Assembly (NCBI GenBank): GCA_031370565.1
Contig: JANMQO010000163.1
Location: 7,576 to 71,575 of the forward strand
DNA from: Chloroflexota bacterium
Lineage (GTDB): Bacteria; Chloroflexota; Limnocylindria; Limnocylindrales; CSP1-4
Reading direction: 5' to 3'
DNA length: 64,000 nt
In this document: positions 1 to 64,000 of the stretch, piece after piece
Layout: each line of letters starts with the position of its first letter
Position numbering within the stretch: the first letter of the stretch is position 1
Notes under the pieces: generated by a model
Databases searched by the model: none
The model's input: only the letters and a program-made list of their open reading frames with translations
What the model was told of the DNA's origin: nothing
Program-made: the position numbers and the translations under genes

Positions 1-383
1 AGGACCCGCGACAGGTCGCCCGGCGCGAGCTGGGCCAGCTTCTTCGCGAGCGCCACCGCCGGGCGGTTCGTGTAGCGCCGGGTCGAGAACGGCAGAGCGT
101 CGAGCTGGGCCTTGATCGCCGCGATGACGGCCGGATTGCCGAAGCCGACCTGGTGGACGCTGTTGCCGTGGAAGTCGAGGTAGCGACGGCCTTCCAGATC
201 GATGAGCTCTGCGCCCTCGGCCCCCGACAAGGCGTTGAGGCAGGGCGTCGACAGCGTCTGGTGAAGGAAGTAGCGAGCATCCTCATCGAGGAGATCCTGC
301 GTCTCGCGGTCGAGGTTCGCCGCCTGCCAGGCCGCCCGGCGCCGGTCGCGGTTCGAATCGCCCTCCGCCAGGGGCCGAGCCAC
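1..383 (-). CDS. class-III (aspartate aminotransferase family) PLP aminotransferase, N-terminal part; gene runs off the window start
   Basis: Reverse-strand translation of 1-383 reads ...NRDRRRAAWQAANLDRETQDLLDEDARYFLHQTLSTPCLNALSGAEGAELIDLEGRRYLDFHGNSVHQVGFGNPAVIAAIKAQLDALPF..., a typical N-terminal block of class-III transaminases. It is absent from the ORF track because it is truncated at the edge. The start is not fixed (GTG at 383 is one candidate). Confidence 0.55.
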   Translation of the reverse strand, partial: MARPLAEGDSNRDRRRAAWQAANLDRETQDLLDEDARYFLHQTLSTPCLNALSGAEGAELIDLEGRRYLDFHGNSVHQVGFGNPAVIAAIKAQLDALPFSTRRYTNRPAVALAKKLAQLAPGDLSRV

Positions 384-460
384 GTCCGCGGGGGACGCAC
401 CACCAAGCGGTTCGGTCCGCCGGAGCGGCGCTGGGCCATGCCGTCCAGTTTCCGCGCTGG

Positions 461-1354
461 TCACGGGCGATCGCCTCGCCCGAGCCGCCGCTCGATATCG
501 TCGACGACGGGGATGACGTCGGCGATCGACTCGACCACGTAGTGAGCACCCTGGCGGCGGAGGAGGTCGTCGGCGTCGGCGACGAGCGCCTCCTGCTCCT
601 GGACCGGCAAGGCGAAGAAGTCGTCCTCGTTGCGTCCGACGTAGTTCCCGGTCCGCGATACGCCGACCGTCCAGCAGCCGGCGTTGATGCCCTCGTCGAT
701 GTCGATCTTCGTGTCTCCGATCTTGACGACGGCGGCCGGCGGGAAGACACCCAGGATCTCCATGTTCCGGAGGACCATCCACGGTTCCGGGCGACCGGCC
801 GGGACTTCGTCGGCGCAGACCGTGGCATCCGCCCAGAAGCCCTGCCGGCGCGCCTCGGTGGCCGCGATGTCGGCCGCCGCCCGCGTGTAGCCCGTCGTCG
901 ACCCGATCCTGCAGCCGCGCCGGCGCAACTCGTCGACCGTCTCGACCGTGCCCGGGATGAGCGTCGCGTAGGTCGTCATGGCCGCTTCCTGCATCGGCTT
1001 GAAGTCCTCGAACATCTTCCGGACGTCGTCCTCCGTGCACGGCCTGCCATGGACGCCTTGCCAGGCCGTGGCGACCTCAGGATCCGTGGCGATCGCCCGA
1101 ATGTGGTCCAGCTTGAACAGTCCCATCGGTCGGCGGGCCTGGGCCATGGTGAGTTGGACGCCGTAGTCGCGGAAGAGGTCGATGAACACGACCGACGGCG
1201 CGAAGACACCATGGTCCTGGGTCGTGCCGGCCCAGTCGAGGATGACGGCCTGGACCGGGCCGCGGTACTCGCGCCGGTAGGTGAACCGGCCGGATCGCTC
1301 GTGCCCGAGCCACGGGTAGCGGGCGACCGGGAACGACTCGGAGGGGGTGATCAT
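461..1354 (-). CDS. phnX: phosphonoacetaldehyde hydrolase (phosphonatase), HAD superfamily
   Basis: HAD motif I VILDWAGTTQD, and the C-terminal VKIGDTKIDIDEGINAGCWTVGVS motif. ATG at 1354 (MITPSES...) is preceded by a perfect AAGGAG SD. The upstream in-frame Met residues in the track ORF lack an SD. Confidence 0.85.
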   Translation of the reverse strand: MITPSESFPVARYPWLGHERSGRFTYRREYRGPVQAVILDWAGTTQDHGVFAPSVVFIDLFRDYGVQLTMAQARRPMGLFKLDHIRAIATDPEVATAWQGVHGRPCTEDDVRKMFEDFKPMQEAAMTTYATLIPGTVETVDELRRRGCRIGSTTGYTRAAADIAATEARRQGFWADATVCADEVPAGRPEPWMVLRNMEILGVFPPAAVVKIGDTKIDIDEGINAGCWTVGVSRTGNYVGRNEDDFFALPVQEQEALVADADDLLRRQGAHYVVESIADVIPVVDDIERRLGRGDRP

Positions 1355-1417
1355 CGGGATGGTCTCCTTGTTCATGCCGAGAGAACGGTTGGGCTGGTCA
1401 GGGTCGGGTGGATCCAA

Positions 1418-3025
1418 TCAGAGAACGGTCGTGGGCGGTCGGATGTCTTCGATGGCTCGCTCGAGGGAGGCGATGAAGCCCTCCAGCGCGCCGATCTCGA
1501 GCGCCCCGAGCGCGCACACGCGGAAGCCGGTGGTCGCGGCCGTCCCGAGGCCCGCGTAGATGACATAGCCGTCGCGCTTCACGGCGTCGTGGAGCTGCTC
1601 GTAGGTGCTACCGGTCGGTAGCGGCAGGCTGCGAACCGAGGCGGAGCGGTAGGCGGGCTCCACGATCGGCTCGAGGCCGAGCCGCGCGAACTCCCCATCG
1701 AGATAGGCCATCCGGGCCCGGTAGTGCTCCCGCCGGTGCTCGACGCCCTCGTCGAGCAGCTCATCGAGCGCGGCATCGAGCGCGTAGATGGCCGGCGTGG
1801 CCGGCGTGAATGGCACCGTTCGCTTCGCCTGGGCCCGCAGGTAGTTCGGGATGTCGAAGTAGAGCGAACGCGGCGGAACGTCTGTCGCGCGTGCCTGGGC
1901 TCGCGGTGAGAGCAGGACGAAGGCCACCCCCGGAAGACCGTGGAGACACTTGTTCGACGTGCCGGCGACGATGTCGATGCCGGATTCCACGATCCGGAGC
2001 TCCTCGGCACCGAACGAGCTGATCGCGTCGGTGATGACCAGGACATTGCGGTCGTTGGCGACCGCGGCGATGTCATGGACAGGGTTGAGCAGTCCGGTGG
2101 TCGTCTCGTGGTGGACGATTGCCACAGCATCGATCGGGGCTCCCCCGTCGAGCATGGCCGCGACCAGCGCGGGGTGGATCGGCTCGACATGTGGGCTGGT
2201 CAAGGGAGCGACCTCGACGCCCAGGCGATCAGCGATCGTGGCGATCCGCTCGCCATAGACACCGTTCTGGCAGACGAGGAGCTTCCGCCCGGGTCGGACG
2301 AGCGCCCCGGTCATCGCCTCCAGTGCGGCCGTCCCGCTCCCGGCGATGAGGGCAACGGCCCAGTCGTCACCGACACCCGCGACGTGCAGGAGCTTCGAGC
2401 GGACGGCCGAGAAGAGCGCCTCGTACTCCGGTTCTCGGTGGCACAGGTCCGGGCCGGAGATGGCCCGGTGGACCCGGTCGCTGACCACGGCGGGGCCCGG
2501 GTTGAGCAGCACCCGTTGCCGGTGGGCACGTCCACTGGCGTAGCGCTCGGCATCCACGGCCGCAAAGCCACTGGCCTCGACGATGAGGTCAGGCTGACCC
2601 GCCAGGAGTTGCCGACGGGCCGTGGGATCGGCCGGCGCAAGGCCGACGATCGCGCCCGCTCCTGCGCGGTGACCCGCCTCGAGCACCGCGACCGAGCCGC
2701 CCAGAACTCCCAGGCGGCGCGCGTCCCCGAGGCCGGCCGTCTCCAGGGCCCGGAACAGGCCGAAGGGCGTCGGGGCCGCCGGCCCATCGACGACGTGGTC
2801 GGCGAGCCCTCGTTCTCGGGACGTCGCCGGGCGGGCCGCGATGACCGCCACCCGGGCGCCATCCCGTCGAGCCTGTGCGAGCGCACCGGTCAGCGTCTCC
2901 AGGGTGACCCGATCGAGGTCACCCGCGAAGACCGCCCAGAGATCGATGGCCCGGTCGGTCGCCCAGCGCCGAGCCGTGGCCGCGCTGTCTGCGTACGGCA
3001 TCCGCTTCCTCCAGAGATCGCCCAT
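1418..3025 (-). CDS. phnW: 2-aminoethylphosphonate--pyruvate transaminase (class-V aminotransferase) with an N-terminal ~170-aa degenerate HAD-like half-domain
   Basis: C-terminal 370 aa match class-V AT/PhnW (RVLLNPGPAVVSDRV..., TSNKCLHGLPG PLP-lysine motif). The N-terminal domain resembles the C-terminal half of PhnX but lacks the catalytic Asp residues. An alternative start at 3001 (MPYADS...) has an AGGAAG SD. Confidence 0.85.
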   Translation of the reverse strand: MGDLWRKRMPYADSAATARRWATDRAIDLWAVFAGDLDRVTLETLTGALAQARRDGARVAVIAARPATSRERGLADHVVDGPAAPTPFGLFRALETAGLGDARRLGVLGGSVAVLEAGHRAGAGAIVGLAPADPTARRQLLAGQPDLIVEASGFAAVDAERYASGRAHRQRVLLNPGPAVVSDRVHRAISGPDLCHREPEYEALFSAVRSKLLHVAGVGDDWAVALIAGSGTAALEAMTGALVRPGRKLLVCQNGVYGERIATIADRLGVEVAPLTSPHVEPIHPALVAAMLDGGAPIDAVAIVHHETTTGLLNPVHDIAAVANDRNVLVITDAISSFGAEELRIVESGIDIVAGTSNKCLHGLPGVAFVLLSPRAQARATDVPPRSLYFDIPNYLRAQAKRTVPFTPATPAIYALDAALDELLDEGVEHRREHYRARMAYLDGEFARLGLEPIVEPAYRSASVRSLPLPTGSTYEQLHDAVKRDGYVIYAGLGTAATTGFRVCALGALEIGALEGFIASLERAIEDIRPPTTVL

Positions 3026-3111
3026 CGTCGCCGGACGGCGACAGTGACTGCGCCACGGCCGAACCGTACCGAGACTTGGTCAACGTCTCGTTGCTGGGCG
3101 GTCGTGGTGCT

Positions 3112-3139
3112 GTTCACAGAACACAAATCCGGCGTTCAC
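3112..3139. promoter_or_regulatory. candidate PHO box: two GTTCAC direct repeats spaced 22 nt (two 11-nt units) in the phnW / phnS-like divergent promoter region
   Basis: The sequence tGTTCACagaacacaaatccggcGTTCACccggt lies in the 226-bp divergent intergenic region. GTTCACC 11-nt direct-repeat units are the actinobacterial PhoP/RegX3-type PHO box consensus. Confidence 0.35.
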
Positions 3140-3251
3140 CCGGTGCCCCGAAGGTGACCGACGGGACACCTCACCGGGTGTCCTCGCAGCCGGGCACGCG
3201 CGCGGACCACTGACCGTCGCGTGCTGACACGCCGCTAGAGGGAGATGCACG

Positions 3252-4352
3252 TTGAAGCTCAAGGGAACCCGACTGCTCGCGCTGGGGGCGGCAGGCCTGC
3301 TCATGGTCAACGCCTGTAGCAGCGGCGCCGGCGACTGGAAGGCAGCCGCCGACAAGACCAAGGCCGCGGAGCAGGCCAAGACGTTCGCGACCTACGGGGC
3401 TCCGAACGACTGGGCCAACTACGGCGAGGAGTTCGCCCAGTTCTGCTCGACCAACGGATTCACCTGCAACCCGAGCCGCTCGCTCGGCGAGGACATGTCG
3501 TCCGCCGAGGAGATCACGGCCTTCGACGCCGAGAAGAACAACCCGAAGGCCGGTCTGGCCGACATCGGGATCCTGTTCGCGAGCCAGGCCGAGGCCAAGG
3601 GCGTCCTGCCCGCCTACACCCCGTCGACCGCCGGGAACCTGGCGGCCTACCTCAAGGGCGCCAAAGGCGGCTGGGTCGCCACCTTCGTGGGCGTCCCGGG
3701 CTTCGTTGTCAACACCGACGTTCTGAAGTCGAAGAACATCGCCGTCCCCACGACCTGGGCGGACCTCGCCAAGGCCGACTACAAGGGCCTCGTCGGGCTC
3801 GGCAAGCCGGGCTCGTCGGGCACGGCCACGATGGCCTTCGTGGCGATGAACCTGGCCGCCGGCGGCACCATGGAGGACTACACCAAGGGCATTGCCTACG
3901 CCAAGGCGATGGTCAAGAACCTGGCCTCCTCCGAGGGCAACGCGGACACGTTCGAGAAGGGCGAAGTCCCGATCCAGATCAAGTACGACTTCAACCTCAT
4001 CGCGCTGGCCAGCAAGATGAAGGCCAAGAACGTCGGCGCCCAGGTGGTCATCCCGACCGACGGCTCGATCTACGCCCCGTCGGCGATCATCGCCAACACG
4101 TACGACACGGCCCACATGGACTTCGACGAGATGTTCATGGACTGGGTCCTCAGCGACCAGGGCCAGACCATCTTCGCCAAGTTCGGCGCCCGCCCGATCC
4201 GGTACGTCTCCGGCGACCTCACGCTGCCGGCCGACGCGAAGACCCTGTGGCTCCCGGACGACCAGTACAAGGCCGTCCAGCTGGTCGACACGTCGAAGAT
4301 CGACCTCGCCAAGATCGCCGATATCTGGCAGAACCAGGTCACGGCGCCCTGA
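3252..4352 (+). CDS. ABC transporter substrate-binding lipoprotein (Fe3+/polyamine-type SBP family; PhnS-like 2-aminoethylphosphonate binding protein by context)
   Basis: TTG start with a GAGGGAG SD. Signal peptide with lipobox LMVNAC. The fold is SBP family 1. It heads the operon with two permeases and an ATPase, divergent from phnWX. Confidence 0.8.
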   Translation: MKLKGTRLLALGAAGLLMVNACSSGAGDWKAAADKTKAAEQAKTFATYGAPNDWANYGEEFAQFCSTNGFTCNPSRSLGEDMSSAEEITAFDAEKNNPKAGLADIGILFASQAEAKGVLPAYTPSTAGNLAAYLKGAKGGWVATFVGVPGFVVNTDVLKSKNIAVPTTWADLAKADYKGLVGLGKPGSSGTATMAFVAMNLAAGGTMEDYTKGIAYAKAMVKNLASSEGNADTFEKGEVPIQIKYDFNLIALASKMKAKNVGAQVVIPTDGSIYAPSAIIANTYDTAHMDFDEMFMDWVLSDQGQTIFAKFGARPIRYVSGDLTLPADAKTLWLPDDQYKAVQLVDTSKIDLAKIADIWQNQVTAP

Positions 4353-4381
4353 GGCACCCGACTCAGCTCTGACGGACCGAC

Positions 4382-5323
4382 GTGAAGGCGCAGCAGCCGA
4401 CCGCCCCTGCCGCCGACCAGGCGACGGGGACGGCCGCGCCTCTGGGTGTGTCGGCTCCGGAGGCGACCCCGGCGGGTCGCCTCCGCTCCTTTGGCGCGGC
4501 CTGGGGCCCCGCCATCCCGCTCCTCATGCTGGTCGGTGCCTGCCTGCTCGGGCCCGCCATCGTCCTGGTGGCCCAGACCGTCTGGGGTGCGAGCGGCTTC
4601 ACCCTTGACAACTGGACGAAGGTGCTCGGCCAGGCCGCGAACCAGGATGCCATCGTCACCAGCCTCGAGCTGGCGGTCGTGTCGGCCAGCGCGACCCTCA
4701 TCATCGGGTCACCGGTCGCCTGGCTCGTCAGCCGGATGCTCGCCGGCCCACGGGCGTTCTGGCTGGGCCTGCTCAACGTCGCCGCGAACTTCGGCGGGAT
4801 CGGCCTCGCGTTCGCCTACCTCGCGACGCTCGGCGTGGTGGGCATGCTGACGCTCGCCATCCAGGCCTTGGGGATCGCCTTCGAACCGCCCCGCTCGAGC
4901 TCGTTCATTGCCCTCCTGTTTGCCTACGAGTACACCAACATCCCGCTGTTCGTGCTGCTGACGATCCCCGCCATGGGCGTCGTCCGGGACGACTGGTGGG
5001 AGGCGGCCCAGACCGCGTCCGCCACCCGACAGCAGTTCTGGCGGCGGGTGGGCCTGCCGATCCTGACCCCGTTCCTGGTCGGCGGCTGGATCCTCATCTT
5101 CACCTGGTCGATCGGGATCTACGGCATCGCCTACGGTCTGGCCGGCCAGTCGGGCGGGACGGCCGTCCACCTGATCACGCTCCAGATCGGGAACTCGCTG
5201 CAGTCCGACGTCCTGTTCGGGCCGGCCGGGGCGGGAGTCCTCGCCGTCGTCCTGATGGCGATCGCCACGGTCTCGCTGCTGACCTACCGGGCGCTCCTCC
5301 GGCGCGCCCTGCGCTGGTTCTGA
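4382..5323 (+). CDS. ABC transporter permease (PhnU/PhnV-like)
   Basis: Multi-TM protein of the BPD_transp_1 type, immediately downstream of the SBP. Confidence 0.8.
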   Translation: MKAQQPTAPAADQATGTAAPLGVSAPEATPAGRLRSFGAAWGPAIPLLMLVGACLLGPAIVLVAQTVWGASGFTLDNWTKVLGQAANQDAIVTSLELAVVSASATLIIGSPVAWLVSRMLAGPRAFWLGLLNVAANFGGIGLAFAYLATLGVVGMLTLAIQALGIAFEPPRSSSFIALLFAYEYTNIPLFVLLTIPAMGVVRDDWWEAAQTASATRQQFWRRVGLPILTPFLVGGWILIFTWSIGIYGIAYGLAGQSGGTAVHLITLQIGNSLQSDVLFGPAGAGVLAVVLMAIATVSLLTYRALLRRALRWF

Positions 5324-5333
5324 GGTCGCCAAT

Positions 5334-6230
5334 GTGACCACGATCGCCGCCGCCAACCGCGCTCCGGACTCCGTCCGTCGGCGGCCGTCCACGACCCGCT
5401 GGGCCCAGCGGCTGCTGTTCGTCGGGTTGTTCGTCTACTTCCTGCTGCCGATGGTCGCGGTGGTCATCTACTCGCTGGCCACCCGCTGGACGGCCCACAT
5501 CCTGCCCGACGGGTACACGCTCGACTGGTGGAGCCGGGTCTTCAGCGACCCGACGGTCGTGGGCGCCTTCGGTACGACCCTCGTCCTGGCCACGCTCACC
5601 GCGATCCTCGACATCGCCCTGGTCGTGCCGGCTGCCTACTGGGCCCGGGTCCGCAACCCGCGGATCCGGCCGGTGATCGAGCTGGCCGCGGCGATCCCGT
5701 TCGCGCTGCCCTACCTGGTCATCGGCTTCGCCCTGCTCCAGTTCGCCGGCGTCGTGGTGCCGGGACTCCAGGGCACGTTCCCGCTCCTCGTCCTCGGCCA
5801 CGCCGCGATCGCCTTCCCGTTTCTCTATTGGGCGGTCGACGGGGCGATGGCCGCGGCCGGGATCGAGCGACTCTCCGAAGCGGCCGAGACGTGTGGCGCC
5901 AGCCCGTTCCAGATCGTCCGACGGGTCGTGCTGCCGAACATCACGCCCGGGATCGTGAGCGGCGCGCTCCTCGCCTTTGCAACGAGCTTCGGCGAGTTCG
6001 CCATGGTCCAGACGGTCGCCCGGGGCGTGTACACGATCCCGATCTGGAGCGCCGCGGCGATCCGCTCCTACTCCGGCGAGCCGGGCTCGTTCAACCGCCT
6101 GGCCGCGGTGACCACGATCAGCTTCGTCGTGCTGTTCGTCCTGTCCGCGATCGTGGTCTACTGGAACCGCGGGCAGACAGTCCGGATCTTGGCGGGCGCT
6201 CGTGCCATCGAACAGCGGGAGGGCACATGA
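5334..6230 (+). CDS. ABC transporter permease (second membrane subunit)
   Basis: Multi-TM permease with an EAA-like loop region. Its stop overlaps the ATPase start (ATGA). Confidence 0.8.
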   Translation: MTTIAAANRAPDSVRRRPSTTRWAQRLLFVGLFVYFLLPMVAVVIYSLATRWTAHILPDGYTLDWWSRVFSDPTVVGAFGTTLVLATLTAILDIALVVPAAYWARVRNPRIRPVIELAAAIPFALPYLVIGFALLQFAGVVVPGLQGTFPLLVLGHAAIAFPFLYWAVDGAMAAAGIERLSEAAETCGASPFQIVRRVVLPNITPGIVSGALLAFATSFGEFAMVQTVARGVYTIPIWSAAAIRSYSGEPGSFNRLAAVTTISFVVLFVLSAIVVYWNRGQTVRILAGARAIEQREGT

Positions 6231-7270
6231 GTGGCGTCACGCTCGAGCGGGTCACCAAGACGTTCGGCCAGGTCCGGGCGCTCGACGTCGTCTCGTTCGA
6301 GATCGAGTCCGGCGAGCTGCTCGCCCTGCTCGGGCCGTCCGGTTGTGGCAAAACGACGCTCCTGCGCTCGGTCGCGGGCCTCGAGAAGCCGACGAGCGGG
6401 CGGATCCTCATCGCCGGTCGCGATGTGACATTCGTCCCGACCCGCGAGCGCCCGATCGGGATGGTCTTCCAGAGCTACGCGCTCTTCCCGAACCTGTCGG
6501 TCCGCCAGAACATCGCCTTCCCTCTCGAGGTCCGCAAGCGTCCGGCCGCCGAGGTGGCGAGGCGGGTCGACGAGCTGCTCGATCTCGTCCGACTGGTGCC
6601 CCAGGCCGATCGCTATCCGAACCAGATCTCGGGCGGTCAGGCGCAGCGCTGCGCCCTCGGTCGGGCCCTGGCCCCGAGTCCGGAAGTGCTCCTGCTCGAC
6701 GAGCCGCTCTCCGCGCTCGATGCGCTCGTACGGACCCGGCTCCGTGACGAGATCCGGCGGGTCCAGCAGCTGGTCAAGACGACGGCGATCTACGTCACCC
6801 ACGACCAGTCCGAGGCGATGGCGATCGCCGACCGGGTGGCCGTGATGAACCACGGGCGGGTCGAGCAGATCGCCCGGCCCCTCGAACTGTACGAGCAGCC
6901 GACCACCCGGTTCGCGGCGACGTTCGTGGGGAGCCGCAACGCGCTCGAGCTGCCGGTCATGAACGGGCGGATCCAGCTCAGCGGCGCGTTCGACATGCCC
7001 GCACCGGCTGGTGCCACGGACCGCGCGGTCGCCTTCTTCCGGCCGGAGGACGTAGAGGTCTCGACCGATGGCTCCGGCCACCAGGCGACGCTGGAGGTGA
7101 AGATCTTCCTCGGAGCGACGACCCGCCTGCACCTGGTGACGGACGTGGACGGTCGGCCTGCCCGGTTCTACGCGGACCTGCCGAGCCGGCGTGCCCTCGC
7201 GTTCGAGCCGGGATCGCCGCTTGCTGTCCAGGTTGATCCCGCCCACGTCACGGCGTTTGCGGCCGACTGA
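6227..7270 (+). CDS. ABC transporter ATP-binding protein with C-terminal TOBE-like domain (PhnT/PotA/FbpC type)
   Basis: Walker A GPSGCGKTT, signature ISGGQAQRCALGRAL, Walker B LLLDEPLSALD. Start is at the internal ATG 6227 with a GGGAGG SD. The 580-aa track ORF upstream extension overlaps the permease. Confidence 0.85.
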   Translation: MSGVTLERVTKTFGQVRALDVVSFEIESGELLALLGPSGCGKTTLLRSVAGLEKPTSGRILIAGRDVTFVPTRERPIGMVFQSYALFPNLSVRQNIAFPLEVRKRPAAEVARRVDELLDLVRLVPQADRYPNQISGGQAQRCALGRALAPSPEVLLLDEPLSALDALVRTRLRDEIRRVQQLVKTTAIYVTHDQSEAMAIADRVAVMNHGRVEQIARPLELYEQPTTRFAATFVGSRNALELPVMNGRIQLSGAFDMPAPAGATDRAVAFFRPEDVEVSTDGSGHQATLEVKIFLGATTRLHLVTDVDGRPARFYADLPSRRALAFEPGSPLAVQVDPAHVTAFAAD

Positions 7271-7291
7271 GCACGATACGACGCACGTGCC

Positions 7292-7329
7292 GCGTTTGGG
7301 TTCGTAGCCACCGCCACGAACCCAACGCC
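7292..7329. terminator. GC-rich hairpin between convergent genes (putative bidirectional terminator)
   Basis: gcgtttgggttcgt-agccaccgcc-acgaacccaacgc gives a ~13-bp stem with one bulge. There is no U-tract, which is common at this GC content. Confidence 0.35.
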
Positions 7330-7474
7330 GTCGACGCCCCCGCCCCCGCCCGAGCCGACGCAGCCGACGAGCAGGTGGACCGAGGTCGAGCCGATGTCGA
7401 CCGCGGCGGCGCAGCTGCCGGCGACGCCGGGAGCCGAGACTGTCACGGAGCGGCCAGGAGGGTCGGTCGGCGGG

Positions 7475-8014
7475 TCACGCGTCGGTGGTCGGATCGGTCG
7501 GTAGCGACGCCTGGACCGCTGGCGCGGCGCGGGATCGTCGGGCCGCTGGGCCGACCGGCGAGGCTGGCTTGGGCGCTCGCGTGCGGACCACCCGAGCGGC
7601 TGCGGTCGTGCTGTCGGACGCAGGCTCGGTCGCCCGGCCGGTCGCCCGGTCGCGCGTCGCCGGCTTGGGCGATCGTGGCGCCGGCTGGCTGGCCGCAGCA
7701 CGGACCGCGCCCGCTGCCTCGTGGGCCACATCCTTGACGACCTGGCCGGCCTGGGCCCGGGCGTTGGCCACGATCAACTCGGACAGCTCGGTGAGGAGCG
7801 TCTCGATCTCCGCCACCTCGGCGTGGGCGGCACTCAGCTGGGCCGCCCGCCGGGCCACCGCGTCGCCGCTCGCGCTGGCCTGCTGGCGGGTCCGCTTGGC
7901 CGCTTCGGTCCGGGCTCGTTCGAGCCGTCGCTCCAGTCGGCCGAGCAGCTTCCAGGCCCTGCGAAAGGCCGTGTCCGCCGTGTTGCGCCGCCGCTTCGCG
8001 TCCGCTTTCGCCAT
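7475..8014 (-). CDS. hypothetical protein, N-terminal coiled coil and Ala/Pro-rich disordered tail
   Basis: GAGGTG SD 9 nt upstream of the ATG. Residues are MAKADAKRRRNTADTAFRRAWKLLGRLERRLERARTEAAKR... No family was recognised. Confidence 0.5.
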   Translation of the reverse strand: MAKADAKRRRNTADTAFRRAWKLLGRLERRLERARTEAAKRTRQQASASGDAVARRAAQLSAAHAEVAEIETLLTELSELIVANARAQAGQVVKDVAHEAAGAVRAAASQPAPRSPKPATRDRATGRATEPASDSTTAAARVVRTRAPKPASPVGPAARRSRAAPAVQASLPTDPTTDA

Positions 8015-8120
8015 GGTTTCAGATCACCTCTGTGGGAGCGCCGGTCAACCCGTTGCGCGCATCGTGCCATCTTCGCGCGCGATCTGGGCTGGTGACGGCG
8101 ACCGCTGCGTGCCGGAACAC

Positions 8121-8153
8121 GAGGGCCCGGCCAGAGGAGCGGGCCGGGCCCTC
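8121..8153. terminator. strong GC hairpin downstream of the MerR-ArsC gene
   Basis: gagggcccggcc-agaggagcg-ggccgggccctc is a perfect 12-bp stem. Confidence 0.4.
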
Positions 8154-8235
8154 GGTCCGACGAGCAGCCGAAGCGTGGGAGGCGCTCGGCCGGGTGGCAA
8201 ACGGTGGGTACGGCTACCAGCCTGCCGAGGTCGTG

Positions 8236-9135
8236 TTAGCGGCGTGTGTCCGGCTCGTCAACGAGCGCCCTGGCGCCGTCACTAGCCGAACCTGCCGCCC
8301 GGGCCAGCCTGCTGGGCCTCCGGTCGGCGGCCCGCAGGGCGACCTCGATGAAGGGTCGGATCCGCATCGCAACCTCGAGACGGGTCCGGCGAAAGGCCTC
8401 CAGTCGCTCGGCGTCCGTGCCCTCCACCTCGGCCGGATCGTCGAGCCCCCAGTGCAGCGAGTTGTACGACCCGGGAAAGACTGGACAGCTTTCCCGGGCA
8501 CGGTCGCAGACGGTGATGACGTAGTCGAAACGTTCGTCGAGGACGTCACTGATGGGCCGGCTGCGAGCGCCAGACCAGTCGATGCCGATCTCGCCCAGCG
8601 CCTGGACGGTGTAGGAGTTGACCCCCTTGGGTTCCGTGCCGGCGGAAGCGACCTCGAAGTCCGGACCCCCGTAGTGGGCCAACAGCGCCTGGGCGATCTG
8701 GCTCCGGGCGCTGTTCCCGGTGCACACGAACAGGACCCGGATCGGAGCGGCGGTCATGGTGGCGTCCTCTCTGGCCGCCCGGGCGCGGCCGGCGGCATCA
8801 ATCGTGAGCTCGATGTCGACGAGCTCGGCTTCCAGTCGGTCGAGGTCATCGCGCTGGCGCGCGATCGCGCTGCGCTGCGTGGCGATGAGCGGTGCCAGGT
8901 CGAGGTCAAGCCCACCCCGTTCCAGACACAGCCGGGCGATCCGGCCGGCATCTTCGGGACCGAGCCCGAGTCGACGCAGGGTGATGACCAGGCGCAGCCG
9001 CGCCAGATCGTCCTGCGTGTACTCGCGGTAGCCGTTGTCGCGGCGAAGCGGGCGCGGCAGGACGCCCACCGACTCATACCAGCGCACCGCGGACGGAGCG
9101 ATGCCGGCACGCCGACCGAGCTCGGAGACCTTCAT
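8236..9135 (-). CDS. MerR-family HTH regulator fused in one ORF to a low-molecular-weight-PTP-type arsenate reductase (ArsC)
   Basis: N-terminal MKVSELGRRAGIAPSAVRWYESVGVL...GYREYTQDDLARLRLVITLRRLGL is a MerR HTH plus a coiled-coil dimerisation helix. The C-terminal IRVLFVCTGNSARSQIAQALL...DYVITVCD is the LMW-PTP/ArsC CX5R P-loop fold. There is no stop codon between the two halves. Confidence 0.8.
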   Translation of the reverse strand: MKVSELGRRAGIAPSAVRWYESVGVLPRPLRRDNGYREYTQDDLARLRLVITLRRLGLGPEDAGRIARLCLERGGLDLDLAPLIATQRSAIARQRDDLDRLEAELVDIELTIDAAGRARAAREDATMTAAPIRVLFVCTGNSARSQIAQALLAHYGGPDFEVASAGTEPKGVNSYTVQALGEIGIDWSGARSRPISDVLDERFDYVITVCDRARESCPVFPGSYNSLHWGLDDPAEVEGTDAERLEAFRRTRLEVAMRIRPFIEVALRAADRRPSRLARAAGSASDGARALVDEPDTRR

Positions 9136-9143
9136 GACGCAAC

Positions 9144-9172
9144 CGTATACCTTCGAGTTGCTGGAAGGTCAA
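9144..9172 (-). promoter_or_regulatory. MerR-type promoter: -35 TTGACC, 19-bp spacer containing the dyad ACCTTC-N9-GAAGGT, -10 TACGGT ending 6 nt before the ATG (leaderless transcript)
   Basis: The minus-strand read is gcTTGACCttccagcaactcgaaggtaTACGGTtgcgtcATG. A 19-bp spacer with an internal palindrome is the hallmark of MerR/CueR-regulated promoters. Confidence 0.55.
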
Positions 9173-9518
9173 GCGGACCCGGCCGTCGCTGGCCGGCCGT
9201 CGCGATTCGGGCTCCGAATGCCGATGGTTGCGTCGTGTACGGGCGGATCATCGAACCGGGCGGCGTCGGGCCGCGTGCCGCGCGCCGCGCCACAGACGTC
9301 GCCGGGCGGCGCCCGCGTGTGCTGCACATGCCAACGCCGATCGAGCAGCGTGGGCTGAGGACCGACGGAGATGCCCGGCCTGCGCCGAGCTGTACGACTG
9401 GTTCGGCTGGGGTGTCATGGCGTGGACGATCGGAGACACTCGTGAACACCCGATGATCGCGACGTCAAGACGTCGCCCGCCGCGCAGCCCATTGCGGTGC
9501 GCGCCAGCGCGGCACCTC

Positions 9519-9911
9519 ATGCGCTATCGTCGCGGGGTGCATCTCGTCCTCATCGGCCTCGGCGGGTTCGCGGGGGCGATCGCTCGCTACGTCGTCGACG
9601 GCTGGGTGTCCGGCCTGACCCGCGGCGGGTTCCCGTGGGGCACCCTGGCGATCAATGCCTCGGGCTCGTTCGTGCTCGGGCTGCTGGCCGCGCTGACCAT
9701 CGACCGGAGCCTGCTCAGTCCCGAGATCCGGGGACCGGTCATGATCGGGTTCATTGGCGCCTACACCACCTTTTCCACCTGGATGCTCGAGAGCTCGCGA
9801 CTCCTCGAGGCCGGCAACTGGGCGGCGGCGCTGGGCAACCTTGGCGGCTCGGTCGCCGTCGGGTTGCTGGCCGTCTTCGCCGGGCTCACCGTGGGCCGGA
9901 TCATCGCGTAG
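9519..9911 (+). CDS. crcB: fluoride ion channel CrcB/FluC
   Basis: 131 aa with four TM helices. Residues GGFAGAIARY...GFPWGTLAINASGSFVLGLL...GFIGAYTTFSTW match the CrcB family. Confidence 0.85.
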   Translation: MRYRRGVHLVLIGLGGFAGAIARYVVDGWVSGLTRGGFPWGTLAINASGSFVLGLLAALTIDRSLLSPEIRGPVMIGFIGAYTTFSTWMLESSRLLEAGNWAAALGNLGGSVAVGLLAVFAGLTVGRIIA

Positions 9912-9920
9912 GAGGCTCGG

Positions 9921-10319
9921 ATGAAGATCGAGGGACCGGCACTCCTCGTCCGGATCTACATTGGCGAGGCGGACCGCTGGCACGGCCGACCGCTCTATCA
10001 GGCCATCGTCGAAGTCCTGCGTGAGCGCGGCATGGCCGGCACCACGGTCCTGCGTGGGATCGAGGGCTTCGGCGCCAAGGCGCATCTGCATACCGCGCGG
10101 ATCCTGCGCCTCTCGGAGGACCTGCCCATCCTCATCGAGGCAGTCGACCTGGAGGACCGCATCCGGGCCGTCTTGCCCGAGCTTGACGCGATGGTGGCCG
10201 ACGGCCTGATCACCCTCGAACGGATCGAGGTCGTCGCCTACCGCGGCACCGCTCCGGACGCCGCCGCTCCCGACGCTGCCGCCTCCGACGCCGCGGCCAA
10301 CGCCGTCGACAAGCGTTAA
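9921..10319 (+). CDS. DUF190 (PII-like) protein, commonly co-operonic with crcB
   Basis: LLVRIYIGEADRWHGRPLYQAIVEVLRERGMAGTTVLRGIEGFG matches DUF190. It starts 10 nt after the crcB stop. Confidence 0.8.
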   Translation: MKIEGPALLVRIYIGEADRWHGRPLYQAIVEVLRERGMAGTTVLRGIEGFGAKAHLHTARILRLSEDLPILIEAVDLEDRIRAVLPELDAMVADGLITLERIEVVAYRGTAPDAAAPDAAASDAAANAVDKR

Positions 10320-10347
10320 CACACTGGAAACAGGCTGACCACCGCTC

Positions 10348-10367
10348 GTTCATCCGTATGGACGAAC
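10348..10367. promoter_or_regulatory. inverted repeat GTTCATCC-gtat-GGACGAAC ~70 nt upstream of pstS (candidate PhoP/RegX3-type site)
   Basis: It is palindromic apart from one position and contains the GTTCA core of PHO boxes. Confidence 0.3.
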
Positions 10368-10433
10368 CTCTTGGCGCACTGACATCGCAGCAGCGCGGGC
10401 CCATGCCGCCCGCGATCAGGAGGACACGATCAC

Positions 10434-11345
10434 GTGACGACGACCACAGCGACGCGCCTCGGCAGTCTCGCCCTCGCAGCCGGCCTGTTGCTGGCGGCCT
10501 GCGGCGGTTCGGCCAGCTCGACGCCAACGACGGCCGGCTCGACGAACGCGGCCGGAGCCTCGGCCACAGGCGCAGGTACCTGCGTGGCGGGCAGCATCAC
10601 CGCCGCCGGCTCGACGGCCCTCCAACCGCTCGTCGAGAAGGCGGCCAAGAACTATGGGGCCGCCTGCCCGGGCGCCACGGTCAACGTCCAGGGCGGCGGT
10701 TCCGGCACCGGACTGACCCAGGTGCTGGCGGGCGCCATCGTCATCGGCGACTCCGACATCTTTGCGGCAGACAAGCTCCAGGCCGCCGACGCGTCCCAGC
10801 TGGTCGACCACCAGGTCGTCCGCCAGGGCTGGGTGGTGGTCGTCAACAAGAGCGTCACCGGCGTCACCAACCTGACCAGCCAGCAGGCCAAGGACATCTG
10901 GACCGGCAAGATCACCAACTGGAAGGATGTCGGGGGCAACGATCAGGCCATCGTGCTCATCCTGCGTCCGCAGTCGTCGGGCACCCGGGCCACGTTCAAG
11001 AAGGTCGTCCTCGGTGGTGCGGACGAGGCAGCCGGCCAGGCGCTGACCGAAGACTCCAACGGTGCGGTCACCCAGGCCGTGGTGGCGACACCCGGTTCGA
11101 CCAGCGTCATCGGGTTCGCGTTCTACCAGCAGAACAAGGCCAGCCTGACTGGCCTCCAGCTCGATGGCATCGACGCGACCGTCGCGAACATGGCGAGCGG
11201 CACGTACAAGCTGCAAGCGTTCGGGCACATGTACACGAAGGGCCAACCAGACGGGCTGACCAAGGCCTTCCTGGACTACATGCTCAGCCCGGACGTCCAG
11301 AAGAACCTCGTGCCGAGCCTGTTCTACGCCCCAACCCAGCCGTAG
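10434..11345 (+). CDS. pstS: phosphate ABC transporter substrate-binding lipoprotein
   Basis: GTG start with a CAGGAGG SD. Lipobox LLAAC. SITAAGSTALQPL...GGGSGTG PstS motifs. Confidence 0.9.
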   Translation: MTTTTATRLGSLALAAGLLLAACGGSASSTPTTAGSTNAAGASATGAGTCVAGSITAAGSTALQPLVEKAAKNYGAACPGATVNVQGGGSGTGLTQVLAGAIVIGDSDIFAADKLQAADASQLVDHQVVRQGWVVVVNKSVTGVTNLTSQQAKDIWTGKITNWKDVGGNDQAIVLILRPQSSGTRATFKKVVLGGADEAAGQALTEDSNGAVTQAVVATPGSTSVIGFAFYQQNKASLTGLQLDGIDATVANMASGTYKLQAFGHMYTKGQPDGLTKAFLDYMLSPDVQKNLVPSLFYAPTQP

Positions 11346-11367
11346 CCCAACGATAGTCGCCCGAACC

Positions 11368-11437
11368 GCGCCCCGAGACCGTCCGGGGCGCCAGCCACAG
11401 GACCACGCGAACACCGGCCCGAGCGGGCCGGTGTTCG
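11368..11437 (+). promoter_or_regulatory. two consecutive intercistronic stem-loops between pstS and pstC (partial terminator / mRNA-stabilising element)
   Basis: The first is gcgccccg-agaccgtc-cggggcgc (8-bp stem). The second is cgaacaccggccc-gagc-gggccggtgttcg (perfect 13-bp stem), followed directly by the pstC SD GGAG. Confidence 0.5.
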
Positions 11438-11455
11438 CCCCGTTGGAGTCCGCCG

Positions 11456-12391
11456 ATGACCGATAGCGCCGTCCCGTTCAGGTCGACCGTCCTGCGTCGA
11501 CCGTTGACGCGCCGGGAGCGGCTCGATCTCCCGCGACGGCTGACCCTGGTCGCGGCCGCCATGGTGATCGTATTGGTCGGCCTGCTGCTCGCGTTCATCA
11601 GCTGGAACGGCGTCCAGCTCTTCAGCGCGTCCCATGTCTCCCTGGGAGACGTCCTGTCCACGCGCTGGCAGCCCGACAGCAGCGCCGGCAACACGTACGG
11701 CATGTTGCCGTTCATCGCCGGCACACTGGCGGTCACCATCGTGGCCGCCCTCATCGCGACGCCGCTGGCCGTGGGTCTGGCCCTGTTCATGGCCGAGATC
11801 GCACCTCGCTGGGCGCGCTCGATCACCCAGCCTGCGATGGAGGTGTTCGTCGGCATTCCGAGCGTCGTCTACGGTTGGCTCGGCATCACCATCCTCGTCC
11901 CGTTCCTGCGCGAACACTTGTCGGGCGTTGGCTTCACGCTCGGCTTCAGCTGGTTCGCCGGCTCACTCGTGCTGGCTCTGATGATCCTGCCGACCATCGC
12001 CACCATCACCCACGATGCCTTTCGGGCGGTGCCGGCCGAGTTGCGCAGCGGGTCGCTCGCGCTGGGCACGACCCGCTGGCAGACGATCCGGCACATCCTG
12101 GTGCCAGCCGCCAAGAATGGAATCGCCACAGCGGTCGTGCTGGGCATGATGCGCGCCGCGGGCGAGGCGCTGGCGGTCCAGATGGTCATCGGCAACCGAC
12201 CGGTCATGCCGACCAGCTTGACCCAGCCGCTCACAACGCTGACCAGCCAGATCACCCTGGACATGGGCAACACGGTGGCCGGCGAACCGTGGAACCAGGC
12301 CCTCTGGACGATGGGCCTGATCCTCCTGCTCCTCTCCTTCGGCTTCGTCGTCCTGGTCCGAGTGCTCGGTCGCGGGAAGGCCCGCGCATGA
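11456..12391 (+). CDS. pstC: phosphate ABC transporter permease
   Basis: Six-TM permease. The order pstS-pstC-pstA-pstB supports the call. Confidence 0.9.
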   Translation: MTDSAVPFRSTVLRRPLTRRERLDLPRRLTLVAAAMVIVLVGLLLAFISWNGVQLFSASHVSLGDVLSTRWQPDSSAGNTYGMLPFIAGTLAVTIVAALIATPLAVGLALFMAEIAPRWARSITQPAMEVFVGIPSVVYGWLGITILVPFLREHLSGVGFTLGFSWFAGSLVLALMILPTIATITHDAFRAVPAELRSGSLALGTTRWQTIRHILVPAAKNGIATAVVLGMMRAAGEALAVQMVIGNRPVMPTSLTQPLTTLTSQITLDMGNTVAGEPWNQALWTMGLILLLLSFGFVVLVRVLGRGKARA

Positions 12392-13275
12392 GGCGCGTCC
12401 TGCTGGCCGATCGGATCGCGACAGGCGTGCTGTGGGCGATCGCCGTCGTCGTCGTACTCATCCTGCTCGCGATCATCGGGCATTTCGTGATCGGTGCGAT
12501 CGCCATGCTGGGTCCGTCGTTCCTGCTCTCCGAGCCGAGCGACTCGAGCGTGGGAGGCGTGGGCCCGGTCCTGTTCAATTCCGTCTACGTGCTGGTCCTG
12601 ACCCTGCTGCTGACGGTGCCGCTGGGTACGCTCGGCGGGATCTACCTGGCGGAGTACGCCGGGTCTGGACCGCTGACCAGGATCATCCGGTTCTGCCAGG
12701 AACTCATCGGCTCGGTGCCGTCGATCGTCGTCGGGCTGTTCGGCCTGGCCCTCTTCGTCAACGCGACGCACTGGGGATTCACGGCCCTGGCCGGCGCGCT
12801 CGCCCTGAGCGTGTTCAACCTGCCGCTCATGGCACGCCTGGCGGAACAGGCCTTCCGGGCCGTGCCGGACGACGAGCGTAGCGCGAGCCTGGCCCTGGGC
12901 AGTAGTCAGTGGCAGACGATCCGCCACGTGGTCCTGCCGCTGGCCATCCCGGGCCTCGTCACGGCGATCATCCTGACGGCCGGCCGGATCTTCGGCGAAG
13001 CCGCCGCACTGCTCTTCACCGCAGGGCTGTCGACGCCGACGGGGTACGATTTCGCCAACCTCAACCTGGGCGACCCGCGCTCTCCATGGAGTCCATTGCA
13101 TCCTGCGACGACCCTCTCCGTGTATATCTGGAAGTTGAACTCCGAGGGGCTCGGCAGCTTCGTGCGCCAGATCGCCGACGGCAGCGCAGCGGTCCTGGTG
13201 GTCATGGTGCTCGTGTTCAACCTCGGCGCACGCGGGCTCGGTCGGCTGCTCCAGCGCCGCATCACCGGTGCCTGA
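12388..13275 (+). CDS. pstA: phosphate ABC transporter permease
   Basis: The internal ATG 12388 overlaps the pstC stop (ATGA). The long upstream track ORF is an artefact. Confidence 0.85.
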   Translation: MRRVLLADRIATGVLWAIAVVVVLILLAIIGHFVIGAIAMLGPSFLLSEPSDSSVGGVGPVLFNSVYVLVLTLLLTVPLGTLGGIYLAEYAGSGPLTRIIRFCQELIGSVPSIVVGLFGLALFVNATHWGFTALAGALALSVFNLPLMARLAEQAFRAVPDDERSASLALGSSQWQTIRHVVLPLAIPGLVTAIILTAGRIFGEAAALLFTAGLSTPTGYDFANLNLGDPRSPWSPLHPATTLSVYIWKLNSEGLGSFVRQIADGSAAVLVVMVLVFNLGARGLGRLLQRRITGA

Positions 13276-13290
13276 AGGGTCGACCAGACA

Positions 13291-14244
13291 ATGACGATCA
13301 GCAACCCGGAGGACGCGATGACCATCCTCGCCCCGCCCACCATCGCCCATGGTGCCATGCCGTCCAGCGGTGGCGCGGTCGCTTCAGACCGGCCGGTCGC
13401 GCCGGGCTCGCCTGGGCCGGAGACCGGCTTCGGGGCCGATGTCGAGACCGGACTCACGACGGGCCACCGCGTTGCGGCCAAGCTGGAGGTGAGCAACCTG
13501 CGCGTGTCCTACGGCCCCAAGCTCGCCGTTCGCGACGTGACGATGCGGATTGAGGCACACGCCGTCACCGCCTTCATCGGTCCGTCTGGGTGCGGCAAGA
13601 GCACGATCCTGCGCTGCTTCAACCGGATGAACGAGCTCGTGCCGGGGGCGAGGATGGAGGGCAGCGTCTGGCTCGACGGTGAGGACATTTACGCCCCCGA
13701 TGTGCAGCCGGTGGCCGTCAGGACTCGAATCGGGGTCGTCTTCCAGCGACCCAACCCGTTTCCCATGTCGATCTACGAGAACGTGGCCTACGGACCGCGT
13801 CGGCACGGGGTGCGCGAGCGGGCCCGGCTCGATGAGACCGTCGAGCGCTGTCTCCGGCGGGCAGCACTCTGGGATGAGGTCAAGGACGAGCTCCGGCGCA
13901 AGTCAGGCCTGGCCCTGTCTGGCGGCCAGCAACAGCGCCTGTGCATCGCCCGCACGCTGGCCACGGATCCAGAGGTCGTCCTGATGGACGAACCGGCCTC
14001 TTCGCTCGACCCGATCTCGACCTTGAAGATCGAGGAACTCATCCACGAGCTGCGCGACACGTACACCATCGTCATCGTCACCCACAACATGCAGCAGGCG
14101 TCGCGCGTGAGCGATCGAACCGCGTTCTTCACGATGGGCGATGATCGTGCCGGCTACCTGGTCGAGGTGGGCGACACGACCCAGATCTTCACCAACCCCA
14201 GAGAGCGGCTGACCGAAGACTACGTGTCCGGTCGGTTCGGCTGA
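13291..14244 (+). CDS. pstB: phosphate ABC transporter ATP-binding protein (with ~45-aa N-terminal extension; start uncertain)
   Basis: [36 protein letters not shown], and the PstB-typical C-terminal half. Confidence 0.9.
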
Positions 14245-14254
14245 GAGGAGCGCG

Positions 14255-14998
14255 ATGAACCCGGACAGCGGCGCTGATGTGGACGGCGAGGGCGCCGGCG
14301 TCCGAGACGTCCGGTCCGATGGCGGGGAGGAGCGCCGGGCGGCCCTGCGCCCGCCGCTCGACCGAGGCGAGCGCGAGGTCAAGGACGGCGTGCTGCGGAT
14401 GGGCGTGCTGGTCGAGGACCAGATCCTGGCGGCCCTGGACGCCCTGATCCGGCACGATGCGGACGCCGCCCTGGCGGTCATCCGCGGGGATCGCCAGATC
14501 AATGAGGCGCAGCGGAACCTGTCGACCCTCATCGCCACCGTCATCGCCCTCCAGCAGCCGGTTGCTCGTGACCTGCGCTTCCTGCTCTCGCTCGACCACG
14601 TGACCTACGAGCTGGAGCGGATGGGCGATCACGCCGCCTCGGTGGCCAAGCAGGCACGCAAGCTGGCCCCACACCCGCCACTCGGCGCCTATGTCGACCT
14701 GCCCGAGATGGCCCGCCTGGCCGCCTCGCTGGTCCGCGGAATCCTGGGTGCGCTGGTCGACATTGACCAGGCTGCCGCGCGGGCCGTTGCGCTGCGAGAC
14801 GACGACATGGATCGGCTCTACCACCGGACCTTCGAGCAGACGCTGGAGCTCATGCGGGCCGACCCGGCCAATGTCGATCCGGGTGTACGCATCCTGTTCG
14901 CCGCCCACTACCTGGAGCGAATCGGCGACCGGGTCACGAATATCGCCGAGGGCATCGTCTTCCTGGCCACGGGCGAGAGCGTCGACCTGAATCCGTAG
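14255..14998 (+). CDS. phoU: phosphate signalling complex protein PhoU
   Basis: Two PhoU repeats, with ELERMGDHAASVAK and HYLERIGDRVTNIAE motifs. Confidence 0.9.
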   Translation: MNPDSGADVDGEGAGVRDVRSDGGEERRAALRPPLDRGEREVKDGVLRMGVLVEDQILAALDALIRHDADAALAVIRGDRQINEAQRNLSTLIATVIALQQPVARDLRFLLSLDHVTYELERMGDHAASVAKQARKLAPHPPLGAYVDLPEMARLAASLVRGILGALVDIDQAAARAVALRDDDMDRLYHRTFEQTLELMRADPANVDPGVRILFAAHYLERIGDRVTNIAEGIVFLATGESVDLNP

Positions 14999-15022
14999 TC
15001 GACTCGGGGGCGAAATCGGGCA

Positions 15023-15550
15023 TTGCGTCAACACCGCACTGGGCGTCACACTCGAGCCATGGCCGTCACCGCGATCCACCTGCTCCGCCATGCGCACGCC
15101 GGCGATCCGATCAAGTGGTCCGGGTCCGATTTCGACCGACCGCTCTCGGCTAAGGGACGGGACCAGATGGCCCGACTTGGGTCCCTCCTCGCGCTGACGG
15201 GGTTCAGCCCGGACGTGATCGTCGCCTCACCGCGTCTTCGGGCGGTCGAGACGGCCGAGCTCCTGGCAGGGCGACTCGGCGTTCGGTCCCGGACCGACGT
15301 GCGCATGGCCGACTCACTCTCGCTCAGCGTCGTCGAGCAGATCCTGGTCGATGCCGGCGACCCGGCCCGGCCGCTCCTGGTGGGCCACGACCCTGACTTC
15401 AGCGAGCTACTTGCGCTGCTCACCGGCGCGCTCGACATCCCGATGCGCAAGGGCGCCCTCGCTCGGGTCGACGCCGAGCGTCCGCTCCAGCCCGGCTCCG
15501 GTACCCTGCGCTGGCTGCTGCCCCCCGAGCTCGTGCCGGATCTCGGCTAG
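15023..15550 (+). CDS. histidine phosphatase superfamily protein, SixA-like phosphohistidine phosphatase
   Basis: LLRHAHAG...LSAKGRDQ...VIVASPRLRAVETAEL...LLVGHDP is the RHG motif of branch-1 histidine phosphatases. The start is either TTG 15023 or ATG 15059. Confidence 0.7.
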   Translation: MRQHRTGRHTRAMAVTAIHLLRHAHAGDPIKWSGSDFDRPLSAKGRDQMARLGSLLALTGFSPDVIVASPRLRAVETAELLAGRLGVRSRTDVRMADSLSLSVVEQILVDAGDPARPLLVGHDPDFSELLALLTGALDIPMRKGALARVDAERPLQPGSGTLRWLLPPELVPDLG

Positions 15551-15611
15551 CTCACCGGCGGGACGGCGGCGGGTGCCGAGCCAGCCGCGGGCATCGAGCC
15601 AATGGTGGGCG

Positions 15612-15992
15612 TCAAGCCAATGGTGGCCGACCGGGCCCCCGTCCGCGCAGCTGGCTGGCTGGGATCAGTCCGCCCGGAACGAGTCCGAGCGCGATCGCGC
15701 CGAGTCGATCCGCGAGCTTGGGTGCGAGCCGATACCAGATCCACGTGCCACGTCGCTCGCCGTCGACAACGCCAGCCTTGCGCAGCACGCGCAGATGGTG
15801 CGACACGGTCGGCTGGCGGACGCTGCAGCAGGAACCGAAATCGCAGGCACAGACCTCGCCTTGACCCGCCAACTGCCGGACGATCGCCAGGCGGGTCGGG
15901 TCGGCCAGCGCCTGGAGAAGTTGGATGTCCGGGTCGAGGCTACGCGTCTTCACCGGGGCAGCATATCGACAATCATCTATATTGACAAACAT
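15612..15992 (-). CDS. arsR: ArsR/SmtB-family metalloregulator
   Basis: LQALADPTRLAIVRQLA...GEVCACDF...QPTVSHHLRVLRKAGVV is a wHTH with a CxC metal(loid) site. The ATG lies inside the AT-rich operator and the -10 TATATC abuts the start codon. Confidence 0.85.
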   Translation of the reverse strand: MFVNIDDCRYAAPVKTRSLDPDIQLLQALADPTRLAIVRQLAGQGEVCACDFGSCCSVRQPTVSHHLRVLRKAGVVDGERRGTWIWYRLAPKLADRLGAIALGLVPGGLIPASQLRGRGPGRPPLA

Positions 15993-16012
15993 CGATATAT
16001 CGCCCAGACTCC
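15963..16012. promoter_or_regulatory. AT-rich palindromic operator/promoter island between divergent arsR and arsM
   Basis: ATATCGAcaatcatctatattgacaaacaTCGATAT plus the perfect palindrome CGATATATCG. A TTGACA -35-like hexamer faces arsM. The local GC content is far below that of the window. Confidence 0.5.
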
Positions 16013-16053
16013 AGACTCGCCCAGCCAGCCAACGCGCCAACGAGGATGCCCCG

Positions 16054-16884
16054 ATGCCCGACGCCACGCAGCAGATCCACGACGAGGTCCGCGCCCGATA
16101 CGCCGAGGCCGCCTTGTCCGTCCTGGACCCCACCCTGCCGACCGGTGGGGCGCGTTCCTCCACCACGCGGACCGACGCCGGATCGTGCTGTGAGCCGAGC
16201 GCGGCGGAGACGGCGGTTGGCGGCGGATGCTGCTCCGGCGCGGTGTCGCCTGATGTCTTCGGCGCCCAGTTGTATGACGCGGCCGACCGCGGCAGCCTGC
16301 CGGACGCGGCGACCCTGGCCAGCCTGGGCTGCGGGAACCCGACGGCGGTCGCAGAGCTCCACGAGGGCGAGACGGTCCTCGACCTGGGCTCCGGCGGTGG
16401 GATCGACGTTCTCCTGTCTGCCCGCCGGGTGGGTCCGAGCGGCCGAGCCATCGGCCTCGACATGACCCCCGAGATGCTGACCCTCGCCCGCCGCAACGCG
16501 GTCGAGGCCGGCGCGACCAACGTCGAGTTCATCGAAGGGACGATCGAGGCGATCCCCCTGCCCGCCGCCAGTGTCGACGTGGTCATCAGCAACTGCGTCA
16601 TCAACCTGGCTGCCGACAAGGGTGCCGTGCTGACCGAGATCGCCCGAGTCCTGCGCCCCGGCGGTCGCGTGGGCGTGAGCGACGTGGTCGCCCGCAATGA
16701 CCTGAGCCCAGCCCAGCGCGCCGAGCGGGGCAGCTACACCGGCTGCATCGCCGGGGCGCTGTCGTTCGCCGAGTACGAAGCGGGCCTCCGTGCGGCGGGT
16801 TTGGTGGACATCTCCGTCCGACCGACCCATGAGGTCGCTGACGGCCTGTTCGCGGCGATCGTCCGGGCGACGAAGCCCGGCTGA
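16054..16884 (+). CDS. arsM: arsenite S-adenosylmethionine methyltransferase
   Basis: GAGGA SD before the ATG. SAM motif VLDLGSGGGIDVLLSA. Conserved Cys residues (CCEP, CGNP, CIAG) are typical of ArsM. Confidence 0.85.
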   Translation: MPDATQQIHDEVRARYAEAALSVLDPTLPTGGARSSTTRTDAGSCCEPSAAETAVGGGCCSGAVSPDVFGAQLYDAADRGSLPDAATLASLGCGNPTAVAELHEGETVLDLGSGGGIDVLLSARRVGPSGRAIGLDMTPEMLTLARRNAVEAGATNVEFIEGTIEAIPLPAASVDVVISNCVINLAADKGAVLTEIARVLRPGGRVGVSDVVARNDLSPAQRAERGSYTGCIAGALSFAEYEAGLRAAGLVDISVRPTHEVADGLFAAIVRATKPG

Positions 16885-16940
16885 GGCCGGTCGACCTGCG
16901 CGGAATCGGAAACGACTGCGTGGAAAGGAGGTGAGTGCAG

Positions 16941-16994
16941 GTGACGCGATGCGACTGCCCGTGCGGGCCGGAGTGCCCGTGTGAGTCCTGCTGA
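16941..16994 (+). CDS. candidate smORF encoding a 17-aa cysteine-rich peptide (M)TRCDCPCGPECPCESC
   Basis: A perfect AAAGGAGG SD lies 9 nt upstream of GTG 16941 (alternative GTG at 16935). It is bounded by an in-frame TGA immediately upstream and ends at TGA 16992-16994. It sits 57 nt downstream of arsM on the same strand. Confidence 0.3.
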   Translation: MTRCDCPCGPECPCESC

Positions 16995-17018
16995 CGCCAC
17001 GCCGTAGCAGGCCGATGG

Positions 17019-17044
17019 ACAGGGCGACGCTGGAGTCGCCCTGT
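17019..17044 (+). terminator. hairpin after the arsM/smORF unit
   Basis: acagggcgac-gctgga-gtcgccctgt is a perfect 10-bp stem followed by tctaat. Confidence 0.4.
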
Positions 17045-17354
17045 TCTAATGTCCGCCGTCGAGCTGCTGCCGATCCGGGCCACCTGTCCGTCTCTGGTGC
17101 GAGTGCCCACGATTGGCCTGGTCTGGCACTTAATGCCGCCCAATCTTCGACGCCTTGCCGTCCACCCCAGTCACGCGGACTGCCTGCGCTGAGCCCGCCG
17201 CTGCACGGCCGAGCAGCCCACGTTACGCACGTCACACGCAAACCGGCGTGGCAGGGCGAGGCCGGACGAGGCGGGCCGGACGAGGCGGGCCGGGGCGCCC
17301 GCCGAACGCGTTCGACGGGCGGCACACGCGGCTCCTCAGCGGGATGCCGCGGAG

Positions 17355-18572
17355 CTAGCGACCAGCCTCCCGGCCACGTCGGGCGATCGCGTCGATGGTG
17401 ACAGCTGCCAGGAGGACCGAGCCCGTGATCATCTGTTTCACGGCCGGCTCGAACGACAGCAGGTCCATGCCGTTCGAGATCGACTGGATGACGAGGATCC
17501 CGAGCAGGGCCGCCCAGACGGTCCCCCGGCCGCCGAACAGGCTCGTCCCGCCGATGACCGCCGACGCGATCGCGTTGAGCAGGACGTCACCGGAGCCAGC
17601 CGACTGGTTGACCGCCAGCAGCCGCGACGACGCCATGACGCCGCCCCAGGCCGCCAGCGTCGAAGCGATGGCGAACACGGCGATCCGGACCCTGGCCACC
17701 GGGATACCGGCTCGACGGGCAGCTTCCGCGTTGCCACCGACCGCGAAGACCATGCGGCCGAACCGAGTCCGTCGGACGACATAGTCCATGACCACGATGA
17801 GCCCCACCAGGAAAACGACCGAGAGTGGTAGCCCACGGTCCAGCTGCAACACGTACAGCGCCGCGATGACGAACAAGGCGACGATCGCCGCGCGCACCAG
17901 GACGACCGCGGACGGGTCTGCGGTCAGGCCGGCCGCCAGTCGACGGCGGCGCGCGAGCACGCCGTTGCCGGCCACGTAGACCACGAACAGCGTTCCGAAC
18001 ATCCAGGCCACGGGACCCTTGAAGAAGGTCCCGGCCAGCCCCGTGATGAAGTCGTCGCGCAGGTTGACCGTGCCGGTGTTGCCCAGCACGAACAGCAGCG
18101 CCCCCTGCCAGCCGATCAGGCCGGCCAGGGTGACCACGAACGACGGGATCCGGAAGCGGGTGATCCACAGGCCGTGCAGGACGCCGATGAGCAGCCCCGC
18201 GCCGACGCCGGCCAGGACCGCGATCGGGCCCGGTACGCCCAGCTTCACGTTGAGCACGGCCATCAGGCCGGAGCACAGGCCGCTCACCACGCCGACGGTC
18301 AGATTGATCTCGCCGAGAAGCAGCACGAACACCACGCCGACCGCGATCGTGCCGACCGCGGCCATCTGGAGGGACAGGTTGACCAGGTTCTGCGGGACGA
18401 AGAACGTCCCGTCCGAGGCCAGGTAGAAGATGCCCCAGATGAGCAGCAACCCGACCACCACCGGCAGCTGGCCGACGTCTCCCTGGGCGATCCGCCGCCG
18501 ATACTGGGCGATCACCCCGCGCAGGCCCGGCTGTTCCGCGACGAGCCGCGGATCATTGAGCATCGTGCTCAC
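17355..18572 (-). CDS. sugar ABC transporter permease (RbsC/XylH/FrcC-like)
   Basis: Ten-TM permease of monosaccharide-type ABC importers. Its start overlaps the ATPase stop. Confidence 0.8.
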   Translation of the reverse strand: MSTMLNDPRLVAEQPGLRGVIAQYRRRIAQGDVGQLPVVVGLLLIWGIFYLASDGTFFVPQNLVNLSLQMAAVGTIAVGVVFVLLLGEINLTVGVVSGLCSGLMAVLNVKLGVPGPIAVLAGVGAGLLIGVLHGLWITRFRIPSFVVTLAGLIGWQGALLFVLGNTGTVNLRDDFITGLAGTFFKGPVAWMFGTLFVVYVAGNGVLARRRRLAAGLTADPSAVVLVRAAIVALFVIAALYVLQLDRGLPLSVVFLVGLIVVMDYVVRRTRFGRMVFAVGGNAEAARRAGIPVARVRIAVFAIASTLAAWGGVMASSRLLAVNQSAGSGDVLLNAIASAVIGGTSLFGGRGTVWAALLGILVIQSISNGMDLLSFEPAVKQMITGSVLLAAVTIDAIARRGREAGR

Positions 18573-19339
18573 CGCGCCACCTCGCCGGGCACGGCACCAG
18601 TCATCAATGCCACGAGTTGCTCCCGCCCCACCGTCCGCGCGTCATAGGTGCCGACATAGCGCCCCAGGCGCAGCACGGTGATCCGGTCGGCGACCTCGAA
18701 CACGTCGGCCAGGTTGTGGCTGATGAGCACCACCCCATGCCCCTCGTCGCGCAGGCGTCGGACCAGCTCGAGGACTTCATGCGTCTGGGCGACCCCCAGG
18801 GCCGCCGTCGGCTCGTCGAGGAGGACGACCTTGTTGTCCCACAACACCGAGCGCGCCACGGCGACTGACTGGCGCTGCCCGCCCGAGAGCGACGCGATCG
18901 CCGTGCGGACGTTGGGGATCTTGACCGACAGACGGCGCAGGACCTCGATCGAACGCTGCTCCATCGCGACTTCGTCGAGCACGCCCAAAGCCCCCGCCGG
19001 ATTGGCCGACTCCCGACCGAGGTAGAGATTGGCGACGACGTCCAGGTTGTCGCACAAGGCCAGGTCCTGGTACACCGTGGCGATGCCCAGGGCGACCGAA
19101 TCGTTCGGAGTGTGGATGGTGACCTCACGACCCTCCCAGCGGATCGTGCCTTCATCGATCGGGTAGATCCCGGCGATCGCCTTGATCAGGGTGGATTTGC
19201 CCGCCCCGTTGTCGCCGACGAGTGCGACCACCTCCCGAGCGCAAACGTCGAACCGGACGTCGGTCAGCGCCTGCACAGCGCCGAACCGTTTGCTGATCCC
19301 CTGCATCTCGAGCAGCGGGGTGCCCTGGGCGACGGTCAT
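18569..19339 (-). CDS. sugar ABC transporter ATP-binding protein, single NBD (FrcA-like)
   Basis: GDNGAGKSTL, LSGGQRQSVAVARSV, VLLDEPTAALG. Start at ATG 19339 with a GGAAGAGGA SD. The longer track ORF has no SD. Confidence 0.8.
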   Translation of the reverse strand: MTVAQGTPLLEMQGISKRFGAVQALTDVRFDVCAREVVALVGDNGAGKSTLIKAIAGIYPIDEGTIRWEGREVTIHTPNDSVALGIATVYQDLALCDNLDVVANLYLGRESANPAGALGVLDEVAMEQRSIEVLRRLSVKIPNVRTAIASLSGGQRQSVAVARSVLWDNKVVLLDEPTAALGVAQTHEVLELVRRLRDEGHGVVLISHNLADVFEVADRITVLRLGRYVGTYDARTVGREQLVALMTGAVPGEVAR

Positions 19340-19421
19340 GGTCCTCTTCCCTGGGAATCGCACGGCGGGGAGCAGTGAGCTCCCCGCCGTGCATGATGCG
19401 CCGTCGAAGGGACGGTCGTCG

Positions 19422-20531
19422 CTACTTGATACCGGCCGCCGTACACGCCGCCGCGAAGTCCGCGGTGCAGATCTGGGCGACCGAGTTGGCGCCGTAGAAC
19501 TTGTCGGCGATGACCGTGGCGGCAACGGACTTGGTGCCCGCAACCTTGCCATCGACGGTGACTGCAATCGGGGTGAGCAGGACGGAGGGCACGTCCACCG
19601 TGCCATTGTTGACGACCTTGCCACCGGTCATGTCGGCCGGGACGGCCTTGCCCGTGGCCAGATCGCAGGCAACCGCAGCGGCCGCCTCGGCTTCCGGCTG
19701 AATGGCCTTGTAGACGGTCATGTACTGGTCGCCGGTGAGGATCCGCTGGATCGCGTCGACCTGGGCATCCTGTCCGGTGATCGGCTTGGTCTTCGGATCG
19801 ACCCCACCGGCCTTCATCGAGGCGAACACGCCACCGGCACCGCCGTCATTGGCAACGTAGACCGCGTCGAAGCCGTCCTTGCCGTACTTGGCAATGGCGG
19901 CGTCCATGATCGCCTGGGCCTCTTCTGACTTCCAGTTGGCCATGGCGTCTTCCTTGAGGATGGTCACCTTGCCGTCAAGGACGCTGTGCGCACCCTTGGC
20001 GAACAGGAGCGCGTTGTTGTCCTTGGGCGAGCCATTGATCCAGATGATCTTGGCGTTCGTCTTGCCATCGGCCGTGAGCTTGTCAAGCAGGGCCTGACCC
20101 TGCAGGCGGCCGACCGCCTCGTTGTCGAACGAGAGGTAGTAGTCCGGCTTGGAGCCGCCCTTGATGAGCCGGTCATAGCTGACCACCTTGACGCCCTTGG
20201 CGGCGGCATCGGTGACGATCTTGCCGGCCGACTGACCGTCGACCGGATCGAGCACGAGTACCTTGGCGCCGGCCGTGATGGCCGCCTCGGCCTGGTTCTG
20301 CTGCGCGGTGGCGTCCTCGCCGGCGTTGTTGTAGATGAGCTCGACGTTCGGGCAGAGCTCCTTGAACTTCGCCGTGAAGAATGGCTTGTCCGCCGCCTCA
20401 TACCGGGCGGTCTGCTTCTCCGGGAGCAGCAGGGCAACCTTGCCACCGCCGCCGCCGGTGCCGCCGGTGTTGCAGGCCGCAACCACCAGCACTGTCCCAG
20501 CCGCCAGAGCGACCAGTTTCGAAACCTTCAC
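19422..20531 (-). CDS. sugar ABC transporter substrate-binding lipoprotein (RbsB/XylF/FrcB family)
   Basis: GTG start 20531 with a GAGGAGGAG SD. Lipobox VVAAC. Periplasmic-binding-protein type-I fold residues. Confidence 0.8.
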   Translation of the reverse strand: MKVSKLVALAAGTVLVVAACNTGGTGGGGGKVALLLPEKQTARYEAADKPFFTAKFKELCPNVELIYNNAGEDATAQQNQAEAAITAGAKVLVLDPVDGQSAGKIVTDAAAKGVKVVSYDRLIKGGSKPDYYLSFDNEAVGRLQGQALLDKLTADGKTNAKIIWINGSPKDNNALLFAKGAHSVLDGKVTILKEDAMANWKSEEAQAIMDAAIAKYGKDGFDAVYVANDGGAGGVFASMKAGGVDPKTKPITGQDAQVDAIQRILTGDQYMTVYKAIQPEAEAAAAVACDLATGKAVPADMTGGKVVNNGTVDVPSVLLTPIAVTVDGKVAGTKSVAATVIADKFYGANSVAQICTADFAAACTAAGIK

Positions 20532-20643
20532 GCGTACACTCCTCCTCTGTGGGGCTCGGCCGCAGCGCAGCCAAGCCTTCGCCCACCGGCTCATTGTGGC
20601 ACCCGGAGGCAACCTCCGATACCGGCCAGTTCGGGCGACCTGT

Positions 20644-21999
20644 CTAGTTCGCCAGCACGCCGGGCCTCACCTCCTTGCCGCCGCGCGGGCGCCGAGTTCG
20701 AGTCGACGGGGCCGACCGTGGGATACGGGCAACGGACGCTGGGTCCGCAAGGATCGATTCGAAGGCGAGTTCGGCGGCGCCCAGGAGGGGCCCGTTCGTG
20801 CCCAGCCGAGCAGGCACGATGTCCGCGACCGCCCGAGAGGCCGCGAGGCCGCGGTTGCCGAGGGTCCGCTCGATCGGTGCCTGGACGTGTGGGTGGATGA
20901 GCGCCAGCAGGCCACCGAGGGCGATCCGACCGGGGTTGAGCAGGTCGACCAGTGCGGCCAGCCCGATGCCCAGCCACGCGCCGACCGACTGCAGAGCCGC
21001 CAGCGCGACCGGATCACCTCGATCCGCCGCGTCCACGATCGCCTCGACCGCGGGCCGGCCGCCGGTCAGTGGGACGCCGGCGGCGCGCAGGATGGCGTCC
21101 TCGCCGACCTCGGTCTCCCAGCAGCCGACCGCCCCACAGTGGCACGGCAGTCGGTTTGGGCTGAGCGGCAGGTGGCCAACCTCACCGGCGAACCCGGACC
21201 GGCCCGTCAGTGGCCGGCCTCCGGCGATGATCCCGGCCCCGATGCCGACCTCGGCCCACAGACACACAAAATCGTCGCAGCCCACGCCGGCACCGCGGAC
21301 GTGCTCGGCAAGCGCGGCGAGCTCGCCGTCGTTGGCTACCAGGACAGGCACGTCCAGCTGCAGCACGTCGCCCAGCAGGCGCGCCAGCGGCACGTCGCGC
21401 CAGCCAAGGTTGGGGCCGTGCACCACTACCCCGTCGCCATGCCGGACGAGCCCGGCCACGGCGGCCCCGACCGCCAGTATTCGCGGCGCCGGCGAGGAGG
21501 CGGGGTGCGCGAGCAGCGGTCCGACGATCGTCGCCAGCGCCTGGGCGGTCGCTTCGGGTGGCAGAGGGGCGCGCGTCCGGGCGATCCGGGTCTGGGCGAT
21601 GATCCGGCCACCGAGCCCGATGGTGGCGGCCCCCAGCGAGTCGGCAAAGACCTCCAGGGCCAGAACCGCGACGCCGTTCGGATCCGGATCGACGACCGGT
21701 GACGGACGGCCCGGCATCCCGTTCGAAGTCGACTGGCGCTCCCGCACGATGCCCCGCTCCGACAGGTCCGCGACCAGCGCCGCGACCGTGCTCCGGTTCA
21801 GCCCGGTGTAGGCCACAAGATCCGAGCGAGACGCCGGCCCCGCAACGTGGACTCGGCGCAGGATCGCGGACAGATTCTGGCGGCGGACGGCGTCGAGCCC
21901 GGCACCCGGATTGGTGTCCCGAGCCGCGGCTCCCGCGCGGCCGAGACCGTCCGGCCGGCGGTCGGCCCGGGCGACGCCGTCAGCCGAGTCGTCGTGCAT
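20644..21999 (-). CDS. ROK-family transcriptional regulator (NagC/XylR-like)
   Basis: N-terminal wHTH (RQNLSAILRRVHVAGPASRSDLVAYTGLNRSTVAALVADL), a ROK sugar-kinase-like domain, and the zinc motif CHCGAVGCWE. Confidence 0.8.
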   Translation of the reverse strand: MHDDSADGVARADRRPDGLGRAGAAARDTNPGAGLDAVRRQNLSAILRRVHVAGPASRSDLVAYTGLNRSTVAALVADLSERGIVRERQSTSNGMPGRPSPVVDPDPNGVAVLALEVFADSLGAATIGLGGRIIAQTRIARTRAPLPPEATAQALATIVGPLLAHPASSPAPRILAVGAAVAGLVRHGDGVVVHGPNLGWRDVPLARLLGDVLQLDVPVLVANDGELAALAEHVRGAGVGCDDFVCLWAEVGIGAGIIAGGRPLTGRSGFAGEVGHLPLSPNRLPCHCGAVGCWETEVGEDAILRAAGVPLTGGRPAVEAIVDAADRGDPVALAALQSVGAWLGIGLAALVDLLNPGRIALGGLLALIHPHVQAPIERTLGNRGLAASRAVADIVPARLGTNGPLLGAAELAFESILADPASVARIPRSAPSTRTRRPRGGKEVRPGVLAN

Positions 22000-22190
22000 G
22001 GCTGCACCCCTGGCGAGGAATGTGGTCTGCAACAACAAACATCTGGCGCACGGTGCGGCACCCGGTGCTTCCATGTCAAGTGGTCTGACCGCCCACGTGG
22101 CATTGCCGGCCATTGTCGACGCCCGGCTCGCTCCTCGTGGCGCCACCAGCCGACGAGCGCGACAGCCCGTGAGCTGCGAGCCTGAATGAC

Positions 22191-22883
22191 CTAGCCCGTG
22201 AGCGCGCTGCCCTCAACGCAGATCGCGACGACACCAAGATCGGCGAGGCGGCGGTAGGCCCGTCGCTGGGTGACCGTCCACACGGCTACCTCGAGCCCGG
22301 CGGCGTGCGCCGTCGCGACGGCCTCCTGCGTGAGCCTGGTCCAGTCGACCGAGACTCCGCGACAGCCCATGTCGACGGCCGTCCGAATCGTCGCGGCATC
22401 GAGACCGTCGGCGTTGAGCCAGCAGGGCCAGCCGGGCACGAGGGCGCGGATCCGCTCCAGTGCGACCGGTTCGAACGACGAGATCACCGCATTGTGCAGG
22501 TCCGGTCCACGGCCCGCCGCCAGCACCTCGATCAGCCCACGCCCGAACGTCTCCTTGAGTTCCACGTCCAGCACGGCCCGGCGCGGCAGTGCCGCCAGGA
22601 CATCGGCCAGGGCTGGCACGCCGAGCGCGGCCAATTCCGTGGCGATCAAGTCGGCCACTGCCTCTGGGCGGCCCTGGACGCGGGCCAGCGTGCCATCGTG
22701 GACGACCACCGGTACGCCGTCGCGCGATGCCCGGACGTCGAATTCGACGCCGTCGCAGCCAGGTACGTCGAGGGCTGCCCGGATCGCGGCGAGGCTGTTC
22801 TCCGGATCGTGCCGGTGATCGCCCCGATGGGCGAGCCGCAAGGTCTGGGTCGGGCCCTTGCCCGGGCCGGTCAACGCGCTCAC
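22191..22883 (-). CDS. glycerophosphodiester phosphodiesterase family protein
   Basis: HRGD...ENSLAA...GCDGVEFDVRASRDGVPVVVHDGTL. The start is probably GTG 22883, 2 nt after the upstream stop. Confidence 0.75.
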   Translation of the reverse strand: MSALTGPGKGPTQTLRLAHRGDHRHDPENSLAAIRAALDVPGCDGVEFDVRASRDGVPVVVHDGTLARVQGRPEAVADLIATELAALGVPALADVLAALPRRAVLDVELKETFGRGLIEVLAAGRGPDLHNAVISSFEPVALERIRALVPGWPCWLNADGLDAATIRTAVDMGCRGVSVDWTRLTQEAVATAHAAGLEVAVWTVTQRRAYRRLADLGVVAICVEGSALTG

Positions 22884-22884
22884 C

Positions 22885-23631
22885 TCAGCCGACCCGGAGT
22901 CGGGCCGCCAGGCCCAGGTGGTCGGATGGGTAGAGCGTCGGATCGTCCACGGCTGATCGGTGGAAGACGAGCCCACAATCATCGACCGTCGCGAGACCAC
23001 GAATCCAGAGGTAGTCGAGGCAATCAGGATCTCCGTCGGTATCCATGCCCGGCGCCTGGATGCCGGAGGGCCAGGTCAGCGCGGGCTCGCGACCGTGGGC
23101 CTCGCGGTGCGCCGACCGGAAGCCAGCCGCCACCATCCGGGCGTACGTCGCCTCGTCTGGATCCGCATTGAAGTCCCCGACAACGGCCTGCGCATCGGTC
23201 GACGGACCGTCGTCCAGCCAGCGCACGAGGGCCTCCGCCTGCACGTCGCGCTGCACTGCTCCGTCCACCGTGTGGTGGAGGTGGGTCACGGCGCACAGCA
23301 CACTGCTGCCGCCGGGCAGCTCGAGCCGAACGCGCTGCGCCGAACGCCCCAGGCCCAGATCGAGCCGATCGGCATCCGCCACAGTCAACTCGGCCCGCAC
23401 GAGCAGCGCGTTGCCGTATTCCGGACGCCCGGCCCAACCCCGAATCGTGCGGTACTCGCCCGCCCCAGCCGCCCCGATCAGGCGATCCTGCTGCGCGGCG
23501 AAGACCACCTCCTGGAGACCGATCACATCCGGCTGCAGGGCGGCGAAGTCAGCCAGCAAGAGGGGCAGCCGCTCGTCCCAGCGATCGGCCAGGTTGCGAA
23601 TGTTGAGCGTCGCCAGGTGCAGCTGGTCCAT
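22885..23631 (-). CDS. endonuclease/exonuclease/phosphatase (EEP) family protein
   Basis: LATLNIRN...LQEV...GDFNADPDE...SDH motifs are catalytic hallmarks of the EEP fold. Confidence 0.75.
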   Translation of the reverse strand: MDQLHLATLNIRNLADRWDERLPLLLADFAALQPDVIGLQEVVFAAQQDRLIGAAGAGEYRTIRGWAGRPEYGNALLVRAELTVADADRLDLGLGRSAQRVRLELPGGSSVLCAVTHLHHTVDGAVQRDVQAEALVRWLDDGPSTDAQAVVGDFNADPDEATYARMVAAGFRSAHREAHGREPALTWPSGIQAPGMDTDGDPDCLDYLWIRGLATVDDCGLVFHRSAVDDPTLYPSDHLGLAARLRVG

Positions 23632-23698
23632 ACGTGCTCCGAGTCTGTGGGGTCTGGTCGTGGAGGTTTCGGCTGAGACTGGTCGGGCTGGTCGCGAT

Positions 23699-25021
23699 TC
23701 AGGGCTGGTCCGGCACCATCATCGGAATGCTGAACGAGAACGTCGAGCCACGACCCTCCTCGGACTCGACCCGGATCCGGCCGCCGTGCCCTTCGACCAC
23801 GTGCCGCGCGATGGCCAGGCCGAGGCCCGTGCCGGCGCCGCGTCGGCGTGCCTTGTCGGCCTTGTAGAACCGTTCGAAGATGCGCGCCTGGTCCGCCTTC
23901 GGGATGCCGATCCCATGGTCCTCGACCGCCACGCTGACCTCCTCCGCGGCCGACCAGACCCGGACGGTCACTTCCCCGCCGTCCGGGCTGAACTTGACCG
24001 CATTGTGCAGGAGGTTGATGAGCACCTGTCCCAGCCGATCCTCCGCTCCGAGCACGACCGGCACCTGCTCCGGCACGTCCGTCCGCAGGACGACGCCCTG
24101 GCGTTCCGCGAACAGGCGGAGCCGCTCCACCGAGGCTAGCGCCAGCCGCCCGAGGTCGATCGAATCGAGCAGCGGCATCGGGCCGCCGGACTCGATCCGG
24201 GAGAGGTCGAGCAACTCATTGACCATCTGGACCAGGTGGCCCGTCTCGACCTCGATCTTGGCGATCCGGTCGCGCATCCGGGGCGGCAGCGCCTCGCCAG
24301 CCTGGTCCGCCTCGCGCACGAGCGTTTCGGCAAGCAGGCTGACGGTGGTCAGCGGAGTCCGCAGCTCGTGCGACAGGTTGTCGATGAACTCCGTCCGAAT
24401 CCGCTGCAGGCGGCGCAGCTCGGAGACATCCTCCATGACCAACCAGATGCCGCTGACCGGCGAGCGGCGGGCCCGGATGAGCAGGGTCGGGCCGTCCGCG
24501 TGGCGAAGCGTGCATTCGCCGTTGGCCGCGCCCGATTCGCGCGCCGTCCGGGCGATCCCTTCGATCGTCGGGTCGATGAACGCTTCGATCGCCGTCCGGC
24601 CGACCAGGCTGCCCGCCGGCCGCCCGAGGAACGCATGCGCGGCCGCATTGGCGACGTCCACGACCAGCGCATCATCGAGGCGGACGATGCCCACCCCGAT
24701 GATCTCCAGCAGACCGACGCGATCGCCAACGACCTGGTCCAGTCGCCACTCGGCGGCCCGAGTACGATCGAGCGTGGCGCGCACCTCCTGCTCGGGATCG
24801 ACCGCGTGAGCGGCCGTACCCGATGCCTCGGCCAGCAGTTCGCGCAGCCGCCCCAGTGCCCGGCCCCGGGCCAGGGCGACCGACAGCGCCAGGCCGAGAA
24901 GCAGCGCCTGGACTACGATGAAGCCGACCGCCACAGGATCCACGCTCGGAGCATCGCACAGACGACGCCGGACGGCCGCGCCGATGCGCAGTGGACACCG
25001 TGGACAGGGACCGCCCGCCAA
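23699..25021 (-). CDS. sensor histidine kinase, PhoR/SenX3-like (TM, PAS, HisKA, HATPase_c)
   Basis: H-box NLSHELRTPLTTV, N/G boxes LHNAVKF...DHGIGIP...GTGLGLAIARH, FERFYKADKAR. The TTG start 25021 is uncertain (alternative GTG about 24943). Confidence 0.8.
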   Translation of the reverse strand: MAGGPCPRCPLRIGAAVRRRLCDAPSVDPVAVGFIVVQALLLGLALSVALARGRALGRLRELLAEASGTAAHAVDPEQEVRATLDRTRAAEWRLDQVVGDRVGLLEIIGVGIVRLDDALVVDVANAAAHAFLGRPAGSLVGRTAIEAFIDPTIEGIARTARESGAANGECTLRHADGPTLLIRARRSPVSGIWLVMEDVSELRRLQRIRTEFIDNLSHELRTPLTTVSLLAETLVREADQAGEALPPRMRDRIAKIEVETGHLVQMVNELLDLSRIESGGPMPLLDSIDLGRLALASVERLRLFAERQGVVLRTDVPEQVPVVLGAEDRLGQVLINLLHNAVKFSPDGGEVTVRVWSAAEEVSVAVEDHGIGIPKADQARIFERFYKADKARRRGAGTGLGLAIARHVVEGHGGRIRVESEEGRGSTFSFSIPMMVPDQP

Positions 25022-25047
25022 CCAGGAGATTCGGATTGCGACTTCGG

Positions 25048-25653
25048 ATGATTCCCCGCGAAGAACGCTTCTACGACCTCTTCGTCGAAGATGCCGCGAA
25101 CGTGCTGGGGGCGGCGCGCATGCTCGAGGGGATGCTGCGCAGCTACGACGAGATCGATCGGCGCAACGCGGAACTCCGGGCAGCCGAGCATCGCGGCGAT
25201 GAGATCAGCCACGACATCGGCCACCGGCTCGAAGGCACCTTCGTCACTCCGTTCGACCGGGAGGACATCCACAGCCTGATCAGCGGGCTGGACGACGTGA
25301 TTGACATGATCGAGGAGATCGGCGACACGTTCGGGCTGTACCGGATCGAGGCGCCCACGGCGATCGCCGTGCAGCAGGCCGCGATCATCGTCAAGCAGTG
25401 TGAACTGCTCCACGAGGCGCTCCTCCACCTGCGCGGAATGAAGCACCTTGACACCTATTGGATCGAAGTCCATCGCCTCGAGAACGAGGGCGACCAGCTG
25501 GTCCGGAGCGCCATCGCGGACCTGTTCGAGGGCAATCCGGATCCCATCCACGTGTTCAAGTGGAAGGAGATCTACAACCTGCTCGAGTCCGCCATCGATC
25601 GCTGTGAGGATGTGGCGAACATCATCGAGCGCATCGTCGTGAAGCACGCCTGA
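25048..25653 (+). CDS. DUF47 / PhoU-like phosphate-transport regulator family protein (usually partnered with PiT)
   Basis: MIPREERFYDLFVEDAANVL... and the C-terminal HRLENEGDQLVRSAIADLF match COG1392/DUF47. An alternative TTG start lies at 25036. Confidence 0.75.
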   Translation: MIPREERFYDLFVEDAANVLGAARMLEGMLRSYDEIDRRNAELRAAEHRGDEISHDIGHRLEGTFVTPFDREDIHSLISGLDDVIDMIEEIGDTFGLYRIEAPTAIAVQQAAIIVKQCELLHEALLHLRGMKHLDTYWIEVHRLENEGDQLVRSAIADLFEGNPDPIHVFKWKEIYNLLESAIDRCEDVANIIERIVVKHA

Positions 25654-27533
25654 TGAGCGAAGACGCGCTGACGACCGCGACCGTTGGTACCGCCGGCGCC
25701 GAGAACATCGGCAGGGCCGACGCCGTCGCCGCGGGCGGGGCGGCCACCGACGCGCACGGCACGACCGCCGGCGCCGACGGGTTCGCGGCCTTCGGCCTCC
25801 ATCCGGCACTGCTCGCGGCCCTGGCCGGACTGGGCTACGAGGAACCCACCCCGATCCAGCGCGCGGCGATCCCACCGCTGCTCGCAGGCCACGACGTCCT
25901 GGCGCAGGCGCCCACGGGCACTGGCAAGACGGCCGCATTCGCGCTGCCGGCCCTGCAGCGCATCGCCGCCAGCGCGGGCCAATCGGGCGGTCCGCTCGGC
26001 CTCGTCCTGGTGCCCACGCGCGAGCTGGCCATGCAGGTCGCCCAGGCGTTCCATCGCTACGGTCGAGATCTCGGTGCCCGGGTCCTGCCGGTCTTTGGCG
26101 GACAGCCGATCGGCCAGCAACTGCGCGGGCTGCAGCGCGGGGTGGACGTGGTGGTTGGCACGCCCGGCCGCATCCTCGACCACCTGCAACGAGGCAGCCT
26201 GCGCCTGGAGCGGGTGGAGCTGCTCATCCTGGATGAGGCCGACGAGATGCTCGACATGGGCTTCGCGGACGACCTTGAGGCGATCCTTGCGGCCACGCCC
26301 GCGACCCGTCAGACGGCCCTCTTCTCGGCCACCATCTCGAAGCCCATCGCGCGCATCGCGGCCCGCCACATGCGCCAGCCCAGGCAGGTGACCGTGGCCC
26401 ACGAAGCGACCAGCGGCGAGGCGGCTGGCTCGGTGCGCCAGATGGCGTACGTGGTCCAGCGGGCATACAAGCTGGCGGCACTGAGTCGGCTGCTCGATAT
26501 CGAGAGTCCGACCTCCACGCTCGTGTTCGCCCGGACGCGTGGCGCGGTCGATGAACTGGCCGACGGACTGACCGGTCGCGGCCACGACGCCGGGGCGCTC
26601 CACGGCGGCCTGTCGCAGGAGCAGCGCGACCGGGTCATGGGTCGCTTCCGCGATGGCGCCCTGGACGTCCTGGTCGCGACCGATGTCGCCGCCCGGGGTC
26701 TGGACATCCCGCACGTCTCGCACGTCATCAACTACGACATGCCGGCGGCGCCTGAGGCGTATGTCCATCGGATCGGGCGCACCGGCCGAGCGGGACGAGA
26801 TGGCGTTGCGATCACGCTGGTGGAGCCGCGCGAGCATCGCCTCCTGCGCGACATCGAGCAGTTCATTCGGGCGCGCCTCCAGCTGGCCAAGCTGCCGACC
26901 ATCGCGGACCTGCGTGAGCGCCGACTGGATGTGCTCCGAGCCACCCTGCGCGAGGCCTTGGTGGCAGGCGAACTCGACCGCTATCGGGCGGTCATCGAGC
27001 CGTTGGCCGACGAGTTCGACCTGGTCGATGTCGCCTTGGCCGCCGTGAGCCTGGCGGACGCGGCCGGCCCGCGTGCCGACGACGAGGTCGAGGTGCCCGC
27101 GGCCACGTTGCCGACGTTCCAGCCGATCCAACGGCCAGTGCGGCCCGGTCCGGCACGGCCGAATCCGGCTCGGCCGAATCCGGCTCGGCCGAATCTGGCA
27201 GCACCGGGTCCGGCCGGCCGAGCGTTCGGAGCGCCCGGCCGAACGGGACCGGGCCCCAGCCGGGCCGGGCGACCGAGCAGCCCCGGTGTGACCACGCTGT
27301 TCGTGGGCGGGGGCCGACAGGCGGGGATCCGCCCAGCGGACCTGGTGGGCGCCATCGCCAACGAAGCCGGCATCGGCGGGCGGGCGGTCGGCTCGATCGA
27401 GATCTCGGATGCCTTCTCGATTGTCGAGGTTCCCGAGGAAGCCGCCGAGCACATCATCCGCGCCCTGCGGGCCACCACGATCAAGGGCCGCCAGCTCATC
27501 GTGCGACGCGAGCACCCCAAACCCAGGGGCTGA
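25653..27533 (+). CDS. DEAD-box ATP-dependent RNA helicase (DeaD/CsdA-like) with C-terminal DbpA-type RNA-binding domain
   Basis: Q-motif, AQAPTGTGKT, DEAD, SAT, HRIGRTGRAG. The C-terminal TTLFVGGGRQAGIRPADLVGAI is a DbpA RBD. Its start overlaps the DUF47 stop (TGATG). Confidence 0.9.
   Translation: MSEDALTTATVGTAGAENIGRADAVAAGGAATDAHGTTAGADGFAAFGLHPALLAALAGLGYEEPTPIQRAAIPPLLAGHDVLAQAPTGTGKTAAFALPALQRIAASAGQSGGPLGLVLVPTRELAMQVAQAFHRYGRDLGARVLPVFGGQPIGQQLRGLQRGVDVVVGTPGRILDHLQRGSLRLERVELLILDEADEMLDMGFADDLEAILAATPATRQTALFSATISKPIARIAARHMRQPRQVTVAHEATSGEAAGSVRQMAYVVQRAYKLAALSRLLDIESPTSTLVFARTRGAVDELADGLTGRGHDAGALHGGLSQEQRDRVMGRFRDGALDVLVATDVAARGLDIPHVSHVINYDMPAAPEAYVHRIGRTGRAGRDGVAITLVEPREHRLLRDIEQFIRARLQLAKLPTIADLRERRLDVLRATLREALVAGELDRYRAVIEPLADEFDLVDVALAAVSLADAAGPRADDEVEVPAATLPTFQPIQRPVRPGPARPNPARPNPARPNLAAPGPAGRAFGAPGRTGPGPSRAGRPSSPGVTTLFVGGGRQAGIRPADLVGAIANEAGIGGRAVGSIEISDAFSIVEVPEEAAEHIIRALRATTIKGRQLIVRREHPKPRG
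27150..27194 (+). repeat. 15-bp tandem repeat x3 (ccggcWcggccgaat) inside the helicase linker
   Basis: Read directly. It encodes PARPN-PARPN-PARPN. Confidence 0.8.
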
Positions 27534-27537
27534 TCCA

Positions 27538-27570
27538 CGCGCACCGGTTGCCCTCGGCCAACCGGTGCGC
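27538..27570 (+). terminator. perfect 12-bp palindrome hairpin after the helicase gene
   Basis: gcgcaccggttg-ccctcggc-caaccggtgcgc. Confidence 0.5.
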
Positions 27571-27626
27571 TACGGTGCCTCCCTGAACCGTGGCCGCTCG
27601 GGCCCGCGTCAACCCGGAGACCGCCG

Positions 27627-28118
27627 ATGGGGATACTCGACAAGGCACGCCAGGCCGCCGAAGATGCGGCGCAGGCCGCGCGGGCGAAAGCCGAGATGGC
27701 CGCTGCGGTCCTGTCGGATCCGGCCACCGCGGAGAAGGCACACCGCCAGCTCGACACGACCGGCCAGCAGGCGCGCAAGGGGTTCGGCCTGGCCAGGAAA
27801 GGGCTGTCGACGGCGATCGATCGAATCAACCCGACGATCCTCGCCGACATCGTGATCAAGGCGACTGCGCTCCAGGAGCGTGCAAACCGGTCACTGCGAG
27901 AGAAACGCTCGCCGTACCGGATCACCGAGATCGTGATCTCCGCGGCCATCCCGCCCAACGTCCAGTTCTCGATCGGCCGGATCGACGACACCATCGAGCA
28001 CATCACCGACGGTGCAATCGAGTCGTCTGAGCTGGTCGCCCTGCCCGGGCTGACCGAGGGCCCGGTCCTGGCTCTCGATGGCAGTGAGGTCGACATCGAC
28101 GGCTCTGCCGCCGACTGA
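27627..28118 (+). CDS. hypothetical protein (163 aa)
   Basis: GGAGA SD, balanced composition (K, I, D, E), strong GC3 bias. No family was recognised. Confidence 0.5.
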   Translation: MGILDKARQAAEDAAQAARAKAEMAAAVLSDPATAEKAHRQLDTTGQQARKGFGLARKGLSTAIDRINPTILADIVIKATALQERANRSLREKRSPYRITEIVISAAIPPNVQFSIGRIDDTIEHITDGAIESSELVALPGLTEGPVLALDGSEVDIDGSAAD

Positions 28119-28150
28119 CCGTCGTGCCGGCCGAACGGCCGCCCGCGAGC

Positions 28151-29848
28151 CTACCCGCCGGTCAACCAGGCCTCGACATCGGCCAGCGGCCGCACAGACC
28201 GTTCGCCGCTCGCACGCTCGGTGACCTCGGCGCCACCCGCGGCCAGCGAGCGCGGGCTGATGGTCACGATCCAGGGCATCCCGAGCAGCTCCGCGTCGGT
28301 GAACTTCACCCCGGGCGACTCGTCGCGATCGTCCCACAGGACGTCGCGCCCGGCCGCCGCGGCAGCATCGTGGAGCGACTCGGCCACCTCGGCCACCCGC
28401 GGTTCCTTGTTCGCCCCGATCGACACGAGATGCGCCCGGTACGGCGCCACTTCCTCCGGCCAGATGATCCCCTTGTCGTCGTGATGCGCCTCGACAATGC
28501 AGGCGACGTTGCGCCCGACGCCGATCCCGTACGAGCCCATGACGATGGAATGCGCCTTGCCGTCCTCGCCGAGATAGCTCGCCCCGACCGCATCGGTGAA
28601 CTTCGTGCCGAGCTTGAAGATGTTGCCGACCTCGATCCCGTTGCGCAGGATGGCAGGCTGACCGCAGACAGGACAGGGATCGCCCTCCTGGACGTTGGTC
28701 AGGTCGGCGACGACGTCTGGCCTGAAGTCACGCCCCACGTTCACGTTCCGGTAGTGGAACCCTTCGCGGTTCGCACCCGCGACGAGGTTCGCCGAGCGCG
28801 CCACCAGCTCGTCGACCGCGATGACCGTGCCGTGTGCGCCGATCGGCGAGCCATAGCCAGGCTCCATTCCGGCCGCGCGGATCTCCTCGATCTGGGCTGG
28901 CCGGATGCCACCGACCGCGTGCACGGCATTGCTCAGCTTGGTCTCGTTGACGTCGTGGTCGCCACGGACGATGGCCGTGATGAGGCGACCGTCGCCGCTG
29001 ACGAAGAAGGCGGCCTTGGCCGTCCGGTCCGCTCCGATGCCCAGGAACGCCGTGAGCAAGGCGATCGTGGTCGTGCCCGGTGTCGCGACCTCCTCCAGGG
29101 AACGAGCTGGCTCCGGCTCAGGGTCAGGTTTGCGGACCGCCGCCACCTGACGGTTCGCGGCGTACCCGCATGATCCGCACAGCACCAGGACGTCCTCGCC
29201 GGCGGGGTTCAGGAACATGAATTCGTGCGCCTGCGAGCCACCCATGATCCCCACGTCGGAGGCGACCGCGACCGTCTCGATCCCCAGTCGCTCGAACGTG
29301 CGGACGTAGGCGTCATGCTGGGCCTGGTAGCTGACGTCGAGCCCAGCCTCGTCCCGGTCGCAGCTGTAGGCGTCCTTCATGACGAATTCGCGGACGCGGA
29401 TGAGCCCGCCCCGAGCACGCGGCTCATCGCGCCACTTGGTCTGGAAGTGGTAGACCTGCACCGGCAGCTGGCGGTACGACTTCACGAGGTCAGCAAGGAG
29501 GATGCCCACGACCTCCTCGTGGGTCATGGCCAGGACCATGTCCCGGCCGTTGCGGTCCTTGAACCGGGTCATCTCCGGGCCGATCGCGTCGTAGCGACCG
29601 CTCGCCCGCCAGATGTCGGCCGGGTGGACGACTGGCATCTCCATCTCCTGGCCACCGATTCGGTTCTGTTCCTCGCGGATGACCTGCTCGACGCGGTCGT
29701 GGACACGCTTGCCCAATGGGAGCAGCGAATAGATCCCCGAGCCGAGCTGGCGGATGTAGCCGGCCCGGACCAGTAGGCGATGCGAGGGCATCTCGGCGTC
29801 GGCGGGATTGTCTCGGAGGGTACTGAAGAACAGGTGACTCATACGCAT
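28151..29848 (-). CDS. proS: proline--tRNA ligase (bacterial type with INS editing domain)
   Basis: MRMSHLFFSTLRDNPADAEMPSHRLLVRAGYIRQL closely parallels the E. coli ProS N-terminus. Class-II motifs are present. Confidence 0.9.
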   Translation of the reverse strand: MRMSHLFFSTLRDNPADAEMPSHRLLVRAGYIRQLGSGIYSLLPLGKRVHDRVEQVIREEQNRIGGQEMEMPVVHPADIWRASGRYDAIGPEMTRFKDRNGRDMVLAMTHEEVVGILLADLVKSYRQLPVQVYHFQTKWRDEPRARGGLIRVREFVMKDAYSCDRDEAGLDVSYQAQHDAYVRTFERLGIETVAVASDVGIMGGSQAHEFMFLNPAGEDVLVLCGSCGYAANRQVAAVRKPDPEPEPARSLEEVATPGTTTIALLTAFLGIGADRTAKAAFFVSGDGRLITAIVRGDHDVNETKLSNAVHAVGGIRPAQIEEIRAAGMEPGYGSPIGAHGTVIAVDELVARSANLVAGANREGFHYRNVNVGRDFRPDVVADLTNVQEGDPCPVCGQPAILRNGIEVGNIFKLGTKFTDAVGASYLGEDGKAHSIVMGSYGIGVGRNVACIVEAHHDDKGIIWPEEVAPYRAHLVSIGANKEPRVAEVAESLHDAAAAAGRDVLWDDRDESPGVKFTDAELLGMPWIVTISPRSLAAGGAEVTERASGERSVRPLADVEAWLTGG

Positions 29849-29956
29849 GGCAGGTAGGATACGGGCTGGCGGCCGACTCCTGCCGGAAGCCGCGATCCCG
29901 CACCGTGCACCTCGTCGAGATGGCCGCCTGCGCCCGGCGGACGGAGACCGCGCCTC

Positions 29957-30988
29957 GTGCCCTCAGGCTTCACTGCCAGCCTCATCGCTGTGCTCCTCCT
30001 GGCCGTCATCTTCGACTACATCAACGGATTCCACGACACCGCCAACGCGATCGCCACGTCCGTCTCCACCCGGGCCCTCAAGCCCGAATACGCCATCGTG
30101 CTGTCGGCCACGGCCAATTTCGTCGGGGCGCTGACGGGCACCGCGGTCGCCAGCACGATCGCCGGCGGGCTCGTCACGCCACTGCCGGCCGGGGCTGGTG
30201 CGGACGTCATCGACCCGAACCAGCTGGTCGTCATGGCGGCGCTCATCGGCGCCATCTGCTGGAACCTGCTCACCTGGCGCCTCGGCATTCCGAGCTCATC
30301 GAGCCACGCCCTCATCGGCGGCTTGCTCGGCGCGTCGGTCGCCGGCGGTGGCCTCGGGACCGTCCAGGGGGCCGGGGTGTTCAACAAGGTCATCGTGCCG
30401 CTCGTGTCCTCGCCGATCGCCGGGTTCGCCATCGCGTTCGCGCTGATGGTCGCCATCTACTGGCTCTTCCGGCGAGCCCGACCAGCCCGGCTGAACGAAC
30501 GATTCCGTCGGCTGCAGGTCGTCTCGGCCGGGTTCATGGCCTTCAGCCACGGCTCGAACGACGCCCAGAAGACGATGGGTATCATCACCCTCGCCCTCTT
30601 CTCGGCCGGGATCATCCCGAGTCGGGCGATCGTGCCACTGCCGGTCATCCTGCTGGCCGCCACGGCCATCAGCCTGGGAACCATGGCCGGCGGCTGGCGG
30701 ATCATCAAGACCATGGGCCAGGGCGTGGTCAAGCTGGACCCGGTCCATGGCTTCGCCGCGGAGACGACGGCGGCCACGGTCATCCTGGTCGCCTCACACC
30801 TGGGCATGCCCGTGTCGACGACCCACGTCATCTCCACGGCCATCATGGGTGTCGGCAGCGTGGATCGACCCAAAGCCGTGCGCTGGGGACTGGCCGGCAA
30901 CATCGGACTGGCCTGGGTCCTGACCTTGCCGGCCTCGGGGGCCGTTGCGGGCGCTGCCTTCGTCGCGCTCCACGCGATCCTGGGCTGA
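29957..30988 (+). CDS. pit: inorganic phosphate transporter, PiT family
   Basis: GTG start with a GGAGA SD. Duplicated signature GFHDTANAIATSV / GSNDAQKTMG. Confidence 0.85.
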   Translation: MPSGFTASLIAVLLLAVIFDYINGFHDTANAIATSVSTRALKPEYAIVLSATANFVGALTGTAVASTIAGGLVTPLPAGAGADVIDPNQLVVMAALIGAICWNLLTWRLGIPSSSSHALIGGLLGASVAGGGLGTVQGAGVFNKVIVPLVSSPIAGFAIAFALMVAIYWLFRRARPARLNERFRRLQVVSAGFMAFSHGSNDAQKTMGIITLALFSAGIIPSRAIVPLPVILLAATAISLGTMAGGWRIIKTMGQGVVKLDPVHGFAAETTAATVILVASHLGMPVSTTHVISTAIMGVGSVDRPKAVRWGLAGNIGLAWVLTLPASGAVAGAAFVALHAILG

Positions 30989-31002
30989 GCGCGACGGGCC
31001 GA

Positions 31003-31698
31003 TCAGGTCGGGCGACGAAAGACGTAGCCCACGCCGCGGACCGTGTGCAGGTAGGCGGGCGCCCCGGGATCCGCCTCGATCCGGCTGCGCAACCAGTGGA
31101 TGTGGACGTCGACCGTGCGCGTTTCGCCGGCGTAGTCGTAGCCCCAGACCCGCTCGAGCAGCTGGTCCCGGGTGAACACCTGGCCCGGGTGGTGCAGGAG
31201 GAAGGCGAGCAGGTCGAACGCCTTCGGCTTGAGCGGGACCGTCTGGCCATCCTGCAGGAGTCGGTGACCGGCCAGGTCCACCTGGACCACGCCGAGGTCG
31301 ATGACCGCGGGCGGCTCGGTCGCCGCCACGCCACGCTCCGTACGGCGGAGGAGCGCCCGGACCCGGGCCAGCAGCTCGCCCAGGCTGAACGGCTTGGTCA
31401 CGTAGTCGTCCGCCCCGAGCTCGAGGCCGACAATCTTGTCCACCTCGGAGGTCTTGGCCGTCAGCATGAGGATGGGCACCGCCGATTCCGAGCGGACGAT
31501 CCGGCAGACCTCCACCCCGGACAGCTCCGGCAACATGAGGTCGAGAATGATCAGGTCCGGGCGACTGTCGCGGAATCGAGCCAGGCCGGCCCGGCCGTCT
31601 GCCGCGGTGACGACGCGGAATCCCTCCGCCTCGAGGTTCTCGGCGAGTGTCTCCCGCAGGGTGGGCTCGTCATCGACGACGAGGATCGTGCGTGCCAT
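31003..31698 (-). CDS. OmpR/PhoB-family response regulator (PhoP/RegX3-like)
   Basis: Receiver domain LVVDDEP...DLIILDLMLP...K, plus a C-terminal winged helix. It is convergent with pit. Confidence 0.85.
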   Translation of the reverse strand: MARTILVVDDEPTLRETLAENLEAEGFRVVTAADGRAGLARFRDSRPDLIILDLMLPELSGVEVCRIVRSESAVPILMLTAKTSEVDKIVGLELGADDYVTKPFSLGELLARVRALLRRTERGVAATEPPAVIDLGVVQVDLAGHRLLQDGQTVPLKPKAFDLLAFLLHHPGQVFTRDQLLERVWGYDYAGETRTVDVHIHWLRSRIEADPGAPAYLHTVRGVGYVFRRPT

Positions 31699-31757
31699 TG
31701 TCGGCGATGGTAGCCGGCCCGGGTTAACACGGGATCAACGGACGCGCCGGACGGCGG

Positions 31758-33296
31758 TCAGTGGGCCTGCTCGAGCAGGGCGATGGCACCGTCGAGGCGC
31801 TCGAGGGTACGCGTGCGACCGAGCGTGACCAGCGTCTCGAACAGGGGCGGCGTGGCCGTCCGGCCGGTGGTCGCCACCCGGATCGCCATGAACAGGTCGC
31901 CGGCCTTCCAGCCGCGCTGCTCGGCCAGTGCCCGCAGCCCGGCCTCCAGCGAGGCCGCCTCGAACTCGAGACTGCCGTCGCCGTCAACGTCGCCGTCGCC
32001 GCCGGCCGCGATGGGCCGGGCCGCGCTGAGACCGGCCAGCGTCGTCGCCGCGTCCCAGCGCTTGGGGACCAGCAACGCCGGCTCCACCGTGATCCGGTCG
32101 ACGAACAGGAAGCCGACCAGATCGCCGATCGCACCGAGCACCGGCAACCGCTCCTGAACGAGCGGGATGAGCGCCAGCAACTCGACGTCGGTCGGCATCC
32201 GTTCGATCCGAGCCGCGGCCACTTCGGCGGCCAGGAACGGTCTGAGCCGGTCGACCAGCTCGTCCGCGGACAGTTTGCGGATCCATTGTCCGTTGAGCCA
32301 CTCGAGCCGTTCGCGATCGAAGACCGCGCCGCCCTTGTGGACGGCCTCGAGCGCAAAACGAGCGCACAGTGCGTCGAGCGCGAGCACCTCTTCCTCGGTC
32401 CCGGTCGACCAACCGAGCAGGGCCAGGAAGTTGACCAGCCCTTCGCGGATGAAGCCCTCCGCGATGTAGTCCGAGATGGCCGTCTGGGTCTTGCGCTTGC
32501 TCATCTTCGTGCGATCGGGGTTGAGGATGAGTGGCAGGTGGGCAAACCGTGGCTCCGCATAGCCGAGCGCGCGGAACAGCAGGATGTGTTTGGGCGTGTT
32601 GCTCAGGTGGTCCTCACCCCGGATCACGTGACTGATCTGCATGGCGGCATCGTCGACGACCACGGTGAAGTGGTAGAGCGGCGTCCCATCGCCGCGGACG
32701 ATGACGAAGTCGCCGCCGAGGTTGGCCACGTCGATCTCCACCCAGCCGCGTACCAGGTCCTCGAAGCCGACGACGCCCTCCCCCACCCGGAAACGGAGCG
32801 CTGCGGCGCGACCCTCGGCCACCAGTCCGGCTCGTTCCGTGGCGCTCAGCCGGGCGCAGCGGCCGCTGTAGCGGGGCGGCAGCTTGGCCGCTTCGAGTCG
32901 CCGACGCTCCGCGTCCAGCTCTTCTGGGCTGCAGTAACAGGGATAGGCCTGGTCGGCCGACAACAGGCGTTCGGCCTCCGCCGCATAGCGTGGCAGCCGC
33001 TCCATCTGACGATACGGGCCGTGCGCGCCCCGACCCTCCGCCCCGGCCACACCCGGACCCTCGTCCCAGGTCAGGCCCAGCCAGTGCAGACCGTCGAGGA
33101 TATCCCGCTCGTAGGCCAGCGTGGACCGTGCGACGTCCGTGTCCTCGAGCCGCAGGATGAACGTCCCGCCCATGCGTCGGGCGAAGAGGAAGTTGAACAG
33201 GGCCGTGCGCGCCGTGCCGATGTGCAGCGGGCCGGTGGGGCTGGGAGCGATCCGGACCCGGATGTCCGGGCCGCTGGTTGGCAATGCGTCCGTCAT
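31758..33296 (-). CDS. gltX: glutamate--tRNA ligase
   Basis: HIGH-region variant PSPTGPLHIGTART and KMSKR. Confidence 0.9.
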   Translation of the reverse strand: MTDALPTSGPDIRVRIAPSPTGPLHIGTARTALFNFLFARRMGGTFILRLEDTDVARSTLAYERDILDGLHWLGLTWDEGPGVAGAEGRGAHGPYRQMERLPRYAAEAERLLSADQAYPCYCSPEELDAERRRLEAAKLPPRYSGRCARLSATERAGLVAEGRAAALRFRVGEGVVGFEDLVRGWVEIDVANLGGDFVIVRGDGTPLYHFTVVVDDAAMQISHVIRGEDHLSNTPKHILLFRALGYAEPRFAHLPLILNPDRTKMSKRKTQTAISDYIAEGFIREGLVNFLALLGWSTGTEEEVLALDALCARFALEAVHKGGAVFDRERLEWLNGQWIRKLSADELVDRLRPFLAAEVAAARIERMPTDVELLALIPLVQERLPVLGAIGDLVGFLFVDRITVEPALLVPKRWDAATTLAGLSAARPIAAGGDGDVDGDGSLEFEAASLEAGLRALAEQRGWKAGDLFMAIRVATTGRTATPPLFETLVTLGRTRTLERLDGAIALLEQAH

Positions 33297-33388
33297 CGGC
33301 CGATTCTACGGGTCCGAACGAGGACGCGTTCCCCGACGCCAGCCGGGACGCACTCGCGCTGTCCCCGCCCGCGCTCGGGCCGGTCCGG

Positions 33389-34138
33389 TCAGGCGCCGTC
33401 GACGACTGGTCCAGGGACCTGGTGGAACAGCGCCGGGTCCGCTTCACCCGGCAGGACGTGGATGAGCGCAGCTGGCCGGAGCCCGAGAGTGGCTCGGCCG
33501 CGCGGCCCTTCGAGCGTCAGTGAGTCGAGCGACTCGGACCGGGCCAGGATCGTCACGTGGACGCCGGGCAGCAGCGCTCGCGCCTCGAGGTAGGAGAGCA
33601 GGCCCGGGTCCTCCTCGGCTTCCTCGGTGATTCGGTAGATGGTCACTCGGTCACCTGCCTCGCAGGCGCTGAGCCGAATTCCGCTGGGACGGCCGCGGGC
33701 CGTGGCCGCGTCGATCGGATTGCCATGCGGGCACGTCTGTGGGTGGCCCAGCATCTCATCCAGGCGAGCCTCCACTCGTGGGCTGATCGCACCCTGGAGT
33801 CGGGCCGCTTCCTCGTCCGACTCGGCCCAACCGAGGCCGACAACCGCCGTGAGCAACCACTCGAGCAGGGCATGGCGACGGAAGATGCCATCGGCGGCGG
33901 CCCGACCCGCATCGGTCAGGATCAGCTCACGGCCGCCGGCCTGGGAGACGAGCCCATCCGTGCCGAGTCGACGGAACATCTCGCTGGCGGCCTGCGTGCT
34001 CACCCCAAGATGACGGCCAACCTGCGCGGCCGTCACCCGGCAGCCATCGACTGCCATGACCCGCAGCGCGAGCAGGTACTCTTGGGCGGCACTGGACAGA
34101 GCGGACTGGCGGTCGGCGCGGCGGGTCACGGGGCTCAT
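33389..34138 (-). CDS. DtxR/IdeR/MntR-family metal-dependent regulator with C-terminal SH3-like (FeoA) domain; primary metal-site residues diverge from IdeR
   Basis: HLGVSTQAASEMFRRLGTDGLV HTH, RHALLEWLL, CPHGNPI, plus a C-terminal SH3-like domain. Its ATG overlaps the upstream J-protein stop (ATGA). Confidence 0.75.
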   Translation of the reverse strand: MSPVTRRADRQSALSSAAQEYLLALRVMAVDGCRVTAAQVGRHLGVSTQAASEMFRRLGTDGLVSQAGGRELILTDAGRAAADGIFRRHALLEWLLTAVVGLGWAESDEEAARLQGAISPRVEARLDEMLGHPQTCPHGNPIDAATARGRPSGIRLSACEAGDRVTIYRITEEAEEDPGLLSYLEARALLPGVHVTILARSESLDSLTLEGPRGRATLGLRPAALIHVLPGEADPALFHQVPGPVVDGA

Positions 34139-35295
34139 CCTATGCGCGGCCGTCCGCGTCGTGAGTCAGTCGAGCGGCGCAGCGGGCCAACTCGCAGTCG
34201 GTCGAGCGCCGCCCAGACCCGGACGTGTGCCGAGCGGCGGCCCGCCGCACCTGGCTGGTTCGACTCGCCGGCTGGTGTCGCCCCAGCGGTTCCGGAGGGC
34301 GCGGCCGCAGTGTTGGACCCGCCGCTGGACGCAGTGCTCGACGCGGTCGACGGACCGGCGACAGCTTCAGGCCGGGGTTCAGGCCGGGGTTCAGGCCGGG
34401 GCTCGGGCCGGGGACTTTCGGGGGCGGTCGATGGACCGGCGGCAGCCTCCGGCCGAGGCTGCGGGCGAGGGTCCGGCCGGGGCTCGGGCCTGGGGTCCGG
34501 TCGGGGATCGGCCGGGCGACGTCCCGGTCCGGTCGATGGACCTGCCGGATCGGTCGGTCGCTGGTCGGCCCCTGTGGTGTCACCGGCCTGGCGGGCCCCC
34601 GGCGCAACGTCGGCGTCCGGCATCGCCCGCCTGGAGCGCGCCAGGTACTCCGGTCCATGCTTGCGAGGGTCCGCGTATTCCTTTGGGTTGATCGTCCAGT
34701 ATGTCCCGCTGCCGGCGCCGTACCAGCTGGCACCCTCCCAGGCCGGATCGAACGGTTCCCGGTCCGCTCCGTCGTAACTGGTCGAGCCGATCGTCGCCTT
34801 GGAGCGCCGGCGTTCACGTGGACCCGCCCGTGACGCGCCGCCGGTACTGCCGGTGCCGGTGCCGGTGCCGGTGCCGGTGCCGCGACGCTGACGGGTGCCG
34901 CCGCTGTCAGTACCGCTGTCGGTGCCGCCGTCCGCATCCGACGCACGCCCGGCGGCTGGCTCGGCCGACCCGGCCGCGCCCCCTCCGGTCCGACCCCGAG
35001 CTCGAGCGCGGTACGTCTCGCGGGACGCTCGGGTGCGCGGGTCGCCTCCCTCGGTGGAAGCCGGCGGCGTGGCGGGCCGGCTCGCCGGCCCGGCTCGGAC
35101 GGACCACGGTCGGACCGCTCCGTCGACGACCAGCAGCTCGTACGCGGCCTGGATCGCCAGAAACCTTGGCAGGGCGCGCTCCCCGGCGGAATCCGGGTGG
35201 TACTGCTTGGCCAATCGTCGGTAGGCGCGCTTGATCTCGGTGGCGCTGGCGCCGCTGGTCAGGCCCAGCGTGCCGTACGGGTCGGTGACGGTCAT
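34135..35295 (-). CDS. J-domain (DnaJ N-terminal) protein with long Pro/Gly/Thr-rich disordered repeat region
   Basis: DPYGTLGLTSGASATEIKRAYRRLAKQYHPD is a canonical J-domain with the HPD tripeptide. The rest is low-complexity with PEPRPEPRPDPRPQPRPE and (GT)6 repeats. Confidence 0.65.
   Translation of the reverse strand: MTVTDPYGTLGLTSGASATEIKRAYRRLAKQYHPDSAGERALPRFLAIQAAYELLVVDGAVRPWSVRAGPASRPATPPASTEGGDPRTRASRETYRARARGRTGGGAAGSAEPAAGRASDADGGTDSGTDSGGTRQRRGTGTGTGTGTGSTGGASRAGPRERRRSKATIGSTSYDGADREPFDPAWEGASWYGAGSGTYWTINPKEYADPRKHGPEYLARSRRAMPDADVAPGARQAGDTTGADQRPTDPAGPSTGPGRRPADPRPDPRPEPRPDPRPQPRPEAAAGPSTAPESPRPEPRPEPRPEPRPEAVAGPSTASSTASSGGSNTAAAPSGTAGATPAGESNQPGAAGRRSAHVRVWAALDRLRVGPLRRSTDSRRGRPRIG
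34368..34415 (-). repeat. 12-bp tandem repeat (caggccggggtt) x3-4 inside the J-protein ORF
   Basis: Read directly. It encodes the PEPRPE repeats. Confidence 0.75.
34849..34885 (-). repeat. hexanucleotide microsatellite (gccggt)x6 inside the J-protein ORF
   Basis: Read directly. It encodes GTGTGTGTGTGT in frame. Confidence 0.8.
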
Positions 35296-35302
35296 TGCTG
35301 GC

Positions 35303-36456
35303 TCAGCCGATCAGCTCGCCAACCGGGGCGAGCTCGAACTGGGCGACCGCCTCGGCGGCCACCCCACCGTGCGGATCGAGCGACAGCGGCCGATGGTAGC
35401 GGGCCAGCTCGCGCAGCGGTCCGCCATCCAGCACGCCAGTCTGCCGGAGCGCCTCGACCGTGGCCGCCCAGGTGGCTCGGTTGTAGCCGTCCCCGTCCTC
35501 GATCTTGAGCGCCAGGCCCGTCGGTCCGGCCGCGGCGGGGGACCGACTCGCGCTGGACGACCCCATCCCGCCAGAAGCTTCCGATCGAAGGCTTGCCCGC
35601 GGCCCCGCCAGGATCGCCAGGCCGCGCAACGCTTCCATGCCGCCCTTGCTGATGAGCCGGCCGGGAACGGCCTTCATGAGCGAGGTATCGAGGCGCTCCC
35701 GGTTGCCTCCGATCATCTCCGGATGGGCCAGCATCGCATCGCGGATGAGGGTGAGCGCCGGTGCAAGGCTCCGCCGTGGGTCACCAGCCGGGATCGAATC
35801 TGGACCGGCCAGCAGCGCGTACGCCCGGGCGACTTCGCGCAGCGGGAAGGCGTAGGTCGGGATGCCGCAGCCGTCGATCGCGCTGGTCAACCGATCCGGC
35901 CTGGTTCCGAAGGCCCGGGCGACGGCCGTGCGATACGCGGCTTGCGCCGGATGCTCCGCGTGCCAGTAGTCATCGAGCGGCCAGTCGCGCAGGCGGGCAA
36001 GCAGGAGCATCGACGCGTGCTGACCGGAGCACATGTGGCGGACCGGGCCGGCCTTCTCGCCATCACGCGCGAGTCGGGCCGCCGTGAGCGCGTCCAGCGG
36101 CATCCCCTCGGCGCCGCAGGCGAGCTGCTGCTGGCTCAGCCCCGCCCGTCGGAACATGCCCTGGACCGTGCGGACGTGGACGTCTTCGCCAGAGTGAGAG
36201 CTGGCCATGATCGCGATCTCGGCCGTGGTCAGCTCGAAGGCTTCGACGCCACCGGCCTCGATGAGCGCGAGCAGTCCGAACGGCTTCACACAGGAGCGCA
36301 GGGTGACGATCCGGTCGGCGTCGCCGAGCAGCCGAACGATCCGACCGGCCGCGTCGACCTCGACGACATCGCCCCGGTGCACGCTCTCGACGATGCCGTT
36401 TCGGATCTGTCGCACGAGGACCGGCGGCGCGAGCTGCCGGCGCGCGGCGGGACGGG
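35303..36456 (-). CDS. L-asparaginase II family protein (PF06089-type)
   Basis: VESVHRGD...RSCVKPFGLLALIEAGG and HMCSGQHASML motifs. The start is probably GTG 36456 (GGAGG SD). The track ORF extends to 36571. Confidence 0.65.
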
Positions 36457-36746
36457 GCACGGTCACGTCGGGTGGGCCTCCGGGTCGGCTGCGGGTCTGC
36501 GACGGGTGAGCGGACCCGAGCATACCGCGACGCGCTCGCCGGGACCGCGGTGACGCCGCGCAGGGGGGCAAGACGGTCGGGAGGACGCCGTCGAATGACC
36601 TGCAGGGGGCACACCGAGGGCCATCCGATGGGCCACCGACCGTCTGGCGGCACGCTACGCTGACCCCTTGAACCCGTCAATGTCGGCTGGCCGACACTGA
36701 CGGCCCGACGCCCCAACCCGGTGCTAGGATTTCCGAGATCCGCGCG

Positions 36747-37484
36747 ATGCCATCCCCGGAGGACCCCGTGCCCGACTCGCCCCTGGACTCGCCCCTGGAC
36801 CCGCCTGCTGCGCCGCGTCCCAGCACGACATCCGTTCCTGGCTCAGCTGCCCTCGGGCCGACCCTGCACGTCTCGACCCACCCGGCCGTCCTGCACAAGC
36901 TAGCCATCCTGCGCAGCACGGAGACGGAGCCCAAGAAGTTTCGCGAGGTGGTCCGCGAACTGTCCTGGCTGCTGGGCCACGAGGCGCTCGCCGATGCCCG
37001 GCTGCGGCCGATCACGATCGAGACGCCGCTCGAGCCGATGGAGGCGTTCCAGCTGGCTGACCGCATCGGCCTCGTGCCGATCCTTCGAGCTGGTCTCGGG
37101 ATGGTCGACGCCATGCTCGAGCTGATGCCCACGGCACAGGTCTGGCATCTGGGCTTGTTCCGCGACGAGAAGACCCTCCGACCGGTCGAGTACTACAACA
37201 AGCTGCCCGATTCGGCGACCGTGGACCTGTGCCTCATCCTCGACCCGATGCTCGCCACCGGCGGCTCGGCCACGGCCGCAATCGAGGTGCTCAAGCGTTG
37301 GGGCGCCACGCGTATCAAGCTGATCAACCTCATCGCCGCGCCGGAAGGCGTTGCCGCGGTCACGGCGGCGCATCCCGACGTGGACCTCTACTGCGCCGCG
37401 CTGGATCGAGGTCTCAACGACAAGGGCTACATCATGCCCGGCCTGGGCGACGCCGGCGACCGCCAGTTCGGCACGGGTCGCTGA
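36747..37484 (+). CDS. upp: uracil phosphoribosyltransferase (with ~40-aa Pro/Asp-rich N-terminal extension; start uncertain)
   Basis: [12 protein letters not shown]...[19 protein letters not shown]...[13 protein letters not shown]...[17 protein letters not shown] are all Upp signature blocks. The N-terminal extension contains a 12-bp x2 repeat (DSPLDSPL). Confidence 0.85.
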
Positions 37485-37516
37485 CGGTCGTCAAGCGGTT
37501 CGTTGTCCCTGAAATC

Positions 37517-37551
37517 GCAGACGGCCGGCCCTCGTCGGGCCGGCCGTCTGC
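37517..37551. terminator. perfect 15-bp stem hairpin between convergent upp and the NMT1-type SBP gene (bidirectional terminator)
   Basis: gcagacggccggccc-tcgtc-gggccggccgtctgc. Confidence 0.6.
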
Positions 37552-37640
37552 GCGAGATCGAAGCTCAGGACCTGACCAGGTCCCGCCCTGAGCGCCCCGA
37601 GCGCCCGCGGCGGAGTCGATGGGAGGTCCCGAGCGCCGGA

Positions 37641-38798
37641 TCAGTTCCCGCCGGCCGTGACCGTGACGGAGCCCTTGGTGAAGCCAGCGCCCTTGACGTC
37701 CATGTCGCTCAGGGTAGCCAGCGCCTTCTGTGCGAGATCCGTCCGGACGGCGGCCGGATCCGGGTCCTTGGTGATGACCTTGCCGGCCTTGGCGATGGCC
37801 ACGGTCTGCGTGTAGAAGCCGGCCGGCAGGATGCCGATCCCGTCCGGCGCCGGCCAGATGAGCGGGTTGACCTCGTTCATCTGCCAGGCCTGATGGCCCT
37901 TGCCCAGCGTGCTGCCGGACTTGAGCACAATGTCGACGCAGTCGGCGGCATTGTCGCGGCAGTGGATCCAGCCCTTGAAGGTGGCCGCCAGGAAGCGGAC
38001 CGCGATGTCCTCGTTGCCCGGCTTGGCCAGCCAGCTGGCTCGGGCGAAGATCGCGTCCTGAAGCATCGCCGTCCCGACCTGGTTGTAGTCGATGACGTTG
38101 AGATCCTCGGGCTGGTACAGCTTGCCGGTGGCCGGGTTGGTCGCCTCGAGCACCTGTGCGTACTCGTTGTAGATCATCGCCTCAGCCACATCGATCTGCT
38201 TGTTGAGCAGGAGCGACATGTCAAAGGGCTGGATGACCTTCTCGTAGCCCTTGCCCGCCTCGAGCCCAGCCTTGTTGGCCCCAGCGGTCACCTCGAACTC
38301 GTTGCCGAAGTCCCAGACGCCCACCTTCTTGCCCTTGAAGTTGGCGGGGCTGGTGATGCCGTTGTCTTTCCAGGATACTGAGCGCGTGCCCGAACGCTGG
38401 TAGATCTGGGCGATGTCCACGAGGTCCGAGCCGGCCTCGCGGGCCTGCAGCACCTTGGGCACCCAGGCGAGCGTGAACTCAGGGCCGTCGGGCGCCGAGC
38501 CGACCTGCTGCGGTACGACATCGGGACCGCCCGGCAGGATGGTGACGTCGAGCCCGGCGTCCTTGTAGTAGCCCAGCGCAGCCGCAGCGAGCTCGCCGGC
38601 GAACTGCGCCTGCGGGACCCATTGGAGCTGGACGCGGATCTTGACCATGGCCGGTGCCGCGCTGGCCGGTGCCTGTGAGGTGGTCGCCTGGCTGGCCGGT
38701 GCCGCCGATGGCGCCGTACTGGCGGCTCCCGGCGAACACGCCGCGGCAAGGAACAGGGCGCCCGCACTCAGGGCGCTCAGTTTCCGAATGGACTGCAT
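37641..38798 (-). CDS. ABC transporter substrate-binding lipoprotein, NMT1/THI5-like (SsuA/TauA/ThiY family)
   Basis: Lipobox LAAAC. NMT1-like fold residues. Last gene of the AT-permease-ATPase-permease-SBP operon. Confidence 0.75.
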   Translation of the reverse strand: MQSIRKLSALSAGALFLAAACSPGAASTAPSAAPASQATTSQAPASAAPAMVKIRVQLQWVPQAQFAGELAAAALGYYKDAGLDVTILPGGPDVVPQQVGSAPDGPEFTLAWVPKVLQAREAGSDLVDIAQIYQRSGTRSVSWKDNGITSPANFKGKKVGVWDFGNEFEVTAGANKAGLEAGKGYEKVIQPFDMSLLLNKQIDVAEAMIYNEYAQVLEATNPATGKLYQPEDLNVIDYNQVGTAMLQDAIFARASWLAKPGNEDIAVRFLAATFKGWIHCRDNAADCVDIVLKSGSTLGKGHQAWQMNEVNPLIWPAPDGIGILPAGFYTQTVAIAKAGKVITKDPDPAAVRTDLAQKALATLSDMDVKGAGFTKGSVTVTAGGN

Positions 38799-38936
38799 CG
38801 ACTCCTCCTACCTTCTGGGCCCCTGGACGGGACCGACCTTGTTTGACTGCATCGGAGCACCCGATGCTACTCGACGGCGAGCCTCGTGACGACCCCCACC
38901 AGAACGAACCGGCCGAGCCGCCCGTCGGCCGCCCTG

Positions 38937-39803
38937 TCAGCCTCCCTCGCGGACTGAGCCGTGCCACGGGATGAGCAGGCGCTCGAGGCCGGCCACGACC
39001 AGGTAGAAGACGATCCCCATCGCGGCGCCCAGGACAATCGCGGCCCAGGTCACGTCGAACCGCAGCGCGCTCGCACTCTGGACGATCTGGCGGCCCAGGA
39101 CCAGGTCCACGCCACCGAAGTACTCGCCTACGATCGCCCCAATGAGGCTCAGCGTCGTAGCGATCTTGAGCGCGGTGAAGAAGAACGGCAGCGCATTGGG
39201 GATCCGGACCTTGCGCAGGATCGTCCACTCGCTGGCCGCGTAGGAGCGCATGAGCTCGACCGCCGAGGCGTCCACCTGGGACAACCCGCGGGTCACGTTG
39301 ATCATGACCGGGAAGAACACCAGGATTGCCACGATCATCATCTTGGACAGCGGGCTGAGCACGCCGAACCAGTTGTTCATGATCGGCGCAAAGGCGATGA
39401 TCGGGACGGCGTTGGCCGCCACCGCCCAGGGCAGCAGGGCGTCTCTGGCCGTCGCGAAACGCGAGGTCACGAAGGCCACGAGCGTCCCCGCCAAGGTCCC
39501 GATCGCCAGCCCGCCGACGGCCTCGACGAACGTCGTGCGCGCCGACGGCACGAGCGTCCCGGCACGCTCGATGAGCGCCGCGGCGATCGCCGACGGCTTG
39601 GGCAGGATGAACTTCTGCAGCCCGAGCGCGCTGACCGCAAACTCCCACAGGACGAGCCCGGCCACGAACACGACGATGGCCGGGGCGTAGTAGCGCAGGG
39701 TGTCCCAGGCGCGCGAGGCGGCGGAGCGGCGCGCGGGCGACCGCGGACCAGGCACCGACGAGCCAGGCGCCGGCCGGTCGGCAGCCCGCGGGTCGGCCAT
39801 CAA
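38937..39803 (-). CDS. ABC transporter permease (NitT/TauT family)
   Basis: Six-TM BPD_transp_1. It overlaps the ATPase stop. Confidence 0.75.
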   Translation of the reverse strand: MMADPRAADRPAPGSSVPGPRSPARRSAASRAWDTLRYYAPAIVVFVAGLVLWEFAVSALGLQKFILPKPSAIAAALIERAGTLVPSARTTFVEAVGGLAIGTLAGTLVAFVTSRFATARDALLPWAVAANAVPIIAFAPIMNNWFGVLSPLSKMMIVAILVFFPVMINVTRGLSQVDASAVELMRSYAASEWTILRKVRIPNALPFFFTALKIATTLSLIGAIVGEYFGGVDLVLGRQIVQSASALRFDVTWAAIVLGAAMGIVFYLVVAGLERLLIPWHGSVREGG

Positions 39804-40648
39804 CCCACTGCACCTTCCGCTGCGGTCCGCGCCGGCGAGCCCGGGCCACCGACCGTCGCGACCTGCGCCTGTGGTCCGTGCAGGGCTTCGCGCACCTGGG
39901 TCACCAGCCCGAAATAGCGCGGTTGCTCGCGCGTCTCGAAGCCACGTGGTCGAGGCAGGTCAGCCTCGATCACCTGGCTGATCCGGCCCGGTCGGGCGCT
40001 CATGACAACCACCCGTGACGACAGGAACACCGCTTCGGGGATGGAGTGGGTGACGAACACGATCGTGGTGCCGGTCCGCTCCCAGATCCGGAGCACCTCC
40101 GAGTTCATCCGTTCACGGGTCATCTCGTCGAGGGCGCCGAACGTTTCGTCCATGAGCTGGATCGACGGCTCGAAGGCGAGCGCCCGGGCGATCGCCACCC
40201 GCTGCTGCATGCCACCTGAGAGCTGGTACGGGTGGTGGCGCAGGAACCCCTGCAGCTCGACCAGCTCGAGCATCTCGCGGGCCCGGGCAATGCGTTCCGA
40301 CTTCGGCCGACCGAGGATCTCGAGCGGCAGCGCGACGTTTTCTTCGACCGTCCGCCAGTCGAACAGGACCGGCGCCTGGAAGACCATCCCGTAGTCCCGA
40401 TCGAGGCGCGCCCGGTGGGCCGTCTTGCCATTGACCGTGACCGTCCCGGCCGATGGCGTGGTGAGGTCGCCGATGAGCCGCAGCAGGGTTGACTTGCCAC
40501 AACCCGATGGGCCGATGAGCGACACGAATTCGCCTCGGCGGATCTCCAGGTCGATCCCCTGCAGCGCCTGGGTGCCAGCCTGGCCGGCGACCTCGAACGT
40601 CTTGTCGACGCCGGCGATCGTGACGACGGCGGGTGCGGACTCGGTCAT
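39800..40648 (-). CDS. ABC transporter ATP-binding protein (NitT/TauT family, SsuB/TauB-like)
   Basis: [37 protein letters not shown]. Confidence 0.8.
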   Translation of the reverse strand: MTESAPAVVTIAGVDKTFEVAGQAGTQALQGIDLEIRRGEFVSLIGPSGCGKSTLLRLIGDLTTPSAGTVTVNGKTAHRARLDRDYGMVFQAPVLFDWRTVEENVALPLEILGRPKSERIARAREMLELVELQGFLRHHPYQLSGGMQQRVAIARALAFEPSIQLMDETFGALDEMTRERMNSEVLRIWERTGTTIVFVTHSIPEAVFLSSRVVVMSARPGRISQVIEADLPRPRGFETREQPRYFGLVTQVREALHGPQAQVATVGGPGSPARTAAEGAVG

Positions 40649-40664
40649 GACTGGCTCGGACCTC

Positions 40665-41558
40665 TCAGACAGCCGGGGCTTGGCGACCGCGCAGGACGAG
40701 CGTCTCGACCAGACGGATCAGCAGGAAGAAGGCGATCCCGACCAGGGCGGACACGAAGATTGTCGCCCAGAGTTTGGCGGGAAATGTGATGTAGGCCTGG
40801 TTGAAGTTGATGATCGCGCGTCCCAGCCCGTCCGGGATGCCGCCCGGTCCTTCCCCGATGATCGCCCCGACGATGCTCGCCGTGGCCGAGATCTTGAGCG
40901 CGGTGAAGAGGTACGGCAGCGAGGCCGGCAGGCGCAGCTTGCGGTAGGTCGCCCAGCGCGAGCCCGCGTACGAGCGCATAAGCTCGAGCGCCCGCGGGTC
41001 GGGCGACCGCAGGCCCCGGATCCCGGCGATGGTCACTGGAAAGAAGGTCAGGTAGGTGGCGATGATGACGACCGAAACGACCGACTGGCCGAAGGCGAAG
41101 GCGATCATCGGGGCGAGCGCCACGATCGGGATCGTCTGGCTGGCGATGACGTAGGGCACGAACGCCCGCTCGAGCAGCCGGAAGTGGACGAACAGGCTGG
41201 CCAGACCCAGGCCCAGCGCGGCACCCAGGGCGAACCCGATAGCCGCCTCCCGCCAGGTGTAGAGCGCCGCGCCGACGAGGAACTGCCCCAGGCTGATCGG
41301 CGACTCGCGCTGGGCGGGCGCGCCGAACACCGAGACGATCGTCCAGACGTGCGGCAGGTTGAGGTCGCTCGCGAAAAAGATGCGCAGCGGCGGGTTCCAG
41401 AGAACCTGCTCGCCGCTGCGCCAGGGATCCCCACCGACGAACTTGACCCCCTCCCACAAGCCAAGGATGAGGACGAAGAAGCCCACGACGGTGAGCCCCT
41501 GGCGGACGAGCCCGGCCTGGCTGCCGGACTTGCCGAACCCGGCCCGTGGGCCTGCCAT
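40665..41558 (-). CDS. ABC transporter permease (second NitT/TauT-type membrane subunit)
   Basis: Six-TM permease. Its start abuts the aminotransferase stop (1-nt gap). Confidence 0.75.
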   Translation of the reverse strand: MAGPRAGFGKSGSQAGLVRQGLTVVGFFVLILGLWEGVKFVGGDPWRSGEQVLWNPPLRIFFASDLNLPHVWTIVSVFGAPAQRESPISLGQFLVGAALYTWREAAIGFALGAALGLGLASLFVHFRLLERAFVPYVIASQTIPIVALAPMIAFAFGQSVVSVVIIATYLTFFPVTIAGIRGLRSPDPRALELMRSYAGSRWATYRKLRLPASLPYLFTALKISATASIVGAIIGEGPGGIPDGLGRAIINFNQAYITFPAKLWATIFVSALVGIAFFLLIRLVETLVLRGRQAPAV

Positions 41559-42896
41559 CTAGCGGCGAACCGCCTCGTCCGCCAGCTCGAGGGCGGCGTC
41601 GATGATGGCGAAGCCCTCGTCGAGTTGCTGCTCGGTGATGCACAGCGGCGGATTGGTGTGGATCGAGTTGTTGGCGATCAGGGTGTACAGGCCGTGGTCG
41701 CGCAGGTACTTCCCGATGGCCTTCATCTCATCGCTCGTGCCGTTGAACGGCGTGAGCGGGTCGTACGGCTCGCGAGTGCGGACGAGGTCGATGATCCCGA
41801 ACAGGCCCAGGTTGCGATACGCCCCGACCGAGGGGTGGCGGGCATACAGCCGCTCGTGGTGGGCGCGCATGACCGGCCCGAGGCGAGCGGCGTTGTCGAT
41901 CAGGCCGTCCTCCTCGTAGACCCGGATCGTGGCGAGCGAGGCAGCCAGGCTGATCGGGTGGCTGCTGTAGGTCAGTCCGCCGTAGAACATCGTCGTGTCG
42001 AACTTCTCGGCGATCGCCCGACGCATCGCCACGGCGCCCAGCGGCAGGTACGAGCTGGTCAGGCCCTTGGCCATCGTCATCAGGTCCGGGACCACGCCGG
42101 CATGGTCCACCGCGAACCACTTGCCGGTCCGCCCGAAGCCGGCCATGACCTCGTCGGCGACCATCAGGATCTGGTGGCGATCGCAGATCTCGCGGACGCC
42201 CTGGAGGTAGCCATCGGGCGGGATGAGGATCCCGTTCGTGCCCACGATCGTCTCGAGGAAGACGGCGGCGATCGTATGGGCGCCCTCGTAGCGGATGACG
42301 TCCTCGAGGCCCTGCAGCGATTCGGCCACCGGGCGGGGCTCCTTCTCGCCCCAGCGGTGGGTGTCCGGATAGCGCACGACGCCCCAGATGCCGGGCTCGT
42401 TCGCCCAGCGGCGAGGATCGCCGGTCAGGGTCATGGCGCCCAGCGTGGCCCCGTGGTACGAGCGGTAGCGCGCCAGGATCTTGGTCCGGCCCGTGTAGTG
42501 GCGGGCCAGCTTGATCGCGTTCTCGATCGCCTCCGCGCCGCCGAGCGTGAAGAAGACCTTGTCCAGGTCGCCCGGCAGGATCTCGGCCAGCTTCGCCCCG
42601 AGCCGGGCCCTGGGTTCCGTGGCGAAGGCCGGCTGGACGAACTGCAGCTTCGTCGCCTGCTCGGTGATGGCGTCGATGACCCGCCGGTCCCCATGGCCGA
42701 TGTTGACCGACATGAGCTGGCTGTTGAAATCGATGATCCGGCGACCGTCGGGCGTATACAGGTAGATCCCCTCGGCCCGGTCGATGGCGATCGGGTCGAT
42801 GGCCCCCTGGACGGACCACGAGAAGAAGGTATGTTCGCGCGATAGCGCGACGATCTGCTCGCCGGTCAGTCGTTCAGGCAGGGTGGTGGTCGCCAT
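41559..42896 (-). CDS. class-III PLP aminotransferase (omega-transaminase; candidate beta-alanine/3-aminoisobutyrate--pyruvate transaminase by context)
   Basis: 445 aa, aspartate aminotransferase family. The substrate is assigned only by proximity to the pyrimidine-catabolism genes and mmsA. Confidence 0.75.
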   Translation of the reverse strand: MATTTLPERLTGEQIVALSREHTFFSWSVQGAIDPIAIDRAEGIYLYTPDGRRIIDFNSQLMSVNIGHGDRRVIDAITEQATKLQFVQPAFATEPRARLGAKLAEILPGDLDKVFFTLGGAEAIENAIKLARHYTGRTKILARYRSYHGATLGAMTLTGDPRRWANEPGIWGVVRYPDTHRWGEKEPRPVAESLQGLEDVIRYEGAHTIAAVFLETIVGTNGILIPPDGYLQGVREICDRHQILMVADEVMAGFGRTGKWFAVDHAGVVPDLMTMAKGLTSSYLPLGAVAMRRAIAEKFDTTMFYGGLTYSSHPISLAASLATIRVYEEDGLIDNAARLGPVMRAHHERLYARHPSVGAYRNLGLFGIIDLVRTREPYDPLTPFNGTSDEMKAIGKYLRDHGLYTLIANNSIHTNPPLCITEQQLDEGFAIIDAALELADEAVRR

Positions 42897-43218
42897 CGAA
42901 GCACCTCGAGTCCGTCGGTCCAGGCGGGCGGGGCCCTCGGTCTTCGGCCTCCGTCCGTATTCGGCCCCCGCGGTCTTCGGCCAGTGCGGCTGGCGCCCAC
43001 GGCGGGGGGTCGATGACGAGGAGCGCCTCAGTCGACTGCCGACCGCGACATCCCACCCTGCATCGGAGTGGTCATTAGATCACAATCGGGATGCGCCCGA
43101 CGTCTGGTCGGTGCGAGTCGGGGCGGGTCCGTGCGGTCCCCGGGGTCGTGGCGCCGCGCGCCCCCCAACGTGGGCTACCATGTCCGTACCTCGGATCGGC
43201 TGCACTGGCGAGGAACCC

Positions 43219-46155
43219 ATGCGCGCTCATCAGCCCCGGAGGGTCGCCGCCGCCCTCATCGCGAGCCTGTTCGCGGCCGGCCTCCTCGGCCCCGTCTCGA
43301 TCGCCCGTGCCACCATCAGCGTCCCGTTCGCCGCCGCCGGCACGGAACCGATCGGGCCGGGCACCGTCCACAGTTGGGGCCAACTCAGCACCGATTCGGC
43401 CGGCATCCAGGTGGTCAACCTAGTTGAGGCCAACCTGGCCGACCCGACCATCCATCTGGAGACGCTCCTCTCGAACGGGACGGCGACGGGCCTCGAGCCA
43501 ACCTCGGCCATGGCCACCAACGCCACGACCGAGGGCCACCGGGTGGTCGCCGCGGTCAACGGCGATTTCTGGAGCGGCCAGAGCGCTGGTGCCCTGGCCG
43601 CCCCGAACGGCCTGCAGGTGCACCTTGGCGAGCTGCTCGTGGCGCCGCGCGGTGGTCGCCCCGCGATCGGGGTCAGCGCCGGGGGCGTGGCCCAGATCGG
43701 AACGGTGACCGAGCGGCTCACGCTCGACACCGGCGCCGGCGTGCTCCTCTCGATCACGCGCATGAACCAGGCCCGCGGCGGCGCTGACCTTGTCCTGTAC
43801 ACCCCCCGGTTCGGCGTTGCCACGGCGACGACGGATGGCGGGACGGAGGTGGTCCTGACGGGCGTCGCCGGGCCGATCGGGCCGAACGGCTCCTACCCGG
43901 CCACGGTCCAATCGATCACGGTCGGGACCGGCAACGCAGCGCTCGCCCCGGGCACGGTCGTGCTGTCCGGAGCCGGTGCCGGCGCAACCGCACTGAGCGC
44001 CCTGATCCCGGGCCAGAGCGTGACCCTGACCACGGCGATCACGCCCGGCTGGGAGAGCGTGACGGAGGCGATCAGCGGGGGCCAGTGGCTGGTCCAGGCT
44101 GGCCAGGTCAACGTGTCACCGCCGTGGTACGCGGCGACCCAGCATCACGCTCGAACGGGCGTCGGGCTGACCGCCGATGGGCGCCTGCTGCTGGCCACCG
44201 TCGATCGCGGTCCCGGTGGCTACAGTGGCGGCGTCCGCCTCGACGAATTCGCCCAGCTGTTCCTCGGCCGGGGGGCGGTGACCGCCATCAACCTTGACGG
44301 TGGCGGCTCCACGACGATGGTCGCACGACGGCCCGGCGACGAACTCGCCTCGCTGGTCAACCGCCCGTCGGACGGCCAGGAGCGCTACGTTTCGAACGCG
44401 CTGGCGCTAGTCAGCACGGCGGCCACCGGACCACTGGCCGGGATCGGCATTCGACCGGCACCGAGCCGGCTCGTCCTGGGAACCTCCACGGCATTCACGG
44501 CTGTCGGCTGGGACGCGGCGATGAACGGGGTGGTGGTCGATCCAGGCAGCGTCGGCTGGTCGGCCAGCGCCGGCACGATCGACGCCAGCGGACACTTCCA
44601 GGCCAGCGCCCCTGGCCCGATCACCATCCAGGCGAGCGCTCAGGGCCAGGTCGGCCAGCTGTCCGCGGAGGTCGTGGCCGACACGATCCCGCCGGTCGCG
44701 GGTGCCCCATACCTGTCGTTCCTGCCGAACGCGCAGGCCGGCCAGCAGCGCATCTGGGTCCGGGTGGACTGGCCCGCCGCGACGGATATCGGCAGTGGGG
44801 TGGCAGCGTACGGGCTGTGGTTGAGCACGGACGACGGTCCCTACGTGGCAGTGCCGTTGTCCGCCCCGCTGGTCCGCTCGACCACCCTGCAGCTCGCCCC
44901 CGGACCGGCCTATCGATTCGCCGTGGACGCCACGGACGCCGCCGGCAATGTCGGGGCGAAGGTGGCCGGCAACCTCGTCCGGCAACTCGCGGTCCAGGAA
45001 ACAGGCGGTGCCATCACCTACAGCGGACCCTGGGTCCGGGGGGTGGGCACCGGCTACTACGGCGGGGGGATCCGGACCGCCTATTCGGCCCGGGCGAACG
45101 CTGCGTTCCGTTTCAGCGGCTCGGACGTCGCCTGGGTGTCTGCGCTCGGCCCGACCCGCGGCTCCGCGCAGGTGCTGCTCGACGGCAAGCTCGTGGCCAC
45201 CATCGACTTGTTCCGCCCGACCAACGTCGGTCGACGAGTCGTGTATCGCGCCGGCTGGCCGACCATCGGCAGCCATCGGCTGGAAGTCCGACCGCTGGCC
45301 ACGACGGGCCACCCAAGGGTCGATATCGACGCGTTCCTGATCGAAACCGACGCGGCCGCAGACCCGGTCCTCGTCGGGGCCGGCGACATTGCCGCCTGCG
45401 GGACGACCGGTGCCAGCTTCACAGCGGCGCTCATCAAGACGATCCCCGGCACGGTCTTCACGGCGGGCGACAACGCCTACCCGGTGGGCTCAGCGGCCGA
45501 CTTCGCCAACTGCTACGACCCGACCTGGGGCGCGTTCAAGGCGCGCACCCGACCGGCGCCCGGCAACCACGATTGGGTCACGCCAGGAGCAGCCGGCTAC
45601 TTCAGCGCGTTCGGGCCACGTGTCGGTTCGTCCAGCGCCAGCTGGTACGCCTACAACCTGGGCAGTTGGCGGATCTACGCGCTGGACAGCGACTGCGATC
45701 AGCAGGGCGGCTGCGGCAGCGGCTCGCCGATGGAGGCATGGCTGCGTCGAGACCTCGCGGCCAACCCACGCCAGTGCGTCCTGGCATATTGGCACCATCC
45801 CCGCTTCAGCTCCGGCATCCACGGCAACGCCACCAACATGCAGACGATCTGGGCGGACCTGCAGACGGCTGGCGCCGAGATCGTGATCAATGGTCACGAT
45901 CATGACTACGAGCGGTTCGCGCCACAGAATGCGACCGGCGGCCTGGACTTGGCCCATGGCATGCGCGAATTCGTGGTCGGCACCGGCGGCGCCGAGCTGC
46001 GCTCGTTTGCCACCGTCCAGCCGAATAGCCAGGTTCGCCGGGCCGGCGTCCTGGGCGTCCTCAAGCTGATCCTCCGGCCAGCCGGCTACGAATGGTCGTT
46101 CATTCCGGTGGCCGGTTCGTCCGGAGCCGACAACGGCTGGGGCTCCTGCCACTGA
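43219..46155 (+). CDS. secreted multidomain protein: signal peptide, phosphodiester glycosidase (NAGPA/DUF2233-like), Ig/FN3-like repeats, C-terminal calcineurin-like metallophosphoesterase
   Basis: Signal peptide MRAHQPRRVAAALIASLFAAGLLGPVSIARA. AINLDGGGSTTM is a phosphodiester-glycosidase motif. The C-terminal GDIAACG...GDNAY...GNHDW...WHHP...GHDHDYER are metallophosphatase motifs I to V. The 145-codon upstream part of the track ORF overlaps the AT gene and was rejected. Confidence 0.75.
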   Translation: MRAHQPRRVAAALIASLFAAGLLGPVSIARATISVPFAAAGTEPIGPGTVHSWGQLSTDSAGIQVVNLVEANLADPTIHLETLLSNGTATGLEPTSAMATNATTEGHRVVAAVNGDFWSGQSAGALAAPNGLQVHLGELLVAPRGGRPAIGVSAGGVAQIGTVTERLTLDTGAGVLLSITRMNQARGGADLVLYTPRFGVATATTDGGTEVVLTGVAGPIGPNGSYPATVQSITVGTGNAALAPGTVVLSGAGAGATALSALIPGQSVTLTTAITPGWESVTEAISGGQWLVQAGQVNVSPPWYAATQHHARTGVGLTADGRLLLATVDRGPGGYSGGVRLDEFAQLFLGRGAVTAINLDGGGSTTMVARRPGDELASLVNRPSDGQERYVSNALALVSTAATGPLAGIGIRPAPSRLVLGTSTAFTAVGWDAAMNGVVVDPGSVGWSASAGTIDASGHFQASAPGPITIQASAQGQVGQLSAEVVADTIPPVAGAPYLSFLPNAQAGQQRIWVRVDWPAATDIGSGVAAYGLWLSTDDGPYVAVPLSAPLVRSTTLQLAPGPAYRFAVDATDAAGNVGAKVAGNLVRQLAVQETGGAITYSGPWVRGVGTGYYGGGIRTAYSARANAAFRFSGSDVAWVSALGPTRGSAQVLLDGKLVATIDLFRPTNVGRRVVYRAGWPTIGSHRLEVRPLATTGHPRVDIDAFLIETDAAADPVLVGAGDIAACGTTGASFTAALIKTIPGTVFTAGDNAYPVGSAADFANCYDPTWGAFKARTRPAPGNHDWVTPGAAGYFSAFGPRVGSSSASWYAYNLGSWRIYALDSDCDQQGGCGSGSPMEAWLRRDLAANPRQCVLAYWHHPRFSSGIHGNATNMQTIWADLQTAGAEIVINGHDHDYERFAPQNATGGLDLAHGMREFVVGTGGAELRSFATVQPNSQVRRAGVLGVLKLILRPAGYEWSFIPVAGSSGADNGWGSCH

Positions 46156-46234
46156 GCCGCCGCGCTCCACCCGGCCAAGGGTGTACCCTCACCACTTCTT
46201 CCTGCCACCACACCCGCTTGACGTGAGGGTCGAG

Positions 46235-47086
46235 ATGCCGCGAATCGTCCGAGGAGCCCTGGTCCAGGCAACCTGGACCGGGGACAAGGAATCGATGATC
46301 CAGAAGCACGAGGCGCATGCCTACGAAGCGGCTCGGCAGGGCGCCCAGATCATGCTCTTCCAGGAACTGTTCTACGGACCCTACTTCTGCCAGGTCCAGG
46401 ACCCCCAGTACTACAGCTACACCGAGCTCATCCCGGACGGCCCGACCACCCGGCGGATGCAGGACCTGGCCAAGCAGACGGGGATGGTCCTGGTCGTCCC
46501 GATGTATGAAGAGGACGGCACCGCCAGCGGGATGTACTACAACACCGCCGCGGTCATCGACGCGGACGGCCGCTACCTGGGCAAGTACCGCAAGACCCAC
46601 ATCCCGCAGGTCAAGGGCTTCTACGAGAAGTTCTACTTTCGGCCCGGCAACCTGGGCTATCCGGTCTTCGAGACCGCCGTGGGCAAGGTCGGCGTGTACA
46701 TCTGCTATGACCGCCACTTCCCGGAGGGTGCCCGGGCGCTGGGTCTGAACGGCGCGGAGATGGTATTCATCCCGAGTGCCACCAGCCGTGGCCTGTCCGA
46801 GTATCTGTGGCGCATCGAGCAGGTCAGCCACGCGGTCGCCAACGGCTACTTCGTGGGGACGATCAACCGAGTTGGCATCGAGGCGGACTACGGCGACGAC
46901 GACTTCTACGGGCAGAGCTACTTCGTCAACCCACGCGGCCAGTTCATCGGTGAGGTCGGCAGCGCCCATGACGAGGAGCTCATGATCCGGGAGATGGACC
47001 TCGATATGGTCACCGAGGTGCGCCAGACCTGGCAGTTCTATCGCGATCGACGACCGGACGCCTACGCGGACCTGGTCCGACCGTAG
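46235..47086 (+). CDS. beta-ureidopropionase (nitrilase superfamily, eukaryote-like type)
   Basis: The E-K-C triad context is ...FQELFYGPYFC..., GKYRKTHIP, ICYDRHFPE. FIPSATSRGLSEYLWRIEQVSHAVANGYFVGTINRVGIE closely parallels human UPB1 ([41 protein letters not shown]). ATG 46235 has a GAGGG SD. Confidence 0.8.
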   Translation: MPRIVRGALVQATWTGDKESMIQKHEAHAYEAARQGAQIMLFQELFYGPYFCQVQDPQYYSYTELIPDGPTTRRMQDLAKQTGMVLVVPMYEEDGTASGMYYNTAAVIDADGRYLGKYRKTHIPQVKGFYEKFYFRPGNLGYPVFETAVGKVGVYICYDRHFPEGARALGLNGAEMVFIPSATSRGLSEYLWRIEQVSHAVANGYFVGTINRVGIEADYGDDDFYGQSYFVNPRGQFIGEVGSAHDEELMIREMDLDMVTEVRQTWQFYRDRRPDAYADLVRP

Positions 47087-47116
47087 GCGGCCCGCCAAGC
47101 GGAGGACCTCGCCTCG

Positions 47117-48127
47117 ATGCAGTTTGGATTCACACTCAAGCCGAGCCACTCGATCGAGCGCACGCTGACGCTCACCCGGCAGGCCGAGGCCGCCGGATTC
47201 GCGTACGGCTGGCTGTTCGACTCGCACGTCTTGTGGCGGGACCCGTACCCGTTGCTGACCCTCATGGCGGGCGCCACCGAGCAGTTGCGCCTGGGCACCT
47301 GCGTGACGAACCCGGCGACCCGCGAACCGTCGGTGACGGCCTCGGCTCTGGCCGTCCTCGATGAGCTGAGTGGCGGCCGGATGGACCTGGGCATCGGTCG
47401 AGGGGACTCGGCGCGACGAGTCCTGGGCAAGCCACCGACCACGATGGCCACCCTCGAGGAGGCGATCGGCGTCATCCGCGACCTCGTCGAGGGCCGCACC
47501 GTGACCTACGAAGGGACGGAGCTCAACCTGCCCTGGACGGGATCGTGGAAGCTGCCCGTGTGGGTCGCGGGCTACGGCCCGATGGCGCTGGCCATGACCG
47601 GACGGGTGGCCGATGGCGTCATCCTGCAGCTGGCCGACCCGGACCTCATCCGCTGGTTCGTCGGCCAGATCCGTGCGGCGGAGGCAGCGGCCGGCCGCCC
47701 GGCGGGCTCGGTCCAGGTGCAGTCGGCCGCACCGGCCCACTTCGGCGATCTCGAACTGTGCCGCGAGCGGACGCGCTGGTTCCCGGCGCTCGTCAGCAAC
47801 CATGTCGTCGACCTGGTCAACAAATACCCGCGCGAACGGCTGCCCGAATCGCTCACGGGCTACGTCCGCGACCGGGCCGGCTACGACTACCTCCATCACG
47901 CCGAAGTCGGCTCGTCCAACGCCGGTTTCGTGGGCGACGACGTGACGGATCGCTTCTGTGTCCTCGGTAGCGTGGCTGACCACCTGGCCAAGCTGCACGA
48001 ACTGGCGGACGCCGGGGTCGACCAGTTCAACATCTACCTGATGAACGGGGATGAGGAAGCGGTCCTCGAAGCGTACGGGCGGGAAATCATCCCGGTGATG
48101 CGGGATGTCGCGGCCGCCCGGGCCTAG
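47117..48127 (+). CDS. luciferase-like monooxygenase (LLM) family, F420-dependent oxidoreductase type
   Basis: 336-aa TIM-barrel LLM. The N-terminal MQFGFTLKPSHSIERTLTLTRQAEAAGFAYGWLFDSHV and the GIGRGDS block are typical of the F420-dependent LLM class. Confidence 0.7.
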   Translation: MQFGFTLKPSHSIERTLTLTRQAEAAGFAYGWLFDSHVLWRDPYPLLTLMAGATEQLRLGTCVTNPATREPSVTASALAVLDELSGGRMDLGIGRGDSARRVLGKPPTTMATLEEAIGVIRDLVEGRTVTYEGTELNLPWTGSWKLPVWVAGYGPMALAMTGRVADGVILQLADPDLIRWFVGQIRAAEAAAGRPAGSVQVQSAAPAHFGDLELCRERTRWFPALVSNHVVDLVNKYPRERLPESLTGYVRDRAGYDYLHHAEVGSSNAGFVGDDVTDRFCVLGSVADHLAKLHELADAGVDQFNIYLMNGDEEAVLEAYGREIIPVMRDVAAARA

Positions 48128-49940
48128 GCGACTGGACGCGCCGATCACGAACGACAGCCCGGCCGCCGCTGATCCGGAGGCGGCGGTCCGGATCGTGCTT
48201 CTTGGGCCGCCACGGGTCGAAGCGGACGGCGGACGGCGCCGCCTGCCGGGGCACAAACCCTGGGCGCTCCTGACGATCCTCCTCCTGGAGTCGGCCGGCT
48301 CGACCAGACGCGAGCTGGCGGAGCGCATCTGGCCCGCCGCGGACAATCCACTCGGCGCCGTCCGCTGGGCGCTGCTCCAGGTCCGCCGAGCCATCGCACC
48401 AGCGCGGGTCGATGAGGTCGACGGTCGACTGCGCATCGCCAACCGCGCGGCGCTCGCCGTGGACGCCGATGTTGTCCTGGCGGGCAGGTTGGAGGCTTCC
48501 GATGCTGACCGCATCGTGGGCGGCGACCTACTCGAAGGGTTCGCCTTCGATGGCGCGCCGAATCTGGAGCAGTGGCTGGCGCTGCAGCGCGCCCGCGTCC
48601 GTTCGGCCAGTGCCGAAGGGCTGCGCTGGGCCGCCACGGTGCTGTCCGACGCAGATCCCGAGCGGGCCATCTCCCTGGCAGAGCGCGCCGCGCAGCTCGA
48701 CCCGTTCGACGACGCCGTCCACGAGCTGATCGTCTACTGCCATGTCCGGCGCGGTGACCGGCGCGCCGCCCGGGACCACGTCGAGCGCACAACACGCCTG
48801 TACCGGGCCGAACTGGACGAAGACGCGCCACTGTCCATCGCACGGCCACTGGAGCGGCCTTCGACGATCGATCGAGACGACGTCAGCTTGTCGACGGCCG
48901 ATCCGTCGCTGACCGGTGGCCTCGAGGCGGCGACGCTCCTCGAGCTGGCCCGGATGCGACTCGAGAGCGGCGACTACGACTCCGCGGTCGAGCTGGGGCG
49001 GCGGGCTGTCGCGGCGGCGGCGGCGGGGCGGGACGGCGCCCTCGAGGGCCGGGCCACGCTCGATCTGGCCACAACCCTTATCCACTCCGTTCGCGGTCGG
49101 GACCGGGAGGCCCACGGCCTGGTTCGGCGCGCGCTGCAGCTGGCCACGGCACTGGGTGATCGCGGGATGGCCGCCGATGCCGAGCGCGAGATCGGCTACC
49201 TGCACTTCCTGGAGGCGGACTATGGCGCCGCTGAGGCCGCCCTGGAACGAGCCATCCGGATCGCGACGCTGGACGGTAACCAGGTCGCACTGGGAAGGGC
49301 TCTCACGATCCTGGGCGCCTGCCGCTCGGACCGCGCGGACTATGCGTCGGCGGAGCCCACCCTGCGACTGGCCGTCGACCGATTGATCGAGGTCGGCGAC
49401 GAGCGCTGGCGTGCGTATGCACTGTCATTCATCGCACGGGTCGAACTCCGCACAGGCCGAGTAGAGCAGGCGCTGCTGACGGCGACCGCGTCGATCGCGG
49501 CGGCGCGCGCCTCTGGTTGGCTATCCTTGGTGCCTTGGCCGATGGCCATTCTGGGCGAAGCACAGCTGCTCGGGGCCGACATCCGGTTGGCCTCGGCCAC
49601 CTTCGGCCAGGCCTATCTCCTGGCCCGTGAAATCGGCGATCCGTGCTGGCAGGCCGTCGCCCTGCGTGGCATGGCGCTCGTCGCGCAACAGGACGGCGAT
49701 CCGGATCGCGCCCGCGGGCTGCTGGCACAGGGCCTGCGCTGCGCGCGCGAACAGCCGGACACATACACTTGGGCGACGGCGGCGCTCCTGACCGATCTGG
49801 TCGGCCTGGAGGGTGGCGCGAGCCGAGCGCACCTGGCTGAGGCCATTCGGATCGTCACGCGGGGTCCCATGGCGGACTTGGCCAGGCGGGTTTTGGACGC
49901 AGCCAGCTCGCAAACGCTGGACCAAACGGTCGATCCGTAG
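48105..49940 (+). CDS. SARP/AfsR-family regulator (OmpR-type wHTH plus BTAD) with C-terminal TPR repeats
   Basis: VRIVLLGPPRVEADGGRRRLPGHKPWALLTILLLESAGSTRRELAERIW, BTAD-like helices, then TPR-like Ala/Leu-rich repeats. The start is uncertain (48105 overlaps the LLM gene by 23 nt; GTG 48195 is an alternative). Confidence 0.7.
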   Translation: MSRPPGPRRLDAPITNDSPAAADPEAAVRIVLLGPPRVEADGGRRRLPGHKPWALLTILLLESAGSTRRELAERIWPAADNPLGAVRWALLQVRRAIAPARVDEVDGRLRIANRAALAVDADVVLAGRLEASDADRIVGGDLLEGFAFDGAPNLEQWLALQRARVRSASAEGLRWAATVLSDADPERAISLAERAAQLDPFDDAVHELIVYCHVRRGDRRAARDHVERTTRLYRAELDEDAPLSIARPLERPSTIDRDDVSLSTADPSLTGGLEAATLLELARMRLESGDYDSAVELGRRAVAAAAAGRDGALEGRATLDLATTLIHSVRGRDREAHGLVRRALQLATALGDRGMAADAEREIGYLHFLEADYGAAEAALERAIRIATLDGNQVALGRALTILGACRSDRADYASAEPTLRLAVDRLIEVGDERWRAYALSFIARVELRTGRVEQALLTATASIAAARASGWLSLVPWPMAILGEAQLLGADIRLASATFGQAYLLAREIGDPCWQAVALRGMALVAQQDGDPDRARGLLAQGLRCAREQPDTYTWATAALLTDLVGLEGGASRAHLAEAIRIVTRGPMADLARRVLDAASSQTLDQTVDP

Positions 49941-49994
49941 GGTTCATCGCCAGAGTCGGGCTCATTGCCGACCGCAGGAGCAGGAGGACGAACG

Positions 49995-50240
49995 ATGCAG
50001 TTCATGGACGTGCACAACGGGTTCGTAGGGGTGACGGCGGAGCAGCTCCAGGCCGCGCACGACGCGGATCTGGCCATCGAGGCCGAGGAGGGCGTCCATT
50101 TCCAGCAAGCCTGGCTCGACCCGGTCAGCGGCAAGGTCTTCTGCTTGGCCGAAGGCCCGAGCAAGGAGGCGGTCCAGCGCATCCACACGCGCGCCGGTCA
50201 CCCCGCCGATGAGATCCACGAGCTGACCGTCTCCGTCTGA
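49995..50240 (+). CDS. DUF4242-family small protein (SCO4226-like)
   Basis: AGGAGGA SD 6 nt upstream. MQFMDVHNGFVGVTAEQLQAAHDADLAIEAEEGVHFQQAWLDPVSGKVFCLAEGPSKEAVQRIH resembles DUF4242 members. Confidence 0.6.
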   Translation: MQFMDVHNGFVGVTAEQLQAAHDADLAIEAEEGVHFQQAWLDPVSGKVFCLAEGPSKEAVQRIHTRAGHPADEIHELTVSV

Positions 50241-50333
50241 GCACAGCGCGGGAGCGGGGTGACGTGCGGTACCCCGCTCCATCCTCCACAATGACGGACA
50301 TGAACCGGCGCCGCCCCTGCGGAGGAAATCTCG

Positions 50334-51731
50334 ATGCGCACACTCATCACGAATGGCACCATCGTTAGTGCGGACGGCTCGACCATCGCCGACGTGCTCA
50401 TCGACGGCGAGATCATCGTCCAGATCGGCCGAGACCTGGTCGGCGCCGGGGTGACGGCCGACGAGACGATCGACGCGACGGGCCGGTACGTGATCCCTGG
50501 CGCCATCGACGTCCATACGCACATGGAGCTGCCCTTCGGCGGAACGTCCGCCAAGGACACCTTCGAGACGGGCACCCGGGCGGCGGCGTTCGGCGGGACG
50601 ACCTCGATCGTCGACTTTGCGGTCCAATCGCGCGGCAAATCGCTCCGGGAGGGGCTTGACGCCTGGCACGCCAGGGCCGAGGGCAACGCGGTGGCCGACT
50701 ACGGGTTCCACATGATCATGTCCGACGTGAATGACGCGACCCTGGCCGAGATGGACCAGTTGGTCGCTGAGGGCGTGCCCGATTTCAAGCTGTTCACCGC
50801 CTACCCGGGCGTCTTCTACAGCGACGATGGGGCGATCTTCCGGGCGATGCAGCAGACCCGCCGCAACGGCGGACTGATCATGATGCATGCCGAGAACGGG
50901 ATGGCCATCGACGTCGTCGCAGCCGACGAGATCGCGGCCGGCCACACGGACCCGTACTACCACGGTGTGGCCCGCCTGCCCATCTTCGAGGGGGAGGCGA
51001 CCAACCGAGTCATCCGCCTGGCCGAGGCGGCCGGCGTGCCCGTGTACATCGTCCACCTCTCGGCGCGCGACGCGCTCAACGCCGTGCGCGAGGCGCGCGA
51101 TCGCGGCGTCAAGGCGTACGCGGAGACCTGCCCGCAGTACCTGTTCCTGTCGCTGGACGACATGGCCAACGGCTTTGAGGGCGCGAAGTTCGTCTGCTCG
51201 CCGCCCCTGCGGACTGCCGACCACCAGGCGGAGCTGTGGACCGGACTGGTCAAGGACGACCTGCAGCTGGTCGCGACCGACCATTGCCCGTTCGACTTCC
51301 ACGGCCAGAAGGAACTCGGCCGGGGCGACTTTCGCAAGGTCCCCAATGGTCTGCCTGGCGTCGAGGATCGAGTCGACCTGCTCCACGATGGCGGCGTGGT
51401 CGGCGGCCGGATGACCCGTGAGCGCTGGGTTGAGGTGATCTCCACGGCACCGGCCAGGATGTTCGGCATGTACCCGCGCAAAGGCTCGGTCTCGATCGGC
51501 GCCGATGCTGACCTGGTGATCTACGATCCGAACGCCCGCCGGACGATCAGCGCGGCCAGTCACCACATGAACGTCGACTACTCGTGCTATGAGGGCCGCG
51601 AGGTCCAGGGGCGCGCCGACATCGTCCTGTCGCGCGGTTCGATCATCGTCCGCGACGGCCAGTTCACCGGCCGCAAGGGCCACGGCCAGTTCATCCGACG
51701 CGCCCCCGCCGAGTTCGCGCGCAACAACTGA
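50334..51731 (+). CDS. dihydropyrimidinase / D-hydantoinase (cyclic amidohydrolase)
   Basis: GGAGGA SD. GAIDVHTHMELPFGGT metal-binding motif and carbamylated-Lys region. 465 aa. Confidence 0.85.
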   Translation: MRTLITNGTIVSADGSTIADVLIDGEIIVQIGRDLVGAGVTADETIDATGRYVIPGAIDVHTHMELPFGGTSAKDTFETGTRAAAFGGTTSIVDFAVQSRGKSLREGLDAWHARAEGNAVADYGFHMIMSDVNDATLAEMDQLVAEGVPDFKLFTAYPGVFYSDDGAIFRAMQQTRRNGGLIMMHAENGMAIDVVAADEIAAGHTDPYYHGVARLPIFEGEATNRVIRLAEAAGVPVYIVHLSARDALNAVREARDRGVKAYAETCPQYLFLSLDDMANGFEGAKFVCSPPLRTADHQAELWTGLVKDDLQLVATDHCPFDFHGQKELGRGDFRKVPNGLPGVEDRVDLLHDGGVVGGRMTRERWVEVISTAPARMFGMYPRKGSVSIGADADLVIYDPNARRTISAASHHMNVDYSCYEGREVQGRADIVLSRGSIIVRDGQFTGRKGHGQFIRRAPAEFARNN

Positions 51732-51861
51732 CGAGCGGGCCGGCGTGGCCTGCTGGCTCGGCTCGTGGTGGCGGCTCCGCGCGGCGGCTTGGCGTGCCGG
51801 CTCGGCTCGGCTCGGCTAGGCCAGACCCGCCCGCCGGCCGGCTCAGTGGTTCGGTTCGGGA

Positions 51862-53406
51862 CTACCGGCTGCGCGGAAAGCCCAGATCCACCGTGGACGT
51901 GCCCGGGTCCGGCCAGCGCGACGTCACCACCTTTGTCCGGGTGTAGAACTGGATGCCGTCCGGTCCGTACATGTGCAGGTCGCCGAACAGCGACGCCTTC
52001 CAGCCACCGAACGAGTAGTACGCCACCGGTACCGGGATCGGCACGTTGACCCCAACCATCCCGACACTCACGTCGAACTGGAATTGGCGGGCCGCGCCTC
52101 CGTCCCGGGTGAAGATGGCCGTGCCGTTGCCATACGGGTTGTCGTTGATGAGACGGAGCGCCTCCTCATACGTGTCCACCCGGACGATGTTGAGGACCGG
52201 CCCGAAGATCTCGTCCCGATAGCAGTCCATCTCCGGAGTGACGTCATCGATGAGCGAGACACCCAGGAAGAACCCGTCGCGCTGGTACGCCGGATCCTCG
52301 CGGCCGTCGACCACCACCGAGGCCCCCTGTTCGCGCCCGCTGTCGAGGTACGAGGCCACCTTGTCGCGGTGCTCCCGAGTGACCAGCGGCCCCATCTCGG
52401 ACGCCGGATCGGACCCGTCGCCCACCCGGATCTTGGGCAGCCGCGCTCGGATCGCGGCGACCAGCGGGTCCGCCACGCCGCCGACCGCGACCAGCGCCGA
52501 GATCGCCATGCAGCGCTCCCCCGCCGAGCCGTACGCCGCCGACACCGCCGCATCGGCGGCCATCTCGATATCCGCGTCCGGCAGCACGATCATGTGGTTC
52601 TTGGCGCCGCCGAGCGCCTGCACCCGCTTGCCGTTGCGCGTGCCCGTCTCGTAGATGTAGCGGGCGATCGGCGTCGAGCCCACGAACGAGACAGCGGCAA
52701 TGTCCGGGTGGGCCAGGATGGCGTCCACGGCGACCTTGTCTCCGTTGACCACGTTGAACACGCCGTCTGGCAGGCCCGCCTGCTTGAGCAGCTCGGCCAT
52801 CAGCATGGACGCGCCCGGATCCTTCTCGGACGGCTTGAGGATGAAGGTGTTGCCACAGGCGATCGCGTTGGCGAACATCCACATCGGCACCATCGCAGGA
52901 AAATTGAACGGTGTGATCCCGGCGACCACACCCAGCGGCTGGTGGATCGAGTAGACGTCGACGCCGGTCGAGGCCTGCTCCGAGAAGCTGCCCTTGAGCA
53001 ACTGCGGGACGCCGCAGGCGAACTCGATGTTCTCCAGCCCGCGGGCCACCTCACCCAGCGCATCCGAGGTCACCTTGCCGTGCTGCGCCGTGAGCAGCGC
53101 CGCGAGATCCCGGCGGTGCTCGTGGACGAGCTGTCGAATCGTGAACAGGATCTCCGAGCGCTTCGAGAGCGATGTCGCGCGCCACGCCGGAAAGGCCGCC
53201 CTGGCCGTCTGAACGGCGAGATCGAGTTCTTCAGCGCTGGCGAAATCGACCGCGTGCGTCTGCGCGCCGGTGGCCGGGTTGAAGACGGGTCCCTGGCGGC
53301 CCGACGTGCCGACCCTCAGCGTCCCGCCGATCCAATGGTTGATCCGGCTCGGGGCGTCCGAGTCGGACGTCTCTCCGGCGGCTCGCGATGCGGCGACCTG
53401 CGTCAT
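51862..53406 (-). CDS. mmsA: methylmalonate-semialdehyde dehydrogenase (CoA-acylating)
   Basis: ALDH with the MMSDH-specific ALGGAKNHMIVLPDAD, VGVNVPIPVPVAYYSFGGWKASLFGD and HMYGPDGIQFYTRTKVVTSRW blocks. Confidence 0.85.
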   Translation of the reverse strand: MTQVAASRAAGETSDSDAPSRINHWIGGTLRVGTSGRQGPVFNPATGAQTHAVDFASAEELDLAVQTARAAFPAWRATSLSKRSEILFTIRQLVHEHRRDLAALLTAQHGKVTSDALGEVARGLENIEFACGVPQLLKGSFSEQASTGVDVYSIHQPLGVVAGITPFNFPAMVPMWMFANAIACGNTFILKPSEKDPGASMLMAELLKQAGLPDGVFNVVNGDKVAVDAILAHPDIAAVSFVGSTPIARYIYETGTRNGKRVQALGGAKNHMIVLPDADIEMAADAAVSAAYGSAGERCMAISALVAVGGVADPLVAAIRARLPKIRVGDGSDPASEMGPLVTREHRDKVASYLDSGREQGASVVVDGREDPAYQRDGFFLGVSLIDDVTPEMDCYRDEIFGPVLNIVRVDTYEEALRLINDNPYGNGTAIFTRDGGAARQFQFDVSVGMVGVNVPIPVPVAYYSFGGWKASLFGDLHMYGPDGIQFYTRTKVVTSRWPDPGTSTVDLGFPRSR

Positions 53407-53536
53407 GAATGACCTCTCAATGTGCGGCTAACCGGCGTTCTGCAGGCGTCAACGATACCGCCTTGGGCTACGGTCGGGGCGCGGTGGGCCGCGCGGCAGG
53501 CTCAGCGGCAGACGGCGCCCCGACCCACGGACCGAT

Positions 53537-54463
53537 TCAGAACGGCGGCGGACGATCCGGATCCGGCCAACTGAGCGTCGATCCAGGCGCGTTGGCATTG
53601 GGCGGCGGAGTGCCGGTGCGTGCCGACCGGCGGACCACCAGCACCAGAACGACCGCCGAAAGCAGCGCGATGGCGAGATCGAGCACCTGCTCGGTGCGCA
53701 ACGGCCCCCACGCCGGCTGGTCTCGCCAGACGGCGGCCGTCCCGACCCGAACGGCCGCCCAGCCGCCGAGCGCCAGCGAAAACGCCCGCCCGTCGCCCGA
53801 GCGGAAGGCGCCCGCGTCCCAGGCCAGGGTCACGATGAGCAGGACCAGGGCGATGCCGAGCGCTTCGTACACCTGCGCCGGGTGCGACGGGACCTCCGGG
53901 CCGAGGCTGCCCCACGGCCCGGTCCCCAGGTAGCGGGTCGCCCAGGCGAGGTTCGAGGGCAGACCCTGACCGGTGCCACCGAGCGCGAGCGCCAGCTTGC
54001 CCAGTCCCAGGGCGAGCAGCAGCGGCGCTGCGGCCAGATCGAACCAGCGACCGAGCGGCTCGTCGAAGAGACGGGCGACGAGGGCGCCAGTCAGGCTGCC
54101 GAGCAGGACGGCCCCCGACAGCGCCAGGCCGCCGCTGGTCGGATCGAGGATGGCAGCCCGGTTCGCGGCGTAGTAGTCGAGGTGCACCAGCACGTAGTTG
54201 AGCCGACCGCCGAGCACGGCGCCGGGCACGACCCCGAGCACGACCAGGAGCAGATCGTCGCGGCGGAGGTGGTGCGGGGCCGACGCCGGCCGGTGCGGGT
54301 GCGGGAGCGAGGGCAGCCGGATTCGCCCGGCAAGGACCGCGGCCAGGACCAGCGCAACCAGCACGGACCCGCCGATCGCGAGCGTCTCCCAGCGGATGAG
54401 TCGATCGCCGAGATGGAGGTTGGGGTCGAACTGGAAGGTGATGAGGGCGGTCGGCACGTCCAT
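53537..54463 (-). CDS. lgt: prolipoprotein diacylglyceryl transferase
   Basis: The internal ATG 54463 gives a 308-aa membrane protein with Lgt-like GGLALSGAVLLG and HPAQVYEALG blocks. Longer overlapping track ORFs were rejected. Confidence 0.7.
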   Translation of the reverse strand: MDVPTALITFQFDPNLHLGDRLIRWETLAIGGSVLVALVLAAVLAGRIRLPSLPHPHRPASAPHHLRRDDLLLVVLGVVPGAVLGGRLNYVLVHLDYYAANRAAILDPTSGGLALSGAVLLGSLTGALVARLFDEPLGRWFDLAAAPLLLALGLGKLALALGGTGQGLPSNLAWATRYLGTGPWGSLGPEVPSHPAQVYEALGIALVLLIVTLAWDAGAFRSGDGRAFSLALGGWAAVRVGTAAVWRDQPAWGPLRTEQVLDLAIALLSAVVLVLVVRRSARTGTPPPNANAPGSTLSWPDPDRPPPF

Positions 54464-54857
54464 TGCAGTGTAGCGGTCGGTGGTCCCACGACGAATGGGG
54501 CGTCGGGACCAGCGGCGTGCCTCTCTCGACGACGGCCTGGCACTCCAAGGTGTCGGCGGGCCGACACCTTGCCTGTCGGTTCGCGGCTGCCGGGCACACG
54601 ACGTCTCGCCCGATAGTCGACCCAAGCGACGCGAGAGGGAACCCTGGGGGGCTCCTCTCCAGTGTCGACCGCGGCCGGGGGGTCGCCGGAGGGGGGCCTC
54701 GGCAAGGGTCGTCGAAGGCTGTTGGAGACCGATGCACGGCCCCGCAATGGGGGGCGGCCGGGCATCGGTCTCGCAGCAACGGGGAGAGGCAGTGGAACGG
54801 ACACGCGCCCTGAACCAACATCCGACGACCGTCGACGGCGCGGCACCAGGCCCGCCA

Positions 54858-55652
54858 ATGCTCGGTATCCACCTGTTCGGGCGCGTCGAACTGCGCGTCG
54901 GCGATAGAGACGTTCGCCTGCGATCTCGGGCGGCCCAGGCCCTGATCGCGCTGCTCGTGCTGACACCCCGCATTCGAACCCGCGAAGCGGTCGCCGCCGA
55001 ACTCTGGCCGGACAGCGAGGGTGGCGGCGTCGCCGCGTCGATGCGCCAGGCTCTGTGGCATCTGCGGTCGGACTTCGTGTCGGCCAACCTGGCACTGGAC
55101 AGCTACCTCCACATCGAACCGGACGCCATTGGATTGCGGCCGGACGCGCCGGTCAGTCTCGACGTGGATCGCTTCGAGGCGTGCCTGCGTGGACACCCGC
55201 CACGGCTCGAGGATGCGCTCCTCCTCTATCGTGGAGACTTGGCGGAGTGGCTCGGGCTGGAGTGCTTCGCATCCGATCGTGAGCGCCTGTCCGACGCCTA
55301 CGAGGACGCCCTGGCGCTCGTCGCCCAGGAGCGCTTCGAGGCTGGCAGCGCGGAGGGGGCGCGGGAGACCGCCCTTGCCCTGCTCGCCCGCGACCCGCTC
55401 CGCGAGGAGGGCCACGCGACGCTCCTCCGGGTGTTCGGCCGTGCCGGCTCGCGCACGCATGTCGTCCGACAGTATCGCCGCCTCGCCGAGTTGCTCGATC
55501 GGGAACTCGGCGTCGAACCGCTGCCGGAGACGGTCGCGGCGTATCGAGTGGCGCTGGCCGACACGTTTGAACAATCGCGCCGGCGCAGCCTGGGCGCCGC
55601 TCTCGCCGCGGTGGGTGGTCGCAACGGGATCGGGGTCATCGCCCGCAGCTGA
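54858..55652 (+). CDS. SARP-like regulator (OmpR-type wHTH plus BTAD), short form
   Basis: MLGIHLFGRVELRVGDRDVRLRSRAAQALIALLVLTPRIRTREAVAAELWPD, then BTAD helices. The start is chosen at the Met preceding the wHTH. Upstream Met residues are possible. Confidence 0.6.
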   Translation: MLGIHLFGRVELRVGDRDVRLRSRAAQALIALLVLTPRIRTREAVAAELWPDSEGGGVAASMRQALWHLRSDFVSANLALDSYLHIEPDAIGLRPDAPVSLDVDRFEACLRGHPPRLEDALLLYRGDLAEWLGLECFASDRERLSDAYEDALALVAQERFEAGSAEGARETALALLARDPLREEGHATLLRVFGRAGSRTHVVRQYRRLAELLDRELGVEPLPETVAAYRVALADTFEQSRRRSLGAALAAVGGRNGIGVIARS

Positions 55653-55731
55653 CCCGGCCACACGCTGACGACCGTGCGCGGTGGAGACTGAACGACGGCT
55701 GATGACGCGGGACTCGGCCGCGCCCGGACGA

Positions 55732-55764
55732 GACGAAGCCCCGGCACAGGGCCGGGGCTTCGTC
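55732..55764. terminator. perfect 14-bp stem hairpin between convergent SARP-like gene and subtilase gene
   Basis: gacgaagccccggc-acagg-gccggggcttcgtc. Confidence 0.6.
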
Positions 55765-55795
55765 TTCGCAGCGCGACCAGCACGGTCGCCCGGGG

Positions 55796-57997
55796 TTACT
55801 TCACGAAGACGTACACCGCAGCATGGGCGACGGTCGTCGAGCCGTTGCTCACCGTCAGCCAGGCCTGGTGATCACCGAGCGCCGCACCCTGCGCCGCCGC
55901 CATCGTGACGTTCACGGTGGTGGACGACCCGCCGGCCACGGTGACCGATCCCGGGGCAACCGAGAAGGCCACGCCCGAGCTCGTCGTGCCGGTGACTCCC
56001 AGCGTCCACGTTGCCGTGCCTGCCGACAGGTTGGTCAGGGTGACCGCGACGGTCCTCGTCTGGCCGGAGCCGGACGGCACCGAGCCGAAGCTCACGCTGA
56101 CGGGCTCGATCGCGACGGAGGCCCCGACGGCCGACAGCAGGTTCTCACGGCCGGCGCCCTGGATGTTCACGTCCGTCACAACGATCGTGCCGTCCTTGTA
56201 CTTCTTGAGCACGTTCAGGTCAGCGGTGTTGACGATCGCGGACCGGACCTGAGCCGCGGTCCAGTTCGGATGCTGGCCGCGGACCACGGCCGCCGACCCC
56301 GCCAGGTGCGGTGTCGCCATCGAGGTGCCCTGGAAGAACGCCCAGCAGCCGCCGCTCCCGCAATCGCCGGGTACGGAGCTGAGCACGTTCACGCCCGGCG
56401 CAACAACATCCGGCTTGACCCGGAAGTCCACGTCGGTCGGTCCCTGGCTGCTGAAGCCAGCCATGATGTCGACGTTCGCGGTGAGGAAGTACTGCAGCGT
56501 CGAACCGATCGTGGTGGACGTACCGGAGAGGGTCTTGATGGCCTGACCCGTCGCCTGGCCGACCATGTAGGCCGGGACCGTGGGCTGGCTGCCTGTGCCA
56601 TCGGAGGCCATCGCCACCGGATCGCCGGCGACGTTGTTGGCCACCAGGACTGCGACCGCACCCGCGTTGGCGGCGTTGCGGATTTTGGTCGAGAACGTGC
56701 AGACGCCCCGGCTGATCAACGCGATCTTGCCGCTGAGGCTGCCCGCCGGCAGGGCCGCGCAGGCCGTGCCCAGGTCGATGGAGGTGGCGGCCGTCACGAC
56801 CCCGAGCGGCGCCGTGAGGTTCGACGTGGCGACGACGAAGTCACCGGTCGCGGCGCCGTACGTGGCGGAACCGACAGTGACCGGCGCGCCGACGAAATGC
56901 GGAACCGTGGAAGCACCCGCCGTCAACGCCCGCGCTGCCGAGCCTGGCGACTCCACCGTGTAGTGGCCCGGGCCGCTGTTGCCAGCCGCCACCGCGACCA
57001 CCATGTCCGCCGCGTCCAGGTTGTCGACGGCCACGGTCAGCAGATCCTGGATCCCGCTGGCCCCGCCACCGAGGCTCATGTTGGCGACGTCCATGCCATC
57101 CGCATAGGCGGCATCGAGCGCGTTGAGGATGTCCTCCGAGCGGGCATTGCCCACCTCACCCGGGAAGACGTTGTAGTTGCCCAGCAGCGCCCGCGGCGCC
57201 ACGCCGGAGACACCGTATGGAATGGACACGCCGTGCACGGTGGCCGGCGTCAGATAGTTGCAGGCGACCGTGCCCGCCACGTGGGTGCCGTGGTCCTGGA
57301 CGGCCTGCGCGGTGAGGCCGTTCTGGGGCAGCTTGTTGTTGAAGACCCGGGCCACGATCACCTTGTTGTTGGTGAAACGCGGGTCACCGAGCTGCGCGGT
57401 GGTCGAGTAACCGGCATCGTTGAAGCATGGGTGGGTCAGGTCGATCCCCGTGTCGACGATGGCGACCTTGACGCCGGCGCCGGCATTGGCCGAACCGCCC
57501 GCCTGGTTCCAGGCATCGATCGCGTGGATGATGCCCAGGTCCGGATCGCTGGTCGGGTAGTACAGACCCTCATACTCAACGCGGCTGGCGAGTGTGCTCG
57601 TCCGGAGCACGTCGAGGCTCGTGCCGTTGAGCTTGACCGACACGGCATTGAGGCTGATGTCCCAGCCGCCGGTCACCTTGGCCAACGGCGCGTTCGCCCG
57701 CAGCCACTGCTTGAAGTCGTTGCGCAGGGCGGACAGCTGTGCCCGGTAGCTCTTCACGGTCGAGCCGTTGAAGTCGATCTTCTTGCCTGGCGCAGGCTTG
57801 GTCTTGACGTAGGTGGAGAGCGGATCGCCATTGAGTTGCACGAGCGCGTAGGCGGCATCCACGCCGGGCTGCGCGGACGGAGCGTCGTTGGTATTCGAGG
57901 CCCTACCGGCCGGACCGGCTGCCCCGGCCGGTAGGGCCAGGACGAGTGCGGCGACCGCGGCGAGCGCGACCGAGCTGCGAAGACGGCGGGTGGTCAA
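55796..57997 (-). CDS. secreted subtilisin-like serine protease (S8) with I9 propeptide and PA-domain insert
   Basis: Catalytic triad VAIVDTGID / HGTHVAGT / GTSMATPHLAG. Signal peptide RRLRSSVALAAVAALVLALPAGAAG. TTG start 57997 with a GGAGGG SD. Confidence 0.8.
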   Translation of the reverse strand: MTTRRLRSSVALAAVAALVLALPAGAAGPAGRASNTNDAPSAQPGVDAAYALVQLNGDPLSTYVKTKPAPGKKIDFNGSTVKSYRAQLSALRNDFKQWLRANAPLAKVTGGWDISLNAVSVKLNGTSLDVLRTSTLASRVEYEGLYYPTSDPDLGIIHAIDAWNQAGGSANAGAGVKVAIVDTGIDLTHPCFNDAGYSTTAQLGDPRFTNNKVIVARVFNNKLPQNGLTAQAVQDHGTHVAGTVACNYLTPATVHGVSIPYGVSGVAPRALLGNYNVFPGEVGNARSEDILNALDAAYADGMDVANMSLGGGASGIQDLLTVAVDNLDAADMVVAVAAGNSGPGHYTVESPGSAARALTAGASTVPHFVGAPVTVGSATYGAATGDFVVATSNLTAPLGVVTAATSIDLGTACAALPAGSLSGKIALISRGVCTFSTKIRNAANAGAVAVLVANNVAGDPVAMASDGTGSQPTVPAYMVGQATGQAIKTLSGTSTTIGSTLQYFLTANVDIMAGFSSQGPTDVDFRVKPDVVAPGVNVLSSVPGDCGSGGCWAFFQGTSMATPHLAGSAAVVRGQHPNWTAAQVRSAIVNTADLNVLKKYKDGTIVVTDVNIQGAGRENLLSAVGASVAIEPVSVSFGSVPSGSGQTRTVAVTLTNLSAGTATWTLGVTGTTSSGVAFSVAPGSVTVAGGSSTTVNVTMAAAQGAALGDHQAWLTVSNGSTTVAHAAVYVFVK

Positions 57998-58153
57998 GGA
58001 ATCCCTCCAGGGTGTGGTCGTTTGGCCTGCTCCGGATGCGCCGACCCCCGGACACCTCCTGTGGCGGCGACTGTAGTACAGACGGACGAGCCTCTGAAGG
58101 GCCAACCTGTCCAGGTGGTGCGAGGGTGCACCGGCAACCTCAGGGTCGGAAGC

Positions 58154-60765
<2,612 letters not shown>

Positions 60766-61091
60766 GATCTCGACTCCTCAGGTGGTCGGACACGAGCCGC
60801 TTCGACCCGCGACCGATGGCGCATCGGTGCGATCGACCGGCCGCGCGTGCTCCGATTCGTGCCCGTTGGGGGCGCATCGGAGGAGTCGGCTTCCGCAGTC
60901 CGTGGCATTGTACCCCCGTGGACCAAGGATTGCAGCCGGGTTGCGAGGGGGTTGCGTGACGTCGCCGGGCCGGGCCGGCGCGGGCGATGACACGTCCAGT
61001 GGCGCACCCAGTGGCGCACCGAACGTGGAGGAGCCTATAGTTCGGACAGGCCGCTCGGCCCAGTCACGTAGCAGAGGTTACCTCCCCCACA

Positions 61092-61397
61092 GTGCCAGCC
61101 CCGAAGCGCAAGACCGTCTATCGCAAGCCCATCCAGGTCAAACCGCCCATCCCGGGCGTCACCGCCCCCGAGCCATACGTCCGCCCGACCGTCGCTCAGA
61201 TCAACGGAGCGGCCATGATCGGCCGAACCGACCTCACCGTTGGCGATCGTGTCCGGATCATCGGGACGGGCCTCTACAACGGCGAGGCCGCGACGATCGA
61301 GAAGTTCGCCGGCGCCGTCATTCCGACCGCCATCGTGCGCACCGAGGCCGGCCGCAGCCGCCAGGTCCGCACGATCGATCTCGAACCGATCGAATAG
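61092..61397 (+). CDS. small hypothetical protein (possibly only the C-terminal 60 aa from ATG 61215)
   Basis: GC3-biased ORF. The internal ATG 61215 has a GGAG SD. GDRVRIIGTGLYNGEAATIEKF looks like a KOW/SH3-like small domain. Confidence 0.4.
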   Translation: MPAPKRKTVYRKPIQVKPPIPGVTAPEPYVRPTVAQINGAAMIGRTDLTVGDRVRIIGTGLYNGEAATIEKFAGAVIPTAIVRTEAGRSRQVRTIDLEPIE

Positions 61398-61398
61398 C

Positions 61399-62634
61399 CT
61401 ACGCCTCGTCGAGGGCTCGGGCGAGGTCGGCGATGAGGTCGCGGGCGGCCTCGATCCCGACGGACAGGCGGACGAGCGCGCGGTCAACCTCGAGGGTGGA
61501 ACCGGTCACCGAGGCGTGGGTCATGATCGCCGGCACCTCGATGAGCGACTCGACGCCGCCGAGCGACTCGGCCAGGGTGAAGATGCGGGTCGCCTCGCAC
61601 AGGGCGATCGCGCGGTCGGCGGCAGTGCGTCCGTGGCGGCCGCCGGCGCGCGGAGCGAACGAGACCATCCCGCCGAACAACCGCATCTGACGCGCGGCGA
61701 GCGCCGCCTGCGGGTGCGCGTTCGGACCATCGGCCAGGCCCGGGTAGCGGACCCACTCGACATCGTCGCGGGCCGCCAGGAAGCGAGCCACTGCGTCGGC
61801 GTTGGCGGCGTGCCGCTCGGTCCGGATCGCAAGGGTGCGCAGGCCGCGCAGGACGAGGAAACAGTCGAACGGGCCGGGCACGCCGCCCATCGCGTTCTGC
61901 AGGAAGCGGAGCTGCTCGCCCAGGTCATCGCGGCGGGTCGCCAGCACGCCGTTGACGACGTCCGAGTGCCCCGCCAGGTACTTGGTCGCGGAATGGAACA
62001 CGATATCCGCGCCGAGCTCCAGCGGCCTTTGAGCGGCCGGCGAGGCGAATGTGTTGTCGACGACTACAATCGGCCGCTCGCCGCGCGCGCCCCTGTGCTC
62101 CGCCAGCGCTGCCGCGACCGCCGCGATGTCGACGATCTTGAGGTGCGGATTGGACGGCGTCTCAAACCACACCAGCCGGGTCCGCTCGGTGAGGTTGGCC
62201 CGGACCGCCGCGCCCGAGTCGCTGGCCAGGTCCACCCAGCGCGCCGCCACCCCACGCGGTCCGGCAACGCGGTGCAAGTAGCGGTACGTGCCGCCGTAGA
62301 CGTCGTCGCTGGCGATGACCTCCTCGCCCGGCCCGACAAGCTCGGCGATCGCAGCGGTGGCCGCGGAGCCGCTGGCGAAGGCAACTCCGTGCGTCCCGCC
62401 CTCCAGCGTCGCGACGGCCCGCTCCAGGCGCTCGCGGGTCGGGTTCTGGCTTCGAGCGTATTCGTAGCCGCGGGTCGGCTTGCCGACCGCCTGCTGGGCA
62501 TAGGTCGAGGTCTGATAGATGGGCGGCGCAACGGCCCCGGTCAGTTCGTCGGGTTCCTGGCCGGCATGGACACTCAGGGTCTCGAAGCTCAGGGCGTCGT
62601 CGTTCGGGTCGTGCATCGGCGCATCATCGCGCAT
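61399..62634 (-). CDS. cystathionine gamma-synthase/gamma-lyase family PLP enzyme (MetB/MetC-like)
   Basis: The PLP-lysine motif HSATKYLAGHSDV and overall Cys/Met-metabolism PLP fold. It lies downstream of cbs, as in reverse transsulfuration operons. Confidence 0.85.
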   Translation of the reverse strand: MRDDAPMHDPNDDALSFETLSVHAGQEPDELTGAVAPPIYQTSTYAQQAVGKPTRGYEYARSQNPTRERLERAVATLEGGTHGVAFASGSAATAAIAELVGPGEEVIASDDVYGGTYRYLHRVAGPRGVAARWVDLASDSGAAVRANLTERTRLVWFETPSNPHLKIVDIAAVAAALAEHRGARGERPIVVVDNTFASPAAQRPLELGADIVFHSATKYLAGHSDVVNGVLATRRDDLGEQLRFLQNAMGGVPGPFDCFLVLRGLRTLAIRTERHAANADAVARFLAARDDVEWVRYPGLADGPNAHPQAALAARQMRLFGGMVSFAPRAGGRHGRTAADRAIALCEATRIFTLAESLGGVESLIEVPAIMTHASVTGSTLEVDRALVRLSVGIEAARDLIADLARALDEA

Positions 62635-62660
62635 CGCCGGGTACTGTGGGGCCCGGGGCC

Positions 62661-62766
62661 GTGTAGCCGGAGCCGCGTAACCGGGGCCGCGTAGCCGGAG
62701 CCTCAGGTGGAGCCACGTAGCCGGCGCCTCAGGTGGAGCCGCGTAGCCGGGGTCTCAGGTGGAGCG
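62661..62766. repeat. degenerate tandem repeat array (14-nt gcgtagccggRgcc units alternating with 12-nt tcaggtggagcc units) in the cbs / metB-like intergenic region, overlapping the cbs stop codon
   Basis: Read directly. On the coding strand each 26-nt unit reads ggctccacctga (G S T stop), a copy of the last codons of cbs. Confidence 0.75.
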
Positions 62767-64000
62767 GTGGGCCAGGTGCTCAAGCAGGTCGAGCCTGGTC
62801 ACGATGCCGGCAGGACGACCGGCGTGCACGGCCAGGAGCGCGGCAGCCGCACCGGACAGCAGGCCGAACGCCTCATCGAGGCTCGCACCGACATCGATCA
62901 CGGGCAGGGACCGGTCCATCACCTCGCCGACAGTGCGCTCCACCACGGACGGATCGCGGTACGCCCGATCGAGCAGGCCCCGCTCGGAGATGGCCCCGAC
63001 AATCGAGTCGATCGCCTCGCCCTCCGAGGCTTCGGAGACCGGCATCTGGCTGATCCCGTAGGCCTGCAGCGTCTCGATCGCCGCGTCGACTCGCTGCGTC
63101 GTCCGGGCCACCACCACGGCCGGGCGATCCGGGGCGGCGTGCCGGCCGGCCAGCAGGTCCGCCACCCGGACCACAGCGCCCGGCGAGGCGAGCAGGCCGT
63201 TCGTGCGCATCCATTCGTCGTTGTAGAGCTTCGACAGGTAGGATCGGCCGCCATCCGGCAACAGCACGACGAGCACGGCGTTCGGGGCGTCGGCGGGCGA
63301 CTCGGTCATGATCCGGCGCGCCTCGTCCAGGGCGGCCACCACGGCCGTGCCGCACGACTCGCCGGCCAGGATCCCCTCCTCGCGCGTGAGCCGGCGAGCC
63401 ATCGCAAACGCGTCGCGATCCGAGACGCGGACCCAGCGGTCGACCACGGCCGGATCGTACGTGCCGGGCAAAAAGTCCTCGCCGATACCCTCGGTCAGGT
63501 AGGGCCGGGCGGTGTCGCCCGAGAGCACGCTGCCCTCCGGGTCAGCGCCGATGATCCTGACCGCGGGGTTCTGCGCCTTGAGGTACTGGCCCGTCCCGGA
63601 GATGGTGCCGCCGGTACCGACGCTGGCCACGAAGTGGCTGATCCGGCCGTCCGTCTGGCGCCACAACTCGGGGCCGGTGGTGGCCACGTGCGCCCGAGGG
63701 TTCTCCTGGTTCCAGTATTGGTCCGGCTTGAATGCCCCCGGGATGTCGCGCGCCAGTCGGGCGGCCACGGAGTAGTAGCTTTCCGGGCTCTCCGGCGCGA
63801 CGTTCGTTGGACACAGCACCACTTCGGCGCCGTAGGCACGCAGCAGCTGCTGCTTCTCACTGGACTGCTTGTCGGCCATGACGAAGATGCAGCGATAGCC
63901 CTTGCGGATGGCGGCGATCACCAGGCCATGGCCGGTGTTGCCGCTGGTCGGCTCGATGATGGTGCCGCCGGGCTTGAGCAGGCCGGCCCGCTCGGCCGCT
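62755..64000 (-). CDS. cbs: cystathionine beta-synthase (PLP domain plus C-terminal CBS pair), 5-prime end beyond window
   Basis: ...KPGGTIIEPTSGNTGHGLVIAAIRKGYRCIFVMADKQS...VGTGGTISG... is a fold-type II PLP enzyme with a CBS-domain tail. The reading frame continues past 64000. Confidence 0.85.
   Translation of the reverse strand, partial: AAERAGLLKPGGTIIEPTSGNTGHGLVIAAIRKGYRCIFVMADKQSSEKQQLLRAYGAEVVLCPTNVAPESPESYYSVAARLARDIPGAFKPDQYWNQENPRAHVATTGPELWRQTDGRISHFVASVGTGGTISGTGQYLKAQNPAVRIIGADPEGSVLSGDTARPYLTEGIGEDFLPGTYDPAVVDRWVRVSDRDAFAMARRLTREEGILAGESCGTAVVAALDEARRIMTESPADAPNAVLVVLLPDGGRSYLSKLYNDEWMRTNGLLASPGAVVRVADLLAGRHAAPDRPAVVVARTTQRVDAAIETLQAYGISQMPVSEASEGEAIDSIVGAISERGLLDRAYRDPSVVERTVGEVMDRSLPVIDVGASLDEAFGLLSGAAAALLAVHAGRPAGIVTRLDLLEHLAHRST

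Follow-up and report, generated by a model that had tools for sequence, protein, structure and literature searches.

The MerR-ArsC gene and its product

A single gene on the reverse strand of the window, as the whole 64-kb stretch of DNA analysed is called here, encodes a MerR-type DNA-binding half and an LMW-PTP-type arsenate reductase (ArsC) half in one reading frame (Table 1). Its 299 codons contain no internal stop, in agreement with a sequence-only reading of this DNA that had described the regulator and the enzyme as one uninterrupted ORF. Pfam supports both domain assignments of that reading: residues 1-67 match MerR_1 (PF13411; 53.2 bits, cutoff 21.6, E 3e-14) and MerR (PF00376; 37.2 bits, cutoff 28.2), and residues 134-259 match LMWPc (PF01451; 66.4 bits, cutoff 23.2, E 4e-18).

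Table 1. Features of the MerR-ArsC locus (positions in the window)
Feature	Position	Strand	Remarks
-35 element, TTGACC	9167..9172	-	overlaps left operator arm
MerR operator (predicted), dyad ACCTTC-N9-GAAGGT, ACCTTCCAGCAACTCGAAGGT	9149..9169	-	within spacer, overlapping -35
-10 element, TACGGT (TANNNT)	9142..9147	-	19 bp from -35
ATG, start of full-length protein	9133..9135	-	6 nt past -10; predicted transcription start
MerR-ArsC fusion ORF	8236..9135	-	299 aa, 32.9 kDa; ATG 9135-9133, TAA 8238-8236
MerR winged helix-turn-helix, CueR-like	8935..9135	-	aa 1-67; Pfam MerR_1 and MerR
Cys70, helix alpha4	8926..8928	-	invariant in fusion family; Phe in CueR
Dimerisation helix alpha5, long (predicted)	8767..8898	-	aa 80-123; AlphaFold2, block pLDDT 78-83
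Internal SD-like motif, AGAGAGGA	8765..8772	-	in linker codons, 7 nt before internal ATG
Internal in-frame ATG, Met127	8755..8757	-	predicted start of free ArsC (173 aa, 18.9 kDa)
LMW-PTP-type arsenate reductase domain	8329..8742	-	aa 132-269; Pfam LMWPc
P-loop C138-T-G-N-S-A-R144-S145 (CX5R)	8701..8724	-	C10...R16 in the B. subtilis enzyme
Redox pair Cys210 and Cys217 (VCDRARESCP)	8485..8508	-	C82 and C89 of thioredoxin-coupled ArsC
Asp233 in HWGLDDP	8437..8439	-	general acid D105

CueR is the top match of the MerR half in both NCBIfam and the PDB, and the winged helix-turn-helix of the E. coli protein aligns without gaps over residues 1-104. CadR, MerR and SoxR are also found among the PDB sequence matches. 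For the fusion protein, AlphaFold2 predicts a long helix after the DNA-binding domain, in the place of the coiled-coil dimerisation helix of CueR and the MerR family. In contrast to CueR, helix alpha5 extends for about 13 more residues and is followed, after a linker of 8 residues, by an enzyme domain of 140 residues. The model is a monomer with a pTM of 0.66 and is not reliable for the coupling between the domains. There are no cysteines between Cys70 and Cys138 of the fusion protein, and the Cys112/Cys120 metal loop of CueR is missing. By its DNA-binding domain, helix and operator, the protein is placed in the MerR family of regulators, but without the metal loop that defines the metal-sensing subgroup of CueR, ZntR and MerR.

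Promoter, operator and predicted leaderless start

The region immediately upstream has the organization of a MerR-controlled promoter, i.e., a palindrome within an over-long spacer between the -35 and -10 elements. The spacer, TTCCAGCAACTCGAAGGTA, comprises 19 nt (9166-9148, reverse strand). All elements named in the sequence-only reading (TTGACC, the 19-bp spacer, the dyad and TACGGT) are present and leave a phylogenetic footprint across orthologs. A single copy of the composite motif TTGACCTTC-N9-GAAGGT-N-TANNNT is present in the 64 kb, and none of 100 dinucleotide shuffles contains it. The window holds no further copies of the box, and a site with two mismatches at 31788 was dismissed as being at chance level. 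A generic sigma-70 scanner misses this promoter because it allows only spacers of 16-18 nt.

The 23 orthologous promoters that could be aligned are related to one another, and counts and p-values from these promoters, as from the ribosome-binding motifs described below, overstate independence. Among them, GAC of the -35 element is invariant, and its TT and the preceding base (C23) are at least 90% conserved. Conservation begins at this base; the 22 columns 5' of the -35 element show none. The first T, the A and the final T of the -10 element are invariant and its middle three bases vary. A reading with a 17-bp spacer, TTGACC-N17-TATACG, was ruled out because orthologs carry GGTGTA or GGTCTA there, and TANNNT at 19 bp is invariant. 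The operator arms are longer in most orthologs than in the window (ACCTTCaAG-N3-CTyGAAGGT).

Only six nucleotides, TGCGTC, separate the -10 element from the ATG, as had been proposed earlier, and the geometry is conserved: the distance is 6 nt in 21 of the 23 promoters and 7 nt in the other two, with ATG or GTG as the start codon. Independent metagenome contigs show the same spacing. No Shine-Dalgarno (SD) motif precedes the full-length ATG, and 6 nt would be too short for one. Transcription is thus predicted to start at the ATG, which would make the mRNA leaderless. A search of the intergenic region shared with crcB found no fluoride riboswitch, either at the gathering threshold or with E <= 1.

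Of 28 fusion loci, 27 keep the box, its spacing of 19 bp and the distance from the -10 element to the start, and the box is found in 0 of about 54 loci that have stand-alone ArsC relatives only. Both in the window and in the orthologs, the box directly precedes the fusion gene, which is therefore predicted to be transcribed from its own MerR-box promoter. The box itself is of the generic CueR type. The half-sites of the window (ACCTTCC...GAAGGT) match those of the E. coli PcopA box (ACCTTCC...GGAAGGT); in both promoters the box overlaps a TTGACC -35 element, and both have a 19-bp spacer. Unlike CueR at PcopA, the regulator would here act on its own, leaderless promoter. When metagenomes were scanned for the box, numerous CueR-type promoters of the generic kind were found in unrelated bacteria, so the box alone is not diagnostic of the fusion family, and cross-talk with a copper sensor may occur.

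The arsenate reductase domain

The C-terminal half has the fold, the CX5R loop, the Cys82/Cys89 pair and the Asp105 of thioredoxin-coupled reductases such as those of Staphylococcus aureus pI258, Bacillus subtilis and Deinococcus indicus (ArsC2). These are free proteins of about 130-140 residues, whereas the ArsC described here makes up the C-terminal half of a predicted transcription factor. The P-loop CTGNSARS reported in the sequence-only reading is present as C138-TGNSA-R144-S145. In Foldseek comparisons with the PDB, ArsC structures gave target-normalised TM-scores of 0.87-0.94 at 37-47% identity, e.g., 0.91 and 47% for D. indicus ArsC2 (8p5n); identity to B. subtilis ArsC (1jl3) is 41%. 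The NCBIfam models scored below their cutoffs, with 124.6 bits for TIGR02691 (equivalog cutoff 174.3) and 104.1 bits for NF010053 (cutoff 215). By its fold and catalytic residues, the domain appears to be a complete arsenate reductase of the thioredoxin type. Reduced, intermediate and oxidised states of such enzymes are represented in the PDB (1jf8, 1lk0, 1jfv, 1z2d, 1z2e).

The P-loop, Cys210, Cys217 and Asp233 are invariant in an alignment of 26 members of the fusion family. Catalytic cysteines are missing from two divergent relatives, of which P0121 lacks all three and P0122 lacks Cys210, and catalysis is thus not the signal in those two.

A probable internal start for free ArsC

The sequence-only reading had raised, as a side suggestion, that translation might also begin at the methionine of the motif MTAAP. 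The sequence support for this is strong. All 24 orthologs examined match the SD over at least 4 nt at this point, and 19 of the 24 do so over at least 5 nt; elsewhere in the same, mutually related genes such matches occur at 4.1% and 0.9%, respectively. Each of the 24 orthologs also has an ATG or GTG, 2-5 codons ahead of strand beta1, despite variable linker residues. Codon choice points in the same direction and bears signs of selection. Arginine is written as AGR in 24 of 35 codons at the internal SD, compared with 46 of 994 elsewhere (odds ratio 45, p = 4e-22), and when the start position holds valine, its codon is always GTG, which accounts for 30% of valine codons elsewhere. GGAGG-type SDs precede other genes of the same organism. 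In addition to the full-length protein, the gene thus probably yields a second product, free ArsC. The MTAAP methionine is residue 127, a small correction to the earlier reading.

Distribution of the fusion

The best 120 database homologs all combine MerR and LMWPc and are 70-96% identical to the window protein over about 280 residues. The nearest relative, P0001, shares 96% identity; no exact match is on record in public assemblies. In total, more than 120 non-redundant proteins with the uninterrupted architecture were collected from ENA, JGI, NCBI and Logan assemblies, and the full-length fusion is present in about 24 species-representative genomes, nearly all labelled as Chloroflexota of the class Limnocylindria. 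The fusion had been called unusual, which holds for its kind; it is not rare, as such proteins make up a conserved family in a lineage that is abundant in soil. Five apparent distant fusions (P0127, P0131, P0152, P0186 and P0218) were set aside, as they look like frameshifted copies of the family and not like independent lineages.

Genomic neighbourhood

In the window, the fusion gene is accompanied by pstSCAB-phoU, arsM and arsR. The arsR gene lies next to arsM, at a distance of 6.5 kb from the fusion gene, and its product is a canonical ArsR of the As(III) type. No MIP or ACR3 gene is present in the 64 kb, and no exporter follows the fusion gene. The predicted box in the window would thus control the fusion gene only. 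The picture differs in related genomes. An arsenite channel or pump is the next gene in 13 of 27 related loci, with MIP in 11 and ACR3 in L007 and probably in L022. The MIP genes either overlap the fusion gene or follow about 24 nt apart from it. The ACR3 of L007 scores 459 bits against a cutoff of 283, and that of L022 is probably also genuine. A co-transcribed arsB, acr3 or aqpS, the mark of an ars operon, is therefore absent from the window and predicted for these 13 loci. The arrangement of fusion gene and MIP channel gene resembles the arsR-aqpS-arsC-arsH pathway of Sinorhizobium meliloti, in which reduction by ArsC is followed by exit of arsenite through an aquaglyceroporin (PMC4531530). 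The differences are that the regulator is of the MerR type and fused to the reductase, and that the window has no channel gene.

A second box, divergently oriented, is found in L008 and L014, 5' of and facing divergently transcribed genes, which in L008 are arsC-metallophosphoesterase-MIP. An apparent second MerR paralog in L008 turned out to be a second ArsC with a three-helix-bundle N-terminus, and similar matches occur in L014 and L070. A metallophosphoesterase gene comes first behind the box in L009, L015, L020, L086, L103 and L149. The pst genes and arsR-arsM are frequent neighbours of fusion loci, and genes for a PhoR-like kinase, Ppx, CHAD/CYTH, GDPD and PHO4 proteins are also found near the relatives. 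The channel or pump as next gene, together with the arsR-arsM and pst neighbours, identifies the fusion locus as an ars module. The functional reading is strengthened by the conserved promoter, box and leaderless geometry and by the position of this box in related genomes, where it would also drive genes for arsenite export. Frameshifts occur in some of the relatives' loci from long-read MAGs (L015, L020, L022 and L024).

Relation to known regulators

A close parallel in design is TipAL/TipAS of Streptomyces lividans, a member of the TipA class of MerR regulators, to which SkgA and AlbA also belong. TipA is an autoregulated MerR gene with its own promoter that gives two in-frame products (PMC7762955). 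Its C-terminal domain both recognises and neutralises a toxic agent, involving covalent cysteine chemistry, and has a second in-frame start. The fusion gene is predicted to resemble it in these traits, the second start on the basis of sequence signals; the conserved SD and start codon point to a TipAL/TipAS-like pair of products. The effector is, however, of a different kind. No Pfam match to the TipAS domain (PF07739) was found in the fusion protein; instead, the proposed effector domain is an LMW-PTP arsenate reductase, and neutralisation would be catalytic and not stoichiometric.

Fusions of a regulator with ArsC are already known with an ArsR DNA-binding domain in place of MerR. In these ArsRC proteins, a DNA-binding arsenic regulator likewise carries at its C-terminus a covalently attached LMW-PTP ArsC from the same subfamily, and the logic is that the regulator becomes responsive to arsenate (PMC11672702). 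The DNA-binding part of ArsRC is an ArsR/SmtB (HTH_5) repressor that is freed from DNA by As(III), whereas the fusion protein would be a MerR-type activator, which by analogy should stay bound and remodel its 19-bp-spacer promoter. HTH_5 has no match in the window protein and is present in P0158, P0207, P0219, P0240 and P0256. Literature searches yielded no MerR-ArsC fusions or MerR-type ars regulators, and the combination of alarm and remedy in a single MerR-ArsC gene appears not to have been described before.

Proposed mechanism and alternatives

These features can be joined in one reading, which we favour with confidence that falls somewhat short of even. The gene would encode a MerR regulator that activates its own expression and has a functional arsenate reductase as its effector domain, translated from a leaderless mRNA that also yields free ArsC. 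Within this reading, we infer that the protein binds DNA and activates transcription, what its inducer is, that both proteins exist and in which ratio, and that the sensing of arsenate or redox state is coupled to reduction. The transcript would start at the ATG or within a base of it, from a promoter of the sigma-A type whose spacer, over-long at 19 bp, holds a CueR-type MerR box. Translation from the 5' end would give the full-length dimeric MerR-ArsC, which would place its N-terminal winged helices on the box and hold the ArsC domain where other MerR proteins have a metal loop or ligand pocket. Arsenate entering through phosphate transporters, e.g., the Pst system encoded next door, would arsenylate Cys138. 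The subsequent disulfide cascade, from Cys138-Cys210 to Cys210-Cys217, may reshape the ArsC domain, and this change could be transmitted through the 8-residue linker and helix alpha5. The bound dimer would then switch from a repressor to a DNA-distorting activator until it is reset by thioredoxin. The promoter would boost the fusion gene itself and, in many relatives, the co-transcribed MIP or ACR3 gene, sometimes with that of a YfcE-like metallophosphoesterase. The internal ribosome-binding site and the Met127 start would release free ArsC from the same mRNA. Free ArsC could serve as the bulk enzyme and the full-length protein as the minority sensor, as TipAS beside TipAL.

A stronger claim can be made only tentatively and is rather doubtful: that this is the first transcription factor to sense arsenate itself, a MerR "trigger enzyme" whose own disulfide cascade is the signal, built as a one-gene TipA-like module with a leaderless start for the sensor and an internal SD for the bulk reductase. 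To our knowledge, the known ars operons are under ArsR repressors that detect arsenite, and arsenate is sensed only indirectly. Arsenate is the form that enters through phosphate transporters. A MerR activator with an arsenate reductase as effector would, if true, be a different solution to arsenate sensing. Whether the catalytic cycle of an enzyme can drive MerR-type DNA distortion would become directly testable, a catalytic domain would join the MerR effector modules, and the two-proteins-from-one-gene design of TipAL/TipAS would extend beyond the sequestration of antibiotics. In practical terms, arsenate biosensors could gain a compact part that works through an activator. The gene would also be a first regulatory handle on the Limnocylindria, an abundant, uncultured soil lineage.

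The most probable of the alternatives, though still unlikely, is that the protein senses the product of its own reaction. The tethered ArsC would only make arsenite locally, and the signal would be As(III) held by thiolates within the regulator, and not the redox state of the enzyme. These thiolates could be Cys138, Cys210 and Cys217 and/or Cys70 of the partner subunit. Cys70 is family-specific and is kept even in P0121, which has no catalytic cysteines, and a complex of pI258 ArsC with arsenite exists (1lju). ArsR-ArsC fusions are also common among the closest ArsC relatives, and one has been reported to improve As(V) detection by means of its As(III)-sensing ArsR domain (PMC11672702). The MerR half, however, contains neither a three-cysteine cluster nor the metal-loop cysteines of CueR, and with the neighbouring ArsR a second As(III) sensor is less needed.

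We consider it improbable that the fusion protein is a general switch for thiol or disulfide stress, with the LMW-PTP domain as a redox cysteine module for oxidants or the thioredoxin pool and arsenate as one trigger among several. The pair Cys210-Cys217 corresponds to a disulfide that is reducible by thioredoxin in homologs, as in the Trx-ArsC complex (2ipa), and the MerR relatives SoxR and NmlR, both weak NCBIfam matches of the fusion protein, sense redox or electrophile stress. Against this, the operon partners identified (MIP, ACR3 and a second ArsC) are all specific for arsenic, as is arsR-arsM, and no gene for a peroxidase, a thioredoxin or a chaperone was seen behind the box. The conservation of the complete oxyanion P-loop and the general acid Asp also speaks against a general stress switch.

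Equally little probability is given to a passive "Rosetta-stone" fusion, in which an autoregulated CueR-like merR and a downstream arsC merged when the stop codon between them was lost. In that case the MerR half would be constitutive or answer an unrelated signal, and the ArsC half would have no role other than catalysis. The SD and start within the gene would be the remnant of the old arsC and the source of all useful ArsC. Such a history would agree with the alignment of the internal start with the N-terminus of stand-alone ArsC homologs, and with the small stand-alone MerR genes in unrelated contigs that share the same box and the same leaderless layout. However, a relic SD made of codons that oppose the GC bias of the genome would have decayed. 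No unfused merR-arsC pair was seen in the loci examined, including those with stand-alone ArsC relatives, and full-length orthologs of about 24 species retain the architecture at identities as low as about 60%, with the frame intact across the variable linker. With the metal loop of the supposed ancestor lost, no candidate effector module other than the ArsC domain is left.

It is very improbable that the protein reports phosphate status, its P-loop binding phosphate or arsenate non-covalently, and that it is part of its Pho neighbourhood instead of arsenic defence. The adjoining pstSCAB-phoU, the pho-type genes near relatives and P0121, which retains the P-loop arginine without a catalytic cysteine, would fit such a role. 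However, none of the pst or pho genes was seen to have the box in front of it, the linkage of ars and pst genes is a known trait of arsenic islands (PMC3834237), and the three catalytic cysteines and the Asp are invariant in the main family. Finally, an assembly or sequencing artefact that joined two genes, a concern raised in the sequence-only reading, has next to no probability and is refuted by comparison with the homologs, which carry the same uninterrupted fusion in more than 120 non-redundant proteins and about 24 species.

Architecture and distribution of the MerR-ArsC fusion

The MerR regulator and the LMW-PTP arsenate reductase are encoded by one uninterrupted ORF in which Pfam recognizes both domains (see the table of features), and the sequence-only reading that had described this locus proved right in every particular. 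Among the best 120 matches from a search of 5.8 billion clustered proteins, all have MerR plus LMWPc, with 70-96% identity and a length of about 280 aa; the names they bear in databases ('MerR family transcriptional regulator', 'arsenate reductase') were assigned automatically. The spread of such fusions, for which a database search had been proposed, comes to about 24 species with the full-length protein in one-genome-per-species contigs, nearly all labelled Chloroflexota, 'Chloroflexia' or Candidatus Limnocylindrales; one carrier, locus L022, is labelled Actinomycetes. This recurrence refutes a fusion created by assembly error or by sequencing error, the latter considered in the same reading, and leaves it a negligible probability. 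Clustering at 50% shrinks the family to a few representatives; it is narrow and clade-specific, yet frequent in soil metagenomes. Several seemingly 'distant' members look like frameshifted copies.

The AlphaFold2 model of the fusion has a mean pLDDT of 82.5. Escherichia coli CueR aligns gap-free with its N-terminal 104 residues, so that the family-invariant Cys70 and Asp77 correspond to CueR Phe70 and Ser77; the Cys112/Cys120 loop of CueR has no counterpart. Deinococcus indicus ArsC2 (8p5n) shares 47% identity with the C-terminal domain and matches its fold at a target-normalised TM-score of 0.91; Bacillus subtilis ArsC shares 41% identity with it. Within the domain, Cys138, Arg144, Cys210, Cys217 and Asp233 align to C10, R16, C82, C89 and D105 and are invariant in 26 aligned members. 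The ArsC domain thus sits where MerR-family proteins have their effector module. The enzyme half carries the residues that define thioredoxin-type ArsC but does not reach the curated score: the best NCBIfam matches all fall below equivalog cutoffs, both those of the C-terminal half (thioredoxin-type ArsC, pI258 family) and those of the N-terminal half (CueR).

Features of the MerR-ArsC gene, its protein and the associated loci (window coordinates unless residues or another locus are named; L-numbers denote loci from other genomes or metagenomes)
Feature	Position	Strand	Remarks
Fusion ORF	ATG 9135-9133 to TAA 8238-8236	-	299 codons, no internal stop
-35 TTGACC	9172-9167	-	
Spacer	9166-9148	-	19 nt
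Dyad ACCTTCCAGCAACTCGAAGGT	9169-9149	-	spans spacer, overlaps -35
-10 TACGGT	9147-9142	-	then TGCGTC, then ATG
Internal SD motif AGAGAGGA	8772-8765	-	7 nt before ATG
Internal ATG	8757-8755	-	
MerR_1/MerR	residues 1-67		Pfam
HTH	residues 3-22		AlphaFold2 model; then wing and helices alpha3, alpha4
Helix	residues 80-123		AlphaFold2 model; 44 residues
Linker	between helix 80-123 and alpha/beta domain		AlphaFold2 model; 8 residues
Alpha/beta domain	residues 132-269		AlphaFold2 model
LMWPc	residues 134-259		Pfam
Disordered tail	residues 275-299		AlphaFold2 model
179-aa protein downstream of fusion gene	7475-8014	-	Ala/Arg-rich, coiled-coil-like region at start
crcB, DUF190, pstS, pstC, pstA, pstB, phoU, SixA-like histidine phosphatase	9510-15550	+	divergent from fusion
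arsR (ArsR/SmtB repressor)	15612-15995	-	CxC...CC motif; NF033788, 91.5 bits vs 55-bit cutoff
arsM (arsenite methyltransferase)	~16054-16884	+	above NF008823 cutoff, 282 vs 263
YfcE-like metallophosphoesterase	L009 5118-5858		
YfcE-like metallophosphoesterase	L015 ~5286		
YfcE-like metallophosphoesterase	L020 ~5638		
YfcE-like metallophosphoesterase	L086 5908-6627		
YfcE-like metallophosphoesterase	L103 1087-1806	-	
YfcE-like metallophosphoesterase	L149		
YfcE-like metallophosphoesterase	L008 4409-5137	-	in divergent box-controlled operon

Promoter, operator and predicted leaderless start

MerR proteins bind between the -35 and -10 elements of promoters with 19-20-bp spacers. Direct reading bears out such a promoter here, with the dyad ACCTTC-N9-GAAGGT (hereafter the box) in a 19-bp spacer and 6 nt from the -10 to the ATG. 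Within the window the composite pattern is unique, and none of 100 shuffles contains it. A generic promoter scanner reported no promoter before the fusion gene, because it accepts only spacers of 16-18 nt.

Across 72 nt around the start in 23 aligned orthologous promoters, the 22 columns 5' of a conserved C before the -35 are unconserved, C-TTGAC-CTTCaAG-N3-CTyGAAGGT-N-TA-NNN-T is invariant or nearly so, and the 6 nt following the -10 are variable. The distance from the -10 to the ATG or GTG is fixed (6 nt in 21, 7 nt in 2). A functional MerR promoter giving a leaderless mRNA would be expected to leave just such a footprint, and the leaderless start implied earlier gains matching comparative support. 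Since the T, A and final T of the -10 are invariant and its middle bases free, they fit TANNNT at 19 bp, and a 17-bp spacer is excluded. When up to 2 mismatches are allowed, 26 of the 28 fusion loci have the box, and it is visible in the alignment at a 27th (L016); only L018 is without it. Neither box nor MerR domain is present in any of about 54 loci encoding only stand-alone ArsC relatives.

In a complete-chromosome relative (L083 7914-8003), the ATG after box and -10 begins an ORF of just 18 codons in a different frame, and the fusion gene starts 53 nt beyond it; either this gene breaks the leaderless pattern or its long-read assembly contains an indel. L042 (6001-7110) has two promoter and box copies and a partly duplicated MerR N-terminus, through either tandem partial duplication or misassembly. 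Other candidate leaderless genes in the window are the ORFs at 31758-33296 (-) and 28151-29848 (-), preceded by TAGAAT-N6-ATG and TATCCT-N7-ATG.

The E. coli PcopA promoter shares the -35 and half-sites almost exactly (TTGACCTTCC...GAAGGT in the window vs ...GGAAGGT in PcopA) and has the same 19-bp spacing. Because the box is generic to CueR-like regulators in a metagenome-wide scan, including small stand-alone genes that are leaderless and self-preceded, the fusion probably descends from such a gene, and their arrangement is the likely ancestral layout. Stand-alone CueR-like MerR genes of 131-151 aa on unrelated metagenome contigs (L089, L092, L099, L112, L132, L147, L164) likewise have the box in the promoter of the gene itself and a start codon 6-8 nt past the -10.

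A putative internal start before the ArsC domain

The methionine of MTAAP, at which internal initiation had been proposed, is Met127. In all 24 orthologs examined, an in-frame candidate start codon (ATG in 14, GTG in 10) lies 2-5 codons before the first ArsC beta-strand. Each of the 24 has an SD match of 4 nt or more located 5-10 nt before this codon, and in 19 of the 24 the match is 5 nt or longer; the remainder of these genes, tested likewise, gives 4.1% and 0.9%. GGAGG, AAGGA or GAGGA is retained in the linker DNA despite highly varied residues (REDAT, YQEAPT, RKERP, SSEGIA, TQGGST, RRTIP and others). The motif is built from AGA/AGG codons, which make up 24 of 35 Arg codons there vs 46 of 994 in other parts of the genes (odds ratio 45, p = 4e-22); Val at the start position is always GTG, vs 30% for other Val codons. 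All these figures, the SD counts included, overstate independence because the sequences are related. Even so, start-codon turnover and codon choice against GC bias argue for RNA-level selection at this site. Similar GGAGG-type SDs occur on DUF190, pstS and phoU and on window genes starting at 38798 (-), 47117 (+) and 50334 (+).

Beside the 32.9-kDa fusion, a free ArsC of 173 aa and 18.9 kDa is predicted as a second product. To our knowledge, tipA is the only well-studied parallel to this design. This autoregulated MerR gene encodes TipAL as well as the effector domain TipAS, which begins at an alternative start and is the more abundant of the two (PMC7762955).

Gene partners and neighbourhood

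No further box, and no MIP, ACR3 or metallophosphoesterase gene, is present in the 64-kb window, where the box promoter is predicted to control the fusion gene only. Elsewhere, a MIP channel gene lies immediately 3' of the fusion in 11/27 related loci, with a 4-nt overlap in L083 and about 24 nt off in the others. ACR3 follows the fusion in L007 (TIGR00832, 459 bits vs 283-bit cutoff) and probably in L022. A YfcE-like metallophosphoesterase (~241 aa) is the first, leaderless gene after the box in six loci (L009 to L149 in the table); we know of no role for it in arsenic resistance, and a link to arsenate esters or phosphate is possible. In L008 (5896-5930) and L014 (~5898-5930) a second, oppositely oriented box, reading TTGACATTCAACCAACTTGAAGGTC-TAGCCT on the minus strand, shares the intergenic region with the first; in L008 it lies 5' of and points at a divergent arsC (three-helix-bundle N-terminus)-metallophosphoesterase-MIP set.

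An arsR-arsM pair adjoins the fusion gene in 11 of the related loci. In the window a divergent pair lies 6.5 kb away, and the genome therefore has a classical As(III) sensor in addition to the nearby MerR-ArsC. Genes of the pst/phoU/PhoR/Ppx/CHAD group are close by in several related loci; in the window crcB and DUF190 are directly upstream of pstS-pstC-pstA-pstB-phoU on the same strand, with pstS scoring above cutoff and no fluoride riboswitch before crcB at gathering threshold or E <= 1. Linkage of ars and pst is known from arsenic islands (PMC3834237), and in the Sinorhizobium AqpS pathway reduction is followed by exit via an aquaglyceroporin (PMC4531530). The arsenic-related partners and neighbourhood mark the system as a putative arsenate-detoxification module with its regulator fused to the reductase. 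The 179-aa protein downstream matches no Pfam or NCBIfam family; at the corresponding position L081 has a 184-aa hypothetical protein beside Ppx-GppA and CYTH-CHAD genes.

Possible mode of action

The sequence-level hallmarks of MerR activators are present in the fusion, which is predicted to work like one; the metal loop of the closest MerR subgroup is absent from it. In MerR activation, effector binding at the C-terminal end of alpha5 leads to DNA untwisting. In thioredoxin-coupled ArsC, C10 is arsenylated, C10-C82 and C82-C89 disulfides form with large local rearrangement, and thioredoxin resets the enzyme; reduced, intermediate and oxidised ArsC structures are among the structure matches of the domain. 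We favour, with slightly less than even confidence, a reading in which the ArsC catalytic cycle would serve as the signal, so that arsenate turnover would turn the bound MerR-ArsC dimer into an activator. Once activated, the promoter would amplify both the sensor and the free reductase, together with the arsenite exit route in those loci that have one. That the fusion senses arsenate directly, driven by catalysis, as a one-gene module of the TipA kind is possible but doubtful; the design resembles TipA, whereas the domain content does not.

Sensing of the As(III) product through thiolates, possibly with Cys70, is a serious though unlikely alternative, and it shares its logic with ArsR-ArsC fusions. 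These are documented (PMC11672702), common among the ArsC relatives of MerR-ArsC, and similar in purpose but not in DNA-binding class. No MerR-ArsC protein or MerR-type regulator of ars genes was found described within the literature searched. A general disulfide-stress switch is improbable, as the gene partners are arsenic-specific. Also improbable is a passive fusion in which ArsC has no sensing role: an unfused pair was not found in the loci searched, and the ancestor's metal loop is gone. A phosphate-status sensor is highly improbable, no pst or pho gene being preceded by the box.

Two genuine outliers of the family, the homologous proteins P0121 and P0122 (57% and 54% identity), each come from a single short metagenome contig. 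Cys138, Cys210 and Cys217 are all gone from P0121 and Cys210 from P0122, but Cys70 and the arginine of the P-loop persist in both. The two proteins are possible pseudo-enzyme sensors, and the cysteine-less P0121 suggests that at least some members may sense through non-catalytic oxyanion binding or Cys70 chemistry.

Follow-up and report, generated by a model that had tools for sequence, protein, structure and literature searches.

Does the short Cys-rich frame that directly follows the As(III) methyltransferase gene arsM in this DNA encode a peptide, what would be its origin and what could it do for the enzyme encoded next to it? We put these questions to a 64-kb stretch of DNA (hereafter the window; 69.6% GC) and to the related loci that could be gathered. 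An earlier note on this DNA had considered plausible a metallothionein-like or As(III)-binding micropeptide that is co-transcribed with arsM under the control of ArsR and missed by standard annotation.

The arsR-arsM locus and its small open reading frame

The locus is built on two divergent genes. On the minus strand, arsR (15612-15953) encodes a metalloregulator of the ArsR/SmtB family (NF033788, 91.6 bits vs a cut-off of 55). Its start is uncertain: GTG 15953, the choice made by the gene calls in relatives, gives 113 aa, and ATG 15992 gives 126 aa; the calls in relatives range from 112 to 123 aa. On the plus strand, arsM (16054-16884) encodes an As(III) SAM methyltransferase of 276 aa (NF008823, 283 bits vs a cut-off of 263). 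The control region between the two genes, at 15956-16005, contains an imperfect palindrome, GGGCAGCATATCGA / TCGATATATCGCCC, with its halves at 15956-15969 and 15992-16005, and is a candidate ArsR operator. A promoter-like site, TTGTCA-17-TATGCT, runs on the minus strand from 15988 to 15960, its -10 element ending at 15960. Should arsR start at GTG 15953, the start called in relatives, its mRNA would have hardly any leader or none.

The window ArsM is 100% identical to database protein P0001, and the exact-protein look-up returned no record for it. It aligns with Cys72, Cys174 and Cys224 of CmArsM, and the N-terminal CC pairs align as well. The enzyme thus retains its catalytic cysteines, and a peptide encoded next to it would therefore be an accessory and not a missing catalytic piece. 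The protein ends in ATKPG, without the Cys-rich C-terminal tail that most of its relatives carry.

Behind the arsM stop, a 39-nt spacer (16885-16923, plus strand) leads to the Shine-Dalgarno (SD) sequence AAAGGAGG at 16924-16931 (plus strand), and 9 nt further GTG 16941 opens a small open reading frame (smORF; 16941-16994, plus strand) that would encode (fM)TRCDCPCGPECPCESC and ends with TGA 16992-16994. The peptide is 35% Cys, with a CDCPC...CPC pattern and no aromatic residue. The SD at this distance from GTG 16941 and the TGA at the end of the frame are as the earlier note had described them, and so is the in-frame TGA just upstream, which lies at 16932-16934 (plus strand) and is homologous to the arsM stop of three related loci (L001, L163 and L165, in the arrangement GGAGG-TGA). 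Relative to arsM, the smORF is shifted to the -1 frame, as it also is in the closely related L161/162. That note had allowed 17 to 19 residues, six of them Cys. The shorter version, six Cys in 17 residues from GTG 16941, stands; the 19-residue version from GTG 16935 finds no support, since this codon lies only 3 nt from the SD and the relatives place an ATG at the equivalent of 16941. Indeed, we take 16941 as the start because ATG is found at the equivalent position in L161/L162, L001 and L163.

Cys-rich frames alone are common in the GC-rich window, which holds 10 stretches with at least five Cys in 20 aa. The earlier note had pointed to the rarity of a strong SD in such DNA. AAAGGAGG occurs once in the window when both strands are counted, and in 200 simulations of the window by a second-order Markov model no GGAGG was followed 5-10 nt later by a start codon and an ORF of 10-40 aa with at least five Cys. 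A chance origin of this SD-led Cys-rich ORF is excluded. The core Cys motif of the peptide has no second occurrence in the window. Of the 41 crude gene models of the window, 26 are preceded by an SD-like motif of 4 nt or more, and SD-led initiation is therefore normal here. The same note had also raised the idea that the SD belongs merely to a structure at the 3' end of arsM; this was checked and rejected, the fold of 16880-17000 being no better than that of shuffled sequence (z 0.09). Apart from the smORF, a density of six or more Cys in 20 aa is reached only near 34848 (plus strand) of the window: CRCRCRCRCRCR, with eight Cys among its 20 aa, is read there in a frame that stays free of stops for 180 codons. 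A short DNA repeat read off-frame probably accounts for it.

A GC-rich stem-loop follows the smORF, in agreement with the hairpin proposed earlier. It lies at 17017-17046 (plus strand), 22 nt past the smORF stop, with a 12-bp stem and a 6-nt loop (dG -30.9 kcal/mol, z -2.6), and it is identical in L161. No canonical U-tract was found after it. This stem-loop is likely to be the end of an arsM-smORF transcript. The Rfam scan of 15500-17800 gave a single sub-threshold snoRNA match and no known RNA element.

Conservation of the smORF in related genomes

Genome scans, metagenome scans and exact-protein look-ups gathered 177 loci, of which 168 could be classified. The nearest relatives of the window ArsM are from Chloroflexota ('Candidatus Limnocylindria/Limnocylindrales'), together with some Actinomycetota, and all of them come from uncultured organisms, as metagenome-assembled genomes. 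The metagenome scan with ArsM returned, among the matches listed, mostly relatives of 60-80% identity, and added a single locus with a separate smORF, L088.

At least seven distinct versions of the smORF, in at least 12 loci from independent assemblies of Chloroflexota ('Limnocylindria'), were found directly after arsM genes whose products are 69-92% identical to the window ArsM. Next to the window itself (GTG start, (M)TRCDCPCGPECPCESC), the fully syntenic L161/162 (ArsM 92% identical) reads MTRCDCPCGPECPCESC from an ATG, and L165 (78%) reads (M)TRCDCPCGPDCPC from a GTG. The other four versions all start with ATG: MTTDCECGPDCPCGH in L001 (80%), MSTDCECGPNCPCGH in L163/164 (77%), MLSACDCPCGPDCPDCC in L088 (77%) and MLSRSIDAECGPECPDCGPDCPCEC in L166-169 (69%). 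The peptides range from 14 to 25 aa and contain five to seven Cys. In all seven distinct loci GGAGG is found 7-9 nt ahead of the start codon (five ATG, two GTG) and the stop is TGA. The core D-C-x-C-G-P-x-C-P is invariant, with the sole exception of the first of two repeats in L166, where Ala replaces the Asp. The flanking DNA cannot be aligned between lineages. The test of conservation downstream of arsM, which the earlier note had named as a way of checking its proposal, thus came out in its favour: related genomes retain the frame of the peptide, the spacing of its Cys, the SD and a start codon.

A clear, strong GC-rich stem-loop is found about 10-40 nt past the smORF in five of the seven distinct loci, and the sequences of these stem-loops are unrelated. 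The transcription unit would therefore end past the smORF and not past arsM, and it is this position of the terminator-like hairpin, after the smORF rather than after arsM, from which we infer co-transcription of the two genes. In L001, L163 and L165 the arsM stop is placed between the SD and the smORF start, an arrangement that suggests translational coupling. Further clusters of tail-less ArsM proteins end in GGR, EGR or SRQEA, which corresponds to an SD that overlaps the 3' end of arsM. The smORF was present in all four members of these clusters that were fetched, and the family is therefore probably larger than 12 loci.

The downstream neighbours vary by lineage (an ABC permease, GDPD or EamA), and arsR and arsM are the only conserved ones. 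Two other kinds of short ORF were considered and rejected on the basis of this context. A precursor of a ribosomally synthesized and post-translationally modified peptide (RiPP) is not indicated, as arsR and arsM are not accompanied by conserved maturase or transporter genes. The mycobacterial polycysteine leader sORFs are Cys-responsive attenuators located upstream of the genes that they regulate; like the smORF, they are tiny, Cys-rich, found in high-GC bacteria and missed by annotation. However, the smORF lies downstream of arsM and is followed by a terminator-like hairpin, the next gene is on the opposite strand in the window, the neighbours differ between lineages and the RNA fold is not significant, which argues against a Cys-rich leader or attenuator.

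As the earlier note had expected, the smORF escapes standard annotation: it was called by no gene caller in any locus and no Pfam or NCBIfam model recognizes it. Searches of Pfam and NCBIfam, including their metallothionein models, gave no match at E-values up to 10 with a 25-aa member, the doubled window peptide or the fused tails described below. Nothing was found with a query of concatenated peptides against 5.8 billion proteins, nor by tblastn of the peptide against plasmids.

Selection on the reading frame

Between the window and L165, the smORF differs by seven synonymous changes and one conservative non-synonymous change over 13 codons (pS 0.81, pN 0.03, pN/pS 0.04, Fisher p 1.8e-5). 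The remaining pairs give pN/pS values of 0.2-0.8, with significance in some pairwise comparisons only, the tests spanning 13-16 codons. Among the 11 codon columns of the core, nine vary at the third position and three each at positions 1 and 2, and Gly is encoded by all four of its codons. This pattern indicates that the smORF is under purifying selection. A gene on the other strand was rejected as the source of the wobble pattern: one antisense frame with the same wobble positions stays open in every locus, but its length varies from 69 to 446 aa, it is a shadow of arsM, it begins inside the smORF in L001/L163 and it matches no family. Judging from the comparison of these loci, the smORF is very probably a real, translated gene.

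Relation to the Cys-rich tail of ArsM

Among the matches listed, the 168 classified loci fall into three classes: 106 with a Cys tail fused to ArsM, 12 with a separate smORF and 50 with neither, L170, L171, L172 and L032 being among the latter. In the fused proteins a linker of 25-35 aa (ADARPSVDLSxRxLPxA) extends past ATKP and is followed by a C-terminal Cys motif: GCCGGxGCC, GCGCGxGGCC, AGCC (in sequences of the Actinomycetota/Thermoleophilia type), SCGPDCCS or DCCAPGCCG, in each case directly before the stop. Fused-tail loci are found among L002-L160; two examples of tails are L026 (4651-4741), whose ArsM ends in GCGCGPGGCC, and L173 (2750-2858). The curated ArsM model NF008823 does not cover the Cys tail.

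The most informative of these proteins is P0110, encoded at L173, which is a syntenic ortholog of the window ArsM: arsR and arsM are followed by the same 405-aa ABC permease gene on the opposite strand. It ends in LPLATTDSCGPDCCS, and its terminus, LATTDSCGPDCCS, pairs codon for codon with the L001 smORF, MTTDCECGPDCPCGH, to which the P0110 tail TTDSCGPDCCS aligns. The 3' DNA of L173 reads GCG ACG ACC GAC AGC TGC GGT CCT GAC TGC TGC AGC TGA, and the L001 smORF reads ATG ACG ACC GAC TGC GAG TGC GGA CCC GAT TGT CCG TGC, and continues; the start codon of the smORF thus replaces the Ala codon of the fused ortholog. On this codon-for-codon match, the smORF would therefore be the Cys tail of ArsM, detached from the enzyme and translated on its own. 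It is a homologue of the fused tail, yet the covalent join is absent in the window, where arsM stops at 16884 and the smORF has an SD and a start of its own. In the AlphaFold2 model of the fused ortholog, the core has a pLDDT above 90 and the last 35 residues are predicted to be unstructured (pLDDT 44-53), and fission would therefore break no fold.

In a neighbor-joining tree, the window, L161/162, L165, L001 and L163/164 form a split clade, with L166-169 as its sister group and the fused forms outside. The smORF-less L170, L171, L172 and L032 are nested within this clade or sister to it, and L088 is placed apart. The simplest reading of this distance tree would be that a fused ancestor underwent fission once and that several losses came later. 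Taken together with the alignment of the tails, it inclines us to the view that a separate micropeptide gene was born by fission of the Cys tail of ArsM, an origin that we consider more likely than not.

The tail of the related enzymes from Limnocylindria and Actinomycetota and the smORF occupy the same genomic position, as the last element of the arsM unit, and both appear to be accessory and to have been lost repeatedly. They differ in that the smORF is a separate, untethered ORF with its own SD and start, and in their Cys content, 5-7 in the free peptides vs 2-4 in the tails. The patterns differ as well: CxCxC and CPC in the free peptides, vicinal CC...CC in the commonest fused tail. Therefore, the chemistry of the free peptide and that of the tail may not be identical.

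Possible role of the peptide with ArsM

The peptide probably works together with ArsM. Its homology to a tail that is tethered on most related ArsM proteins ties it to this enzyme more specifically than the label 'metallothionein-like' used in the earlier note. We propose the following scenario. ArsR-controlled transcription would produce a single arsM-smORF mRNA, on which ribosomes would initiate at GTG 16941 by means of the strong SD, and the free 17-mer would act in trans as the tethered tail would act in cis. Its closely spaced thiols (CxCxC...CxC) could capture As(III) as a tri-thiolate, with up to two As per peptide, and the bound As(III) would then be passed by thiol exchange to the catalytic cysteines of ArsM (Cys174/Cys224). 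Capture of As(III) and its hand-off to ArsM would be the most likely role of the peptide, with the chances for and against it about evenly balanced in our judgement. As(GS)3 is reported to be the preferred substrate of ArsM and to give up its As(III) to the enzyme in three consecutive thiol transfers (PMC6138428). A bolder reading, to which we give a rough probability of 0.4, goes one step further: the peptide would be a gene-encoded thiol cofactor dedicated to ArsM, an As(III) carrier and possibly a disulfide recycler, that takes the place of As(GS)3 in a lineage possibly devoid of glutathione. As the tail and the smORF have been lost repeatedly, and 50 of the 168 loci do without either, the peptide would be a kinetic helper rather than an essential part.

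Several known systems resemble this proposed carrier. As(GS)3 and phytochelatin-As(III) complexes likewise consist of small thiol peptides in which As(III) is bound as a tri-thiolate; these peptides are made enzymatically, whereas the smORF peptide would be a ribosomal equivalent dedicated to one enzyme. Within ars systems, the closest precedent for a Cys-based hand-off of As(III) appears to be the vicinal Cys pairs of ArsD, whose As(III)-binding cysteines are Cys12-13-18, 112-113 and 119-120 (PMC12607644). ArsD is encoded in ars operons and offers clustered or vicinal Cys for handing As(III) to a partner enzyme, as the peptide may do. However, the partner of ArsD, a folded protein of about 120 aa, is the ATPase ArsA, whereas the peptide of 17 aa has no similarity to ArsD and would have ArsM as its partner; it is too short for a thioredoxin-like fold, has no Pfam or NCBIfam match and does not belong to the ArsD class.

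The fused form of ArsM also resembles enzymes with a swinging arm, a flexible C-terminal Cys motif that shuttles metal or electrons to a buried active site. Such an arm is found in the mercury system, as the C-terminal Cys pair of MerA, and the C-terminal Cys pair of class I RNR and the GCUG tail of mammalian TrxR are precedents for a redox relay. All of these arms stay covalently attached, whereas the smORF peptide is free; we know of no naturally split, free version of the Cys arm of MerA, RNR or TrxR. The precedents among them with a redox function bring up an unlikely though not incompatible explanation, in which the tail or the free peptide would re-reduce the disulfides of ArsM and would then be reduced by thioredoxin. 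The linker, predicted to be disordered, is as expected of a swinging arm, and NCBIfam contains ArsM-like methyltransferases with redox modules or Sec tails (ArsM_AhpD_UU, MTase_UXPK_star), although both models match the window ArsM core well below their cut-offs. In the disulfide cascade of ArsM, Cys44-Cys72 and Cys72-Cys174 require reduction in every cycle, and Trx is the proposed reductant (PMC6138428). Nevertheless, vicinal CC and CxC are typical ligands of soft metals and As(III), unlike the classic CxxC redox motifs, and a 17-mer free to diffuse seems ill suited to stand in for Trx, which cells already have. The sequences examined do not separate a redox relay from an As(III) carrier, and the two may well coexist.

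It is less probable still that the peptide buffers Zn, Cu, Cd or As(III) in the general manner of a metallothionein, its gene being carried along on the ars transcript and the peptide itself not interacting with ArsM. Small metallothioneins are known from bacteria (SmtA/BmtA, MymT) and from fungi, with a Cu-metallothionein of 25 aa. The smORF peptide shares their composition (about 30% Cys, CxC/CxxC clusters, no aromatics, low mass): it is very small, about one-third of its residues are Cys, CxC is repeated and aromatics are absent, and its gene lies within a unit regulated by an ArsR/SmtB protein. To our knowledge, it is shorter than any known metallothionein. However, no metallothionein model of Pfam or NCBIfam matches it, and the smORF appears to derive from the tail of an enzyme and is strictly linked to arsM, with no match in the protein collection or in plasmids. 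The homologous segment is covalently attached to ArsM in most relatives, which argues for a function at ArsM rather than for a general buffer.

We regard as more improbable again the possibility that the smORF is a non-functional relic, a tail severed by a nonsense or frameshift mutation, untranslated and decaying. Many lineages do without the tail, and L170-L172 no longer have the smORF. Moreover, the spacer 16885-16923, which in the smORF frame reads RPVDLRGIGNDCVERR up to a stop, resembles a frameshifted remnant of the linker and is possibly a decayed piece of the ancestral ArsM linker, by its by-eye resemblance to RPSVDLSPR of the fused homologs. Decay does not account for the gain of a start codon where the fused ortholog has Ala, for GGAGG at optimal spacing in all seven lineages, or for Cys codons that are all intact, in a frame whose changes are mostly synonymous and whose flanks cannot be aligned. 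An artefact of assembly is ruled out by the identical arrangement in independent samples.

Finally, the idea that the Cys segment is still made on ArsM by read-through, selenocysteine insertion or frameshifting draws on the smORFs that lie in the arsM frame behind a single TGA (L001, 4829-4885; L163, 3326-3382; L088, 674-760; L166-169, with L166 at 3326-3420) and on the selenoprotein ArsM-like families of NCBIfam, but it is very improbable given that the window and L161/162 would need two recoding events (the -1 frame and a second TGA, 16932), that the smORF of L165 is also out of frame, that every smORF has an SD and a start codon and that no SECIS-like structure was found in the Rfam scan of 15500-17800 or in the fold of 16880-17000. 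A window ArsM of the selenoprotein type was rejected separately, as the models NF041537 and NF047649 score 161 vs 510 and 144.5 vs 460 and the smORF is out of frame. In the L001, L163, L088 and L166 lineages, low-level read-through could produce some fused isoform beside the free peptide.

Novelty and significance

What appears to be new here, from the comparison of these genes, is a free, gene-encoded micropeptide that arose by fission; the kind to which it would belong, Cys-based accessories for handling metalloids, is known. We found no description of a C-terminal Cys tail on ArsM or of an ars-linked micropeptide in the searchable full text, which omits most subscription-journal papers. The smORF would add an unannotated gene to the ars repertoire, and it draws attention to a widespread feature of ArsM, the disordered linker with its Cys motif that about two thirds of the examined loci encode. 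The tethered, split and tail-less forms of ArsM found in nature are a ready-made experiment on the delivery of As(III) in cells, and the same natural set bears on whether a free micropeptide substitutes for carriers of the glutathione type. If the peptide is indeed a thiol cofactor of ArsM, no smaller metalloid carrier made by ribosomes would be known, and nature would have demonstrated that the swinging Cys arm of an enzyme can work in trans. An As(III)-binding peptide of 14-25 aa could, if the binding is true, serve in biosensors or bioremediation. More generally, conserved ORFs of well under 30 codons that gene callers miss can be recovered through SD strength combined with comparative genomics.

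Neighbouring features of the locus

The next gene after the smORF in the window is that of the 405-aa ABC permease (17355-18572, minus strand), with its stop at 17355. An ORF at 17015-17401 (plus strand) has no family match in Pfam or NCBIfam. The stretch of about 310 nt from the hairpin to the permease stop, also without a family match, contains a 14-nt tandem repeat, GGCGGGCCGGACGA, at 17255-17293 (2.7 copies, 96% match). Since the permease gene directly abuts arsM in L173, this stretch is probably an insertion or expansion in the window lineage.

Two relatives have an ORF between arsR and arsM, L165 at 2221-2445 (74 aa) and L175 at 1728-1919 (63 aa), where the gap of the window is too short for a counterpart. 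Neither has a Pfam match; both contain T(I/A)AWM in their N-terminal part, and the C-terminus of the L165 product is EPSCCPA. They could encode a further small protein linked to ars, or could have been called in error.

On the other side of the locus, arsR-arsM adjoins genes for pstB, phoU and a histidine phosphatase (His_Phos_1), at 13291-15550 of the window. The same genes lie beside arsR-arsM in most of L161, L163, L165, L170-L172 and L175-L177, where a LMWPc (ArsC-like) phosphatase is often found as well. This recurring gene order points to a conserved link between the genes that control phosphate uptake and the arsenic genes.

Follow-up and report, generated by a model that had tools for sequence, protein, structure and literature searches.

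A predicted secreted five-domain protein of a soil Chloroflexota bacterium joins a NAGPA-type phosphodiester glycosidase domain to a purple-acid-phosphatase-like phosphoesterase domain

The 64,000-nucleotide stretch of Chloroflexota DNA analysed here, to which we refer as the window, contains at 43219–46155 what is, judged from its sequence, a real gene for a predicted secreted enzyme of five domains. We favour, with a probability of about one in two, the reading that its 978-residue product is a freely secreted, modular two-enzyme protein that would act on an extracellular phosphorylated glycopolymer. What we observe in its favour are the identities of the domains, the conservation of residues in both active sites, a secretion signal, matches in fold and the repeated pairing of NAGPA with phosphoesterase domains. 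A preliminary description had proposed an architecture of signal peptide, NAGPA-type glycosidase, Ig/FN3-like spacers and five-motif metallophosphatase, and this order is borne out by Pfam, a family profile, an AF2 model and Foldseek. The features of the gene and its upstream region are as follows.

42897–43218, plus strand: divergent intergenic region of 322 bp, presumed promoter and 5' leader, between a minus-strand class-III aminotransferase gene and the gene described here
42934–42983, plus strand: three tandem copies of a 16–17-nt unit, CCnnCGGT(C/A)TTCGGCC, from a repeat search (the 'ggtcttcggcc' repeats)
43219–46155, plus strand: coding sequence, ATG at 43219 to TGA at 46155, 978 aa plus stop
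43219–43311, plus strand: Sec-type signal peptide, aa 1–31, read by eye, predicted cleavage after A-R-A (between A31 and T32)
43312–44418, plus strand: NAGPA/DUF2233-type phosphodiester glycosidase domain, aa 32–400 (Pfam, PDB profile matches, Foldseek)
44296–44310, plus strand: DGGGS catalytic and sugar-phosphate-binding loop, D360–S364 (invariant in 60/60 family members, aligned to vertebrate NAGPA)
44419–44688, plus strand: Big_2-like Ig domain, aa 401–490 (family profile against LigA Big_2 and a teneurin-like Ig; all-beta in the model)
44689–44994, plus strand: FN3-like domain, aa 491–592 (family profile against titin and chitinase A1 FN3; all-beta in the model)
44995–45363, plus strand: CBM6/CBM35/CBM36-like jelly-roll domain, aa 593–715, putative carbohydrate-binding module (model and Foldseek)
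45364–46152, plus strand: purple-acid-phosphatase-like metallophosphoesterase domain, aa 716–978 (Pfam PF00149, phmmer, Foldseek, conservation)

The ATG at 43219 follows a GAGGA 7 nt to its 5' side and fits the lengths of the homologues, 978 aa in a 91% identical relative (P0001) and 977 aa in one of 86% identity (P0002). The stop-to-stop frame is open back to 42784; a start further upstream toward that position was rejected, as it would overlap the divergent aminotransferase gene (41559–42896, minus strand) and the extension is unused in homologues, while an in-frame ATG at 43180, 13 codons upstream, might serve as an alternative start. The GC content at the third codon position is 0.85, usual for genes in this window of about 70% GC. 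The signal peptide, as read by eye, shows arginines R3, R7 and R8, a hydrophobic stretch at aa 9–24 and A-R-A ahead of T32. In the AF2 model, residues 1–31 have low pLDDT and are disordered or helical, and structure sets in at residue 33, where the first strand begins. There is no lipobox Cys in the signal peptide, and Pfam scans together with reading of the sequence found no SLH, LysM, sortase or lipobox anchor in the protein. The signal peptide and six Cys invariant across the family (60-member alignment) predict a location outside the cytoplasm. The model of the whole protein has a pLDDT of 86.5 and a pTM of 0.52 and, due to the latter value, does not fix the relative placement of the NAGPA and phosphatase active sites. 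It resembles DUF2233/NAGPA and purple acid phosphatase structures that have been solved.

The N-terminal domain is matched by the Pfam family NAGPA (PF09992) at aa 244–397, far above threshold (E 3e-33; 115.8 bits, with the cutoff at 25). A profile search of the PDB matched it to 3ohg, 6ozd, 5h3k and 6pku, and Foldseek retrieved 5h3k (E 1e-21), 6ozd (1e-19), 3ohg (2e-13) and the NAGPA structures 6pki/6pku (about 1e-9). The segment AINLDGGGSTTM at aa 356–367 includes the DGGGS loop, which aligns with the DGGGS of vertebrate NAGPA, 6pku and 6u11 such that D360 takes the position of human D286. NAGPA cuts the glycosidic C1–O bond and leaves a phosphomonoester behind; D286 and R316 are essential in this enzyme, for which the role of the DGGGS motif has also been described (PMC13474241). 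Fourteen conserved residues of the domain, among them DGGGS, R312, R370 and R389, are invariant in 60 of the 60 family members from which all our conservation figures are taken. R389 lies 29 residues past D360 (human spacing 30) and is aligned to an Arg of 3ohg and 6ozd, the alignment to vertebrate NAGPA ending before it; it is a candidate for the phosphate-binding Arg corresponding to human R316. Counterparts of the GlcNAc-recognising E226/T227 of human NAGPA were not alignable in our sequence alignments.

For the Ig/FN3-like spacers named in the preliminary description, support is divided: the family profile of about aa 406–590 matches LigA Big_2 (8gyr, E 5e-6) and the chitinase A1 FN3 domain (E 1e-4), whereas a Pfam scan of the same region returned nothing significant, with a weak Big_2 match at E 0.1. 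Beyond that spacer reading, modelling identifies a third beta-sandwich, aa 593–715, as CBM6/35/36-like. This domain is modelled with a pLDDT of 91, and Foldseek places it next to a xanthan-binding module (7ehg), CBM6E (8j3x) and CBM35 (2wz8/2w47) with TMq 0.65–0.70 and E 2e-5 to 4e-3. It has no Pfam match and is 13–20% identical to solved CBM modules, which puts the modelled likeness at the level of the fold only.

The C-terminal domain is matched by Metallophos (PF00149) at aa 748–897, likewise above the cutoff of 21.5 bits (25.0 bits, rising to 28.5 when the domain is scanned by itself). All five metallophosphoesterase motifs are found: GDIA (723), GDNAY (751–754), GNHD (783–784), WHHP (859) and GHDHDYER (893–895). 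They supply seven putative metal ligands (D723, D751, Y754, N783, H859, H893, H895) and a putative catalytic His, H784. A Tyr ligand of the GDNAY type is a signature of purple acid phosphatases (PAPs), not of diesterases such as GpdQ, and 56–60 of the 60 family members retain the PAP-type ligands, with the GDxxY Tyr among them. The domain is the most conserved part of the protein (61% identity across the family against 47% for the NAGPA domain). It matches wheat, human and rat PAPs in phmmer at a marginal E of about 2e-3, its WHHP and GHDHDYER aligning with WHAP and GHVHAYER of wheat PAPhy, and Foldseek retrieves kidney bean PAP and rat PAP (TMt 0.72), with GpdQ-type diesterases also among the structural neighbours. 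Pur_ac_phosph_N (PF16656) does not match ahead of the domain even at E 10; the CBM6/35/36-like domain stands there instead.

The five-part architecture is common to at least 73 of the proteins retrieved, the set on which all our architecture counts are based; a further 53 relatives lack the phosphoesterase domain, and five consist of FN3, CBM and phosphoesterase only. No NCBIfam model matches the 978-aa protein and the database names are generic, in line with the earlier statement that the combination is not a standard annotated family. Nevertheless, soil Chloroflexota already have a family of such proteins, annotated generically, to which this one belongs, and fusions of NAGPA to extracellular calcineurin-like phosphoesterases are already in print (Updegrove et al., 2024, PMC11488536). 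One syntenic slot holds three forms, a full-length protein (P0038), a NAGPA-only protein (P0100) and an FN3-CBM-phosphoesterase protein (L010). The coupling of NAGPA and phosphoesterase is thus not obligatory, as forms lacking one or the other exist, which we count against a two-step reading. Pro/Thr-rich linkers ahead of the phosphoesterase domain in many homologues suggest that the modules are tethered and fold independently.

The same NAGPA subfamily is also found with other phosphoesterases. Its partner in Paenibacillus and Gracilibacillus is a classical PAP (Pur_ac_phosph_N plus Metallophos); the NAGPA domain of Paenibacillus chitinolyticus is 38% identical over 359 aa to that of the 978-aa protein, while the phosphoesterase domain of the Paenibacillus fusion is only 23% identical and these fusions carry PF16656. 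In two metagenomic proteins (P0087 and P0079) the partner is a PF04185 phosphoesterase. The three modules thus occur in different lineages: Chloroflexota have the GDIAxC PAP-like one, Bacillota the classical PAP, and other uncultured bacteria PF04185. We tentatively consider, as a possibility short of even odds, that one NAGPA subfamily, marked by an inserted beta subdomain, recruited three phosphoesterases separately, and that together they would represent a conserved but unrecognised two-step extracellular mineralisation of glycosyl-1-phosphate-linked polymers, such as teichoic-acid-type wall polymers, capsules and phosphoglycans, to free sugar and phosphate.

For the 978-aa protein, the reading we favour would work as follows, where we infer what it acts on, which step comes first and its physiological role. 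The CBM6/35-like module and the Ig/FN3 spacers would keep the protein attached to polysaccharide. The NAGPA-type domain would cut the C1–O glycosidic bond of a sugar-1-phosphodiester with phosphate as the leaving group, the DGGGS loop with D360 and the invariant Arg (probably R389) positioning the phosphate, and this step would free the sugar while a terminal phosphomonoester remains. The PAP-like binuclear metal centre could then convert the phosphomonoester to inorganic phosphate. Likely substrates would be sugar-1-phosphate-linked wall or capsular polymers, with poly(glycosyl-1-phosphate) teichoic acids, the GlcNAc-1-P linkage units joining wall polymers to MurNAc and phosphoglycans of soil necromass as candidates, and the role would most likely be recovery of phosphate and/or sugar as nutrients by a soil Chloroflexota bacterium. 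Sequential action gains support because the same NAGPA subfamily pairs elsewhere with two other phosphoesterase types. The diester-then-monoester chemistry proposed in the preliminary description therefore appears reasonable in view of C1–O cleavage by NAGPA, the PAP ligand set and the recurrent pairing, in contrast to the phosphate-regulon context in which it had been placed.

The two activities might also be independent ones on a single scaffold, a general secreted phosphatase or phosphodiesterase (for nucleic acids, phospholipid head groups or organic phosphate esters) being tethered to a glycan-binding NAGPA protein with no hand-over of substrate. The phosphoesterase module is indeed promiscuously shuffled: it belongs to a very large family and occurs as stand-alone secreted proteins of about 300–350 aa in Acidobacteriota, Oxalobacteraceae, Actinomycetota and Gemmatimonadota, in tandem arrays of 2–4 copies and in many other fusions. 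Its gain or loss at the orthologous locus and the GpdQ-type diesterases among its structural neighbours point the same way. Yet random shuffling does not readily explain three phosphoesterase types on the same NAGPA subfamily, and the Tyr ligand speaks for a PAP and against a GpdQ-like enzyme. We consider this arrangement rather unlikely.

Doubtful to a similar degree is that the gene, with the same biochemistry, encodes a Pho-regulon exoenzyme induced by Pi limitation via PHO boxes in the 322-bp upstream region. Secreted phosphatases are typical members of Pho regulons, and the window does hold Pho-type genes: phnWX with a transporter at 0.4–6 kb, pstS, pstB, two permease-type genes and phoU at 10.4–15 kb, a GDPD gene at 22 kb, and PhoU_div and Pit genes at 25 and 30 kb. 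In addition, the variant P0087 adjoins a second PF04185 phosphoesterase gene. However, the picture of a window packed with such genes does not hold as context for this one, as they all lie at least 12 kb away, beyond proS, gltX and other housekeeping genes, and the gene is flanked directly by a pyrimidine/beta-alanine catabolic cluster. Synteny with this cluster is kept down to 48% identity, and at ten distinct loci of relatives, where the neighbours are pyrimidine catabolism or unrelated genes, none has an adjacent Pho gene (0/10). The gene context of the protein gives no hint of its function.

Nor does the upstream region lend support to phosphate control. It contains no match to a sigma-70 consensus, no terminator and no Rfam family. 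The ggtcttcggcc direct repeats, noted in the preliminary description as lying where PHO boxes should be sought, have a period of 16–17 nt and not the 11 nt typical of PhoB/PhoP sites. They lie 38–87 nt from the aminotransferase start (42896), nearer to it than to the start of the 978-aa gene, vary in copy number among 91% relatives (3 in L001, 4 in L003) and are absent from relatives of 57% and 48% identity; among the intergenic regions of the window, the motif is confined to 42897–43218. The best PHO-box scores ahead of the gene do not exceed chance (1.4–3.8 matches expected), and neither do those of 10 relatives. A GTTCAC-like array of four units with an 11-nt period is found in the window only upstream of pstS (10315–10353), and it has no above-chance match upstream of the gene or of these relatives, though such comparisons are weak tests for this phylum. 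A search ahead of the genes for stand-alone proteobacterial homologues of the phosphoesterase domain turned up no PhoB boxes, and PHO-box scores upstream of the Paenibacillus fusions are no higher than in shuffled controls. Regulation by phosphate is hence not supported by the sequence.

Still less probable, in our view, is self-directed remodelling, in which the enzyme would trim or turn over phosphodiester-linked wall polymer or EPS of the producer itself rather than foreign polymers. A precedent is the extracellular calcineurin-like enzyme ShfP of B. subtilis, predicted to target a component of its own cell-surface matrix (PMC11488536), and related Bacillota proteins bear SLH cell-wall anchors, which would imply action at the producer's own surface. 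The 978-aa protein, however, has none of the anchors searched for, and no polysaccharide-biosynthesis genes adjoin at any locus examined. The JGI name of some members, 'exopolysaccharide biosynthesis protein', would fit such a role but is a COG-derived automatic transfer with no evidence value. Finally, an antagonistic role in interbacterial conflict, in which cutting of the GlcNAc-1-P linkage unit would strip competitors' peptidoglycan of its wall teichoic acids or secondary polymers, is improbable. NAGPA domains do occur in predicted Bacillota conflict proteins, where TelC-like lipid-II phosphatases and variable binding domains accompany them (PMC12419801). Here, however, we see neither toxin-delivery nor immunity nor polymorphic-toxin features, the gene keeps a stable, vertically inherited position among relatives as distant as 48% identity, and its binding domains show no sign of diversifying among 60 homologues.

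Taken alone, the protein is a correctly recognised domain fusion in a known, generically annotated family. Bacterial NAGPA/DUF2233 proteins are widespread, and the literature searched offers no natural, physiological substrate for any of them. A Bacteroides NAGPA homologue, described by Das and colleagues in 2013, is reported to have only about 1% of the activity of the human enzyme on GlcNAc-P-Man. The fusion with CBM-like and PAP-like domains and the recurrent pairing suggest a concrete hypothesis, uncovering followed by dephosphorylation of sugar-1-phosphate-linked glycopolymers. If true, this would provide the first physiological substrate class for bacterial NAGPA-family proteins and reveal a new contributor to soil organic-phosphorus turnover; the degradation of teichoic-acid-like necromass, and phosphorus cycling by abundant uncultured soil Chloroflexota, would gain an enzyme class.

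Compared to known systems, the N-terminal domain resembles the NAGPA/DUF2233 structures 6pku, 6pki, 3ohg, 6ozd and 5h3k in the ART...DG...AINLDGGGS block, in fold and in its strong Pfam match, and shares an inserted beta subdomain of about 100 aa with Slr0280 and BPSS2145. Identity to vertebrate NAGPA is about 15%, and the propeptide, EGF stalk and membrane anchor of NAGPA are missing. With purple acid phosphatases (1kbp/4dhl from plants, wheat PAPhy 6gja, mammalian ACP5 1qfc/1ute) the C-terminal domain shares the pattern of ligands, D / D..Y / N(H) / H / H.H; it differs in its own subfamily motif GDIAxC, in the six invariant Cys and in lacking Pur_ac_phosph_N. Sister proteins, namely NAGPA-Big-FN3-CBM forms of about 725 aa and the PF04185 fusions P0079 and P0087, keep the domain order of the first ~715 aa at 39–46% identity, but their C-terminal module is absent or of an unrelated phosphoesterase fold (PF04185, PLC/AcpA family). 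Compared by description only, the protein falls into an architecture class listed for the ShfP/YvnB radiation (PMC11488536), that is, a secreted calcineurin-like phosphoesterase combined with Ig, FN3, carbohydrate-binding and NAGPA domains. The Paenibacillus and Gracilibacillus proteins (NAGPA...Pur_ac_phosph_N-Metallophos...SLH) are of the architecture type of the ShfP/YvnB-related fusions, and next to the Paenibacillus fusion the 978-aa protein stands out as a compact, unanchored form from Chloroflexota.

The 978-aa protein encoded at 43219-46155 (+), which joins a phosphodiester glycosidase of the 'uncovering enzyme' type (NAGPA) to a C-terminal metallophosphoesterase (MPE), is best explained, with a probability of about 0.5, as a secreted, glycan-targeted enzyme that would process sugar-phosphodiesters in two steps. 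GC content is about 70% across the whole window, and the reading frame is open from 42784 to 46155, its 5' part overlapping a divergent class-III aminotransferase gene (41559-42896, minus). GAGGA precedes the ATG at 43219, and the closest database relatives match the resulting length (P0001, 91% identical, 978 aa; P0002, 86% identical, 977 aa), with gene calls on their contigs agreeing. An in-frame ATG 13 codons upstream is a possible alternative start; a longer ORF from 42784 was rejected, as it overlaps the aminotransferase gene and homologues do not use the extension. The protein is present in NCBI without a name, and no paralogue was found within the window. A scan for sigma-70 promoters and terminators in and around the gene was empty, and an Rfam scan of the whole window gave no match. 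About 140 nt upstream of the start, the leader, otherwise of ~70% GC, contains an AT-rich near-palindrome, GTGGTCATTAGATCAC (43068-43083), which is identical in the 91% relatives and unalignable in more distant ones, and which could be an operator or promoter element.

The reading frame and the pairing of the two catalytic domains reported in the preliminary description are confirmed by Pfam domains, motif positions and homologue lengths: the motif AINLDGGGSTTM and the five MPE motifs (GDIA, GDNAY, GNHD, WHHP, GHDHDYER) all lie where it had placed them. Pfam recognizes NAGPA (PF09992, aa 244-397, E 3e-33) and Metallophos (PF00149, aa 748-897, 25.0 bits against a cutoff of 21.5, and 28.5 bits when the domain is scanned alone), while NCBIfam returned no family match for the protein. 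An AlphaFold2 model built on 60 homologues (mean pLDDT 86.5, pTM 0.52) predicts the individual domains confidently, but not their mutual arrangement.

Domain anatomy of the protein (amino-acid positions)
1-31: signal peptide, low-confidence helical in the model; basic residues, hydrophobic core, A-R-A before T32, no lipobox
32-400: NAGPA fold, by Pfam, Foldseek and family profile
401-490 and 491-592: spacers, with profile-level matches to Big_2 (LigA, E 5e-6) and FN3 (chitinase A1, titin)
593-715: third beta-sandwich, CBM6/35/36-like; modelled alone with pLDDT 91, no Pfam match
716-978: MPE domain, matching purple acid phosphatases (PAPs) by sequence and by fold

Tat export was considered for the RR in the n-region of the signal peptide, which shows no conservation in the family consensus. 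For aa 32-400, the best Foldseek matches are Slr0280 (5h3k, E 1e-21), BPSS2145 (6ozd) and a Bacteroides DUF2233 protein (3ohg), together with the vertebrate NAGPA catalytic domains 6pki, 6pku and 6u11. Since the family profile is colinear with Slr0280 over positions 49-369, the Pfam match takes in no more than the C-terminal half of this fold, which a beta-insertion interrupts. A permissive Pfam scan of the spacers gave nothing significant. The model of aa 593-715 resembles carbohydrate-binding jelly rolls of the CBM6, CBM35 and CBM36 types (Foldseek TMq 0.65-0.70 to the xanthan-binding module 7ehg, CBM6E 8j3x and CBM35 2wz8/2w47), making it a putative binding module. The MPE domain matches wheat PAPhy and mammalian ACP5 in sequence (E about 2e-3 to 2e-2), and in fold kidney-bean PAP, rat PAP (TMt 0.72) and GpdQ (TMt 0.66).

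Active-site residues are conserved in both catalytic domains. Human NAGPA binds the sugar-phosphate through its DGGGS loop and requires D286 and R316; it cuts the glycosidic C-O bond with phosphate as the leaving group, so that a phosphomonoester is left (PMC13474241). The loop aligns with D360-GGG-S364 of our protein, which is invariant in 60 of 60 aligned family members, as are N114, D116, E138, R186, R312, D329, S336, R370 and R389. Because the alignment to vertebrate NAGPA ends before R389, we can only infer that this residue is equivalent to human R316; it is spaced 29 residues from D360 (30 in the human enzyme) and aligns with an arginine of 3ohg and 6ozd. Counterparts of E226/T227, the N-acetyl-reading residues of human NAGPA, could not be mapped. 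Conservation is highest in the MPE domain (mean identity 61%; NAGPA domain 47%), which carries the PAP ligand set D723, D751, Y754, N783, H859, H893 and H895 with H784 as putative catalytic residue, all kept in 56-60 of the 60 members. The tyrosine in GDxxY is a hallmark of PAPs and makes a phosphomonoesterase more likely than a diesterase of the GpdQ type. Six cysteines are invariant in the aligned MPE domains, which fits an exported protein.

A word-indexed search yielded 533 relatives, and we classified the architectures of 275 retrieved proteins with local domain HMMs.

Architectures among the 275 proteins
NAGPA-Big-FN3-CBM-MPE (full): 73
NAGPA-Big-FN3-CBM (about 725 aa): 53
FN3-CBM-MPE: 5
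MPE alone or in tandem arrays of 2-4: many

Named members belong to Chloroflexota and 'Candidatus Limnocylindrales' MAGs and are labelled 'phosphodiester glycosidase family protein'. When 1.84 billion cluster representatives were searched exhaustively with the profile, end-to-end matches were confined to about three to four clusters at 50% identity, against 12,638 proteins with partial matches at E<=1e-30, mostly to the MPE module; this precise domain combination thus defines a narrow, lineage-specific family assembled from very common modules. Secreted proteins of about 300-350 aa that consist of the MPE module alone occur in Acidobacteriota, Oxalobacteraceae, Actinomycetota, Gemmatimonadota and other groups, with identities of up to 59%. 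In seven relatives (P0136, P0138, P0140, P0141, P0142, P0143 and P0145), the GDIAxC-type MPE module is present in two to four tandem copies, in some of them alternating with numerous Big_2 repeats, an unusual multi-catalytic arrangement.

The two-step reading draws on the range of partners with which the glycosidase is found. NAGPA is found together with a classical PAP (Pur_ac_phosph_N + Metallophos) in large surface proteins, one of 2036 aa with an SLH anchor in Paenibacillus chitinolyticus and one of 2137 aa in Gracilibacillus oryzae; the P. chitinolyticus protein is 38% identical to ours over 359 residues of the NAGPA domain, but only 23% in the phosphoesterase domain. P0079 and P0087 share the NAGPA-Big-FN3-CBM core of our protein (43-44% identity), but their C-terminal module is a PF04185 phosphoesterase (PLC/AcpA family), which has an unrelated fold. 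This one NAGPA subfamily thus occurs with three kinds of phosphoesterase, a pattern that favours functional coupling and is difficult to account for if the first reaction does not yield a phosphate ester that it pays to hydrolyse. In many homologues the MPE domain follows a Pro/Thr-rich linker, which shows it to be a tethered module.

That the coupling is obligatory is counted against by a single syntenic slot (aminotransferase ... CN-hydrolase) that holds three forms in different Chloroflexota genomes.

Forms in the syntenic slot
Full-length fusion: P0038, locus L007, 8001-11027
NAGPA-only form: P0100, locus L091, 6001-8172
FN3-CBM-MPE form: locus L010, 5800-7464

The last of these may possibly be the result of a frameshift or sequencing error, as a signal-peptide-like segment sits just upstream in another frame.

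Phosphate scavenging is a plausible but unsupported role for the two-step enzyme. The preliminary description had seen the window as packed with Pho-type genes, which holds for its first half.

Pho-type genes of the window
461-6230: phnX, phnW-like and ABC transporter genes
10383-14998: pstS, two permease-type genes, pstB, phoU
22191-23075: GDPD
24922-25653: PhoU_div
29858-30988: Pit

An orphan OmpR-family response regulator without an adjacent histidine kinase (31003-31734, minus) scores below the cutoff both for MtrA (261 bits against 300) and for PhoB (242 against 296). Between the Pho-type genes and our gene lie a DEAD-box helicase, proS, gltX, asparaginase and upp genes, and its immediate neighbours (37641-42896, minus, and 46181-53427) instead form a pyrimidine/beta-alanine catabolic, or catabolic-like, cluster. 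This cluster comprises an NMT1-type ABC transporter, the class-III aminotransferase, a CN-hydrolase, an F420-dependent LLM oxidoreductase (TIGR03842, 427 bits against a cutoff of 295), dihydropyrimidinase (TIGR02033) and methylmalonate-semialdehyde dehydrogenase (TIGR01722). Among the genes scanned, none was seen to encode a PydA-type dihydropyrimidine dehydrogenase; the F420-dependent oxidoreductase might take over this step, which we offer as an idea only. A 611-aa TPR protein (48105-49940) is inserted between the oxidoreductase and dihydropyrimidinase genes and is absent there in the 91% relatives (L001-L003). Relatives with 91%, 57%, 48% and 39% identity have the gene at the corresponding position in the cluster, and the cluster itself persists in L001, L004, L007 and L091; other relatives adjoin lysine-biosynthesis or unrelated genes. 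At none of the loci examined does a Pho gene adjoin a relative, and a second phosphoesterase gene is nearby only at the locus of the PF04185 variant.

Membership of the Pho regulon failed the sequence tests available. The 'ggtcttcggcc' repeats proposed as PHO boxes are real, forming three tandem 16-17-nt units, CGGT(C/A)TTCGGCC, at 42934-42983, in the leader or promoter of the aminotransferase gene (38-87 nt from its start). A PHO box was rejected here on account of the 16-17-nt period, the varying copy number (three in the window and L001, four in L003), the absence of the repeats from the 57% and 48% relatives and of the motif from the window's other intergenic regions. The copy number thus varies between near-identical strains. 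Gram-positive PHO boxes are resembled by an array upstream of pstS (10315-10353), in which four GTTCAC-like units (GTTAAC, GGAAAC, GACCAC, GTTCAT) follow one another at exact 11-nt spacing; it is the only such array in the window and a candidate PHO box of the host organism. A second PHO-like site may lie at 3112-3140, where the divergent promoter of the phnW/phnX-like genes and the phosphonate-type ABC transporter contains GTTCAC and GTTCACC at a distance of 22 nt. Upstream of our gene and 10 relatives, the GTTCAC 11-nt model, which may not be the motif of this phylum, scored at chance level. In a search for E. coli-type PhoB boxes ahead of 12 stand-alone MPE homologues from proteobacteria, the best sites had 3-7 mismatches in 14, L028 alone being suggestive, and Bacillus-type PhoP repeats upstream of seven Paenibacillus/Gracilibacillus fusions did not score above dinucleotide shuffles. 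The regions upstream of the Paenibacillus/Gracilibacillus NAGPA-PAP fusion genes in L055, L072 and L073 share a palindromic element, TTTACAAAATGTATTGTAA, and a conserved leader segment, GGAGGTGGAGTT(T/A)ACAAG, both of which may be regulatory sites. As the real motif of the host phylum may differ from the models scanned, Pho control is unsupported rather than excluded.

The interpretation first proposed is partly supported: the two-step chemistry is plausible, and the Pho connection is unsupported. A more interesting reading, which remains testable, would be a conserved route mineralising glycosyl-1-phosphate polymers; no natural substrate is assigned to any bacterial NAGPA protein in the literature searched. 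Both catalytic families are well known, and the idea of NAGPA beside a phosphoesterase at the cell surface is not new, since such pairings are already in print. Secreted calcineurin-like phosphoesterases have been described as forming a vast radiation with fused Ig, FN3 and carbohydrate-binding domains, some members being explicitly stated to be fused to NAGPA, with teichoic acids, eDNA or lipid head groups as predicted targets (Updegrove et al. 2024, PMC11488536), and in Bacillota NAGPA is paired with TelC-like phosphatases (Burroughs/Aravind lipocone paper, PMC12419801). Specific to the present analysis is the evidence that a single NAGPA subfamily pairs with any of three phosphoesterase types. 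Compared with the published pairings, what sets the protein described here apart is its compact, unanchored Chloroflexota architecture and its combination of a CBM6/35-like module with a GDIAxC-type PAP-like domain.
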